Source: Octopus sinensis (lineage: Eukaryota). From it: a stretch of DNA of 64,000 nt. A model generated the notes under the pieces. The model made no database searches. It saw only the letters and a program-made list of their open reading frames with translations, and was not told the origin of the DNA. The DNA lies in assembly GCF_006345805.1 (NCBI RefSeq), contig NC_043023.1, forward strand, positions 16,120,001-16,184,000, given 5' to 3'. Below, piece by piece: positions 1 through 64,000 of the stretch. The position numbers and the translations under genes are program-made. Numbering within the stretch: position 1 is the first letter of the stretch; each line of letters opens with the position of its first letter.

Positions 1-58
1 CCATGGAAACAAGGGCAGTCTTGGGCAAGTTGGTATGAAGAGTGTATATAAATGATAT

Positions 59-645
59 ACTCTCTTTACTCTTTTACTTGTTTCAGTCATTTGACTGCGG
101 CCATGCTGGAGCACCGCCTTTAGTCGAGCAACTCGACCCCGGGACTTATTCTTTTTGTAAGCCCAGTACTTATTCTATCGGTCTCTTTTTACCGAACCGC
201 TAAGTGACGGGGACGTAAACACACCAGCATCGGTTGTCAAGCAATGCTAGGGGGACAAACACAGACACAAACATATATACACACATACATACATATATAT
301 ATATACATATATACGACAGGCTTCTTTCAGTTTCCGTCTACCAAATCCACTCACAAGGCTTTGGTCGGCCCGAGGCTATAGCAGAAGACACTTGCCCAAG
401 ATGCCACGCAGTGGGACTGAACCCGGAACCATGTGGTTGGTAAACAAGCTACTTACTACACAGCCACTCCTGTGCCTATATACGATGGGCTTCTTTCAGT
501 TTCCGTCTACCAAATCCACTCACAAGGCTTTGGTCGGCCCGAGGCTATAGCAGAAGACACTTGCCCAAGATGCCACGCAGTGGGACTGAACCCGGAACCA
601 TGTGGTTGGTAAACAAGCTACTTACCACACAGCCACTCCTACGCC
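59..645 (-). mobile_element. Dominant tRNA-derived SINE (family 1) with duplicated head
   Basis: Minus-strand head ggagtggctgtgtggtaag...ggttcagtccc (A/B-box-like), internal (TA)n/(TG)n tract and (AAGAGT)-type tail. Dozens of copies occur in the window. Confidence 0.85.
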
Positions 646-689
646 TTGTAATATGTCTTATTTATTTTATTTTTTTAATTTTATTTTAT

Positions 690-1178
690 CTAGTTTCAGC
701 TCATGGGCTGTGGCCATGCTGGGGCACCGCCATTTGGTGTTGCTACTTGGTTTTACTTCATGAATGCTTTTTAGCAATTGCCATTTGGTGCATGAGAGAG
801 TTCGATGCAGCTGCCCTCATCTGCACCTCCTGCTGTGAAGTTGGTTCATCTGGGATACCTGACAGGAAGAGATCCAGTTTTATTTTAAAGACATCTGCAT
901 CCACCCCATGCAGGTCTCTCAGGTTCTTCGAGAGGATATTGAAGAGCTGTGGGCCTCGGAAGCCCAGGCTATCACAGTTTCTTGTCCTACATCTTGATGG
1001 CAAATTTGGAGTCCTTGGCACCACGCAGTGGCGCCCAGTTCTAGCATTTGTGTAACTCTCGATGCCAAATTTGGGACAAGTCCTTCCAGGATCTTCCAGA
1101 TGTATATTATGGCATATCTTTCTCGCCTACGCTCTAAGGAACAGAGTCTTAATCTCTTGAGTCTTGAGTACCGTAATA
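690..1178 (-). mobile_element. 5'-truncated CR1/L2-clade LINE 3' end, frameshifted
   Basis: RLKRLRLCSLERRRERYAIIYIWKILEGLVPN and SLGFRGPQLFNILSKNLRDL...FKIKLDLFLSGIPDEP match the ORF2 C-terminus of CR1-like LINEs. Confidence 0.8.
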
Positions 1179-1208
1179 CTGAGAGTGGTTTATTGTTTAT
1201 CTTTGTAG

Positions 1209-1342
1209 GTGATACACCTGAGGCATCCGATGATATCCAAATGAAATCGTTTGCAGGTGGTGCACAAGGAACCAGCAGCCTCAGAACCAAGTCCATCCTT
1301 GTCATTGGGATGATAACAGCCGTCATCATTTATACATTTTAA
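1209..1342 (+). CDS. Copy 0, last coding exon (stalk + GPI-signal-like tail) of the Ig-like gene family; upstream exons lie left of the window
   Basis: Acceptor ttgtttatctttgtag|GT, phase 1, reads (S)DTPEASDDIQMKSFAGGAQGTSSLRTKSILVIGMITAVIIYTF*. Nearly identical to 59507-59640 and followed by the same conserved 3' UTR with AATAAA at 1459-1464. Confidence 0.8.
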
Positions 1343-1931
1343 GAAATACCAGTAATAATCTCAAGTGCTGGAAGGACACTCCTTTGATATTTAATCCAGT
1401 GCTATGTGGGTAGGAAGCAAGCATTTTACCACATAACCATGCCTGCCACCTATAATTTAATAAATAAGAAATTTTATAAATTTGATTTTGATGTACACCA
1501 GCCTTGTTATAAACTTTTACTGTTTAAATTACTGCCACTCGATTTATGCTGTCAGCGTCATCGTCGAATCAACATCCAGTTTTCTAAAACCCCTGCTCTG
1601 ACTTACATATGTCTAACTCAGAAAAGCAGGGGAAAATATTGGTCAGAATCTCTGTGGATGATGATGATGATGTTGATGATTTCTATTAAAATTCACTGTC
1701 AATTTCAAAAATAATGAAGAATTTAATTAAAAAGCCTTTCCCATAATTAAGTTCAGATTTGGAATATAAATTAAAAAGAACTTTGAAATGGAAGGTTATA
1801 ATTTTGATAACTTCTAACTCTCTTGTATGAAATTTCCGTTTTTCTCTTAAAATATATTACCTATATTTCAATAAAGATTACGAAAATAACTTTGTCATTA
1901 TTAATCTGGTGTTTGGATTATAGATTGCGCG

Positions 1932-1976
<45 letters not shown>

Positions 1977-2004
1977 ATATACATACATATATATATATAT
2001 ATAT

Positions 2005-2370
2005 ATTACTCTTTTACTTGTTTCAGTCATTTGACTGCGGCCATGCTGGAGCACACCTTTAGTACTTATTCTATCGGTCTCTTTTTGCCGAACCGCTAAG
2101 TGACGGGACCGGAAACCTAAACACACCAGCATCGGTTGTGTCAAACAATGCTAGGGGGACAAACACAGACACACACACACACATATACATATATATATAC
2201 ATTATATACGACAGGCTTCTTTCAGTTTCCATCTACCAAATCCACTCACAAGGCATTGGTCGGCCGGGGCTATAGCAGAAGACACTTGCCCAAGATGCCA
2301 CGCAGTGGGACTGAACCCGCAACCGTGTGGTTTGGTTAGCAAGCTACTTACCACACAGCCACTCCTGCAT
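2005..2370 (-). mobile_element. SINE family 1 copy
   Basis: Same consensus as 59-645, with small indels. Confidence 0.8.
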
Positions 2371-3114
2371 ATGTACGTACCTACATCTCATGTATATATA
2401 CATGCATATATGAGTACAGGACACCAAAAAAAACGTCGAACACAATGAGAAACGAAAACATAGACACAAACCAAGGAACTGGACATTTTTTTAAAAACAA
2501 CAAAAAAAATAGAGTACAGGACATTAACACAAAGAAAAAATAAAACCCCTTCTTCAGTCGCCATGGTTTCATCTACTCTACGTTTAAAACCAAGGAACTG
2601 GACATTTTTTTAAACAACAAAAAAATAGAGTACAGGACAATTAAACACAAAGAAAAAAAAACCCCTTCTTCAGTCGCCATGGTTTCATCTACTCTACGTT
2701 TCGAAGGTGAAGGCGAGACGTATCTTCGAATAAGAAAATTTCCTTCCTGCGAAAAGCAAATCAAATAAAAGACAGTAACGACAGTACAAAATATAAACAG
2801 TAAAAAAGACAGGACAATGAGAGCGGGGGAGGACGATGAGGGGGAAAGAAAGGGGAATGGTTGTGAGAAGAACAAGTTAAGTTAAGGGAGGAAAGGAAAT
2901 ATATATTGAGGGGATGAGAGGTAATGGTGTCAGAAGACCCCCAAAGTGTCAGATAATGCTAAGTGCTATGGGCAGACTATAGTTAACCTCCAGGTTCGGT
3001 GATTATGCAAATGAGGAAAAGCTGTAAGAGCTTCTCTTTATAACTGTTCTGAAATCTTTCACAGCCTCGGGTTGTTTTCTCATTCTGTTAATTTTATATA
3101 ATATTATATATATA

Positions 3115-3678
3115 CACTACCGTCAGAAAATTAATTAGCACCCTTGATTTGCTCTTCACTCAAGGTATGTGCTGTCACCTAGTGGCCATATCTTGAACTA
3201 TTTGCTTTGTTGCGAGTTCACACTGTTGCGCAGAAAACGATGACGTACTTTTTTGCAGAGCAGTTTTGAGAGTCTACAGCCTTATGATGTTGACATAGCA
3301 GGCCAACAAATTGGAGTGCGGATGCAGACAAATCTTCCTTGTTTAATAGATATAGGTAGTGCCTCGCAAGGACCGAAATCACACCATACTAAGTTTTCTC
3401 ATCGCGTAAGACATTTTGAACAGCTCATATTTGTTTGCAGAGCAGTTTGAGAGTCTACAGCCTTATGATGTTTGACATAGCAGTGCAACAAATTGGAGTG
3501 CGGATGCAGACAACTCTTCCTTTGTTTAATAGATATAGGTAGTGCTCGCAAGGACCGAAATCACCACCATACTAAGTTTTCTCATCGCGTAAGACTTTTT
3601 GAACAGCTCATAGGTTAATTGATTTAACCTATTTAATGTAGAAATTTGAGAAGTGCTAATTAATTTCTGACGCAAGTG
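3115..3678. mobile_element. Tc1/mariner-like MITE with an internal ~190-bp duplication
   Basis: TIRs cactaccgtcagaaa(a)ttaattagcac / gtgctaattaatttctgacgcaagtg, flanked by TA. Confidence 0.75.
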
Positions 3679-3944
3679 TATATTATAAAATGGTAAAAAC
3701 GGTAAGATACACAAGAAGAAAAGAGACCTCATATTATGTAAATAGAGGAAATTTATCTGCAAAATGACACGTGACAATTATTCATAGCCAAGATGAATAA
3801 TTGTCACGTGTCATTTTACAGATATATATATCTGTCTTTGGCTGCTATTTCTAAATTTTCAGTATGTGGTGAAGCAACTTGTTGATAAACCCTTAATTAT
3901 TTTATAATTATATATATATATAATATATATATTATATATATATA

Positions 3945-4091
3945 CTAGCAGTATCGCCCGGCATTGCTATATAAGCATTTTTAGAGATGTAAGGTATAAT
4001 AGCCATCCCAATATGGCTAACCACAAAGGGGTGTGTAGTTAGGAATCTAGATCATAGGAGACCGACCACAACTTCACTTTTATATATAAGA
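3945..4091 (-). mobile_element. Internally deleted non-autonomous Helitron
   Basis: Reverse complement has the same TC...CTAG ends as 60025-60314. Confidence 0.65.
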
Positions 4092-4519
4092 TTATATATA
4101 TAGTATATATATATATAGTGGGTGTGTGGTAAAGTAGCTTGCTTACCGAACCACATGGTTCCGGGTTCAGTCCCACTGTGTTGCCACCTTGGGTAAGTGT
4201 TTTCTACTATAGCCTCGGGCCGACCAAGCCTAGTGAGTGGATTTGGTAGATGGAAACTGAAAGAAGCCTGTCGTATATATGTATGTATAATATAGTGTTC
4301 GTGTGTCTGTGTTTGTCAACCAATGCTGGTGTATTTACGTTCCTCACTTAGCGGTTCGGCAAAAAGAGACCGATAGAATAAGTACTAGCTTACAAAGAAT
4401 AAGTCCTGGGGTCAATTTGCTCGACTAAAGGGCGGTGCTCCAAATGACTGAATCAAGTCAAAGAGTATATATATATATTGTTGTATTTAGGAATGGTCAT
4501 TTTGCCAGTTTAGCCAATA

Positions 4520-4633
4520 ATGACCATTCCTAAATACAACAACATCTGTTCAACACCATTTCCATACATCAAAAATCTTGCAAACAAATATATAAACGTA
4601 ATATATATATGCTTGTGTGTATGTAATATTCGT

Positions 4634-4680
<47 letters not shown>

Positions 4681-4768
4681 ATATATATATATATGTGTAT
4701 ATAATATATATAATATATACTATATATATATCTATAGTGTATATATATATATGTGTATTGTATTATAT

Positions 4769-4812
<44 letters not shown>

Positions 4813-4840
4813 GAGTGTGTGTGTGTGTGTATATATAGAT
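4520..4840. repeat. (TA)n/(TG)n microsatellite tract
   Basis: Direct reading. Confidence 0.85.
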
Positions 4841-4844
4841 ATTC

Positions 4845-6250
4845 GTTAGTGCAGAATTCCGGGTGGAGGTTGGGGTCCACCAAGGCTCAGTCCTCACCCC
4901 CTCCTATTTAATCATAGTCCTCCAGGCAATAACGGAGGAATTCAAGACAGGATGCCCCTGGGAGCTCCTCTATGCTGATGACCTTGCTGCTCTAATTGCT
5001 GAAGAAGCACTATCGGAACTCGAGAGAATTTCAGGCATGAAGCAAGGATTAGAGGGCAGCAATGTCAAAGGAAAGCTAACTAGGTATATAGTTTTTTGTA
5101 TGTGGCAGATGCTCTGGTGCAATAAACATTGCAAATGTGCAGAGACCATCTTCCGCCACATTCCACAGGAGAAAACTTGAATATAGTTGATAGTTTCTGT
5201 TACCTAGGTGACCAAGTCAGTAGCGGGGGTAGTGTGGCCGAAAGTGATCTGCTAGAGTAAGAAATAGCCTGGCAAGTTCAGAGAGCTCTTACCCTCTGCT
5301 GGTGACAAAAGGTGTCCTCGCTCAGATTAAAAGGCAGACTGTATGACGCATGTGTGCGAACAGCCCATGCTACATGGCAGTGAACATGGATATGCGAAGC
5401 GCACAAGAAATGAAGCCAGTATGCTCCTTTGGATGTGTAATGTCAGTGTTCATACCCGACAGAGTGTAATGCCTTAGGAGAAAAGTTGGACCTAAGAAGC
5501 ATCAGATGTTTTGTGCAAGAGAGGCGTCTACGCTGGTATGGACACGTAGTAAGAATGGATGAAGATAGTTTGTGGTGAAAAAGTGCCACACCTAGCATTT
5601 GAGGGAACCTGTGGAAGAGGTAGACACAGGAAAAACCTGGGACGAGGTGGTGAAGAACGACCTTCGCTCTTTAGGTCTCACCGAGGAAATGACCAGAGAC
5701 CGAGACCTTGGAAGTATGCTCGTGCGTGAGAAGACCCGCAGGACACATGAGGCCATTTACCCATGGCCCCTACCTGGGACGTAGTCAGTCCACCTGTGCA
5801 TACCTTCCTTCTTGGGACACATAACTCTACTTGTGAGACCTGTTGAGACAAGTGAAAATCAAAAATCAAAGAATCAAATCAAAATCGATCATCATCAATG
5901 GAATTTGTAGTTTTGTGGTACCAGTGCTGGTGGCACATAAGTGAAGCCATCTGAACGTGGCTGTAGCCAGTACCACATCGACAGGCCTCCGTGCTGGTGG
6001 CACGTAACAAACACCATCCGAGCGTGGCCGTTCACCAGCCTCGTCTGGCACCTGAGTCGGTGGTACATAAAAAGCACCCACTACACTCACGGAGTGGTTG
6101 GCGTTAGGAAGGGCATCCAGCTGTAGAAACATTGCCAGATCAGACTGGGCCTGGTGCAGCCTTCGGGCTCCCTAGACCCCAGTGAACCATCCAACCCATG
6201 CCAGCATGGAAAGCGGACTTAAATGATGATGATATGATGATGATGATGAA
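4845..6250 (+). mobile_element. Degenerate RTE-clade LINE 3' portion (RT domain to 3' UTR and (GAT)n tail)
   Basis: VGVHQGSVL...QAITEEFKTGCPWELLYADDL RT motifs, later RRLRWYGHVVRM-like and GR..KTWDEVVKNDL-like segments with many frameshifts. Ends ...ggaaagcggac...gatgatgat. Confidence 0.85.
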
Positions 6251-6659
6251 TATATATATATAGATTATATATAAGATATATATTATGTTCGTTTATGTGT
6301 GTGTTTTCCAACAACCCCCCACCGTCACTTGTCAAGTGGTGTCAGTAAATATTTATAGGTCCATAACTTAAGGAAAAGCAATAGATAAAATAAATGCCCA
6401 GCTAACAAAGAATAAGTCCTGGGATCGATTTCTCCAACTGATCCCATTGTTCAAGAAGTTCCTCCCTCCCGCCGGTTCACCCAAGTGTCAAGACATCAAC
6501 AGCCGAGTGCCACATCATCATTGCGACACTGGTGGCATTTCCATACTGGTTCTCAGGCAAGTGGTTGTTTTTTTTCTTTTTTGTTTATGTTGGAGGAACA
6601 GATGAAGGGCCAAACCATTAGGGGCTAGACTTCCTTTTGTACCCCCAACCCTGCTTTAT

Positions 6660-7263
6660 CTCTTTTTACTCTTTTACTTGTTTCAGTCATTTGACGCGGC
6701 CATGCTGGAGCACCGCCTTTAGTCGAGCAAATCGACACCCAGGTCTTATTCTTTGCAAGCCTAGTACTTATTCTATCGGTCTCTTTTGCCGAACCGCTAA
6801 GTAATGCGGAGGTAACCACACCAGCATCGGTGTGTCAAGCGATGTTGGGGGGACAAACACAGACACACAAACATACACACACACACACATACACATATGT
6901 ATACATATATACGACGGGCTTCTTTCAGTTTCCGTCTACCAAATCCACTCACAAGGCTTGTTAGGCCCAAGGCTAGTAGTGAAGACACTTGCCCAAGGTG
7001 CCACGCAGTGGGACTGAACCCGGAACCATGTGGTTGGTAAGCAAACTTCTTACCACACAGCCACTCCTGCGCCTATATATATATATATATATATATATAC
7101 GATGGGCTTCTTTTCAGTTTCTGTCTACCAAATCCACTCACAAGGCTTTGTTAGGCCCAAGGCTATAGTAGAAGACACTTGCCCAAGGTGCCATGCAGTG
7201 GGACTGAACCCGGAACCATGTGGTTGGTAAGCAAACTTCTTACTACACAGCCACTCCTGCGCC

Positions 7264-7297
<34 letters not shown>

Positions 7298-7455
7298 GAT
7301 GGCTTCTTTTCAGTTTCCGTCTACCAAATCTACTCACAAGGTTTGGTCGGCCCGAGGCTATAGTAGAAGACACTTGCTCAAGGTGACACGCAGTGGGACT
7401 GAACCCAGAACTATGTGGTAAGCAAGCTATTTACCACAAAGCCACTCCTACGCCT
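6660..7455 (-). mobile_element. SINE family 1 with three tandem heads
   Basis: Repeated ~180-bp head modules separated by (TA)n. Confidence 0.8.
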
Positions 7456-7658
7456 TTATTTATTTATTTTTACAGAGAACCGCCGTTTTCGGGTACGGAG
7501 ATACGATTCTGCAAAAAGGAAAAAAAAAAAAAAAGGAAAAATTCGAAATTTCTTTCCTCAATTTGATGATGATGATGATGATGATGACTCTTAATTAGAT
7601 ATCTTAATTAGATATAATTTTTGTGTTTTTTCAGGTTTAGAAAATATTTTCACAGATC

Positions 7659-7701
7659 ATGGACATTCTGAAGTTCTTTTGTTGTTTGTCTGCATTATTT
7701 T
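7659..7701 (+). CDS. Copy A coding exon 1 (signal peptide)
   Basis: ATG at 7659, reads MDILKFFCCLSALF + T|gtaag donor. Preceded by acceptor-like ttttttcag. Homologous to 22786 and 45722. Confidence 0.8.
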
Positions 7702-8241
7702 GTAAGTTTTTATTATTCTTTTTCTCTTCATAATTCACTCTTGTTAATTACCCCTATACAGGTGAAACAAATCTGGAATAGGTCCTACATCAATTGGGTT
7801 TTCCCTGTTTTGATGGGGACTTTTCAAATGGTTTTTTTTTTCATAAGACACTTAAGCCTTTCGTCACTGTATTTATTTTGAGATGCTCTGTGTTTCTTTC
7901 AATTATTTTAAATATTACAAAGAATTTAGTAAAATAACTTAGTTATCATTAAGCTAGTGTTAGGAACATAAATTGTGACTAAGATTTAGTGGTATGTTTT
8001 GATGCAAAACTTATGAAAAGACATTTGTACTACAGACGCAGAGCTGGTTTTGGCCAGGTTGGTAACAAAAGGGTCAAAGATGATAGAAGAAAGCTTTTTA
8101 TGAAAAAAGCAATTTTTGAAAATTTATTAAAAAAAAAATTGGTTGTCTCACATACTACATAGACAGCACATACATACCTCCACAAGATGAAACATGAGAT
8201 TTGTCAGTATTAATATGTGTGTAATAACGAAATTGTTTCTA

Positions 8242-8624
8242 CACTACCGTCAGAAATTAATTAGCACCCTTGATTTGCTCTTCACTCAAGGTATGTGCTG
8301 TCACCTAGTGGCCATATCTTGAACTATTGCTTTGTTGCGAGTTCACTGTTGCGCAGAACGATGACGTAACTTTGTTTGCAGAGCAGTTTGAGAGTCTACA
8401 GCCTTATGATGTTGACATAGCAGTGCAACAACAACAACTTGGAGTGCGGATGCAGACAAATCTTCCTTTGTTTAATAGATATAGGTAGCGCCTCGCAAGG
8501 ACCGAAATCACACCATAGTAAGTTTTCTCATCGCGTAAGACGTTTTGAACAGCTCATAGGTTAATTGATTTAACCTATTTAATGTAGAAATTTGAGAAGT
8601 GCTAATTAATTTCTGATGCAAGTG
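8242..8624. mobile_element. Tc1/mariner-like MITE in intron 1 of copy A
   Basis: Same TIRs as 3115-3678. The empty site ttcTAcattaacc at ~24110 in copy B confirms the TA duplication. Confidence 0.85.
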
Positions 8625-8844
8625 TACATTAACCTTTGATGTAATAATATACACACACTAAAATATATACTCTTTACTCTTTTACTTCTTTCAGTCATTT
8701 GACTGCGGCTATGCTGGAGCACCGCCTTTAGTCGAGCAAATCGCCCCAGGCTTATTCTTTGTAAGCCCAGTACTAAGTTACGGGGACGTAAACACACCAG
8801 CATCAGTTGTCAAGCAATGCTAGAGGGACAAACACAGACACACA

Positions 8845-8890
<46 letters not shown>

Positions 8891-9447
8891 TACGACGGGC
8901 TCCTTTCAGTTTCCGTCTACCAAATCCACTCACAACGCTTTGGTCGGCCCGGGGCTATAGCAGAAGACACCTGCCCAAGATGCCACGCAGTGGGTGAAAA
9001 GTACCTGTCAAAACAGAGATAGACCAATTTATGTGGGTGCCCTATTCCAGACCTCTGTCAAATGGCAGACTGACAAATAAACCTTTACCGAAAAGGATTT
9101 TGCCATGGTTTTCGAGGGCTTAGTGCAAAAAAAAAAAGAAGAAAAAAAGGGGCTAAAATCGGTCTGGGGCTGGGTAGAGAAGGGATTGAGGTGAAACAAA
9201 ATGTATTTTCAAATATTCATTTTTTCCTAAAAAGACACCCCTACCTCAGACATTTACAAGGCAAAGGTGACGAAGAGGATTTGGAAAGCTCCTCTCAAAA
9301 TAAATACAATCTAACCCTTGTGGAGATCCTGATCAGAAACTCTGCCAATGAAATAGCCTTTTTCCTTCTAATGTAATGTTAATTTATTCACATTATTTTG
9401 AATGATTTCATCTTAAAATCAAACATTTTTGTTTTCATCTTTTACAG

Positions 9448-9486
9448 GTTTGACGAGTGCAAAAGGTTATCGTATCCATCAAAATG
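9448..9486 (+). CDS. Copy A coding exon 2 (39-nt; signal peptide end and mature N-terminus)
   Basis: catcttttacag|GT...AAT G|gtaaat, phase 1-1, reads (C)LTSAKGYRIHQN. Confidence 0.78.
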
Positions 9487-9534
9487 GTAAATGGATTAAC
9501 AAAACTTCTTCCCCTTTTAAACTAGACATTACCT

Positions 9535-9929
9535 GATCTTTTCCGTTTGACCGGCAGTTTTTAAAAATAATTTCCACGTAACTAAACACTTTTAAACTTC
9601 GTATACTGGTAGAATGTTTTATAAAACATCTTTTCTCTTGGCTTTATCGAGAAAATTCTATAATTGTAAGATATTTGTTGTTTTTTCCCTTCAATTTCTG
9701 CAATTTCAACCAATCAATGACGTCTATTGAGGCGAAAACATTCTGTGCCGTATGAATATGTCCCTCGTTTAAGAAACAGATTGAGTTTATTTACATTTCT
9801 GAAGAAGAAAAGATACCCCCACCCCTAAAACAGATTGAAATGCAATAGATCGATACTAGGGTCATAATTATGGGTGACAATTTCATATGACACTGCTAGA
9901 AAAAACTGGCATTCAAACAGAAAAGATCC
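9535..9929. mobile_element. hAT-like MITE in intron 2 of copy A
   Basis: TIRs (g)gatcttttccgtttga / tcaaacagaaaagatcc with 8-bp TSD cattacct. Confidence 0.8.
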
Positions 9930-10587
9930 CATTACCTTTTCAGTTCTGTCTTCTATTTCTTTCTCTTAATTCAAAGCTTTTAGTCACTGTTTTGCTTTTG
10001 GTTTCTTTAAAGTTTTTATTCTGACCATCGAGAAGGGCTAAAGAGCCAGAAATACACATTGAGGAAACACTAGAGCAGCGGGTTTCAACCAGGGTCAAGA
10101 TGGCTTGTGGGGGTACTTATAAAATGGCCACCTTCAATCTTGCCATGGATCCAACAAACCACAGCATTGTGGCAGGCTCCATTCCAGGCATTGGCAAGGT
10201 TTCGATTTCTTGATGACCTTCCTAACACTGACCCCTTTACAAAGTGTGGTGGGTGCATTTTTTTTTATTACTGCACCACCACTGAATTGGTTTCCATTTC
10301 TCTGGGATTATGATTGTCTTTCTAAAGAGGATTAGGGTTATCATGTTTATCCTCCGTCATTCAAGGTCCACGTTCCATGCTGGCATCATTGACCCCTTTT
10401 CGGTCCCTATCATTTTACAGTGCCCTGGAGCCTTTTTTTGCACATAACTGGCCCCTAGTGAAGTCACTAAATAACGGGAAAAGGCAAAGGAAGAGGAAGG
10501 AAACAAACCTTTACTGAAGAGCATAGTAGAGAAGGAGATGGCCTTATGTCAGTAGTTGAGAGGTATACCAGGTATGATAGATAGACA

Positions 10588-11110
10588 GGTGAGCTGGCAG
10601 AATCGTTAGCACCCTGGGTGAAAGGCTTACCGGTATTTCGTCTGCCGTTACGTTGTGAGTTCAAATCCCGCCGAGGTCGACTTTGCCTTTCATCCTTTCG
10701 GGATCGATAAATTAAGTACCAGTTACGCACTGGGGTCGATGTAATCGACTTAATACCTATGTCTGTCCTTGTTTGTTTCCTCTATGTTTAGCCCCTTGTG
10801 GGTACTAAAGAAATAGGTATTTCGTCTGCCGTTATGTTGTGAGTTCAAATTCCGCCGAGGTCGACTTTGCCTTTCATCCTTTCGGGATCGATAAATTAAG
10901 TACCAGTTACGCACTGGGGTCGATGTAATCGACTTAATACCTACGTCTGTCCTTGTTTGTCTCCTCTATGTTTAGCCCCTTGTGGACAATAAAGAAATAT
11001 ATATATTATCATTTGTTTCCAGTTCACTGTGTAAAACATGTCCAGGGGTCGATATAATCCACTTAATCCATTTGTCTGTCCTCATTTAGCCCCTTATGGG
11101 TAGTAAAGAA
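10588..11110 (+). mobile_element. SINE family 2 with tandem ~180-bp body modules
   Basis: Head ggtgagctggcagaatcgttagc, B-box-like gagttcaaattcc and core gaggtcgactttgcctttcatcctttcg, repeated. Homologues at 26432-26830 and 49112-49510. Confidence 0.75.
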
Positions 11111-12249
11111 AGGGTATGATAGAAGGACAGGAACCCGTGTCTTACTGCAGTGACCCTGCATTATATAAGGGTGGGCGGGAGTGAGTGGATAGGGACATGG
11201 TTTAATCAGGGGTACACCCATGTCTGATGAAGTTATGTTCCAGTAAACATAAATCTCATTAAATTAAAACTCATTAGGCTGAGTGTAATAAGATGTCTAA
11301 TTTCTTTTGATGGTCTCTATTGCACATTTTCCCTTTTAATTTCCAGGGGCAAAAACTATTAACCCTTTAGCGTTCAGATTATTCAGTCAAATGTAATCCT
11401 TTTTTATTCTCAATGTTTTGGATTAATCATGGATTATCTCATAGCTTTGAGATTTCAATGATGTGATGCTTTATTTCCAGAATGACATTGTAGGTTAGAT
11501 GGGAGAGGTCAGATATGGCTAGTTTGAACATCAGACAAGTAGAGTACTTGGATCTGATATCACTAGGCACCATCCGAGCGTGATCGTTGCCAGAGCAGCC
11601 AACTGGCTCCGTGCCAGTGGTACGTAAAAGGGCACCATTCGAGCGTGATCTTTACCAATGTCGCCTTACTGGCACCTGTGTCGGTGGCACGTGTAAAAAG
11701 ATTCGAGCAAGGTCTTTGCCAGATAATGTTCCTTCAAAATATACAAAAAATTCAGGTCACCCGGCCGACTAGCTCTCTTGCTTCATTGAAGCACTCAGCC
11801 AGTTCCAGGCAAGACCACAATTCCCGATCCTGCACAGATCGCTATCCCATAGGACCTCCGCAGCCACCTGCGAAGGCCACTCAGGGTCCTCCGTGCAGGA
11901 CCAAAGTCCCTCCCATTGGCCTCTCCTTTTCATTTTTCTTATCTCATTTTCAATGGTTCCTCCTTTGTGGAAGAGGACCACACATTTATCCTCCGGCGGC
12001 ACGCCCGCCTGAGGAGGCTTGGAAGACGCCGTCCGCGTGTTACAATCCGCCGCCGGCATTCCGTTTCTCTTTTTTCTTTTTTTTCCCTGGGCCGCGGGAG
12101 GGTGAGGTTCCTGTGGTGTACACAACGGGTCCTCTTTTTCTCCCGCAGCTCCCGGGGTCTTTCGGTGGGTCACCATTGTTGCCTGCCTTTCTTTTACGTT
12201 TTGAGGATGTAACAACCTCCTCATCACTCTTCTGTTTCTCCCCCACTCT

Positions 12250-12892
12250 CCAACTACTTATCACACAGCCACTCATGCGCCTATATATATATATATATAT
12301 ATAAACAATGGGCTTCTTTCAGTTTCCATCTATCAAATCCACTCACAAGGCTTTGGTTGGCCTGAGGCTACAGTAGAAGACACTTGCCCAAGGTGCCACG
12401 CAGTGGGACTGAACCCGGAACCATGTGGTTGGTAAACAAGCTACTTACCACACAGCCACTCCTGCACCTATATATATATATACATATAAACAATGGGCTT
12501 CTTTCAGTTTCCATCTATCAAATCCACTCACAAGCTTTGGTCGGCCTGAGGCTACAGTAGAAGACACTTGCCCAAGGTGCCACGCAGTGGGACTGAACCC
12601 GGAACCATGTGGTTGGTAAACAAGCTACTTACCACACAGCCACTCCTGCGCCTATATATATATATATATAAACAATGGGCTTCTTTCAGTTTCCATCTAT
12701 CAAATCCACTCAAGAGCCTTTGAAACACACAAGTGTGTATGTATATACACACACACACACACACAATGGGCTTCTTTCAATTTCCATCTAGAAAATCCAC
12801 TCACAAGCCTGATGCTGTAGTAGAAGACACTTTCCCAAGGTGCTCTGCAGTGGGACTGAACCCAAAACCGTATGATTGAAACGCAAACTTCT
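12250..12892 (-). mobile_element. Tandem SINE family 1 heads ending just upstream of the exon 3 acceptor
   Basis: Three to four head modules; the last, diverged one abuts the branch/polypyrimidine region. Confidence 0.75.
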
Positions 12893-12913
12893 TAACTGAT
12901 TTCTTTATTTCAG

Positions 12914-13162
12914 CACCTGCTGTTCTCAATAGAAAGCTCATCCTTACGATAACAACACCCGATATGAAACGACCGGTGGTTTGGAAGTGCGGCTATTATA
13001 AATATCAATGTAACATGATATGCGCTGATGGCCCTAACTATAAAGTGAGACATACTGGAGATACCGCCATACTTTGGATCAGAAAAATAACTAAGAATTG
13101 TTCGACTTGGAAATTTGAAGATGGCAACCATAATGTTGGAAAAATTGATTTGGAGATAAAGA
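12914..13162 (+). CDS. Copy A coding exon 3 (Ig-like domain)
   Basis: ttctttatttcag|CA...AAG A|gtaag, 249 nt, phase 1-1. Reads (A)PAVLNRKLILTITTPDMKRPVVWKCGYYKYQCNMICADGPNYKVRHTGDTAILWIRKITKNCSTWKFEDGNHNVGKIDLEIK. Confidence 0.85.
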
Positions 13163-13334
13163 GTAAGGAAATGATTTATAATAATTTCTTTATTAACCAC
13201 AGAGGGCTAACACAAAGCAAAACATTCGGGGGGGGGGGTCCAGTGTGGGTTTTAGCATGGAAAAAGTCATACAAAGAATAAAAGAAAGTCAAAGTAAGAT
13301 CCCTGATAGTTTGGGGACTTTCAAGGGCTACACG

Positions 13335-14560
13335 TAAAGAAAGCCCACAAAATCCATGGTCCCCCTGATCACCAAGGTGGATGCCCTCTCCCAGTCTTTC
13401 CTCTCCAATATACAGGTACACTCTGAGAGAAGGCCCATTCACTCAGGTAATGCTCACCTCTCTCACCCACCTTTCAACAAAACTGCTTGGAAGCCAGCAC
13501 TTACCTCTCCACCCTGATTTTCCTCTTCAAGTGAAACCTGAAAAAGTTTATTAGGGTTTTGACAAAATGGCAATTGCTGGTCTTCAGCGCTTTCAGACAT
13601 GTCCATCACACGATCCCTTTTGCAATGGCAACTAGTCACACAGGAGAAAGCCCAAAAAATCCATGGTCCCCCTGACCACCAGGGTGGATACCCTCTCCCA
13701 GTCTTTTCTCTCCAATATACAGGTACACTCTGAGAGAAGGCCCATTCACTCAGGTAATGCTCACCTCTCTCACCCACCTTTCAACAAACTGCTTGGAAGC
13801 CAGCACTTACCTCTCCACCCTGATTTTGCTCTTCAAGTGAAACCTGATAAAGTTTATTAGGGTTTTGACAAAATGGCAGTTGCTGGTCTTCAGCGCTTTC
13901 AGACATGTCCATCACATGATCCCTTTTGCAATGGCAACTAGTTACACAGGGAGAAAGCCCACAAAATCCATGGTACCCCTGACCACCAGGGTGGATGCCC
14001 TCTCCCAGTCTACAGGTGCACACTCAGGCAACGCTCACCTCTCTCACCCATCTTCAGCCCTTTCAGACATGTCCATCACACGATCCCTTTTGCAATGGCA
14101 ACTAGTCACACAGGGAGAAAGCCCACAAAATCCATGGTCTCCCTGACCACCAGGGTGGATGCCCTCTCCCAGTCTACAGGTGCACACTCAGGCAACGCTC
14201 ACCTCTCTCACCCATCTATCAAGAAACTGCAATGGAAGCCAGCACTTCCACCCTTACTTTTCTCTTTATCCTTATTTGTCTCTTCTTCAAACCTGAAAAA
14301 GATTATTTGAGCTTCAACAAAAGGACAACTGCTGGTCATCAGCCCTTTCAGACATGTCTACCACATGATCCCTTTTGCAATGGCAACTAGTCACACAGGG
14401 AGAAGCCCACAAAATCCATGGTCCCCCTGACCACCAGGGTGGATGCCCTCTCCCAGTCTACAGGTGCACACTCAGGCAACGCTCACCTCTCTCACCCATC
14501 TATCAAGAAACTGCAATGGAAGCCAGCACTTCCACCCTTATTTTTCTCTTTATCCTTATT
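13335..14560 (+). repeat. Complex intronic tandem repeat (~300-bp and ~180-bp modules)
   Basis: Recurring gaaagcccacaaaatccatggtccccctgaccaccagggtggatgccctctcccagtct. A shorter version occurs at 29880-30415 and 52560-53090. Confidence 0.8.
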
Positions 14561-14765
14561 AATTAACATTAACATGATATTTTGATGAAAGGTTTTAATT
14601 TAGCTCACTTTAAATTAGGGAATTTTCACTATGGAAACAAGGGCAGTCTTGAGCAAGTTGATATGAAGAGTGTATATAAATGATATGTTTTATTGTTTAT
14701 CTTTGTGTGTGATATGACACCAATATCTGTGGCATATGATGATATCACATTGAAATCTTTTGCAG

Positions 14766-14842
14766 GTGGAGCACACGGAACCAGCAGCCTCAGAAACAAG
14801 TCCATCCTTGTCATTGGGATGATAACTGCCGTCATCATTTAA
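14766..14842 (+). CDS. Copy A last coding exon, via a probable in-frame downstream acceptor (shortened stalk)
   Basis: The usual acceptor is mutated (ctttgtgtgt instead of ctttgtag|gt, ~14707). aaatcttttgcag|GT at 14766 keeps frame and reads (S)GAHGTSSLRNKSILVIGMITAVII*. Confidence 0.55.
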
Positions 14843-15099
14843 ATATTTTAAGAAATACCAGTAATAATCTCAGGTGCTGGAAGGACACTCCTTTGATATT
14901 TAGTCCAGTGCTATGTGGGTAGGAAGCAAGCATTTTACCACATAACCATGCCTGCCACCTATAATTTAATAAATAAGAAATTTTATAAATTTGATTTTGA
15001 TGTACACCAGCCTTGTTATAAACTTTTACTGTTTAAATTACTGCCACTCGATTTATGCTGTCAGCGTCATCGTCGAATCAACATCCAGGTTTCTAAAAC

Positions 15100-16960
15100 C
15101 CGGAAGCTGAAAGAAGCCCGCCATGCGTCTGTGTTTGTCCGCCCCAACATCGCTTGACAACCGGTGCTGGTGTGTTTACGTTCCCGTAACAAAGAATAAG
15201 TTCTGGGGTCGATTTGATCGACTAAAGGCGGTGCTCCAAATGACTGAAACAAGTAAAAGAGTATATATATATCTCTTACTTGTTTCAGTCATTTGACTGC
15301 GGCCATGCTGGAGCACCGCCTTTAGTCAAGCAACTCGACCCCGAGACTCATTCTCTGTAAGCTCAGTACTTATTCTATCAGTCTCTTTTGCCGAACCGCT
15401 AAGTGACAGGGACGTAAACACACCAGCATCGGTTGTCAAGCAATGCTAGGGGGACAAACACAAACACAAACGCACACATACATACATATATATATATACA
15501 CATGTACGACAGGCTTCTTTCAGTTTCCGTCTACCAAATCCACTCACAAGGCTTTGGTCGGCCCGAGGCTATAGCAGAAGGCACTTGTCCAAGATGCCAC
15601 GCAGTGGGACTGAACCCGGAACTATGTGGTTAGTAAACAAGCTACTTACTACACAGCCACTCCTGTGCCTATATACGATGGGCTTCTTTCAGTTTCCGTC
15701 TACCAAATCCACTCACAAGGCTTTGGTCGGCCTGAGGCTATAGCAGAAGACACTTGCCCAAGGTGCCATGCAGTGGGACTGAACCCGGAACCATGTGGTT
15801 GGTAAGCAAGCTACTTACCACACGGCCACTCCTGCGCCTATATATTCTTTTAGGTGTGTGTTTTCCCCTACCCCCATTCCTACCGTCACTTGTCAAGCTG
15901 TGTTAGTATGTTTATATACCCATGATCTTGACCGATAAAATAAATGCCAGGCTAACAAAGAATAAGTCCTGGGATTGATTTCTCCAACTGATCCCATTGT
16001 TCAAGAAGTCTCCCTCCTGCTGTTCACCCAAGTGTCAAGACATCAACAGCCGAGTGCCACATCATCATTGCCACACTGGTGGCATTTCCATACTGGTTCT
16101 CAGGCAAGTGGTTGTTTTTTTCTTTTTTGTTTATGTTGGAGGAACAGATGAAGGGCCAAACCATTAGGGGCTAGACTTCCTTTTCTACCTCCAACCCTGC
16201 TTTATCTCTTTTTACTCTTTTACTTGTTTCAGTCATTTGACTGCGGCCATGCTGGAGCACCGCCTTTAGTCGAGCAAATCGATCCCCAGGTCTTATTCTT
16301 TGTAAGCCCAGTACTTATTCTATCGGTCTCTTTTGCCGAACCGCTTAGTTACGGGGACGTAAACACACCAGCATCGGTTGTCATGCAATGCTAGGGGGCG
16401 ACAAACACAGACACACAAACATATACACATACGTATACATATATACGACGGGCTTCTTTCAGTTTCCGTTTACCAAATCCACTCACAAGACTTTGGTCGG
16501 CCCGAGGCTATAGTAGAAGACACTTGCCCAAGGTGCCACGCAGTGGGACTGAACCCGGAACCATGTGGTTGGTAAGCAAGCTGCTTACCACACAGCCACT
16601 CCTGCACCTATATACATATACGACGGGCTTCTTTCAGTTTCCGTTTACCAAATCCACTCACAAGACTTTGGTCGGCCCGAGGCTATAGTAGAAGACACTT
16701 GCCCAAGGTGCCACGCAGTGGGACTGAACCCGGAACCATGTGGTTGGTAAGCAAGCTGCTTACCACACAGCCACTCCTGCACCTATATACATATACGACG
16801 GGCTTCTTTCAGTTTCCGTTTACCAAATCCACTCACAAGACTTTGGTCGGCCCGAGGCTATAGTAGAAGACACTTGCCCAAGGTGCCACGCAGTGGGACT
16901 GAACCCGGAACCATGTGGTTGGTAAGCAAGCTACTTACCACACAGCCACTCCTACGCCTT
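15100..16960 (-). mobile_element. Cluster of SINE family 1 copies, including three tandem 175-bp heads (16440-16960)
   Basis: Direct consensus matches. The counterpart lies at 37775-39445. Confidence 0.8.
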
Positions 16961-17059
16961 TATTTATTTATTTTTTACAGAAACCCCCTTTTCGGGTACG
17001 GTGATTACGAAGCTGGAAAAAAAAAGAAAGGCAAAATTCAGCATCTCAAAATTTCATTC

Positions 17060-17745
17060 CTCGACTAAATAAGTACCAGTTATGCACTGGGGTCGTTGTA
17101 ATCGACTTAATCCGTTTGTCTATCTTTGTTTAGCCCCTTGTGGGTAGTAAAGAAATAGGTATTTCGTCTGTCGTAACGTTCTGAGTTCAAATTCCGCCGA
17201 GGTCGACTTTGCCTTTCATGCTTTCAGGGTCGATTAAATAAGTACCAGTTACGCACTGGGGTCGATGTAATCGACTTAAACCGTTTGTCTGTCCTTGTTT
17301 GTCCCCTCTGTGTTTAGCCCCTTGTGAGTAGTAAAGAAATAGGTATTTCGTCTGCCGTTACGTTCTGAGTTCAAATTCCGCCGAGGTCGACTTTGCCTTT
17401 CATCCTTTCGGGGTCGATAAATTAAGTACCAGTTACGCACTGGGATCGATGTAATCGACTTAAACCGTTTGTCTGTCCTTGTTTGTCCCCTCTGTGTTTA
17501 GCCCCTTGTGGGTAGTAAAGAAATAGGTATTTCGTCTGCCGTTACGTTGTGAGTTCAAATTCCGCCGAGGTCGACTTTGCCTTTCATCCTTTCGGGGTCG
17601 ATAAATTAAGTACCAGTTACGCACTGGGATCGATATAATCGACTTAAACCGTTTGTCTGTCCTTGTTTGTCCTCTCTGTGTTTAACCCCTTGTGGGTAGT
17701 AAAGAAATAGGTATTTCGTCTGTCGTAACGTTCTGAGTTCAAATT
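17060..17745 (+). repeat. Tandem array of SINE family 2 body modules (~4 x 180 bp)
   Basis: Head-to-tail ggtatttcgtctgccgttacg...gtagtaaagaaata units. Confidence 0.85.
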
Positions 17746-18209
17746 TTGGGCGTTGTGCCTAGTAGAGTAGAAAAGAACGTGAACGAACAAGCACACACAC
17801 ACAACCCATAAGCTATTTCTCCTCCTCATCCCATTTTAGCAGCTATTACGGATGTCACGAAAATATCCGAAGTGAATTGTCGAGTCGTCACAGAAACAAC
17901 GGAGTTCTTGTTATAATTTTTGTCGAGACAAAACGAAGGAACACGCCCCAAAGTTTCAAACTCTTTTGTTAAAAAATAACAATTAGCAATTAATTAAAGA
18001 ACAAACAAAAAAAAACCAGATTGGTGAAAAGAAAGCAGCTCGGATAACGGACAGAGTCAACAACTATTGAAAAGGTTGGAAGAGGCAAAGAAAACTTTAG
18101 GAATAATAGGTAATTAGCGGAAACTTTAACGGTGAGTGTGTTAAATAACAAAGCACCTTGCATCAGCACGAACTCGCATGAAAATCTTGCAAACCGAACC
18201 CCAAAACGA

Positions 18210-18651
18210 AATGCATGTATGTATGTGTGTATGTACGTATGTATGTATGTATGTGTGTATGTATGTATGTGTGTGTATGTATGTATGTATGTATGTATGC
18301 ATGCATGCATGCATGTATGTATGTGTGTATGTACGTATGTATGTATGTATGTATGTATGTATGTATGTATGTGTGTATGTGTGTATGTATGTATGTATGT
18401 ATGTATGTGTGTATATATGTGTGTATGTGCGTATGTATGTATGTATGTGTGTGTGTATCTATGTATGTATGTATGTTCATATGTATGTATGTATGTAAGT
18501 ATCTATGTATGTGCGTATGTACGTAAGTATGTATGTATGTGTGTGTATGTACGTATGTATGTATGTATGTACGTACGTACGTATGAAACGTAAGTATGTA
18601 TGTATGTGGGTATGTATGTACGTACGTATGGAACGTAAGTATGTATGTAAG

Positions 18652-18682
<31 letters not shown>

Positions 18683-19120
18683 GTATGTAAGTATGTATGT
18701 ATGTAAGTATGTATGTATGTACGTACGTATGGAACGTAAGTATGTATGTAAGTATGTATGTATGTAAGTATGTAAGTATGTATGTATGTAAGTATGTATG
18801 TATGTACGTACGTATGGAACGTAAGTATGTATGTAAGTATGTATGTATGTATGTATGTATGTACGTACGTATGGAACGTAAGTATGTATGTAAGTATGTA
18901 TGTATGTAAGTATGTAAGTATGTATGTATGTAAGTATGTATGTATGTATGTATGTATGTACGTACGTATGGAACGTAAGTATGTATGTAAGTATGTATGT
19001 ATGTATGTATGTAAGTACGTATGTGTGTATGTATGTATGTATGTATGTATGTACGTACGTATGGAACGTAAGTATGCATGTAAGTATGTGTGTATGTGTG
19101 TATGTATGTATGTATGCATT
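18210..19120. repeat. (TATG)n microsatellite with higher-order gtacgtacgtatggaacgtaa motif
   Basis: Direct reading; it is the source of the HTYI/MYVC ORFs. Confidence 0.95.
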
Positions 19121-19714
19121 ATTTGATTAAAAAACAAAAAAAAAGTCAGTGTTTTGGCTGATGTCACTCACATAAGTCGGGTTGTTGAATGATACAGATT
19201 GTAGATGATGACGTTGGCATCCTTTTTGTGTCTCTGGAGGCAATGGAATTGCGCATAAAATAATCTAGTCTAGCTTTTACATTTCATGTCCTCATATATA
19301 TATCCTGCTGTGGCTGCGTAGTCCTATCCTGGACAAACACTCCTTCGGTACTACTTGAGAACAGTAGTCCAGGTGCGCGCACTCACGTAGTCAGGCATCC
19401 GCGCTAGCTAGTCGTGACTAGTCGATCCTACAACGACTAACCTAGCTAAGTAAATAAAACACAAAATAAATATTTGGCGATCCTTCGGTATAAGTACACA
19501 CGTGACTTTGTTTACATTTCTGAAGATAAAAGAAACCTTTTTCTCCCACCCCTAACCCTAACCCTAAGACAAACCCCCCATATATAAAAAAAAAACACTT
19601 TCTTGAAATGTATCTGGTACTTATACCGAAGTTATGCCAAATATTTTTTTTGCGCAAAGTAAATAATTTTTGTTTAACAAAGTAAATAAAACACACACAA
19701 AAAAGTAATTTTTT

Positions 19715-19886
19715 TGGAGTGGTAAGTTGCTTGTTTACCAACCACATGGTTCCGGGTTCAGTCTCACTGCGTGGCACCTTGGACAAGTGTCTTCTACTAT
19801 AGCCTCGGGCCGACCAAAGCCTTGTGAGTGGACTTGGTAGACAGAAACTGAAAGAAGCCCGTCGTATATATATATATAAGCCCGTC

Positions 19887-19938
<52 letters not shown>

Positions 19939-20325
19939 GACGGGCTTCTTTCAGTTTCCGTCTACAAAATACACTCACAAGGCTTTGGTCGGCTCGAGGC
20001 TATAGTAGAAGACACTTGTCCAAGGTGCCACGCAGTGGGACTGAACCCGGAACCATGTGGTTCGTAAACAAGCTACTTACCACACAGCCACACATATGTG
20101 TGTTGTGCGTGTGTGTTTGTGTGTCTGTGTTTGTCTCCCTAGCATTGCTTGACAACCGATGCTGGTGTGTTTATGTCCCCGTCACTTAGCGGTTCGGCAA
20201 AAGAGACCGATTGAATAAGTACTGGGCTTACAAAAGAATAAGTCCCGGGGTCGATTTGCTCGACTAAAGGCGGTGCTCCAGCATGGCCGCAGTCGAATGA
20301 CTGAAACAAGTAAAAGAGTAGAAGA
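19715..20325. mobile_element. SINE family 1 (+) with a minus-strand SINE head nested in its (TA)n
   Basis: + head at 19716-19865, minus head at ~19935-20090 and + body at 20100-20325. Duplicated at 42655-43270. Confidence 0.75.
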
Positions 20326-20489
20326 GAGAGTAACGTGGGAAAATGCCATGTTCTAGAACCGCGATTTCCGCTGTAATTAAGAAAGAAAAAATCAAGGGAT
20401 TTGGCTGCTATTTCAGGTCACATGGCGGAGATGTAAACGGAACCCTTCCCTCCTTTAATTTAGGGTTTTGGTGTTAGGGTTACGGAAAA

Positions 20490-20820
20490 TAAAAGTGAAA
20501 ATGAAACAAAACAGCACAGCTCCTTCCATGACTTTAGGAAACATTTTTTCACGCTTAGAGTTGCTGAAGCATGGAACAAACTGCCGGCATCAGTTGTTAG
20601 TTGTCGGATCACTGCATCCTTCAAAACTTCCATGCTTCCTGAGATTCGCCAACACTACACCTGAGCTTTCTCCCCTCCATACACACAAGCAAGCATCTAT
20701 CTGACTCATACACTGTTCACTCCCCAGACATTTGTACATTACTGCAAATGCTTTATACGCACTTTTGACAAGTTGTGGGGGCACCTGAGCACTGTATACA
20801 ATAATTTCATTAATTATTAA
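20490..20820 (+). mobile_element. CR1-like LINE extreme 3' end
   Basis: HDFRKHFFTLRVAEAWNKLPASVV frame, then tail ...cacctgagcactgtatacaataat. Confidence 0.75.
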
Positions 20821-20821
20821 T

Positions 20822-20889
<68 letters not shown>

Positions 20890-20999
20890 TCATATATGAT
20901 TTATACGCACTTTTGACAAGTTGTGGTGCACCTGAGCACTGTATACAATAATTTCATTATTTATTAATACACACACACACACACACATATATATAATAA

Positions 21000-21856
21000 T
21001 AATAATTGTGTACAGTGCTCAGGTGCACTACAACTCATCTAAAGTGTATATATAATCAGGTGTAGTTTCGGCGGATTTCGGAAAGCATGAGGGCCTTAAA
21101 GGATGCAGTGTCATGGCAGTCAACAACTGACGCAGGCAGTTTGTTCCATGCTTCAGCAACTCTGAGCGTGAAAAAATGTTTCCGAAAGTCATGGGAGCTG
21201 TATTGTTTTCTGACTTTGTAGGCATGTCCACGTGTGTTAGACACATGGAGATCAAAAAGGTGGTCAGTGTTGTTGTTGGTGAGGTGGTTGATAACTTTGT
21301 GGGTGTTTACCAAGTCCGTCGCCAAACGCCGGAGCTTCAGTGAATCCATGCCCAGGGAAACAAGGCGCTCAGAATATGGTAGGTGTCTGATGGAGGGTAT
21401 GCGTTTGGTTGCACGTCTCTGGACAGATTCCAGGAGGTCAATGTTCTGTGCAAGATAGGGGTTCCAAACTGATGATGCGAATTCCAAGTGTGGTCGTACC
21501 ATAGCTGTATACAGTTTTAAATAGATGGCTGGAGAGCGGCTAACAAAAGACCTGCTGAGTGATGCCAAGACACCCTCGGCCTTCCTGACAATCTTAGAGA
21601 TATGCTTTGACCAACGCAAATCACTGCTGACAGTGATGCCTAGGTCACGTTCGCAAGAGGATTTCTTGATATCAGTGTTGTGGAGGGAGTAAGTGAACGC
21701 AGGGTTTTTTCTCCCAAAATGCATGGTGGTACACTTGTCCACAGCCAGTTTCAGTTGCCAGTCTGTGATCCATTGCTGCATTGTGTCTAGGTCTGATTGC
21801 AGGAAAGAGTTGTAGACATCAGGATCTGTCCTCTTGATTTCAAGGTACATCTGCAA
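21000..21856 (-). mobile_element. CR1-like LINE 3' fragment
   Basis: LQSDLD...ERDLGITVSSDLRWSKHI...LYTAMVRPHLEFASSVWNPY...LESVQRRATK...TRGHAYK...FFTLRVAEAWNKLP is the classic CR1 ORF2 C-terminus. Confidence 0.92.
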
Positions 21857-22785
21857 TCATATATGCTTTATACGCACTTTTGACAAGTTGTGGTGCACCT
21901 GAGCACTGTATACAATAATTTCACTATTATTTATTTATGAAGAAATTGGAAGAGGAGGGAGGACAAAAACGTCTTTCCGAAAATAGCTGAAAAAACCCTA
22001 AAAGCAGTAGAAATGCCCGAACGATGGTGGTGCTGTCATGAAATAAACATGCTTCAGATAGATTCGTTTATTTATTCATACAAACGTAATTGAGATAAAA
22101 TAGGTCCATAAATAACAGTGACAAACGAAATGTATACACCGCCGGAAGTCGACAAAGAACCGCAGTAATTTTATTCACGTCATTGATTGGTTAAAATTAC
22201 CGAAATACACCAACTTTAAAACGAAATAACTTCGAAAATACAAATTTTTCTCAACAACACTCAGAGTAAAAGATGTTTTATACGACACATTCTACCGAAT
22301 CGGATCGGATCGGATCGATGGAAAGGTTCCGTTTATATGAGTCATCTCATCAATTGTCTCTCTTTAACACTTTCATTTTCGTATTTCTCCCGTGATATCT
22401 TGAAAATTTGTGGACGATTTCAGGCGAGCGATTCCCTAAACTAGGTTTTCACACCCGGAAAAACGGTAAACAACGTTTGATTTTTCTGTATGAAGGACAA
22501 ATACATAATGTAGTTAAAATCTTATCAAATTTATGAAGAAAAAATTGCGTATTATTTAAGCGAAATTTCTCTGACACATCAGAGAGTTAAGATTATATTT
22601 ATGAAAGTGAAACTAAAGCATTTAATTTTTAGTATCATCCGTTAAGATTACGGACGTTCGACGATAATAATGATGATGACGATGACTCTTAATTAGATAT
22701 CTACTATTGTTTGCTTGTTGTGAAATTAGTGGAACTGAAATAATTTTTGTTGTTTTTCAGGTTTAGAAAATTATTTTCACAGATC

Positions 22786-22822
22786 ATGGACATTCTAAAG
22801 TTCTGTTTGTCTGCATTATTTT
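22786..22822 (+). CDS. Copy B coding exon 1 (signal peptide)
   Basis: ATG GAC ATT CTA AAG TTC TGT TTG TCT GCA TTA TTT T|gtaag = MDILKFCLSALF. Confidence 0.8.
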
Positions 22823-22967
22823 GTAAGTTTTTATTATTCTTTTTCTTCATAATTCACTCTTGTTAATTACCCCTATACAGGTGGACACAAATCTGAAATA
22901 CGTCCTACATCAATTGGGTTTTCTCTGTTTTGATGGGGACTTTTCAAATGGTTTTTTTTCATAACAA

Positions 22968-23985
22968 ACTTAAGCCTTTCGTCACTGTATTTATTTTGAG
23001 ATGCTCTGTGTTTCTTTCAATTATTTTAAATATTACAAAGAATTTAGTAAAATAACTTAGTTATCATTCAGCTAGTGTCAGGAACATAAATTGTGCCTAA
23101 GGTTTGGTGGAAGATTTTAATTCAAAACTTATGAAAACAAGACATTTGTACTACAGGGTCAGAGTTGGTTTCAGCTGGGTTGGTACCAAAAGGGTTAAGA
23201 ATTGTTTCTCTATTATATATTTTAACCCTTTTGTTACCATATTTCTGTTGAGATGTTCTGTGTTTCTTTCAATTAATTTTAAATATAACAAAGAATTTAG
23301 TAAAATAACTTAGTTATTGTTAAGCTAGTGTTAGGAACATAAATTGTGACTAAGGTTTGGTGGAAGATTTTGATTCAAAACTTATGAAAACAAGACATTT
23401 GTACTCAGAGCCAGAGCCGGTTTCAGCCGGGTTGGTAACAAAAGGTTAAGAATTGTTTCTCTATTATATATTTTAACCCTTTTGTTACCATATTTCTGTT
23501 GAGATGCTCTGTGTTTCTTTCAATTATTTTAAATATAATAAAGAATTTAGTAAAATAACTTAGTTATTGTTAAGCTAGTGTTAGGAACATAAATTGTGAC
23601 TAAGGTTTGGTGGAAGATATTAATTCAAAACTTTTGAAAACAAGACATTTGTACTACAGGGTCAGAGGTGGTTTCAGCCAGGTTCATATCAAAAGGGTTA
23701 AGAATTGTTTCTCTATTATATATTTTTAACCCTTTTGTTACCATATTTCTGTTGAGATTTTCTGTGTTTCTTTCAATTAATTTTAAATATAACAAAGAAT
23801 TTAGTAAAATAATTTAGTCATCATTAAGCTAGTATTAGGAACATAAATTGTGACTAAGGTTTGGTGGAAGATTTTAATTCAAGACTTATGAAAACAAGAC
23901 ATTTGTACTACAGGGTCAGAGGTGGTTTCAGCCAGGTTGGTATCAAAAGGGTTAAGAATTGTTTCTCTATTATATATTTTTAAAG
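22968..23985. repeat. Tandem array (~4 x 252 bp) of a piggyBac-like MITE
   Basis: Units TTAA-cccttttgttacca...tggtaacaaaaggg-TTAA. One unit occurs in copy A (~7850-8078) and three in copy C (~45905-46665). Confidence 0.75.
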
Positions 23986-24822
23986 ATGATAGGAGAAAGC
24001 TTTTTATGAAAAAAAACAATTTTTGAAAATTTATTAAAAAAAAAATTGGTTGTCTCACATGAAACTTAGGATTTGTCGGTATTAATGTGTGTGTAATAAC
24101 TAAATTTTTTCTACATTAACCTTTGATGTAATAATATACAAACACTAAAATATATACTCTTTTACTTGTTTCAGTCATTTTTTTCACCTGAATCCCTTCT
24201 CTACCCAGCCCCAGACCGATTTTTTTTTTTGCACTAAGCCCTCGAAAACCATGGCAAAATCCTTTTCGGTAAAGGTTTATTTGTCAGTCTGCCATTTGAC
24301 AGGGGTCTGGAATAGGGCACCCACATAAATTGGTCTATCTCTGTTTTGACAGGTACTTTTTACCCACTGCGTGGCATCTTGGGCAAGGGTCTTCTGCTAT
24401 AGCCCCGGGCCGACCAAAGCGTTGTGAGTGGATTTGGTAGACGGAAACTGAAAGAAGCCCGTCGTATATATATGTGTTTGTGTGTCTGTGTTTGTCCCCG
24501 TAGCACTGCTCGACAACCGATGCTGGTGTATTTACGTCCCCGTCACTTAGCGGTTCAGCAAAAGAGACCGATAGAATAAGTACTGGGCTTACAAAGAATA
24601 AGTCCCGGGGTCGATTTGCTCGACTAAAGGCGGTGCTCTAGCATGGCCGCAGTCAGGTGGCTGAGACAAGTAAAGAGTAAGAGTAATCTAACCCTTGTGG
24701 GGATCCTGATCTGAAACTCTGCCAATGAAATAGCCATTTTCCTTCTAATGTAACGTTCATTTATTCACAATATTTTGAATAATTTCATCTTAAAATCAAA
24801 AATTTGTTTTCATCTTTTACAG

Positions 24823-24861
24823 GTTTGGCAAGTGCGGCAAGTTATGAAATTAAGCAAAGTG
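24823..24861 (+). CDS. Copy B coding exon 2
   Basis: catcttttacag|GT...AGT G|gtaaat, 39 nt, reads (C)LASAASYEIKQS. Confidence 0.8.
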
Positions 24862-24912
24862 GTAAATAATGGATAAACAAACCTTTTTCCCCTTTTAAAC
24901 TAGACATTACCT

Positions 24913-25341
24913 GGATCTTTTCCGTTTGACCAGCAGTTTTTAAAAATAATTTCCACGTAACTAGACACGTTTAAACTTCGTATACTGGTAGAATGTGTTT
25001 ATAAAACATCTTTTTCTCTTGGCTTTATCGAGAAAATTCTATAGTTGTAAGATATTTGTTGTTTTTTTTCCTTCAATTTCTGCAATTTCAACCAATCAAT
25101 GACGTCTATTGAGGTAAAAAAAAAGCACATTCTGTGCCGTATGAATATGTCCCTCGTTTAAGAAACAGATTGAGTTTATTTACATTTCTGAAGAAGGAAA
25201 GATACCCTTCCCCCACCCCTAATCCTAACTTTAACCCTAAAACAGATTGAAATGCAATAGATCGATACTAGGGTCATAATTATGGGTGACAATTTCATAT
25301 GACACCGCTAGAAAAAACTGCCGTTCAAACCGAAAAGATCC
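24913..25341. mobile_element. hAT-like MITE in intron 2 of copy B
   Basis: TIRs ggatcttttccgtttgac / gttcaaaccgaaaagatcc with perfect 8-bp TSD cattacct. Copy C counterpart at 47594-48023. Confidence 0.85.
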
Positions 25342-25704
25342 CATTACCTTTTCAGTTCTGTCTTCTATTTCTTTCTCTTAATTCAAAGCTTTTAGTCACT
25401 ATTTTGCTTTTGGTTTCTTTAAAGTTTTTATTCTGACCATCGAGAAGGGCTAAAGAGCCAGAAATACACATTGAGGAAACACTAGAGCAGTGGGTTTTAA
25501 CCAGGGTCAAGATGGCTTGTGGGGGTACTTATAAAATGGCCACCTTCAATCTTGCCATGGATCCAACAAGCCACAGCATTGTGGCAGGCTCCTTTGCAGG
25601 CATTGGCAAGGTTTCGATTTCTTGATGACCTTCCTAACACTGACCCCTTTACAAAGTGTGGTGGGTGCATTTTTTTATTATTGCACACCTTTCCTTTTTT
25701 ATTA

Positions 25705-26116
25705 TGCATACCTTTCCTTCTTGGGACACAAAACTCTACTTGTGAAGACCTGTTGAGGCAAGTGGGAATCAAAATCAAAATCGATCAACATCAATGGAAA
25801 TTGTAGCTGTGATACCAGTGCCGGTGGCACGTAAAAAGCACCATCGGAACGTGGCCAGCGCCGCCCCGACGGGCCTCCGTGCCAGTGGCATGTAAAAAGC
25901 ACCAGCCGATCTTGGCCGTTTGCCAGCCTCACCTGGCACATAAAAAGCACCCACTACACTACACTCACGGAGTGGTTGGCGTTAGGAAGGGCATCCAGCT
26001 GTAGAAACATTGCCAGATCAGATTGGGCCTGGTGCAGCCTTCTGGCTTCACAGACCCCGGTCGATCCATCCAACCCATGCTAGCATGGAAAGTGGACGTT
26101 AAACAATGAGGATGAT
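25705..26116 (+). mobile_element. RTE 3' UTR fragment, absent at the orthologous site in copy A
   Basis: Matches 5795-6250; counterpart at 48385-48798. Confidence 0.75.
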
Positions 26117-27078
26117 ATAAACACTACTGAATTGGTTTCCATTTCTCTGGGATTATGATTGTCATTCTAAAGAGGATTATGGTTACGATGCTTATCCTCC
26201 GTCATTCAAGGTCCACGTTCCATGCTGGCATCATTGACCCCTTTTCGGTGCCAATCATTTTACAGTGCACTGGAGCCTTTCTTTGCACATAACTGGCCCC
26301 TAGTGAAGTCACCAAATAACGGGAAAGGCAAAGGAAGAGGAAGGAAACAAACCTTCACTGAAGAGCATAGTAGAGAGGGAGATGGTTTTATGTCAGGTGT
26401 TGAGAGGTATACCAGGTATGATAGAAACACAGGTGAGCTGGCAGAATCGTTAGCACGGCGGGCGAAAAGGCTTAGCGGTATATCGTCTGCCGCTACATTC
26501 TGAGTTCAAATTCCGCTAAGGTCGACTTTACCTTTCATCCTTTTGGGGTTGATTAAATAAGTACCAGTTATGCACTGGAGTCGATGTAATCGACTTAATA
26601 CCTATGTCTGCCCTTGTTTGTCTCCTCTATGTTTAGCCCCTTGAGGGTAGTAAAGAAATAGGTATTTCGTCTGTCTTTACGTTCTGAGTTCGAATTCCGC
26701 CGAGGTTGACTTTGTCTTTCATCCTTTCGGGATCGATAAATTAAGGACAAGTTACGCACTGGGGTCGATGTAATCGCCTTAATCCGTTTGTCTGTCCTCA
26801 TTTAGCCCCTTATGGGTAGTAAAGAAATGGGTATGATAGAAGGACAGGAAACCGTGTCTTACTGCAGTGACCCTGCATTATATAAGGGTGGGTGGGAGTG
26901 AGTGGATAGGGACATGGTTTAATCAGGGGTACACCCATGTCTGATGAAGTTATGTTCCAGTAAACATAAATCTCATTAAATTAAAACTCATTAGGCTGAG
27001 TGTAATTAGATGTCTAATTTCTTTTGATGGTCTCTATTGCACATTTTCCCTTTTAATTTCCAGGGGCAAAACTATTAA

Positions 27079-27608
27079 CCCTTTAGCATTCAGATTATTC
27101 GGTCAAATGTAATCCTTTTTTATTCTCAATGTTTTGGATTAATCATGGATTATCTCATAGCTTTGAGATTTCAATGATGTGATGCTTTATTTCCAGAATG
27201 ACATTGTAGTTTAGATGGGAGAGGTCAGATATGGCTAGTTTGAACATCAGACAAGTAGAGTACTTGGATCTGATATCACTAGGCACCATTCGAGCGTGAT
27301 CGTTACCAACGTCACCTTACTGGCACCTGTGCCGGTGGCATGTGTAAAAAGATTCGAGCGAGGTCTTTGCCAGTACCACCTGAGGGGCCCCCGTGCCAGT
27401 GGCACATAAAAAGCACCCACTACACTCTCGGAGTGGTTGGCGTTAGGAAGGACATGCAGCTGTAGAAACTCTGCCAGATCAAGATTGGAGCCTGGTGCAG
27501 CCATCTGGTTCGCCAGCCCTCAGTCAAAATCGTCCAACCCATGCTAGCATGGAAAGCGGATGTTAAACGATGATGATGATGATATTCACTAGTTTAAATG
27601 CTAAAGGG
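27079..27608. mobile_element. piggyBac-like MITE with a nested RTE tail fragment
   Basis: TTAA-ccctttagcatt...aatgctaaaggg-TTAA; RTE 3' end at ~27283-27583. Confidence 0.65.
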
Positions 27609-28217
27609 TTAAATTTGGACGTGAGGTGAAGGCCTGGCTGTGATTAGGAACTTTTCTTTCCAAGCGCATAATTTAAGGTCCAGTCCCCCTGTATGGCACC
27701 TTGTTTAAGTGTCCTCCACTATAGCCCCAGGCCAGCAAAAGCCTTGTGAGTGGATTAGGTAGACAGGAGCTAAAAGGAGCCCACTGTGTGTATATATGGG
27801 ATGTTATAGCCTTGTTTGGAAACAGATGAAGGTTTGTGACAGGAAGAGCATCCTACTGTTGAGAATGAAAAACTCTTATCCACAAAGCATGGAACAGGGG
27901 GCATCATAATGATGCTGATGTTCTGCCTTAAAGGGTTTCCGGTTGAATGAATTGACCCCAGGACTTATTCTATTGGTCTCTTTTGCTGAACCACTAAGTT
28001 ACTGGGACGTAGACACACCAATACTTATTGGCAAGTGGTAGTGAGAAACAAGCACACATATAAACAAACAACAGGCTTCTTTCAGTTTCCGTCTACCAAA
28101 TCCACACAGGCTGCAGTAGAAGACACTTGCCCAGGGTGCCACGCAGTGGGACTGAACCCGGAACCATGGGGTTGGTAAACAAACTACTTACCACACAGCC
28201 ACTCCTGCGCCTATATA

Positions 28218-28298
<81 letters not shown>

Positions 28299-28560
28299 GT
28301 ATATATATGTATATATAAACAATGGGCTTCTTTCAGTTTCCATCTATCAAATACACTCACGAGCCTTTGAAACACACAAGTGTGTATGTATATATATACA
28401 CACACACATACAATGGGCTTCTTTCAGTTTCCATCTTGAAAATCCACTCACAAGCCTGATGCTGTAGTAGAAGACACTTTCCCAAGGTGCTCTGCAGTGG
28501 GACTGAACCCAGAACCGTATGATTGAAAAGCAAACTTCTTAACTGATTTCTTTATTTCAG

Positions 28561-28809
28561 GAACTGCTGTGCTCAATGGAAACGTCACCCTTTCGATAAC
28601 AATATCTGATATGGAACGACCGGTGGTTTGGAAGTGCGACAATTATAAATATGAATGTGACAGGACATGCGCTGATGGCACTGACTATAAAGTAACACAT
28701 AGTGGAGATACCTCCAAGCTTTGGATCAGAAAAGTAACTGAGAAATGTTTGACTTGGAAATTCGAAGATGAGAACCTTAATGTTGGAAAAATTGATTTGG
28801 ATATAAAGA
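28561..28809 (+). CDS. Copy B coding exon 3 (Ig-like domain)
   Basis: tttatttcag|GA...AAG A|gtaag, 249 nt. Reads (G)TAVLNGNVTLSITISDMERPVVWKCDNYKYECDRTCADGTDYKVTHSGDTSKLWIRKVTEKCLTWKFEDENLNVGKIDLDIK, with an NVT glycosylation sequon. Confidence 0.85.
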
Positions 28810-29020
28810 GTAAGGAAATGATTTATAATAATTTCTTTATTAACCACAGAGGGCTAACACAAAGGAAAACATTCGGGAGGGTACAGTGTGGGTTTTAGCA
28901 TGTAAAAAGTCATACAAAGAATAAAAGAAATTCAAAGTAAAACCCCTGATAGTGGGGGGACTTTCAAGGGCTACACGTAAAGAAAGCCCACAAAATCCAT
29001 GGTCTCCCTGACCACCAGGG

Positions 29021-29880
29021 TTTCATTTCATTTCATTTCATTTGAGTTTGAGTCCATGCTCAGGCCAAGTCGAAGACTCCACCCTCCGAGTCTGGTGTGG
29101 TTGCCAGGTTGTATTCTCTGTTTAATTTTGACATGTGTAGGAGCGAGTTTGAGTCAGTTTGTGCTCGTTGTGTATATCCTGGGAGATGGGGTTCATCTCT
29201 AATGGTGCTTAAGTATCTGTCCAGCTGCAAATTGAATGATTCCACACTGCATCCTGATAGATTTCTGACATGTACCGGAATGGAGTTGAATAGTTGTGCT
29301 CCTCGAACCAACAGACTTGACTCTCGCAGGGTTTTTGCTGCCTGGCCAGCCTTTTTGTTGATTGGTGGTAGCTGGCAGCGTCTTCCGTGGCGCAGTGAGT
29401 GGTAGGTTTTGATACCAAAGTTTGGTACCTTTTGCTCTATCATTTTCCAAATGTATATAATTCGGTATCGCTCAAATCTTCTTTCTATTGAGTACATCTT
29501 CAAGGTTTTGAGTCTTTGCCAATAGTCCAGGTCCCTCGTTTCTGAGAAGTATGAGGTAAAATTTCTTTGGAGCGATTCCATCTTAGATAGTTGGCCTTTT
29601 GTTGTTGGTGACCACAACTGAGAACAGTAGTCAATCCTCGGAAGTATCATACTGTTCCAGAGGGTTTTCATTGTTGAGGTATCTCTTGATTTGAAGGTGT
29701 GCAAGATCCACCCGCTGTACTTTCTTGCAGTAAGACAGACTGAGTCAAGGTGTTCTCTGAATTTTAGGCTGGTTCCCATGTGGATGCCTAAATCTTTCAC
29801 ATACTGTTTTTCCATTATTTGTTGTCCTGATGGGTTTCTGTAGTTTGTTGTATTTTTCAGACCTTGATCTGTTCCGTAGC
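29021..29880 (-). mobile_element. 5'-truncated CR1/L2-clade LINE in intron 3 of copy B
   Basis: VKDLGIHM...LWNSMILPRIDYCSQLWSP...ESLQRNFT...DYWQRLKTLKMYSIERRFERYRIIYIWK, with (TGAAA)n tail. Absent in copy A; the first ~20 aa of the ORF come from flanking sequence. Confidence 0.9.
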
Positions 29881-30489
29881 GGGTTGATGCCGTCTCCCGG
29901 TCTTTCCTCTCCAATATACAGGTACACTCTGAAAGAAGGCCCATTCACTCAGGTAATGCTCACCCACCTTTCAACAAACTGCTTGGAAGCCAGCACTTAC
30001 CTCTCCACCCTGATTTTCCTCTTCAAGTGAAACCTGAAAAAGTTTATTAGGGTTTTGATAAAATGGCAATTGCTGGTCTTCAGCGCTTTCAGACATGTCC
30101 ATCACACGATCCCTTTTGCAATGGCAACTAGTCACACAGGGAGAAAGCCCACAAAATCCATGGTCTCCCTGACCACCAGGGTGGATGCCCTCTCCCAGTC
30201 TACAGGTGCACACTCAGGCAATGCTCACCTCTCTCACCCATCTATCAAGAAACTGCAATGGAAGCCAGCACTTCCACCCTTACTTTTCTCTTTATCCTTA
30301 TTTGTCTCTTCTTCAAACCTGAAAAAGATTATTTGAGCTTCAACAAAAGGACAACTGCTGGTCATCAGCCCTTTCAGACATGTCTACCACATGATCCCTT
30401 TTGCAGTGGCAACCAGAGAGATAAGGTAACTGCTTGCCCTTCCTGGCTGAAGGAAAGCGGTGAGGCCAGCTTCTCGATGGACTCAGCTG

Positions 30490-31080
30490 ATCTCATCATC
30501 ATCATCACCATCGTTTAGCGTCCGCTTTCCATGCTAGCATGGGTTGGACGGTTCGACCGGGGTCTGGGAAGCCAGAAGGCTGCACCAGGCCCAGTCTGAT
30601 CTGGCAATGTTTCTACAGCTGGATGCCCTTCCTAACGTCAACCACTCCATGAGTGCAGTGGGTGCTTTTTATGTGCCACCGGCACAGGTGCCAGACGAGG
30701 CTGGCAACGGCCACGGTCGGATTGGTGCATTTTACGTGCTACCGGCACGAGGGCCAGGCAAGGCTGGCAATGGCCATGATCGGATGGTTCTCTTATGTAC
30801 CACCGGCACTAGTATCACATCTGCAATTTCCATTGATGTTGATCTGTTCTGTCTGTCTGTCTGTGTGTGTCTTCTAGGATCTCGGGCATCCTCCATCCGA
30901 TTGCGCTCAAATTTGATATGTAGATACCAACGGTATCAGGGCATGTATAAGTCTTGAAAATAAGTCTTGCCAGATCAAGATTGAAGCCTGGTGCAGCCAT
31001 CTGGTTCGCCAGCCCTCAGTCAAATCGTCCAAACCATGTTAGCATGGAAACAGATGTTAAATGATGATGATGATGATGAT
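30490..31080. mobile_element. Two oppositely oriented RTE 3' UTR fragments
   Basis: (CAT)n-led minus copy at 30490-30845 and + copy at 30965-31080. Duplicated at 53170-53760. Confidence 0.7.
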
Positions 31081-31328
31081 TTAATTGTTCATGTGAAAGA
31101 AGAATTCAAAGAGAAAAATATTAATAGCAACAATTGACAAAACCACTGTCTTTACTTTTGCTTTTTAACTTTTCTAAATGATGGACTGATCTATGGACCT
31201 TTCCACTTTTGTGCTAGAAGGAAGAAAATTAATCCCCTTTGCTAATGTTGTAAAAGAGGACATGATCTGAAGAGAACATATAATCTTTTAGACATAGTAA
31301 TCTAGGATACTGATGTGTATTAACCCTT

Positions 31329-34300
31329 GGATCTTTTCCGTTTGACTGGCAGTTTTTTAAAATAATTTCCACGTAACTAAACACTTTTAAACTTCGTATA
31401 CTGGTAGAATGTGTTTATAAAACATCTTTTTCTCTTGGCTTTATTGAGAAAATTCTATAGTTTGAGAAAATTCTATAGTTTGTAAGATATTTGGGATCTT
31501 TTCGGTTTGAACGGCAGTTTTTAAAATAATTTCCATGTAACTAAACACTTTTAAACTTCGTATACTGGTAGAATGTGTTTATAAAACATCTTTTTCTCTT
31601 GGCTTTATTGAGAAAATTCTATAGTTTGTAAGATATTTGCGATCTTTTCGGTTTGACCGGCAGTTTTTTAAAATAATTTCCACGTAACTAAACACTTTTA
31701 AACTTCGTATACTGGTAGAATGTGTTTATAAAACATCTTTTTCTCTTGGCTTTATTGAGAAAATTCTATAGTTTGTAAGATATTTGGGATCTTTTCGGTT
31801 TGAACGGCAGTTTTTTAAAATAATTCCACGTAACTAAACACTTTTAAACTTTGTATACTGGTAGAATGTGTTTATAAAACATCTTTTTCTCTTGGCTTTA
31901 TTGAGAAAATTCTATAGTTTGTAAGATATTTGGGATCTTTTCGGTTTGAACGACAGTTTTTTAAAATAATTTCCACGTAACTAAACACTTTTAAACTTTG
32001 TATACTGGTAGAATGTGTTTATAAAACATCTTTTTCTCTTGGCTTTATTGAGAAAATTCTATAGTTTGTAAGATATTTGGGATCTTTTCGGTTTGAACGA
32101 CAGTTTTTAAAATAAATTCCACGTAACTAAACACTTTTAAACTTCGTATACTGGTAGAATGTGTTTATAAAACATCTTTTTCTCTTGGCTTTATTGAGAA
32201 AATTCTATAGTTTGTAAGATATTTGGGATCTTTTCGGTTTGACCAGCAGTTTTTTAAAATAATTTCCATGTAACTAAACACTTTTAAACTTCGTATACTG
32301 GTAGAATGTGTTTAAAAACATCTTTTCTCTTGGCTTTATTGAGAAAATTCTATAGTTTGTAAGATATTTGGGATCTTTTCGGTTTGACCGGCAGTTTTTT
32401 AAAATAATTTCCACGTAACTAAACACTTTTAAACTTCGTATACTGGTAGAATGTGTTTATAAAACATCTTTTTCTCTTGGCTTTATTGAGAAAATTCTAT
32501 AGTTTGTAAGATATTTGGGATCTTTTCGGTTTGAACGGCAGTTTTTTAAAATAAATTCCACGTAACTAAACACTTTTAAACTTTGTATACTGGTAGAATG
32601 TGTTTATAAAACATCTTTTTCTCTTGGCTTTATTGAGAAAATTCTATAGTTTGTAAGATATTTGGGATCTTTTCGGTTTGACCGGCAGTTTTTTAAAATA
32701 ATTTCCACGTAACTAAACACTTTTAAACTTCGTATACTGGTAGAATGTGTTTATAAAACATCTTTTTCTCTTGGCTTTATTGAGAAAATTCTATAGTTTG
32801 TAAGATATTTGGGATCTTTTCGGTTTGACCGGCAGTTTTTTAAAATAATTTCCACGTAACTAAACACTTTTAAACTTCGTATACTGGTAGAATGTGTTTA
32901 TAAAACATCTTTTTCTCTTGGCTTTATTGAGAAAATTCTATAGTTTGTAAGATATTTGGGATCTTTTCGGTTTGAACGACAGTTTTTTAAAATAATTCCA
33001 CGTAACTAAACACTTTTAAACTTTGTATACTGGTAGAATGTGTTTATAAAACATCTTTTTCTCTTGGCTTTATTGAGAAAATTCTATAGTTTGTAAGATA
33101 TTTGGGATCTTTTCGGTTTGAACGGCAGTTTTTTAAAATAATTTCCACGTAACTAAACACTTTTAAACTTCGTATACTGGTAGAATGTGTTTATAAAACA
33201 TCTTTTTCTCTTGGCTTTATTGAGAAAATTCTATAGTTTGTAAGATATTTGGGATCTTTTCGGTTTGAACGACAGTTTTTTAAAATAATTTCCACGTAAC
33301 TAAACACTTTTAAACTTCGTATACTGGTAGAATGTGTTTATAAAACATCTTTTTCTCTTGGCTTTATTGAGAAAATTCTATAGTTTGTAAGATATTTGGG
33401 ATCTTTTCGGTTTGAACGGCAGTTTTTTAAAATAATTTCCACGTAACTAAACACTTTTAAACTTTGTATACTGGTAGAATGTGTTTATAAAACATCTTTT
33501 TCTCTTGGCTTTATTGAGAAAATTCTATAGTTTGTAAGATATTTGGGATCTTTTCGGTTTGAACGGCAGTTTTTTAAAATAATTTCCACGTAACTAAACA
33601 CTTTTAAACTTCGTATACTGGTAGAATGTGTTTATAAAACATCTTTTTCTCTTGGCTTTATTGAGAAAATTCTATAGTTTGTAAGATATTTGGGATCTTT
33701 TCGGTTTGAACGGCAGTTTTTAAAAATAATTTCCACGTAACTAAACACTTTTAAACTTCGTATACTGGTAGAATGTGTTTATAAAACATCTTTTTCTCTT
33801 GGCTTTATTGAGAAAATTCTATAGTTTGTAAGATATTTGGGATCTTTTCGGTTTGAACGGCAGTTTTTTAAAATAATTTCCACGTAACTAAACACTTTTA
33901 AACTTCGTATACTGGTAGAATGTGTTTATAAAACATCTTTTTCTCTTGGCTTTATTGAGAAAATTCTATAGTTTGTAAGATATTTGGGTCTTTTCGGTTT
34001 GAACGGCAGTTTTTAAAATAATTTCCACGTAACTAAACACTTTTAAACTTCGTATACTGGTAGAATGTGTTTATAAAACATCTTTTTTCTCTTGGCTTTA
34101 TTGAGAAAATTCTATAGTTTGTAAGATATTTGGGATCTTTTCGGTTTGAACGGCAGTTTTTTTAAAATAATTCCACGTAACTAAACACTTTTAAACTTCG
34201 TATACTGGTAGAATGTGTTTATAAAACATCTTTTTCTCTTGGCTTTATTGAAAAAATTCTATAGTTTGTAAGATATTTGGGATCTTTTCGGTTTGAACGG

Positions 34301-35479
34301 CAGTTTTTTAAAATAATTTCCACGTAACTAAACACTTTTAAACTTGTATACTGGTAGAATGTGTTTATAAAACATCTTTTTCTCTTGGCTTTATTGAGAA
34401 AATTCTATAGTTTGTAAGATATTTGGGATCTTTTCGGTTTGAACGGCAGTTTTTTAAAATAAATTCCACGTAACTAAACATTTTAAACTTCGTATACTGG
34501 TAGAATGTGTTTATAAAACATCTTTTTCTCTTGGCTTTATTGAGAAAATTCTATAGTTTGTAAGATATTTGGGATCTTTTCAGTTTGACCAGCAGTTTTT
34601 AAAAATAATTTCCACGTAACCTAAGCACTTTTAAACTTCGTATACTGGTAGAATGTGTTTATAAAACATCTTTTTTCTCTTGGCTTTATTGAGAAAATTC
34701 TATAGTTTGTAAGATATTTGGGATCTTTTCGGTTTGAACGGCAGTTTTTTAAAATAATTTCCACGTAACTAAACACTTTTAAAAACTTCGTATACTGGTA
34801 ATGTGTTTATAAAAAACATCTTTTTCTCTTGGCTTTATTGAGAAAATTCTATAGTTTGTAAGATATTTGGGATCTTTTCGGTTTGAACGGCAGTTTTTAA
34901 AATAATTTCCACGTAACTAAACATTTTTCTTCGTATACTGGTAGAATATGTTATAAAACATCTTTTTCCCCACTTGGCTTTATTGAACCTAAACATAGTT
35001 TTGAAAACTTCGATATTTACTGGTAGAACGGCATTTTTATAAAACATCTTTTTCTCTTGCTTTATTGAGAAAAATCCTATAGTTTGTAAATATTTTGGGA
35101 TCTTTTTCGGTTTGAAACGGCAGTTTTTAAATAAATCTTTTCCACATAACTAAACATTTTTAAAATCTTTTCGTATACTGGTAGAATATGGTTTATTAAG
35201 AAAACAAAATCTTTTTCTCTTGGCTTTATCTTTTTCTCTTGGCTTTATTGAGAAATTCTATAGTTTGTAAGATATTTGTTGTTTTCTTTCCTTCAATTTC
35301 TGCAATTTCAAACCAATCAATGACGTCCATTGAGGCTAAAAAAAAGATATCCTTCCCCCACCCCTAACTAAAACCCTAAAACAGATTGAAATGCAATAGA
35401 TCGATACTAGGGTCATAATTATGGGTTACAATTTCATATGACACTGCTAGAAGAAACTGCCATTCAAACCGAAATATCC
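31329..35479 (+). repeat. 147-bp satellite (~27 units) expanded inside an hAT-like MITE
   Basis: The unit equals the left end of the 24913 MITE. The array ends with the MITE's right part and TIR; flanks taaccctt/taatcctt. Confidence 0.92.
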
Positions 35480-35929
35480 TAATCCTTTTGTTTTATATTT
35501 GTATTTCTGCCAAAATCATTGCCTTGTTTCAGGTAATTTTTTAAATATAAAGAATTTAGTAAAATGACTTCATCACTCCTAAACTGGGGTTTGGAAATAA
35601 ATTACTATGAAATTTTAATGAAAGGTTTTAATTTATCATTTTAAACCTTTTGTTATTTTAATTCTGTGAAAATACACTGGCTTCTTTTTGTTTTTTACAA
35701 TTGGGTTGCAAGATTCTTTATGTGAGTTCGTGTGTTTGAAGCTATTCTGTTGTGTCTGGGGAGAGTCATTTTTCTTTTTGTGCCTTATAATGTACACAAT
35801 CACACCGGTAAAATTTCCACTTATTTCTTATTTTTATTTTCCTAAAATTCGTTGTGTCTTGAACCTTTTCAATAGTCAAGACTATTGAAAATGTTGCAAG
35901 ACACAACGAACATTTTAGGAAAATAAAAA

Positions 35930-36685
35930 TAATTCATTAGCGTCCGCCTTCCATGCTAGCATGGGTTGGACGGTTCAACTGGGTCTGTGAAGCCAGAAGG
36001 CTGCACCAGCCCAGTCTGATCTGGCAGTGTTTCTACGGCTGGATGCCCTTCCAACGCCAACCACTCCATGAGTGTAATAGGTGCTTTTTACGTGCCACCC
36101 ACACAGGTGCCAGACGGAGCTGGCAAACGGCCACAGACGGATGTGCTTTTTACATGCCACCCACGGGGGCCAGGCGAGGCTGGCAACGGCCACAATCGGA
36201 TGGTGCTTTTTATGTGCCACCGGCACAGGGGCCAGGCGAGGCTGGCAAACGGCCACGGACGGATGGCGCTTTTTTACATGCCACTGGCACGGGGCCAGGC
36301 GAGGCTGGCAACGGCCACGAACGGATGGTGCTTTTTAACGTGCCAACCGGGACGGAGGCCAGTCGGGGCGGCGCTGGCAACAGCCATGATCGGATGGTTC
36401 ACTTACTTGTCACCAGCACTGGTATCACAGCTGCAATTTCCATTGATTGTTGATCAATTTTGGTTTTGCTTTCTGATATCTGATTTGATTTGGTTTGATT
36501 TTGATTTTTGATTTTGATTTTCACTTGCCTCAACGGGTCTTCACAAGTGGAGTTTTGTGTCCCAAGAAGGAAAGGTATGTATAAGTCGACTGGCTACATA
36601 CCAGGTAGAGGGCTAGGTTATGGTCTCACTAGTCTTGTGCCGGGTCTTCTCACGCACAGCATACTTCCATAGGTCTCGGTCTCTA
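35930..36685 (-). mobile_element. RTE 3' end with internal ~58-bp tandem repeats
   Basis: Reverse complement of 5690-6250; counterpart at 58040-58797. Confidence 0.75.
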
Positions 36686-36954
36686 TGGAAATTTTATCGG
36701 TGAGTGGTTTTACATTATAAGGCACAAAAAGAAATGACTCTCCCCCAGACACAATAGAATATACTGGCTTAGTTTCAATTAATTTGAAATATAATAATTT
36801 AATAAATAATTTTGTCATCATTAAACTGGTTTTGGGAACATTAATTAACATAAATTAATATTTTGATGGAAGGTTTTTAATTTAGCTCACTTTAAATTAG
36901 GGAATTTTCACCATGGAAACAAGGGCAGTCTTGAGCAAGTTGATAGAAGAGTGT

Positions 36955-37347
36955 GTGGAGGCGCAATGGCCCCGTGGTTAGGGCAGCGGACTCGCGGTCA
37001 TAGGATCGCGGTTTCGATTCCCAGACCAGGTGTTTGTGAGTGTTTTTTGAGCGAAAACACCTAAATCTCCACGAGGCTCCGGCAGGGGATGGTGGTGATC
37101 CCAGCTGTACTCTTTCACCACAACTTTCTCTCACTCTTACTTCCTGTTTCTGTTGTACCTGTATTTTCAAGGGCCGGCCTCGTCACTCTCTGCGTCACGC
37201 TGAATATCCCCGAGGACTACGTTAAGGGTACACGTGTCTGTGGAGTGCTCAGCCACTTACACGTTAATTTCATTTCACGAGCAGGCGTTCCGTTGATTCG
37301 GATCAACCGGAACCCTTGTCGTCGTAACCGACGGAGTGCTTCCATCC
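36955..37347 (+). mobile_element. tRNA-derived SINE (family 3) just upstream of exon 4 of copy B
   Basis: tRNA-like head ggaggcgcaatggccc.gtggttagggc...ggtttcgattccc. Confidence 0.75.
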
Positions 37348-37395
37348 ATGAAAAGTGTATATAAATGACATATGTTTTACTGTTTATCTTTGTAG

Positions 37396-37528
37396 GTGAT
37401 ACACCTGAGGCATCCGATGATATCAAAATGAAATCGTTTGCAGGTGGTGCACAAGGAACCAGCAGCCTCAGAACCAAGTCCATCCTGTCATTGGGATGAT
37501 AACTGCCGTCATCATTTATACATTTTAA
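37396..37528 (+). CDS. Copy B last coding exon, with an apparent 1-nt deletion near 37486
   Basis: ctttgtag|GT GAT ACA CCT... The sequence reads atcctgtc where other copies have atccttgtc, giving ...KSILSLG* (TGA 37497-37499). It lies in an indel-rich stretch. Confidence 0.65.
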
Positions 37529-39549
37529 GAAATACCAGTAATAATCTCAGGTGCTGGAAGGACACTCCTTTGATATTTAGTCCAGTGCTATGTGGGTAGG
37601 AAGCAAGCATTTACCACATAACCATGCCTGCCACCTATAATTTAATAAATAAGAAATTTTATAAATTGTGATTTTGATGTACACCCCCTTGTTATAAACT
37701 TTTACTGTTAAATTACTGCCACTCGATTTATGCTGTCAGCGTCATCGTCGAATCAACATCCAGGTTTCTAAAACCCGAAGCTGAAAGAAGCCCGCCATGC
37801 GTCTGTGTTTGTCCGCCCCAACATCGCTTGACAACCGGTGCTGGTGTGTTTACGTCCCGTACAAAGAATAAGTTCTGGGGTCGATTTGATCGCTAAAGGC
37901 GGTGCTCCAAATGACTGAAACAAGTAAAAGAGTATATATATATATCTCTTTACTTGTTTCAGTCATTTGACTGCGGCCATGCTGGAGCACCGCCTTTAGT
38001 CAAGCAACTCGACCCCGAGACTCATTCTCTGTAAGCTCAGTACTTATTCTATCAGTCTCTTTTGCCGAACCGCTAAGTGACAGGGACGTAAACACACAGC
38101 ATCGGTTGTCAAGCAATGCTAGGGGGACAAACACAGACACACAAACGCACACATACATACATATATATATATACACAGTACGACAGGCTTCTTTCAGTTT
38201 CCGTCTACCAAATCCACTCACAAGGCTTTGTCGGCCCGACGCTATAGCAGAAGACACTTGCCCAAATGCCACGCAGTGGGACTGAACCCGGAACTATGTG
38301 GTTGGTAAACAAGCTACTTACTACACAGCCCTCCTGTGCCTATTACGATGGGCTTCTTTCAGTTTCCGTCTACAAATCCATCACAAGGCTTTGGTCGGCC
38401 CGAGGCTATAGTAGAAGACACTTGCCCAAGGTGCCAAGCAAGTGGGACTGAACCCCGGAACCATGTGGGTGGTAAGCAAGCTACTTACCACACGGCCACT
38501 CATGCGCCTATAATTTCTTTTAGGTGTGTGTTTTCCCCTACCCCCATTCCTACCGTCACTTGTCAAGCTGTGTTAGTCTGTTTATATACCCATGATCTTG
38601 ACCGATAAAATAAAGCCAGGCTTACAAAGAATAAGTCCTGGGATTGATTTCTCCAACTGATCCCATTGTTCAAGAAGTCTCCCTCCTGCTGTTCACCCAA
38701 GCGTCAGACAACAACAGCAGATGCCACATCATCATTGCCACACTGGTGGCATTTCCATACTGGTTCTCAGGCAAGTGGTTGTTTTTTTCTTTTTTGTTTA
38801 TGTTGGAGGAACAGATGGAAGGGCCAAACCATTAGGGGCTAGACTTCCTTTTCTACCTCCAACCCTGCTTTATCTCTTTTTACTCTTTTACTGGTTTCAG
38901 TCATTTGACTGCGGCCATGCTGGAGCACCGCCTTTAGTCGAGCAAATCGATCCCCAGGTCTTATTCTTTGTAAGCCCAGTACTTATTCTATCGGTCTCTT
39001 TGCCGAACCGCTTAGTTACGGGGACGTAAACACACCAGCATCGGTGTCATGCAATGCTAGGGGGCGACAAACCAGACACACAAACATATACACATACGAT
39101 ACATATATACGACGGGCTTCTTTCAGTTTCCGTTACCAAATCCACTCACAAGACTTTGGTCGGCCCGAGGCTATAGTAGAAGACACTTGCCCAGGTGCCA
39201 CGCAGTGGGACTGAACCGGAACCATGTGGTTGTAAGCAAGCTGCATACCACACAGCCACTCCTGCACTATTATACATATACGACGGGCTTCTTTCAGTTT
39301 CCGCTTTACCAAATCCCACTCACAAGACTTTGGTCAGCCCAAGGCTATAGTAGAAGACACTTGCCCAAGGTCCCACGCAGTGGGACTGAACCCGGAACCA
39401 TGTGGTTGGTAAGCAAGCTACTTACCACACAGCCACTCCTACGCCTTTATTTATTTATTTTTTACAGAAACCCCCTTTTCGGGTACGGTGATTACGAAGC
39501 TGGAAAAAAAAAAAAAGGCAAAATTCAGCATTCAAAATTTCATTCCTCG

Positions 39550-40955
39550 ACTAAATAGTACCAGTTATGCACTGGGGTCGTTGTAATCGACTAATCCGTT
39601 TGTCTATCTTGGTTTAGCCCCTTGTGGGTAGTAAAGAAATAGGTATTTCGTCTGTCGTAACGTTCTGAGTTCAAATTCGCCGAGGTCGACTTGCCTTTCA
39701 TGCTTTCAGGGTTGATAAATTAAGTACCAGTTACGCACTGGGGTCGATGTAATCGACTTAATACCTACGTCTGTCCTTGTTTGTCCTCTCTGTGTTTAAC
39801 CCCTTGTGGGTAGTAAGAAAAGGTATTTCGTCTGCCGTTACGTTGTGAGTTCAAATTCCGCCGAGGTCGACTTTGCCTTTCATGCTTTCAGGGTTGATAA
39901 ATTAAGTACCAGTTACGCACTGGGGTCGATGTAATCGACTTAATACCTACGTCTGTCCTTGTTTGTCCTCTCTGTGTTTAACCCCTTGTGGGTAGTAAAG
40001 AAATAGGTATTTCGTCTGCCGTTACGTTGTGAGTTCAAATTCCGCCGAGGTCGACTTTGCCTTTCATGCTTTCAGGGTTGATAAATTAAGTACCAGTTAC
40101 GCACTGGGGTCGATGTAATCGACTTAATACCTACGTCTGTCCTTGTTTGTCCTCTCTGTGTTTAACCCCTTGTGGGTAGTAAAGAAATAGGTATTTCGTC
40201 TGCCGTTACGTTGTGAGTTCAAATTCCGCCGAGGTCGACTTTGCCTTTCATGCTTTCAGGGTTGATAAATTAAGTACCAGTTACGCACTGGGGTCGATGT
40301 AATCGACTTAATACCTACGTCTGTCCTTGTTTGTCCTCTCTGTGTTTAACCCCTTGTGGGTAGTAAAGAAATAGGTATTCGTCTGCCGTTACGTTGTGAG
40401 TTCAAATTCCGCCGAGGTCGACTTTGCCTTTCATGCTTTCAGGTTGATAAATTAAGTACCAGTTACGCACTGGGGTCGATGTAATCGACTTAATACCTAC
40501 GTCTGTCCTTGTTTGTCCTCTCTGTGTTTAACCCCTGTGGGTAGTAAAGAAATAGGTATTTCGTCTGCCGTTACGTTGTGAGTTCAAATTCCGCCGAGGC
40601 GACTTTGCCTTTCATGCTTTCAGGGTTGATAAATTAAGTACCAGTTACGCACTGGGTCGATGTAATCGACTTAATACCTACGTCTGTCCTTGTTTGTCCT
40701 CTCTGTGTTTAACCCCTTGTGGGTAGTAAAGAAATAGGTATTTCGTCTGCCGTTACGTTGTGAGTTCAAATTCCGCCGAGGTCGACTTTGCCTTTCATCC
40801 TTTCGGGGTCGATAAATTAAGTACCAGTTACGCACTGGGATCGATATAATCGACTTAAACCGTTTGTGTGTCCTTGTTTGTCCTCTCTGTGTTTAACCCC
40901 TTGTGGGTAGTAAAGAAATAGGTATTTCGTCTGTCGTAACGTTCTGAGTTCAAAT
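39550..40955 (+). repeat. Tandem array of SINE family 2 body modules (~8 x 180 bp)
   Basis: Expanded counterpart of 17060-17745. Confidence 0.85.
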
Positions 40956-41419
40956 TTTGGGCGTTGTGCCTAGTAGAGTAGAAAAGAACTTTAACGAACA
41001 AGCACACACACACAACCCATAAGCTATTTCTCCTCCTCATCCCATTTAGCAGCTATTACGGATGTAACGAAAATATCCGAAGTGAATTGTCGAGTCGTCA
41101 CAGAAACAACGGAGTTCTTGTTATGATTTTTGGCGAGACAAAACGAAGGAACACGCCCCAAAGTTTCAAACTCTTTTGTTAAAAAATAACAATTAGCAAT
41201 TAATTAAAGAACAAACAAAAAAAAACCAGATTGGTGAAAAGAAAAGCAGCTCGGATAACGGACAGAGTCAACAACTATTGAAAAGGTTGGAAGAGGCAAA
41301 GAAAACTTTAGGAAAAATAGGTAATTAGCGGAAACTTTAACGGTGAGTGTGTTAAATAACAAGCACCTTGCTTCAGCACGAACTCGCATGAAAATCCTGC
41401 AAACCGAACCCCAAACGAA

Positions 41420-42058
41420 ATGCATGTATGTATGTGTGTATGTACGTATGTATGTACGTATGTGTGTATGTATGTATGTATGTATGTGTGTGTGTATGTA
41501 TGTATGTATGTGTGTATATGTGTGTATGTGCGTATGTATGTATGCATGTACGTACGTATGGAACGTAAGTATGTATGTAAGTATGTATGTAAGTATGTAA
41601 GTATGTATGTATGTATGTATGTATGTATGTATGTACGTACGTATGGAACGTAAGTATGTATGTAAGTATGTGTGTATGTATGTATGTATGTGTGTGTGTA
41701 TGTATGTATGTGTGTGTATGTATGTATGTATGTATGCATGCATGCATGCATGTATGTATGTGTGTATGTACGTATGTATGTATGTATGTATGTATGTATG
41801 TATGTGTGTATGTATGTATGTATGTGTGTATATATGTGTGTATGTGCGTATGTATGTATGTATGTGTGTGTGTATCTATGTATGTATGTATGTTCATATG
41901 TATGTATGTATGTAAGTATCTATGTATGTGCGTATGTACGTAAGTATGTATGTATGTATGTGTGTGTATGTATGTATGTATGTATGTATGTACGTACGTA
42001 TGGAACGTAAGTATGCATGTAAGTATGTGTGTATGTGTGTATGTATGTATGTATGCAT
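41420..42058. repeat. (TATG)n microsatellite
   Basis: Counterpart of 18210-19120, shorter and rearranged. Confidence 0.95.
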
Positions 42059-42851
42059 TATTTGATTAAAAAACAAAAAAAAAGTCAGTGTTTTGGCTGA
42101 TGTCACTCACATAAGTCGGGTTGTTGAATGATACAGATTGTAGATGATGACGTTGGCATCCTTTTTGTGTCTCGGGAGACAATGGAGTTGCGCATAAAAT
42201 AATCTAGTCTAGCTTTTACATTTCATGTCCTCATATATATATCCTCCTGTGGCTGCGTAGTCCTATCCTGGACAAACACTCCTTCGGTACTACTTGAGAA
42301 CAGTAGTCCAGGTGCGCGCACTCACGTAGTCAGGCATCCGCGCTAGCTAGTCGTGACTAGTCGATCCTACAACGACTAACCTAGCTAAGTAAATAAAACA
42401 CAAAATAAATATTTGGCGATCCTTCGGTATAAGTACACACGTGACTTTGTTTACATTTCTGAAGATAAAAGAAACCCTTTTCTCCCACCCCTAACCCTAA
42501 CCCTAAGACAAACCCCCCATATATAAAAAAAAAACACTTTCTTGAAATGTATCTGGTACTTATACCGAAGTTATGCCAAATATTTTTTTTGCGCAAAGTA
42601 AATAATTTTTGTTTAACAAAGTAAATAAAACACACAAAAAAAAGTAATTTTTTTGGAGTGGTAAGTTGCTTGTTTACCAACCAAATGGTTCCGGGTTCAG
42701 TCTCACTGCGTGGCACCTTGGACAAGTGTCTTCTACTATAGCCTCGGGCCGACCAAAGCCTTGTGAGTGGACTTGGTAGACAGAAACTGAAAGAAGCCCG
42801 TCGTATATATATATATAAGCCCGTCGTATATATATATATATATAGCCCGTC

Positions 42852-42891
<40 letters not shown>

Positions 42892-43773
42892 GACGGGCTT
42901 CTTTCAGTTTCCGTCTACAAAATCCACTCACAAGGCTTTGGTCGGCTCGAGGCTATAGTAGAAGACACTTGTCCAAGGTGCCACGCAGTGGGACTGAACC
43001 CGGAACCATGTGGTTCGTAAACAAGCTACTTACCACACAGCCACACATATGTGTGTTGTGCGTGTGTGTTTGTGTGTCTGTGTTTGTCTCCCTAGCATTG
43101 CTTGACAACCGATGCTGGTGTGTTTATGTCCCCGTCACTTAGCGGTTCGGCAAAAGAGACCGATTGAATAAGTACTGGGCTTACAAAAGAATAAGTCCCG
43201 GGGTCGATTTGCTCGACTAAAGGCGGTGCTCCAGCATGGCCGCAGTCGAATGACTGAAACAAGTAAAAGCGTAGAAGAGAGAGTAACGTGGGAAAATGCC
43301 ATGTTCTAGAACCGCGATTTCCGCTGTAATTAAGAAGAAAAAATCAAGGGATTTGGCTGCTATTTCAGGTCACATGGCGGAGATGTAAACGGAACCCTTC
43401 CCTCCTTTAATTTAGGGTTTTGGTGTTAGGGTTACGGAAAATAAAAGTGAAAATGAAACAAAACAGCACAGCTCCTTCCATGACTTTAGGAAACATTTTT
43501 TCACGCTTAGAGTTGCTGAAGCATGGAACAAACTGCCGGCATCAGTTGTTAGTTGTCGGATCACTGCATCCTTCAAAACTTCCATGCTTCCTGAGATTCG
43601 CCAACACCACACCTGAGCTTTCTCCCCTCCATACACACAAGCAAGCATCTATCTGACTCATACACTGTTCACTCCCCAGACATTTGTACATTACTGCAAA
43701 TGCTTTATACGCACTTTTGACAAGTTGTGGGGGCACCTGAGCACTGTATACAATAATTTCATTAATTATTAAT

Positions 43774-43829
<56 letters not shown>

Positions 43830-43939
43830 TCATATATGATTTATACGCACTTTTGACAAGTTGTGGTGCACCTGAGCACTGTATACAATAATTTCATTAT
43901 TTATTAATACACACACACACACACACATATATATAATAA

Positions 43940-44792
43940 TAATAATTGTGTACAGTGCTCAGGTGCACTACAACTCATCTAAAGTGTATATATAATCAGG
44001 TGTAGTTTCGGCGGATTTCGGAAAGCATGAGGGCCTTAAAGGATGCAGTGTCATGGCAGTCAACAACTGATGCAGGCAGTTTATTCCATGCTTCAGCAAC
44101 TCTGAGCGTGAAAAAATGTTTCCGAAAGTCATGGGAGCTGTATTGTTTTCTGACTTTGTAGGCATGTCCACGTGTGTTAGACACATGGAGATCAAAAAGG
44201 TGGTCAGTGTTGTTGTTGGTGAGGTGGTTGATAACTTTGTGGGTGTTTACCAAGTCCGTCGCCAAACGCCGGAGCTTCAGTGAATCCATGCCCAGGGAAG
44301 GCGCTCAGAATATGGTAGGTGTCTGATGGAGGGTATGCGTTTGGTTGCACGTCTCTGGACAGATTCCAGGAGGTCAATGTTCTGTGCAAGATAGGGGTTC
44401 CAAACTGATGATGCGAATTCCAAGTGTGGTCGTACCATAGCTGTATACAGTTTTAAATAGATGGCTGGAGAGCGGCTAACAAAAGACCTGCTGAGTGATG
44501 CCAAGACACCCTCGGCCTTCCTGACAATCTTAGAGATATGCTTTGACCAACGCAAATCACTGCTGACAGTGATGCCTAGGTCACGCTCGCAAGAGGATTT
44601 CTTGATATCAGTGTTGTGGAGGGAGTAAGTGAACGCAGGGATTTTTCTCCCAAAATGCATGGTGGTACACTTGTCCACAGCCAGTTTCAGTTGCCAGTCT
44701 GTGATCCATTGCTGCATTGTGTCTAGGTCTGATTGCAGGAAAGAGTTGTAGACATCAGGATCTGTCCTCTTGATTTCAAGGTACATCTGCAA
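43940..44792 (-). mobile_element. CR1-like LINE 3' fragment (duplicate, with a 4-nt deletion near 44298)
   Basis: Same as 21000-21856; the ORF is split into 44277-44792 and 43996-44289. Confidence 0.9.
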
Positions 44793-45721
44793 TCATATAT
44801 GCTTTATACGCACTTTTGACAAGTTGTGGTGCACCTGAGCACTGTATACAATAATTTCACTATTATTTATTTATGAAGAAATTGGAAGAGGAGGGAGGAC
44901 AAAAACGTCTTTCCGAAAATAGCTGAAAAAACCCTAAAAGCAGTAGAAATGCCCGAACGATGGTGGTGCTGTCATGAAATAAACATGCTTCAGATAGATT
45001 CGTTTATTTATTCATACAAACGTAATTGAGATAAAATAGGTCCATAAATAACAGTGACAAACGAAATGTATACACCGCCGGAAGTCGACAAAGAACCGCA
45101 GTAATTTTATTCACGTCATTGATTGGTTAAAATTACCGAAATACACCAACTTTAAAACGAAATAACTTCGAAAATACAAATTTTTCTCAACAACACTCAG
45201 AGTAAAAGATGTTTTATACGACACATTCTACCGAATCGGATCGGATCGGATCGATGGAAAGGTTCCGTTTATATGAGTCATCTCATCAATTGTCTCTCTT
45301 TAACACTTTCATTTTCGTATTTCTCCCGTGATATCTTGAAAATTTGTGGACGATTTCAGGTGAGCGATTCCCTAAACTAGGTTTTCACACCCGGAAAAAC
45401 GGTAAACAACGTTTGATTTTTCTGTATGAAGGACAAATACATAATGTAATTAAAATCTTATCAAATTTATGAAGAAAAAATTGCGTATTACTTAAGCGAA
45501 ATTTCTCTGACACATCAGAGAGTTAAGATTATATTTATGAAAGTGAAACTAAAGCATTTAATTTTTAGTATCATCCGTTAAGATTACGGACGTTCGACGA
45601 TAATAATGATGATGACGATGACTCTTAATTAGATATCTACTATTGTTTGCTTGTTGTGAAATTAGTGGAACTGAAATAATTTTTGTTGTTTTTCAGGTTT
45701 AGAAAATTATTTTCACAGATC

Positions 45722-45758
45722 ATGGACATTCTAAAGTTCTGTTTGTCTGCATTATTTT
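45722..45758 (+). CDS. Copy C coding exon 1 (signal peptide)
   Basis: Identical to copy B exon 1: MDILKFCLSALF + T|gtaag. Confidence 0.8.
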
Positions 45759-47503
45759 GTAAGTTTTTATTATTCTTTTTCTTCATAATTCACTCTTGTT
45801 AATTACCCCTATACAGGTGGACACAAATCTGAAATACGTCCTACATCAATTGGGTTTTCTCTGTTTTGATGGGGACTTTTCAAATGGTTTTTTTTCATAA
45901 CAAACTTAAGCCTTTCGTCACTGTATTTATTTTGAGATGCTCTGTGTTTCTTTCAATTATTTTAAATATTACAAAGAATTTAGTAAAATAACTTAGTTAT
46001 CATTCAGCTAGTGTCAGGAACATAAATTGTGACTAAGGTTTGGTGGAAGATTTTAATTCAAAACTTATGAAAACAAGACATTTGTACTACAGAGCCAGAG
46101 GTGGTTTCAGCTGGGTTGGTACCAAAAGGGTTAAGAATTGTTTCTCTATTATATATTTTAACCCTTTTGTTACCATATTTCTGTTGAGATGTTCTGTGTT
46201 TCTTTCAATTAATTTTAAATATAACAAAGAATTTAGTAAAATAACTTAGTTATTGTTAAGCTAGTGTTAGGAACATAAATTGTGACTAAGGTTTGGTGGA
46301 AGATTTTGATTCAAAACTTATGAAAACAAGACATTTGTACTCAGAGCCAGAGCCGGTTTCAGCCGGGTTGGTAACAAAAGGTTAAGAATTGTTTCTCTAT
46401 TATATATTTTAACCCTTTTGTTACCATATTTCTGTTGAGATGCTCTGTGTTTCTTTCAATTATTTTAAATATAATAAAGAATTTAGTAAAATAACTTAGT
46501 TATTGTTAAGCTAGTGTTAGGAAAATAAATTGTGACTAAGGTTTGGTGGAAGATATTAATTCAAAACTTTTGAAAACAAGACATTTGTACTACAGGGTCA
46601 GAGGTGGTTTCAGCCAGGTTCATATCAAAAGGGTTAAGAATTGTTTCTCTATTATATATTTTTAAAGATGATAGGAGAAAGCTTTTTATGAAAAAAAACA
46701 ATTTTTGAAAATTTATTAAAAAAAAAATTGGTTGTCTCACATGAAACTTAGGATTTGTCGGTATTAATGTGTGTGTAATAACTAAATTTTTTCTACATTA
46801 ACCTTTGATGTAATAATATACAAACACTAAAATATATACTCTTTTACTTGTTTCAGTCATTTTTTTCACCTGAATCCCTTCTCTACCCAGCCCCAGACCG
46901 ATTTTTTTTTTTGCACTAAGCCCTCGAAAACCATGGCAAAATCCTTTTCGGTAAAGGTTTATTTGTCAGTCTGCCATTTGACAGGGGTCTGGAATAGGGC
47001 ACCCACATAAATTGGTCTATCTCTGTTTTGACAGGTACTTTTTACCCACTGCGTGGCATCTTCGGCAAGGGTCTTCTGCTATAGCCCCGGGCCGACCAAA
47101 GCGTTGTGAGTGGATTTGGTAGACGGAAACTGAAAGAAGCCCGTCGTATATATATGTGTTTGTGTGTCTGTGTTTGTCCCCGTAGCACTGCTCGACAACC
47201 GATGCTGGTGTATTTACGTCCCCGTCACTTAGCGGTTCAGCAAAAGAGACCGATAGAATAAGTACTGGGCTTACAAAGAATAAGTCCCGGGGTCGATTTG
47301 CTCGACTAAAGGCGGTGCTCTAGCATGGCCGCAGTCAGGTGGCTGAGACAAGTAAAGAGTAAGAGTAATCTAACCCTTGTGGGATCCTGATCTGAAACTC
47401 TGCCAATGAAATAGCCATTTTCCTTCTAATGTAACGTTCATTTATTCACAATATTTTGAATAATTTCATCTTAAAATCAAAAATTTGTTTTCATCTTTTA
47501 CAG

Positions 47504-47542
47504 GTTTGGCAAGTGCGGCAAGTTATGAAATTAAGCAAAGTG
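47504..47542 (+). CDS. Copy C coding exon 2
   Basis: Identical to copy B exon 2, with ag/gt boundaries. Confidence 0.8.
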
Positions 47543-50500
47543 GTAAATAATGGATAAACAAACCTTTTTCCCCTTTTAAACTAGACATTACCTGGATCTT
47601 TTCCGTTTGACCGGCAGTTTTTAAAAATAATTTCCACGTAACTAGACACGTTTAAACTTCGTATACTGGTAGAATGTGTTTATAAAACATCTTTTTCTCT
47701 TGGCTTTATCGAGAAAATTCTATAGTTGTAAGATATTTGTTGTTTTTTTTCCTTCAATTTCTGCAATTTCAACCAATCAATGACGTCTATTGAGGTAAAA
47801 AAAAAAGCACATTCTGTGCCGTATGAATATGTCCCTCGTTTAAGAAACAGATTGAGTTTATTTACATTTCTGAAGAAGGAAAGATACCCTTCCCCCACCC
47901 CTAATCCTAACTTTAACCCTAAAACAGATTGAAATGCAATAGATCGATACTAGGGTCATAATTATGGGTGACAATTTCATATGACACCGCTAGAAAAAAC
48001 TGCCGTTCAAACCGAAAAGATCCCATTACCTTTTCAGTTCTGTCTTCTATTTCTTTCTCTTAATTCAAAGCTTTTAGTCACTGTTTTGCTTTTGGTTTCT
48101 TTAAAGTTTTTATTCTGACCATCGAGAAGGGCTAAAGAGCCAGAAATACACATTGGGGAAACACTAGAGCAGCGGGTTTCAACCAGGGTCAAGATGGTTT
48201 GTTGGGGTACTTATAAAATGGCCACCTTGAATCTTGCCATGGATCCAACAAGCCACAGCATTGTGGCAGGCTCCTTTGCAGGCATTGGCAAGGTTTCGAT
48301 TTCTTGATGACCTTCCTAACACTGACCCCTTTACAAAGTGTGGTGGGTGCATTTTTTTATTATTGCACACCTTTCCTTTTTTATTATGCATACCTTTCCT
48401 TCTTGGGACACAAAACTCTACTTGTGAAGACCTGTTGAGGCAAGTGGGAATCAAAATCAAAATCGATCAACATCAATGGAAATTGTAGCTGTGATACCAG
48501 TGCCGGTGGCACGTAAAAAGCACCATCGGAACGTGGCCAGCTCCGCCCCGACGGGCCTCCGTGCCAGTGGCATGTAAAAAGCACCAGCCGATCTTGGCCG
48601 TTTGCCAGCCTCACCTGGCACATAAAAAGCACCCACTACACTACACTCACGGAGTGGTTGGCGTTAGGAAGGGCATCCAGCTGTAGAAACATTGCCAGAT
48701 CAGATTGGGCCTGGTGCAGCCTTCTGGCTTCACAGACCCCGGTCGATCCATCCAACCCATGCTAGCATGGAAAGTGGACGTTAAACAATGAGGATGATAT
48801 AAACACTACTGAATTGGTTTCCATTTCTCTGGGATTATGATTGTCATTCTAAAGAGGATTATGGTTACGATGCTTATCCTCCGTCATTCAAGGTCCACGT
48901 TCCATGCTGGCATCATTGACCCCTTTTCGGTGCCAATCATTTTACAGTGCACTGGAGCCTTTCTTTGCACATAACTGGCCCCTAGTGAAGTCACCAAATA
49001 ACGGGAAAGGCAAAGGAAGAGGAAGGAAACAAACCTTCACTGAAGAGCATAGTAGAGAGGGAGATGGTTTTATGTCAGGTGTTGAGAGGTATACCAGGTA
49101 TGATAGAAACACAGGTGAGCTGGCAGAATCGTTAGCACGGCGGGCGAAAAGGCTTAGCGGTATATCGTCTGCCGCTACATTCTGAGTTCAAATTCCGCTA
49201 AGGTCGACTTTACCTTTCATCCTTTTGGGGTTGATTAAATAAGTACCAGTTATGCACTGGAGTCGATGTAATCGACTTAATACCTATGTCTGCCCTTGTT
49301 TGTCTCCTCTATGTTTAGCCCCTTGAGGGTAGTAAAGAAATAGGTATTTCGTCTGTCTTTACGTTCTGAGTTCGAATTCCGCCGAGGTTGACTTTGTCTT
49401 TCATCCTTTCGGGATCGATAAATTAAGGACAAGTTACGCACTGGGGTCGATGTAATCGCCTTAATCCGTTTGTCTGTCCTCATTTAGCCCCTTATGGGTA
49501 GTAAAGAAATGGGTATGATAGAAGGACAGGAAACCGTGTCTTACTGCAGTGACCCTGCATTATATAAGGGTGGGTGGGAGTGAGTGGATAGGGACATGGT
49601 TTAATCAGGGGTACACCCATGTCTGATGAAGTTATGTTCCAGTAAACATAAATCTCATTAAATTAAAACTCATTAGGCTGAGTGTAATTAGATGTCTAAT
49701 TTCTTTTGATGGTCTCTATTGCACATTTTCCCTTTTAATTTCCAGGGGCAAAACTATTAACCCTTTAGCATTCAGATTATTCGGTCAAATGTAATCCTTT
49801 TTTATTCTCAATGTTTTGGATTAATCATGGATTATCTCATAGCTTTGAGATTTCAATGATGTGATGCTTTATTTCCAGAATGACATTGTAGTTTAGATGG
49901 GAGAGGTCAGATATGGCTAGTTTGAACATCAGACAAGTAGAGTACTTGGATCTGATATCACTAGGCACCATTCGAGCGTGATCGTTACCAACGTCACCTT
50001 ACTGGCACCTGTGCCGGTGGCATGTGTAAAAAGATTCGAGCGAGGTCTTTGCCAGTACCACCTGAGGGGCCCCCGTGCCAGTGGCACATAAAAAGCACCC
50101 ACTACACTCTCGGAGTGGTTGGCGTTAGGAAGGACATGCAGCTGTAGAAACTCTGCCAGATCAAGATTGGAGCCTGGTGCAGCCATCTGGTTCGCCAGCC
50201 CTCAGTCAAAATCGTCCAACCCATGCTAGCATGGAAAGCGGATGTTAAACGATGATGATGATGATATTCACTAGTTTAAATGCTAAAGGGTTAAATTTGG
50301 ACGTGAGGTGAAGGCCTGGCTGTGATTAGGAACTTTTCTTTCCAAGCGCATAATTTAAGGTCCAGTCCCCCTGTATGGCACCTTGTTTAAGTGTCCTCCA
50401 CTATAGCCCCAGGCCAGCAAAAGCCTTGTGAGTGGATTAGGTAGACAGGAGCTAAAAGGAGCCCACTGTGTGTATATATGGGATGTTATAGCCTTGTTTG

Positions 50501-50899
50501 GAAACAGATGAAGGTTTGTGACAGGAAGAGCATCCTACTGTTGAGAATGAAAAACTCTTATCCACAAAGCATGGAACAGGGGGCATCATAATGATGCTGA
50601 TGTTCTGCCTTAAAGGGTTTCCGGTTGAATGAATTGACCCCAGGACTTATTCTATTGGTCTCTTTTGCTGAACCACTAAGTTACTGGGACGTAGACACAC
50701 CAATACTTATTGGCAAGTGGTAGTGAGAAACAAGCACACATATAAACAAACAACAGGCTTCTTTCAGTTTCCGTCTACCAAATCCACACAGGCTGCAGTA
50801 GAAGACACTTGCCCAGGGTGCCACGCAGTGGGACTGAACCCGGAACCATGGGGTTGGTAAACAAACTACTTACCACACAGCCACTCCTGCGCCTATATA

Positions 50900-50976
<77 letters not shown>

Positions 50977-51238
50977 GTATATATATGTATATATAAACAA
51001 TGGGCTTCTTTCAGTTTCCATCTATCAAATACACTCACGAGCCTTTGAAACACACAAGTGTGTATGTATATATATACACACACACATACAATGGGCTTCT
51101 TTCAGTTTCCATCTTGAAAATCCACTCACAAGCCTGATGCTGTAGTAGAAGACACTTTCCCAAGGTGCTCTGCAGTGGGACTGAACCCAGAACCGTATGA
51201 TTGAAAAGCAAACTTCTTAACTGATTTCTTTATTTCAG

Positions 51239-51487
51239 GAACTGCTGTGCTCAATGGAAACGTCACCCTTTCGATAACAATATCTGATATGGAACGACCG
51301 GTGGTTTGGAAGTGCGACAATTATAAATATGAATGTGACAGGACATGCGCTGATGGCACTGACTATAAAGTAACACATAGTGGAGATACCTCCAAGCTTT
51401 GGATCAGAAAAGTAACTGAGAAATGTTTGACTTGGAAATTCGAAGATGAGAACCTTAATGTTGGAAAAATTGATTTGGATATAAAGA
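51239..51487 (+). CDS. Copy C coding exon 3 (Ig-like domain)
   Basis: Same translation as copy B exon 3; 249 nt, phase 1-1. Confidence 0.85.
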
Positions 51488-51698
51488 GTAAGGAAATGAT
51501 TTATAATAATTTCTTTATTAACCACAGAGGGCTAACACAAAGGAAAACATTCGGGAGGGTACAGTGTGGGTTTTAGCATGTAAAAAGTCATACAAAGAAT
51601 AAAAGAAATTCAAAGTAAAACCCCTGATAGTGGGGGGACTTTCAAGGGCTACACGTAAAGAAAGCCCACAAAATCCATGGTCTCCCTGACCACCAGGG

Positions 51699-52558
51699 TT
51701 TCATTTCATTTCATTTCATTTGAGTTTGAGTCCATGCTCAGGCCAAGTCGAAGACTCCACCCTCCGAGTCTGGTGTGGTTGCCAGGTTGTATTCTCTGTT
51801 TAATTTTGACATGTGTAGGAGCGAGTTTGAGTCAGTTTGTGCTCGTTGTGTATATCCTGGGAGATGGGGTTCATCTCTAATGGTGCTTAAGTATCTGTCC
51901 AGCTGCAAATTGAATGATTCCACACTGCATCCTGATAGATTTCTGACATGTACCGGAATGGAGTTGAATAGTTGTGCTCCTCGAACCAACAGACTTGACT
52001 CTCGCAGGGTTTTTGCTGCCTGGCCAGCCTTTTTGTTGATTGGTGGTAGCTGGCAGCGTCTTCCGTGGCGCAGTGAGTGGTAGGTTTTGATACCAAAGTT
52101 TGGTACCTTTTGCTCTATCATTTTCCAAATGTATATAATTCGGTATCGCTCAAATCTTCTTTCTATTGAGTACATCTTCAAGGTTTTGAGTCTTTGCCAA
52201 TAGTCCAGGTCCCTCGTTTCTGAGAAGTATGAGGTAAAATTTCTTTGGAGCGATTCCATCTTAGATAGTTGGCCTTTTGTTGTTGGTGACCACAACTGAG
52301 AACAGTAGTCAATCCTCGGAAGTATCATACTGTTCCAGAGGGTTTTCATTGTTGAGGTATCTCTTGATTTGAAGGTGTGCAAGATCCACCCGCTGTACTT
52401 TCTTGCAGTAAGACAGACTGAGTCAAGGTGTTCTCTGAATTTTAGGCTGGTTCCCATGTGGATGCCTAAATCTTTCACATACTGTTTTTCCATTATTTGT
52501 TGTCCTGATGGGTTTCTGTAGTTTGTTGTATTTTTCAGACCTTGATCTGTTCCGTAGC
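51699..52558 (-). mobile_element. CR1/L2-clade LINE fragment in intron 3 of copy C
   Basis: Identical translation to 29060-29944. Confidence 0.9.
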
Positions 52559-54006
52559 GGGTTGATGCCGTCTCCCGGTCTTTCCTCTCCAATATACAGG
52601 TACACTCTGAAAGAAGGCCCATTCACTCAGGTAATGCTCACCCACCTTTCAACAAACTGCTTGGAAGCCAGCACTTACCTCTCCACCCTGATTTTCCTCT
52701 TCAAGTGAAACCTGAAAAAGTTTATTAGGGTTTTGATAAAATGGCAATTGCTGGTCTTCAGCGCTTTCAGACATGTCCATCACACGATCCCTTTTGCAAT
52801 GGCAACTAGTCACACAGGGAGAAAGCCCACAAAATCCATGGTCTCCCTGACCACCAGGGTGGATGCCCTCTCCCAGTCTACAGGTGCACACTCAGGCAAT
52901 GCTCACCTCTCTCACCCATCTATCAAGAAACTGCAATGGAAGCCAGCACTTCCACCCTTACTTTTCTCTTTATCCTTATTTGTCTCTTCTTCAAACCTGA
53001 AAAAGATTATTTGAGCTTCAACAAAAGGACAACTGCTGGTCATCAGCCCTTTCAGACATGTCTACCACATGATCCCTTTTGCAGTGGCAACCAGAGAGAT
53101 AAGGTAACTGCTTGCCCTTCCTGGCTGAAGGAAAGCGGTGAGGCCAGCTTCTCGATGGACTCAGCTGATCTCATCATCATCATCACCATCGTTTAGCGTC
53201 CGCTTTCCATGCTAGCATGGGTTGGACGGTTCGACCGGGGTCTGGGAAGCCAGAAGGCTGCACCAGGCCCAGTCTGATCTGGCAATGTTTCTACAGCTGG
53301 ATGCCCTTCCTAACGTCAACCACTCCATGAGTGCAGTGGGTGCTTTTTATGTGCCACCGGCACAGGTGCCAGACGAGGCTGGCAACGGCCACGGTCGGAT
53401 TGGTGCATTTTACGTGCTACCGGCACGAGGGCCAGGCAAGGCTGGCAATGGCCATGATCGGATGGTTCTCTTATGTACCACCGGCACTAGTATCACATCT
53501 GCAATTTCCATTGATGTTGATCTGTTCTGTCTGTCTGTCTGTGTGTGTCTTCTAGGATCTCGGGCATCCTCCATCCGATTGCGCTCAAATTTGATATGTA
53601 GATACCAACGGTATCAGGGCATGTATAAGTCTTGAAAATAAGTCTTGCCAGATCAAGATTGAAGCCTGGTGCAGCCATCTGGTTCGCCAGCCCTCAGTCA
53701 AATCGTCCAAACCATGTTAGCATGGAAACAGATGTTAAATGATGATGATGATGATGATTTAATTGTTCATGTGAAAGAAGAATTCAAAGAGAAAAATATT
53801 AATAGCAACAATTGACAAAACCACTGTCTTTACTTTTGCTTTTTAACTTTTCTAAATGATGGACTGATCTATGGACCTTTCCACTTTTGTGCTAGAAGGA
53901 AGAAAATTAATCCCCTTTGCTAATGTTGTAAAAGAGGACATGATCTGAAGAGAACATATAATCTTTTAGACATAGTAATCTAGGATACTGATGTGTATTA
54001 ACCCTT

Positions 54007-57000
54007 GGATCTTTTCCGTTTGACTGGAGGTTTTTTAAAATAATTTCCACGTAACTAAACACTTTTAAACTTCGTATACTGGTAGAATGTGTTTATAAAA
54101 CATCTTTTTCTCTTGGCTTTATTGAGAAAATTCTATAGTTTGTAAGATATTTGGGATCTTTTCGGTTTGAACGACAGTTTTTTAAAATAAATTCCACGTA
54201 ACTAAACACTTTTAAACTTTGTATACTGGTAGAATGTGTTTATAAAACATCTTTTTCTCTTGGCTTTATTGAGAAAATTCTATAGTTTGTAAGATATTTG
54301 GGATCTTTTCGGTTTGACCAGCAGTTTTTTAAAATAATTTCCACGTAACTAAACACTTTTAAACTTCGTATACTGGTAGAATGTGTTTAAAAAACATCTT
54401 TTCCTCTTGGCTTTATTGAGAAAATTCTATAGTTTGTAAGATATTTGGGATCTTTTCGGTTTGACCGGCAGTTTTTTAAAATAATTTCCACGTAACTAAA
54501 CACTTTTAAACTTCGTATACTGGTAGAATGTGTTTATAAAACATCTTTTTCTCTTGGCTTTATTGAGAAAATTCTATAGTTTGTAAGATATTTGGGATCT
54601 TTTCGGTTTGAACGGCAGTTTTTTAAAATAAATTCCACGTAACTAAACACTTTTAAACTTTGTATACTGGTAGAATGTGTTTATAAAACATCTTTTTCTC
54701 TTGGCTTTATTGAGAAAATTCTATAGTTTGTAAGATATTTGGGATCTTTTCGGTTTGACCAGCAGTTTTTTAAAATAATTTCCACGTAACTAAACACTTT
54801 TAAACTTCGTATACTGGTAGAATGTGTTTATAAAACATCTTTTCCTCTTGGCTTTATTGAGAAAATTCTATAGTTTGTAAGATATTTGGGATCTTTTCGG
54901 TTTGACCGGCAGTTTTTTAAAATAATTTCCACGTAACTAAACACTTTTAAACTTCGTATACTGGTAGAATGTGTTTATAAACATCTTTTTCTCTTGGCTT
55001 TATTGAGAAAATTCTATAGTTTGTAAGATATTTGGGATCTTTTCGGTTTGAACGACAGTTTTTTAAAATAAATTCCACGTAACTAAACACTTTTAAACTT
55101 GTATACTGGTAGAATGTGTTTATAAAACATCTTTTTCTCTTGGCTTTATTGAGAAAATTCTATAGTTTGTAAGATATTTGGGATCTTTTCGGTTTGAACG
55201 GCAGTTTTTTAAAATAATTTCCACGTAACTAAACACTTTTAAACTTCGTATACTGGTAGAATGTGTTTATAAAACATCTTTTTCTCTTGGCTTTATTGAG
55301 AAAATTCTATAGTTTGTAAGATATTTGGGATCTTTTCGGTTTGAACGACAGTTTTTTAAAATAATTTCCACGTAACTAAACACTTTTAAACTTCGTATAC
55401 TGATAGAATGTGTTTATAAAACATCTTTTTCTCTTGGCTTTATTGAGAAAATTCTATAGTTTGTAAGATATTTGGGATCTTTTCGGTTTGAACGGCAGTT
55501 TTTTAAAATAAATTCCACGTAACTAAACACTTTTAAACTTTGTATACTGGTAGAATATGTTTATAAAACATCTTTTTCTCTTGGCTTTATTGAGAAAATT
55601 CTATAGTTTGTAAGATAGTTGGGATCTTTTCGGTTTGAACGACAGTTTTTTAAAATAAATTCCACGTAACTAAACACTTTTAAACTTTGTATACTGGTAG
55701 AATGTGTTTATAAAACATCTTTTTCTCTTGGCTTTATTGAGAAAATTCTACAGTTTGTAAGATATTTGGGATCTTTTCGGTTTGAACGGCAGTTTTTAAA
55801 AATAATTTCCACGTAACTAAACACTTTTAAACTTCGTATACTGGTAGAATGTGTTTATAAAACATCTTTTTCTCTTGGCTTTATTGAGAAAATTCTATAG
55901 TTTGTAAGATATTTGGGATCTTTTCGGTTTGACCGGCAGTTTTTTAAAATAATTTCCACGTAACTAAACACTTTTAAACTTCGTATACTGGTAGAATGTG
56001 TTTATAAAACATCTTTTTCTCTTGGCTTTATTGAGAAAATTCTATAGTTTGTAAGATATTTGGGTCTTTTCGGTTTGAACGGCAGTTTTTTAAAATAATT
56101 TCCACGTAACTAAACACTTTTAAACTTTGTATACTGGTAGAATGTGTTTATAAAACATCTTTTTCTCTTGGCTTTATTGAGAAAATTCTATAGTTTGTAA
56201 GATATTTGGGATCTTTTCGGTTTGAACGGCAGTTTTTTTAAATAAATTCCACGTAACTAAACACTTTTAAACTTCGTATACTGGTAGAATGTGTTTATAA
56301 AACATCTTTTTCTCTTGGCTTTATTGAAAAAATTCTATAGTTTGTAAGATATTTGGGATCTTTTCGGTTTGAACGGCAGTTTTTTAAAATAATTTCCACG
56401 TAACTAAACACTTTTAAACTTTGTATACTGGTAGAATGTGTTTATAAAACATCTTTTTCTCTTGGCTTTATTGAGAAAATTCTATAGTTTGTAAGATATT
56501 TGGGTCTTTTCGGTTTGAACGGCAGTTTTTTAAAATAAATTCCACGTAACTAAACACTTTTAAACTTCGTATACTGGTAGAATGTGTTTATAAAACATCT
56601 TTTTCTCTTGGCTTTATTGAGAAAATTCTATAGTTTGTAAGATATTTGGGATCTTTTCAGTTTGACCAGCAGTTTTTAAAAATAATTTCCACGTAACTAA
56701 GCACTTTTAAACTTCGTATACTGGTAGAATGTGTTTATAAAACATCTTTTTCTCTTGGCTTTATTGAGAAAATTCTATAGTTTGTAAGATATTTGGGATC
56801 TTTTCGGTTTGAACGGCAGTTTTTTAAAATAATTTCCACGTAACTAAACACTTTTAAACTTCGTATACTGGTAGAATGTGTTTATAAACATCTTTTTCTC
56901 TTGGCTTTATTGAGAAAATTCTATAGTTTGTAAGATATTTGGGATCTTTTCGGTTTGAACGGCAGTTTTTAAAATAATTTCCACGTAACTAAACATTTTG

Positions 57001-57578
57001 AAACTTCGTATACTGGTAGAATATGTTTATAAAACATCTTTTTCTCTTGGCTTTATTGAGAAAATCCTATAGTTTGTAAGATATTTGGGATCTTTTCGGT
57101 TTGAACGGCAGTTTTTAAAATAATTTCCACATAACTAAACATTTTTAAACTTCGTATACTGGTAGAATGTGTTTATAAAACATCTTTTTCTCTTGGCTTT
57201 ATTGAGAAAATCCTATAGTTTGTAAGATATTTGGGATCTTTTCGGTTTGAACGGCAGTTTTTAAAATAATTTCCACATAACTAAACATTTTTAAACTTCG
57301 TATACTGGTAGAATGTGTTTATAAAACATCTTTTTCTCTTGGCTTTATTGAGAAAATTCTATAGTTTGTAAGATATTTGTTGTTTTCTTTCCTTCAATTT
57401 CTGCAATTTCAACCAATCAATGACGTCCATTGAGGTAAAAAAAAGATATCCTTCCCCCCACCCCTAACTAACCCTAAAACAGATTGAAATGCAATAGATC
57501 GATACTAGGGTCATAATTATGGGTTACAATTTCATATGACACTGCTAGAAGAAACTGCCATTCAAACCGAAAATATCC
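54007..57578 (+). repeat. 147-bp satellite (~23 units) inside an hAT-like MITE
   Basis: Counterpart of 31329-35479. Confidence 0.92.
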
Positions 57579-59068
57579 TAATCCTTTTGTTATTATATTT
57601 GTATTTCTGCCAAAATACATTGCCTTTGTTTCAGGTAATTTTTTTAAATAATAAAGAATTTAGTAAAATGACTTCATCACTCCTAAACTGGGGTTTGGAA
57701 CATAAATTACTATGAAATTTTAATGAAAGGTTTTAATTTAAATCATTTTAAACCTTTTGTTATTTTAATTCTGTGAAAATACACTGGCTTCTTTTTGTTT
57801 TTTACAATTGGGTTGCAAGATTCTTTATGTGAGTTCGTGTGTTGAAGCATATTCTGTTGTGTCTGGGGAGAGTCATTTTCTTTTTGTGCCTTATAATGTA
57901 ACACACTCACCGGTAAAATTTCCACTTATTTCTTATTTTTATTTTCCTAAAATTTTCGTTGTGTCTTGCAACCTTTTCAATAGTCAAGACTATTGAAAAT
58001 GTTGCAAGACACAACGAACATTTTAGGAAAATAAAAATAATCATCATTTAGCGTCCGCCTTCCATGCTAGCATGGGTTGGACGGTTCAACTGGGGTCTGT
58101 GAAGCCAGAAGGCTGCACCAGGCCCAGTCTGATCTGGCAGTGTTTCTACGGCTGGATGCCCTTCCTAACGCCAACCACTCCATGAGTGTAATAGGTGCTT
58201 TTTACGTGCCACCCACACAGGTGCCAGACGGAGCTGGCAAACGGCCACAGACGGATGGTGCTTTTTACATGCCACCGGCACGGGGGCCAGGCGAGGCTGG
58301 CAACGGCCACAATCGGATGGTGCTTTTTATGTGCCACCGGCACGGGGGCCAGGCGAGGCTGGCAAACGGCCACGGACGGATGGCGCTTTTTACATGCCAC
58401 TGGCACGGGGGCCAGGCGAGGCTGGCAACGGCCACGAACGGATGGTGCTTTTTACGTGCCACCGGGACGGAGGCCAGTCGGGGCGGCGCTGGCAACAGCC
58501 ATGATCGGATGGTTCACTTACTTGTCACCAGCACTGGTATCACAGCTGCAATTTCCATTGATGTTGATCAATTTTGGTTTTGCTTTCTGATATCTGATTT
58601 GATTTGGTTTGATTTTGATTTTGATTTTGATTTTCACTTGCCTCAACGGGTCTTCACAAGTGGAGTTTTGTGTCCCAAGAAGGAAAGGTATGTATAAGTC
58701 GACTGGCTACATACCAGGTAGAGGCTACGGGTTATGGTCTCACTAGTCTTGCCGGGTCTTCTCACGCACAGCATACTTCCATAGGTCTCGGTCTCTATGG
58801 AAATTTTATCGGTGAGTGTTTTACATTATAAGGCACAAAAGAAAATGACTCTCCCCAGACACAATAGAATATACTGGCTTAGTTTCAATTAATTTTGAAA
58901 ATATAAATAATTTAATTAAATAATTTTGTCATCATTAAACTGGTTTTGGGAACATTAATTAACATAAATTAATATTTTGATGGAAGGTTTTAATTTAGCT
59001 CACTTTAAATTAGGGAATTTTCACCATGGAAACAAGGGCAGTCTTGAGCAAGTTGATATGAAGAGTGT

Positions 59069-59458
59069 GTGGAGGCGCAATGGCCCAGTGGTTAGGGCAG
59101 CGGACTCGCGGTCATAGGATCGCGGTTTCGATTCCCAGACCAGGTGTTGTGAGTGTTTATTGAGCGAAAACACCTAAAATCTCCACGAGGCTCCGGCAGG
59201 GGATGGTGGTGATCCCTGCTGTACTCTTTCACCACAACTTTCTCTCACTCTTACTTCCTGTTTCTGTTGTACCTGTATTTCAAAGGGCCGGCCTCGTCAC
59301 TCTCTGCGTCACGCTGAATATCCCCGAGAACTACGTTAAGGGTACACGTGTCTGTGGAGTGCTCAGCCACTTACACGTTAATTTCACGAGCAGGCTGTTC
59401 CGTTGATTCGGATCAACCGGAACCCTTGTCGTCGTAACCGACGGAGTGCTTCCATCCC
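59069..59458 (+). mobile_element. Full-length tRNA-derived SINE (family 3) with TSD
   Basis: A/B-box-like head; TSD atgaagagtgt / atgaaaagtgt. The empty site gatatgaagagtgtatata is seen in copy A (~14660). Confidence 0.85.
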
Positions 59459-59506
59459 ATGAAAAGTGTATATAAATGACATATGTTTTACTGTTTATCT
59501 TTGTAG

Positions 59507-59640
59507 GTGATACACCTGAGGCATCCGATGATATCCAAATGAAATCGTTTGCAGGTGGTGCACAAGGAACCAGCAGCCTCAGAACCAAGTCCATCCTTGT
59601 CATTGGGATGATAACTGCCGTCATCATTTATACATTTTAA
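59507..59640 (+). CDS. Copy C last coding exon (stalk + GPI-signal-like tail); complete spliced ORF of 152 aa
   Basis: ctttgtag|GT...TAT ACA TTT TAA. Exon sum 37+39+249+134 = 459 nt, open throughout. Confidence 0.82.
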
Positions 59641-60024
59641 GAAATACCAGTAATAATCTCAAGTGCTGGAAGGACACTCCTTTGATATTTAATCCAGTGC
59701 TATGTGGGTAGGAAGCAAGCGTTTTACCACATAACCATGCCTGCCACCTATAATTTAATAAATAAGAAATTTTATAAATTTGATTTTGATGTACACCAGC
59801 CTTGTTATAAACTTTTACTGTTTAAATTACTGCCACTCGATTTATGCTGTCAGCGTCATCGTCGAATCAACATCCAGTTTTCTAAAACCCCTGCTCTGAC
59901 TTACATATTGGTCAGAATCTCTGTGGATGATGATGATGATGATGATTCCTATTAAAATTCACTGTCAATTTCAAAAAATAACAAAGAATTAAGTAAAATA
60001 GCTTTTTCCATTATTAAGTTCACA

Positions 60025-60314
60025 TCTTTATATATAAAAGTGAAGTTGTGTGAGTGTCTGTCTCCTACGATTTAGATTCCTAACTACTCCCACATTTTGC
60101 GGTGCAATTTAACCAAAACCGGGTATCTTGTAGTCATGATTTATATCAAGCCCTTCTGGGTATTAGCGCGCGTCTACGATGAGTCTACAATTTTAAAAAA
60201 ATTTATCATCATTTTTAATGCATTTTTTGCTATTATATAAGGGAAGTAACTCTCTAAGATGCTTATATAATTATTTCCCTTACAAACCCGAGCAACGCCG
60301 GGCGATACTGCTAG
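60025..60314 (+). mobile_element. Non-autonomous Helitron
   Basis: A|TC start, subterminal hairpin cccgagcaacgccggg, CTAG|T end, no TSD. Confidence 0.8.
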
Positions 60315-60899
60315 TTTATATATAAATTAAAAACAATTTTTGAGTGGAAGGTTTTGATCACTTTAGATCACTTTTGATCACCTTAGTTCTTTTGTTACTA
60401 TATTTCTTTTAATATCTACTGCTCTCTGTCAATTCCTTTTTAAAATAATGAAGAATTTAGTGAAATAACTGTGTCATTATTTAAATGGTGTTTTCAATAT
60501 AACAAAATCTTGATGAAAGGTTTTAATTTAGGACACTTTAATGCTTTTCTTATGAAAGTTCTGCTTTGCTGTTAAAATACATTGCCATTATTTCAATAAA
60601 GTTTACTGAAATAACTGTCTTTATTAACTGGGTGTTTGGAATATAAATCATTTTACATTATATATACATGCAAATGTGTATATATATATATATGTGTGAC
60701 CTCGTGAGTACCGCTGGCGATTTTTTTCCTGTTTTCCCTTCTCCTATGTTTCCGACGAAGAGCTCCGCTCGAAACGTTAAACCCTCCTCCTTCCCTTCTT
60801 TCCTGAGCGTCCAATAATACTTTATTTGTTCCATGTCCTCGCGTTGTTGTGTTTTCTTGTTTGGATTAACTATATATATATATATATATATATACAATT

Positions 60900-61197
60900 A
60901 TAAAAAAACACCTTTTATCAATTCAAAATGAATTAAATTACACCATCTAAAAAATTACATATGACAGAAAAATTAAAATTAAAATAACTATGATTAAAAT
61001 AACAATGATTAAGTAAATTGCAAAAAAATAATAAAATAACAAAACCGTATACGGTTTTGTTATTTTATTATTTTTTTGCAATTTACTTAATCATTGTTAT
61101 TTTAATCATAGTTATTTTAATTTTTCTGTTATATGTAATTTTCTAGATGGTGTAATTTAATTGTTCATTTTGAATTGATAAAAGGTGGTTTTTTTCT
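60900..61197. repeat. Spacer-less AT-rich palindrome with ~150-bp arms
   Basis: Centre aaaaccgta|tacggtttt at 61049/61050; the arms pair outward with a few indels. Confidence 0.88.
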
Positions 61198-61207
61198 AAT
61201 TTTTTAT

Positions 61208-61768
61208 ATACTCTTTTACTTGTTTCAGTCATTTCACTGTGGCCATACTGGAGCACCGCCTTTAGTCGAGCAAATCGACCCCGGGACTTATTCTTTGTAA
61301 GCCCAGTACTTATTCTATCGGTCTCTTTCGGGGGACAAACACACATACATGTATATATATATATATATACATATATACGAAGGGCTTCTTTCAGTTTCCG
61401 TCTACCAAATCCACTCACAAGGCTTTGGTCAGTTCGGGGCTATAGTAGAAGACACTTGCCCAAGGTGCCATTGTGTGAAATTTGATTTAGTATTTCTAAA
61501 TTGAATTTTTTTCCTTATAAGTTTGGATTTTATTCCCTCAAATAATAATTATATATATATACTCTTTTACTTGTTTCAGTCATTTGACTGCGGCCATGCT
61601 GGAGCACCACCTTTAGTTGAGCAAATCGACCCCAGGACTTATTCTTTGTAAGCCCAGTACTTATTCTATCGGTCTCTTTTGCCCAACCGCTAAGTGACGG
61701 GGACGTAAACACACCAGCATCAGTTGTCAAGCAATGCTAGGGGGACAAACACACATACACAAACACAT

Positions 61769-61799
<31 letters not shown>

Positions 61800-63590
61800 C
61801 ATATATACGACAGGCTTCTTTCAGTTTCCGTCTACCAAATCCACTCACAAGGCATTGGTCGGCCCGGGGCTATAGCAGAAGACACTTGCCCAAGATACCA
61901 CGCAGTGGGACTGAACCTGGAACCATGTGGTTGGTTAGCAAGCTACTTACCACACAGCCACTCCTTATATATACATAAAAGTTCAGTAAAAAATTTAGAT
62001 TCAGTTGAATATGGTACTTAAGTTAAAGGCACCAGAATTTTGTATGGTATTATCCATATAAATCAAATGGGGTGATTATAATCAAAATAAGCAACAAGGA
62101 TATCCAAAGGTAATGCAGTACGATCGTTTCATGCGACTTCATTTAATTGAACAATGCAAGTATTACATCAGTTTTAAAACGTAGATCAATCTTCAGCTGC
62201 ATATAAAATATAGAATTTTAGTTAAATTGAAAAGATTCACTTTGGTCGGCCGGTGGCTATAGTAGAAGAGACTTGCCCAAGGTGCCACAAAATTTACATT
62301 AGATTAATATAATATAATTTACATTATATTATTATTTACGATTATTTAATGCACACACAAGTAAAACGGGGGGATGGACGGAAGTTTTTCCTAAAACCAT
62401 AACTACAGAAATAAAAAAAAAATTTGCAAGGAAATTTTTTTCATAATCATAATCTCCGTATTTTTCCGCATATTTTGAAAAAAAATTGTGAAAAAAAATT
62501 AATGAAGTGGATGCGGTGTTAATCCGAAAACATTTTTTCAAAATACTTTTTTCAAGGAGAGGTGCGAAACTGCATTAGCCCGCCAAAATGCGGAGAAAGC
62601 AACGGTGTGGTGAGGAGAGAACTTCCGGAAAATTCACAAGATCCGAGTTCTTCCCTCGTTTAGGAAAATGGCTTTTTTTTTTTTTTTATGAAATTTCATA
62701 TAAATAATTTTCAAAAGACATAGATTACGATTTACTCTTTTACTTGTTTCAGTCATTTTGACTGCGGCCATGCTGGAGCACCGCCTTTAATCGAGCAGCT
62801 TGACCCCGGGACTTATTCTTTTGTAAGCCCAGTACTTATTCTATCGGTCTCTTTGGCCGAACCACTAAGTTTACTCTTTTACTTGTTTCAGTCATTTTGA
62901 CTGCAGCCATGCTGGAGCACCGCCTTTAATCGAGCAACTCGACCCCGGGACTTATTCTTTTGTAAGCCCAGTATTTATTCTATCGGTCTATTTTGCCAAA
63001 CCACTAAGTTTACTCTTTTACTTGTTTCAGTCATTTGACTGCGGCCATGCTGGAGCAGCGCCTTTAATCGAGCAAATCGACCCCGGGACTTATTCTTTTG
63101 TAAGCCCAGTACTTATTCTATCAGTCTCTTTTGCCGAACCACTAGGTAACGGGGACATAAACACACCAGCATCGGTTGTCAAGCAATGCTAGGGGGACAA
63201 ACACAGACACACAAACACGCATATATATATATATATATCAATATAAGGGTAACAAAAAATTCAAGAAAAATTTTCTGCCACCAGCGGTCAAGTGAGAAAA
63301 TAGAAATAGTCACAGACTATATGATACATTCAACAAAATATTAAGGAATGACCCTGATTTAATTTAATTTAATTAAATTTGATTGCGTGAAGATGTTGAA
63401 ACCTTGCAGGATTTAATTTAATTTAATTAAATTTGATTGCGTGAAGATGTTGAAACCTTGCAGGGTACAAAGTTTGAAGGGGATAAATGTTTTTATTTTC
63501 CTCTAGTTTCAGAATTACTACTATTTTTTGCGGTTTTGAGTTTTAGCTGCTCTTTTCAAGTGAGTCGAACGACCTTCTCAGGGTCATTCC

Positions 63591-63641
<51 letters not shown>

Positions 63642-63802
63642 GAAGGGCTTCTTTCAGTTTCCGTCTACCAAATCCACTCACAAGGCTTTGGTCGGCTCGA
63701 GGCTATAGTAGAAGACACTTGCCCAAGGTGCCACGCAGTGGGACCGAACCCGGAACCATGTGTTTGGTAACCAAGCTACTTACCACACAGCCACTCCTGC
63801 GA
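61208..63802 (-). mobile_element. Cluster of SINE family 1 copies, including three tandem 3' modules at 62730-63230
   Basis: Direct consensus matches. Confidence 0.8.
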
Positions 63803-64000
63803 TTATAAAAATAAAATCTTTTTTCGAGGGGGTGGGGAGAGGACTTCGAAAAATTCACAAGATCAGATGTCTTTCCCTCATAACTGTTAAGGAAAAGGGG
63901 TTTTTTAGATGAAATTTTGTATATCTTTCAAACAGCATACATTACGGTTATAAAGAAATTTTGGGGGGAAATCTTGAGGTGGGGGTAGGATTTTCTGAAA

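Follow-up and report, generated by a model that had tools for sequence, protein, structure and literature searches.

Amino-acid change outpaces silent divergence within the young clade of a tandem octopus gene family with a predicted immunoglobulin-like domain

Why should a coding exon have diverged further than the introns around it? The question arises from two neighbouring genes, A and B, in a 64,000-nucleotide stretch of the Octopus sinensis genome (NC_043023.1, positions 16,120,001 to 16,184,000, forward strand; hereafter the window, with positions counted from its first letter). An earlier note had described an Ig-like exon there that diverges far faster than its flanking introns, and had read this as a signature of diversifying selection. 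Beyond A and B, the window also contains a third copy, C, as well as the terminal exon of a fourth gene, Z. Four exons make up the gene plan, namely leader, micro-exon (39 nt), Ig exon (249 nt) and anchor exon:

1257..1342, forward strand: gene Z, last coding exon, a predicted GPI-signal tail, with a second acceptor at 1209
7659..7701, forward strand: gene A, coding part of exon 1, a signal-peptide-like leader with a phase-1 donor
9448..9486, forward strand: gene A, exon 2, a 39-nt micro-exon with the leader end and predicted strand A
12914..13162, forward strand: gene A, exon 3, the 249-nt Ig exon with predicted strands B-G
14766..14842, forward strand: gene A, exon 4, a predicted GPI-signal tail
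22786..22822, forward strand: gene B, coding part of exon 1, the leader (database protein P0001)
24823..24861, forward strand: gene B, exon 2, a 39-nt micro-exon
28561..28809, forward strand: gene B, exon 3, the Ig exon
37444..37499, forward strand: gene B, exon 4, frameshifted by a 1-nt deletion; second acceptor at 37396
45722..45758, forward strand: gene C, coding part of exon 1, identical to B
47504..47542, forward strand: gene C, exon 2, identical to B
51239..51487, forward strand: gene C, exon 3, identical to B
59555..59640, forward strand: gene C, exon 4, an intact predicted GPI-signal tail, with a second acceptor at 59507
19100..64000, no strand assigned: tandem duplication carrying B and C, unit about 22.7 kb, about 99% identity through exons 1-3

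The Ig exon of gene Z (L018) lies just left of the window, and database protein P0084 holds this domain and the gene Z tail together. In gene A, the stop of exon 4 falls three codons before that of gene C and the upstream alternative acceptor is gone; contigs from two putative RNA runs begin at 14766 and 14767, at the start of this exon. Among the matches listed for four runs against gene A, which are swamped by intronic repeats, there were no splice joints, and a separate query with exon 3 of this gene listed no RNA dataset containing it. The frameshift in exon 4 of gene B is likely a long-read error; around this exon, the B/C alignment of 2517 columns opens 55 gaps and has 16 mismatches. The near-identical duplicates B, C and C' show 0 mismatches over about 3.2 kb and may be assembly copies.

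Our recount of exon 3, A against B, agrees with the differences first reported: 35 of 249 nt differ, 29 of 83 codons change their amino acid and 3 differ purely synonymously, while all four Cys, the three Trp and the motifs RPVVWKC, LWIRK, TWKFED and NVGKIDL are kept. The contrast with the flanks is real. Just upstream of the acceptor, 3 of 129 intronic nt differ, and a single substitution follows the donor ahead of a G-run indel; however, these were the best-conserved flanks, and across seven collinear A/B intron blocks 204 of 3475 columns differ (5.9%). At 14%, the exon still stands well above the introns (Fisher p=6e-6); replacement sites differ from the introns (p=5e-6), whereas silent sites do not (p=0.38). 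For exon 3 of this pair alone, dN (0.173) does not significantly exceed dS (0.098; p=0.28). The differences are unlikely to stem from multi-nucleotide mutation, because the 35 are spread over 32 codons. Exon 2, which differs at 13 of 39 nt (9448-9486 against 24823-24861) as had been noted, gives a pS of 0.43 above a pN of 0.31 on very small counts, and we therefore rejected it as a selection signal by itself. The A/B pair alone does not prove dN>dS; the wider family does.

That family comprises at least 72 matches in the O. sinensis genome, counted with a single-exon query, 22 of which were never extracted. We analysed 35 exons, namely 14 distinct members of a young clade and 21 older ones, leaving out those in which no in-frame splice pair was found (L021, L022, L072), those of other lengths (L067, L068, L071, L077, L078), one with compensating indels (L075) and six identical duplicates. 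The young clade was first picked from a gap in pS between pairs; the tree made afterwards, with L074 added, gave it 98% support, and its members have their intron flanks in common. All 14 of its exons have an open frame, GT-AG ends and a length of 249 nt.

In this young clade dN exceeds dS. Over the whole domain, one-ratio models (M0) returned an omega of 1.80 (F3x4) or 1.91 (F61), with omega=1 rejected at p=0.0017, and the site models, run with our own code and read by NEB rather than BEB, placed omega at about 4 for some 40% of sites (M8a vs M8, 2dL 43.3 with F3x4 and 47.7 with F61; M1a vs M2a, 43.2 and 47.6). Omega stayed at 2.05, 1.85 and 1.99 with 15, 11 and 10 sequences, respectively, and 23 sites of the domain count as fast. 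A tree-free estimate, pooled pN/pS, was 1.54, a value reached by 2 of 900 neutral and none of 900 M1a simulations, although its 95% interval under codon bootstrap extends to 1.0. Taking these estimates together, amino acids in the predicted Ig domain of this clade change at about twice the silent rate. Diversifying selection is thus supported for the recent burst of one clade but not family-wide. Across the 595 pairs of all 35 exons, mean pN (0.27) is below mean pS (0.47), and a dN/dS at or below 1 was found for the older paralogues only, whose omega of 0.48 indicates mostly purifying selection and in which the site models find little signal (M1a vs M2a, p=0.14; M8a vs M8, p=0.011).

Gene conversion had been offered as the alternative explanation, and it is real: gene duplication and sequence exchange between copies have both taken place. 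Recombination was detected by neighbour incompatibility (p=0.0005), and in 11 of 12 AU comparisons a segment rejects the tree of another segment. In 70 of 91 young-clade pairs NG86 pS is higher than the divergence of the flanks, which may therefore be partly homogenised. Tree lengths for 13 exons were 1.04 for dN, 0.59 for dS, 0.55 for the upstream intron and 0.35 for the downstream intron; because silent divergence is close to that of the upstream intron, homogenised introns do not explain the excess. One could still envision that no positive selection acted, and that relaxed constraint after duplication together with conversion of the introns makes the exon merely look fast, as the recombination itself, a downstream intron shorter than dS and the non-significant A/B pair would have it. 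We regard this account as largely refuted and highly improbable. Whole-domain omega lies above 1, also when each half-exon is fitted on its own tree (1.86 and 2.35); variable columns number 42, 37 and 34 (of 82) at codon positions 1, 2 and 3; and four-segment recombinant nulls fail to reproduce the result, 15 full refits reaching at most a 2dL of 15.6 and an omega of 0.92. The conversion tracts listed sit within the exon or span its border rather than ending there, exon dS is below dN rather than as high, and frames and core residues are intact. Conversion thus acts beside selection and does not replace it.

The reading of the exon as Ig-like is supported by the predicted fold. An AlphaFold2 model (pTM 0.71, pLDDT at least 90 for 70 residues) has eight strands in the two-sheet Greek-key beta-sandwich of the Ig superfamily. 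Foldseek gave 151 matches at E<=0.001; among those listed all are Ig, with antibody V domains dominating (best E 7e-5). VIA gave Z 10-11 with I- and V-set domains (NCAM2: Z 10.8, rmsd 2.3, 84 aligned), Atlas rows with V-set families scored 0.87-0.90, and structural matches include antibody VL, NCAM2, CD8 and titin, the best rows mixing V and I domains within 1 Z. The predicted strands A, B, C, C', D, E, F and G resemble those of V-set and I-set domains (PF07686, PF07679), with only single-residue bridges, at 62 and 64, in the C'' region of the model. The C-strand Trp (W49, strand 47-51) is present in 36 of 37 aligned sequences. In contrast to these sets, the B-F disulfide of the C-W-C pin is absent, since in P0001 neither strand B (34-39) nor strand F (90-94) contains a Cys, and in the F strand, in the register we infer, Trp and Phe stand at the places expected for Tyr and Cys. 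The invariant cysteines are instead C58 and C62 (CxxxC), with C51 and C88 common; disulfides would join C58 to C62 and C51 to C88. The domain is therefore predicted to be a V/I-type Ig sandwich with CxxxC and without the canonical B-F disulfide. It lies below the Pfam curated cut-offs: of 37 exon-3 peptides, queried without strand A, three weakly matched I-set (best E 0.011) and none V-set. Single-exon matches to CNRIP1 (E 0.014) and NifT were also below cut-off and were taken as chance, and sequence and profile searches of solved structures returned nothing under E 0.27.

The domain is predicted to carry different anchors, and the family to include GPI, transmembrane and secreted forms. Proteins of the young clade consist of one repeated domain and an anchor, and tandem multi-domain transmembrane forms are present. 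Transmembrane proteins of the main cluster end in a tail only a few residues long, in which no ITIM or ITAM is visible. In gene G4 the transmembrane exon contains a stop, and in G1 and G2 a stop falls at the second codon of this exon; C and G4 are predicted GPI forms, G1 and G2 predicted secreted ones. GPI-anchored proteins are marked by a leader, a small-residue omega site, a spacer and a hydrophobic end without a tail. Mean Kyte-Doolittle hydropathy of the last 15 residues is 2.4-2.8 in four putative GPI proteins versus 1.0 and -0.5 in two transmembrane forms. A predicted GPI tail likely arose independently from a transmembrane exon via a stop codon.

Every intron is in phase 1, and for this reason splicing across genes is conceivable. 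One combinatorial locus, akin to the clustered protocadherin or Dscam type in which variable exons are spliced to a shared constant region, could then join leaders, micro-exons, Ig and anchor exons of neighbouring genes. The database isoforms of LOC115225115 follow such a scheme: an A'- or C'-type first domain is connected to domains at a distance of about 240 kb and to varied tails, and at C27:3.19-3.31 Mb arrays of differing 39-nt micro-exons lie between Ig exons. However, every inner gene carries a leader and a terminal exon of its own, and near-identical exon ends could mis-join short reads; we find this arrangement improbable. A single read-through gene was mostly rejected.

What, then, would drive the change? 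The closest parallel in mode of evolution is the mammalian CEACAM/PSG family. The available sections of PMC2832619 describe its Ig genes as lying in clusters, with one subcluster inverted, evolving by birth and death as well as by gene conversion, and diversifying in a V-type domain; a stop codon in the transmembrane exon yields GPI forms, and secreted members are known. The octopus genes are likewise clustered and subject to birth and death, with an inverted subcluster, conversion, a diversifying domain of predicted V/I type and, in G4, G1 and G2, stops in the transmembrane exon. The octopus family would work like CEACAM/PSG and is not a member of it: sequence and profile searches of solved structures and Pfam gave no match to the CEACAM N domain, and the CEACAM1 and CEACAM7 entries were matched as general Ig folds only (Z 9.6-9.7). 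Unlike CEACAM domains, the octopus domain has CxxxC and is split over 39-nt and 249-nt exons; main-cluster tails show no ITIM or ITAM, unlike CEACAM1 and CEACAM3 in a receptor and decoy system that binds pathogen adhesins and pairs inhibitory with activating tails; whole-domain omega is about 1.8 versus about 1 in the CEACAM1 N domain; and variable sites extend beyond the CFG face to the predicted B and E strands.

By this analogy we favour, with moderate confidence, tandem octopod multigene copies with a non-canonical predicted Ig domain and more amino-acid than silent change in the young clade, which would probably be surface or secreted recognition proteins diversified by pathogens in a CEACAM-like manner. 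Pathogen-driven recognition is our best guess; a position at the cell surface and an arms race with germs would likely explain the fast amino-acid change. In this reading the fold or a host function would depend on the conserved C'-C''-D block and its CxxxC, and changes on the A'-B strand, the DE turn and the EF and FG/G surfaces would alter or escape the binding of microbial ligands. Copies that lack a tail, whether GPI-anchored or secreted, could serve as decoys or soluble binders.

Two other drivers have to be weighed. Under a self/non-self or cell-identity code, as in Hydractinia Alr, clustered Dscam or protocadherins, isoform-matched homophilic adhesion would favour new specificities. In the sections available, PMC9546547 describes Alr as clustered V/I-set Ig proteins without B-F cysteines and with other disulfides, some isoforms of which may be secreted; the octopus genes also form an invertebrate Ig cluster without these cysteines, and their multi-domain transmembrane forms and broad variable surface would suit such a code. 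The octopus domain, though, keeps the C-strand Trp that Alr domain 1 mostly lacks, its paralogues are young and similar whereas those of Alr have low identity, and young-clade proteins, without an Fn3-like region or long tail, depart from the V-I-(I)-Fn3-like plan of Alr, which is linked to fusion and rejection. Cytoplasmic tails are short or absent, secreted forms are predicted, and near-identical B, C and C' fit poorly, though they are possibly assembly copies. An identity code is thus unlikely.

Gamete recognition typically uses small GPI-anchored or secreted proteins under strong selection, and GPI and secreted forms are predicted for the octopus family. A reproductive role (gamete, spermatophore or seminal fluid) or skin and sucker recognition, driven by sexual selection or chemical ligands, would also agree with a recent lineage burst: the closest relatives found are about 70% identical in O. 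bimaculoides and 84-88% in O. vulgaris. Yet many paralogues diversify inside one genome, whereas selection on gamete recognition is usually visible between species, and we consider this role rather improbable.

Among molluscan IgSF proteins linked to immunity are FREP, MDM and CgIgIT2, with FREPs diversified (available parts of PMC11999971 and PMC13428168). The octopus gene models differ from FREPs in ending in anchor exons; among 25 longer relatives, neither a fibrinogen Pfam family, as at the C-terminus of FREPs, nor a lectin domain was listed, and there is no evidence for somatic diversification in the octopus family. The parts available of these two reviews, which treat immune diversification and the IgSF in invertebrates, mention no such octopus family, and we found no description of it in the freely accessible articles searched. 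Standard annotation misses the family because its domain falls below the Pfam Ig cut-offs.

It is a speculative and improbable step further to view the 0.5-Mb mirror-image cluster (C27:16.10-16.63 Mb), which may be a real palindrome or uncollapsed haplotypes, as an octopus repertoire of variable Ig receptors. Positive selection and arm-to-arm conversion would be combined with phase-1 splicing that mixes leaders and strand-A micro-exons of different genes with their Ig exons and with tails of the GPI, transmembrane or secreted kind; if true, this would give cephalopods their first counterpart to the diversity of Dscam, VCBP or FREP. To our knowledge, little is known of cephalopod immune and self-recognition receptors. 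The family offers concrete candidates: whole-domain omega is near 2, variable and conserved patches are mapped, and forms that are soluble, GPI-anchored or transmembrane are predicted, which makes the driver of octopus recognition diversity testable by expression and binding assays. Named relatives are uncharacterised proteins of Octopus and Argonauta. A match to a bacterial repeat protein, P0050, was taken as chance, and weak matches reach abalone, at E 7.6e-15 for a five-repeat protein and 8.9e-4 for another, with a profile probability of 18%.

Comparison of the window with itself yields three complete four-exon tandem genes (A, B and C), each with a leader exon, a 39-nt micro-exon, a 249-nt Ig exon and a tail or anchor exon, together with the last exon of a fourth gene, Z. 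The introns of A, B and C are in phase 1 throughout and have GT-AG ends, and exons 1-3 of B are identical to those of C. The Ig exons lie at these window positions:

12914-13162, exon 3 of gene A
28561-28809, exon 3 of gene B
51239-51487, exon 3 of gene C

Between A and B, exon 3 has 35 nucleotide differences in 249 nt, with an amino-acid change in 29 of the 83 codons and purely synonymous differences in 3; exon 2 has 13 differences in 39 nt. These counts agree exactly with the earlier note. The intron flanks of exon 3 are as it described, but they are the best-conserved parts of the introns, which show 204 differences in 3475 columns (5.9%) over seven collinear blocks. Divergence of exon 3 exceeds that of the introns (p=6e-6), and the excess sits at replacement sites (p=5e-6), not at silent sites (p=0.38); for this single pair, dN/dS is 0.173/0.098 (p=0.28).

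A genome search with one exon query gave at least 72 matches among 90 candidates, redundant copies included. Fifty matches were extracted; 47 had splice sites, 42 of the 47 were exactly 249 nt long, and 35 distinct usable exons remained, identical cluster copies being entered once. Two copies, L022 (on G000:C10488) and L021, have an exon whose reading frame is interrupted close to one of its ends; they are otherwise near-identical to L005 and L020 and, judged from sequence, are likely redundant contigs or sequencing errors.

Pairwise counts delimit a young group of exons (pS at most 0.24), from which the three older exons listed lie at pS of at least 0.44; with copy L074 added, the young clade has 98% ultrafast bootstrap in the tree. 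Averaged over the 91 pairs that 14 young exons form, flank divergence is 0.068, pS 0.104 and pN 0.159, with pN above pS in 72 pairs, pN above flank in 88 and pS above flank in 70. Site models were fitted with our own GY94 code under F3x4 and F61 codon frequencies. For the 14 young exons, M0 omega is 1.80 (F3x4) or 1.91 (F61), omega=1 is rejected (p=0.0017), M8 assigns an omega of 4.1-4.7 to about 40% of sites, and 2dL is 43-53 across M1a/M2a, M7/M8 and M8a/M8. Omega is 2.05, 1.85 and 1.99 in subsets of 15, 11 and 10 exons, and 1.86 and 2.35 for the two half-exons. Tree lengths for 13 exons are 1.04 for dN, 0.59 for dS, 0.55 for the upstream intron and 0.35 for the downstream intron. That no selection is at work appears very improbable: the pooled pN/pS of 1.54 (codon-bootstrap interval 1.0-2.55) was reached by two of 900 neutral simulations and by none of 900 M1a simulations, run with 1, 4 or 10 label-shuffled segments, and 15 full refits of a recombinant null gave omega of at most 0.92 and 2dL of at most 15.6. 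Over all 595 exon pairs, mean pN (0.27) is below mean pS (0.47). The older set of 21 exons, which includes L074, has an omega of 0.48, and its site-level signal is weak (p=0.14 and 0.011). The diversifying selection proposed in the earlier note is a recent burst, not constant across the family.

The same note had offered intron homogenisation by gene conversion as an alternative. Exchange between copies is real, and exon borders are not its limit. Compatibility between adjacent informative sites is higher than after shuffling (p=0.0005 over 76 sites; p=0.006 within the exon alone and p=0.13 within introns alone), and segment trees were mutually rejected in 11 of 12 AU comparisons. Long identical tracts occur in 9 of 78 pairs (nominal p<0.005, uncorrected), four within the exon, one over the acceptor and four in introns.

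The window sits inside a cluster of about 0.5 Mb in mirror arrangement, which is either a true palindrome or two uncollapsed haplotypes assembled head to head:

C27:16.10-16.63 Mb, gene order Z, A, B, C, D-, G3-, G2-, G1-, G4+, G5+, D'+, C'-, A'-, Z'-

Outer genes are near-identical between the arms (A and A' share 98.3% identity across 9 kb; no mismatch separates B, C and C' across ~3.2 kb), and inner genes vary in sequence and domain number, each having its own leader and one to three modules of micro-exon plus Ig exon. Combinatorial splicing across genes seems quite improbable. The signs of expression are indirect. Database models are available for B and Z. Contigs from two putative RNA runs, X4 and X7, begin at the exon-4 acceptor of A (14767 and 14766), the X7 contig carrying 156 other letters ahead of the exon-4 start; the contigs that cover exon 3 have letters of paralogue type and not those of A. 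At the mirror centre (C27:16378230-16404101) lies an 11.5-kb tandem repeat of 99.8% identity, possibly an assembly artefact. Elsewhere on C27, arrays of differing 39-nt micro-exons stand upstream of or between Ig exons L102-L104 and L109-L110 (C27:3196883-3211805 and 3296879-3307168); a motif scan found at least six and at least four micro-exons respectively, which could be alternative exons for strand A or else a spacer that has been repeated.

The domain was modelled with AlphaFold2 from database protein P0001 and 36 relatives, with pLDDT of at least 90 at 70 of 126 residues and predicted strands at 21-25, 34-39, 47-51, 54-58, 68-73, 76-81, 90-94 and 100-104; the micro-exon encodes strand A. 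Antibody V domains make up most of the Foldseek matches listed (best E 7e-5, TM ~0.5), and VIA-align gives Z of 10-11 against Kirrel3, NCAM2, pIgR, VH domains and CD8. The C-strand Trp is retained, and strands B and F lack Cys. Among 37 exon peptides, C58, C62, V70 and L105 are invariant and R45, P46, E57, D59, D95 and N97 are conserved in at least 90%; disulfides C58-C62 and C51-C88 would fit this domain. Of 82 codons, 23 have NEB >0.9 (F3x4), with sheet faces assigned from strand order:

27-42, A'-B, including alternating 33, 35, 37 and 39
50 and 52
73-78, DE turn
83-89, EF
98-106, FG/G

The C'-C''-D block that carries CxxxC (codons 53-72) contains none of the 23. Depending on the copy, N-glycan sequons are present or absent at 33, 64, 75, 83 and 87.

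G3 and G5 terminate in an intact transmembrane exon. In G4 the terminal exon is cut short by a stop inside the hydrophobic stretch, an end point shared by the O. vulgaris protein P0020, and in G1 and G2 its second codon is a stop. The window genes finish with a short hydrophobic tail that has no cytoplasmic part, and some family members would be GPI-anchored and others secreted. B exon 3 matches Octopus sinensis proteins named uncharacterized LOC115225109 at 100%. A profile of the 37 peptides retrieved 25 longer proteins and 6 of similar length, every one with an Octopus name, and 37 matches among 1.84 billion representatives; the 19 looked up comprise 12 Octopus, 2 Argonauta, 2 Haliotis, 1 bacterial repeat protein and 2 without a name, none bearing squid or cuttlefish names, which does not imply absence there. 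The nearest Atlas clusters hold unnamed molluscan proteins (0.93-0.94), followed by V-set clusters (0.87-0.90). One protein, P0033, is encoded from leader through tail on a single 1067-nt contig, presumably a spliced transcript or an intronless copy. In a divergent subfamily (P0023, P0024, P0025, P0036, P0046 and P0047), also found in Argonauta, the family Ig domain is combined with a second domain that is Cys-rich and C2-like, and in some members the cytoplasmic tail is longer; this subfamily may represent the ancestral form.

The family has undergone duplication, exchange between copies and excess replacement change, and is predicted to combine an Ig fold with three anchor types. We lean towards reading its members as recognition proteins in a host-pathogen arms race, under which their recognition domains would diversify and tail-less and soluble copies might serve as decoys or binders. 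Among known systems, CEACAM is the nearest working model; for it, PMC2832619 describes diversifying N domains, conversion, inverted subclusters, secreted members, and GPI forms arising via stop codons in transmembrane exons; the octopus family is not a CEACAM member because no sequence homology was detected. An identity code is conceivable but unlikely, and a role in reproduction or chemosensation somewhat less likely than that. The domains of Alr likewise lack B-F cysteines, according to PMC9546547, but the architecture differs. Fast-evolving Ig clusters are a system type already known, of which this family is apparently an octopod variant with a non-canonical domain, undescribed so far: a full-text literature search found no description and 12 gene ids gave 0 matches, although supplementary gene lists might name these loci.

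Several smaller features of the window genes were also seen. Z, B and C each have an additional acceptor 48 nt ahead of exon 4 (1209, 37396 and 59507), which inserts a 16-residue acidic spacer when used, matching database isoform P0002; in A (~14709), the corresponding AG is gone and a 9-nt insertion follows. Acceptor-like pyrimidine tracts with AG precede the leader exon (7614-7658, 22740-22785), and an upstream non-coding exon is therefore likely. In the 3' part of B (35299-37776, 37444-37800), the differences from C are mainly indels of one base (55 gap openings against 16 mismatches), a pattern that suggests unpolished long-read errors; the frameshift of P0001 may be an artefact. Fragments at 20520-21860 and 29040-29870, between and inside genes, are by eye what we take to be putative LINE reverse-transcriptase-like sequence. 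Intron 3 holds a 147-bp satellite, with 24 copies in B (31462-34986) and 23 in C (54007-57379), and introns are also filled by 184-, 254- and 169-bp tandem repeats and many SINE-like repeats.
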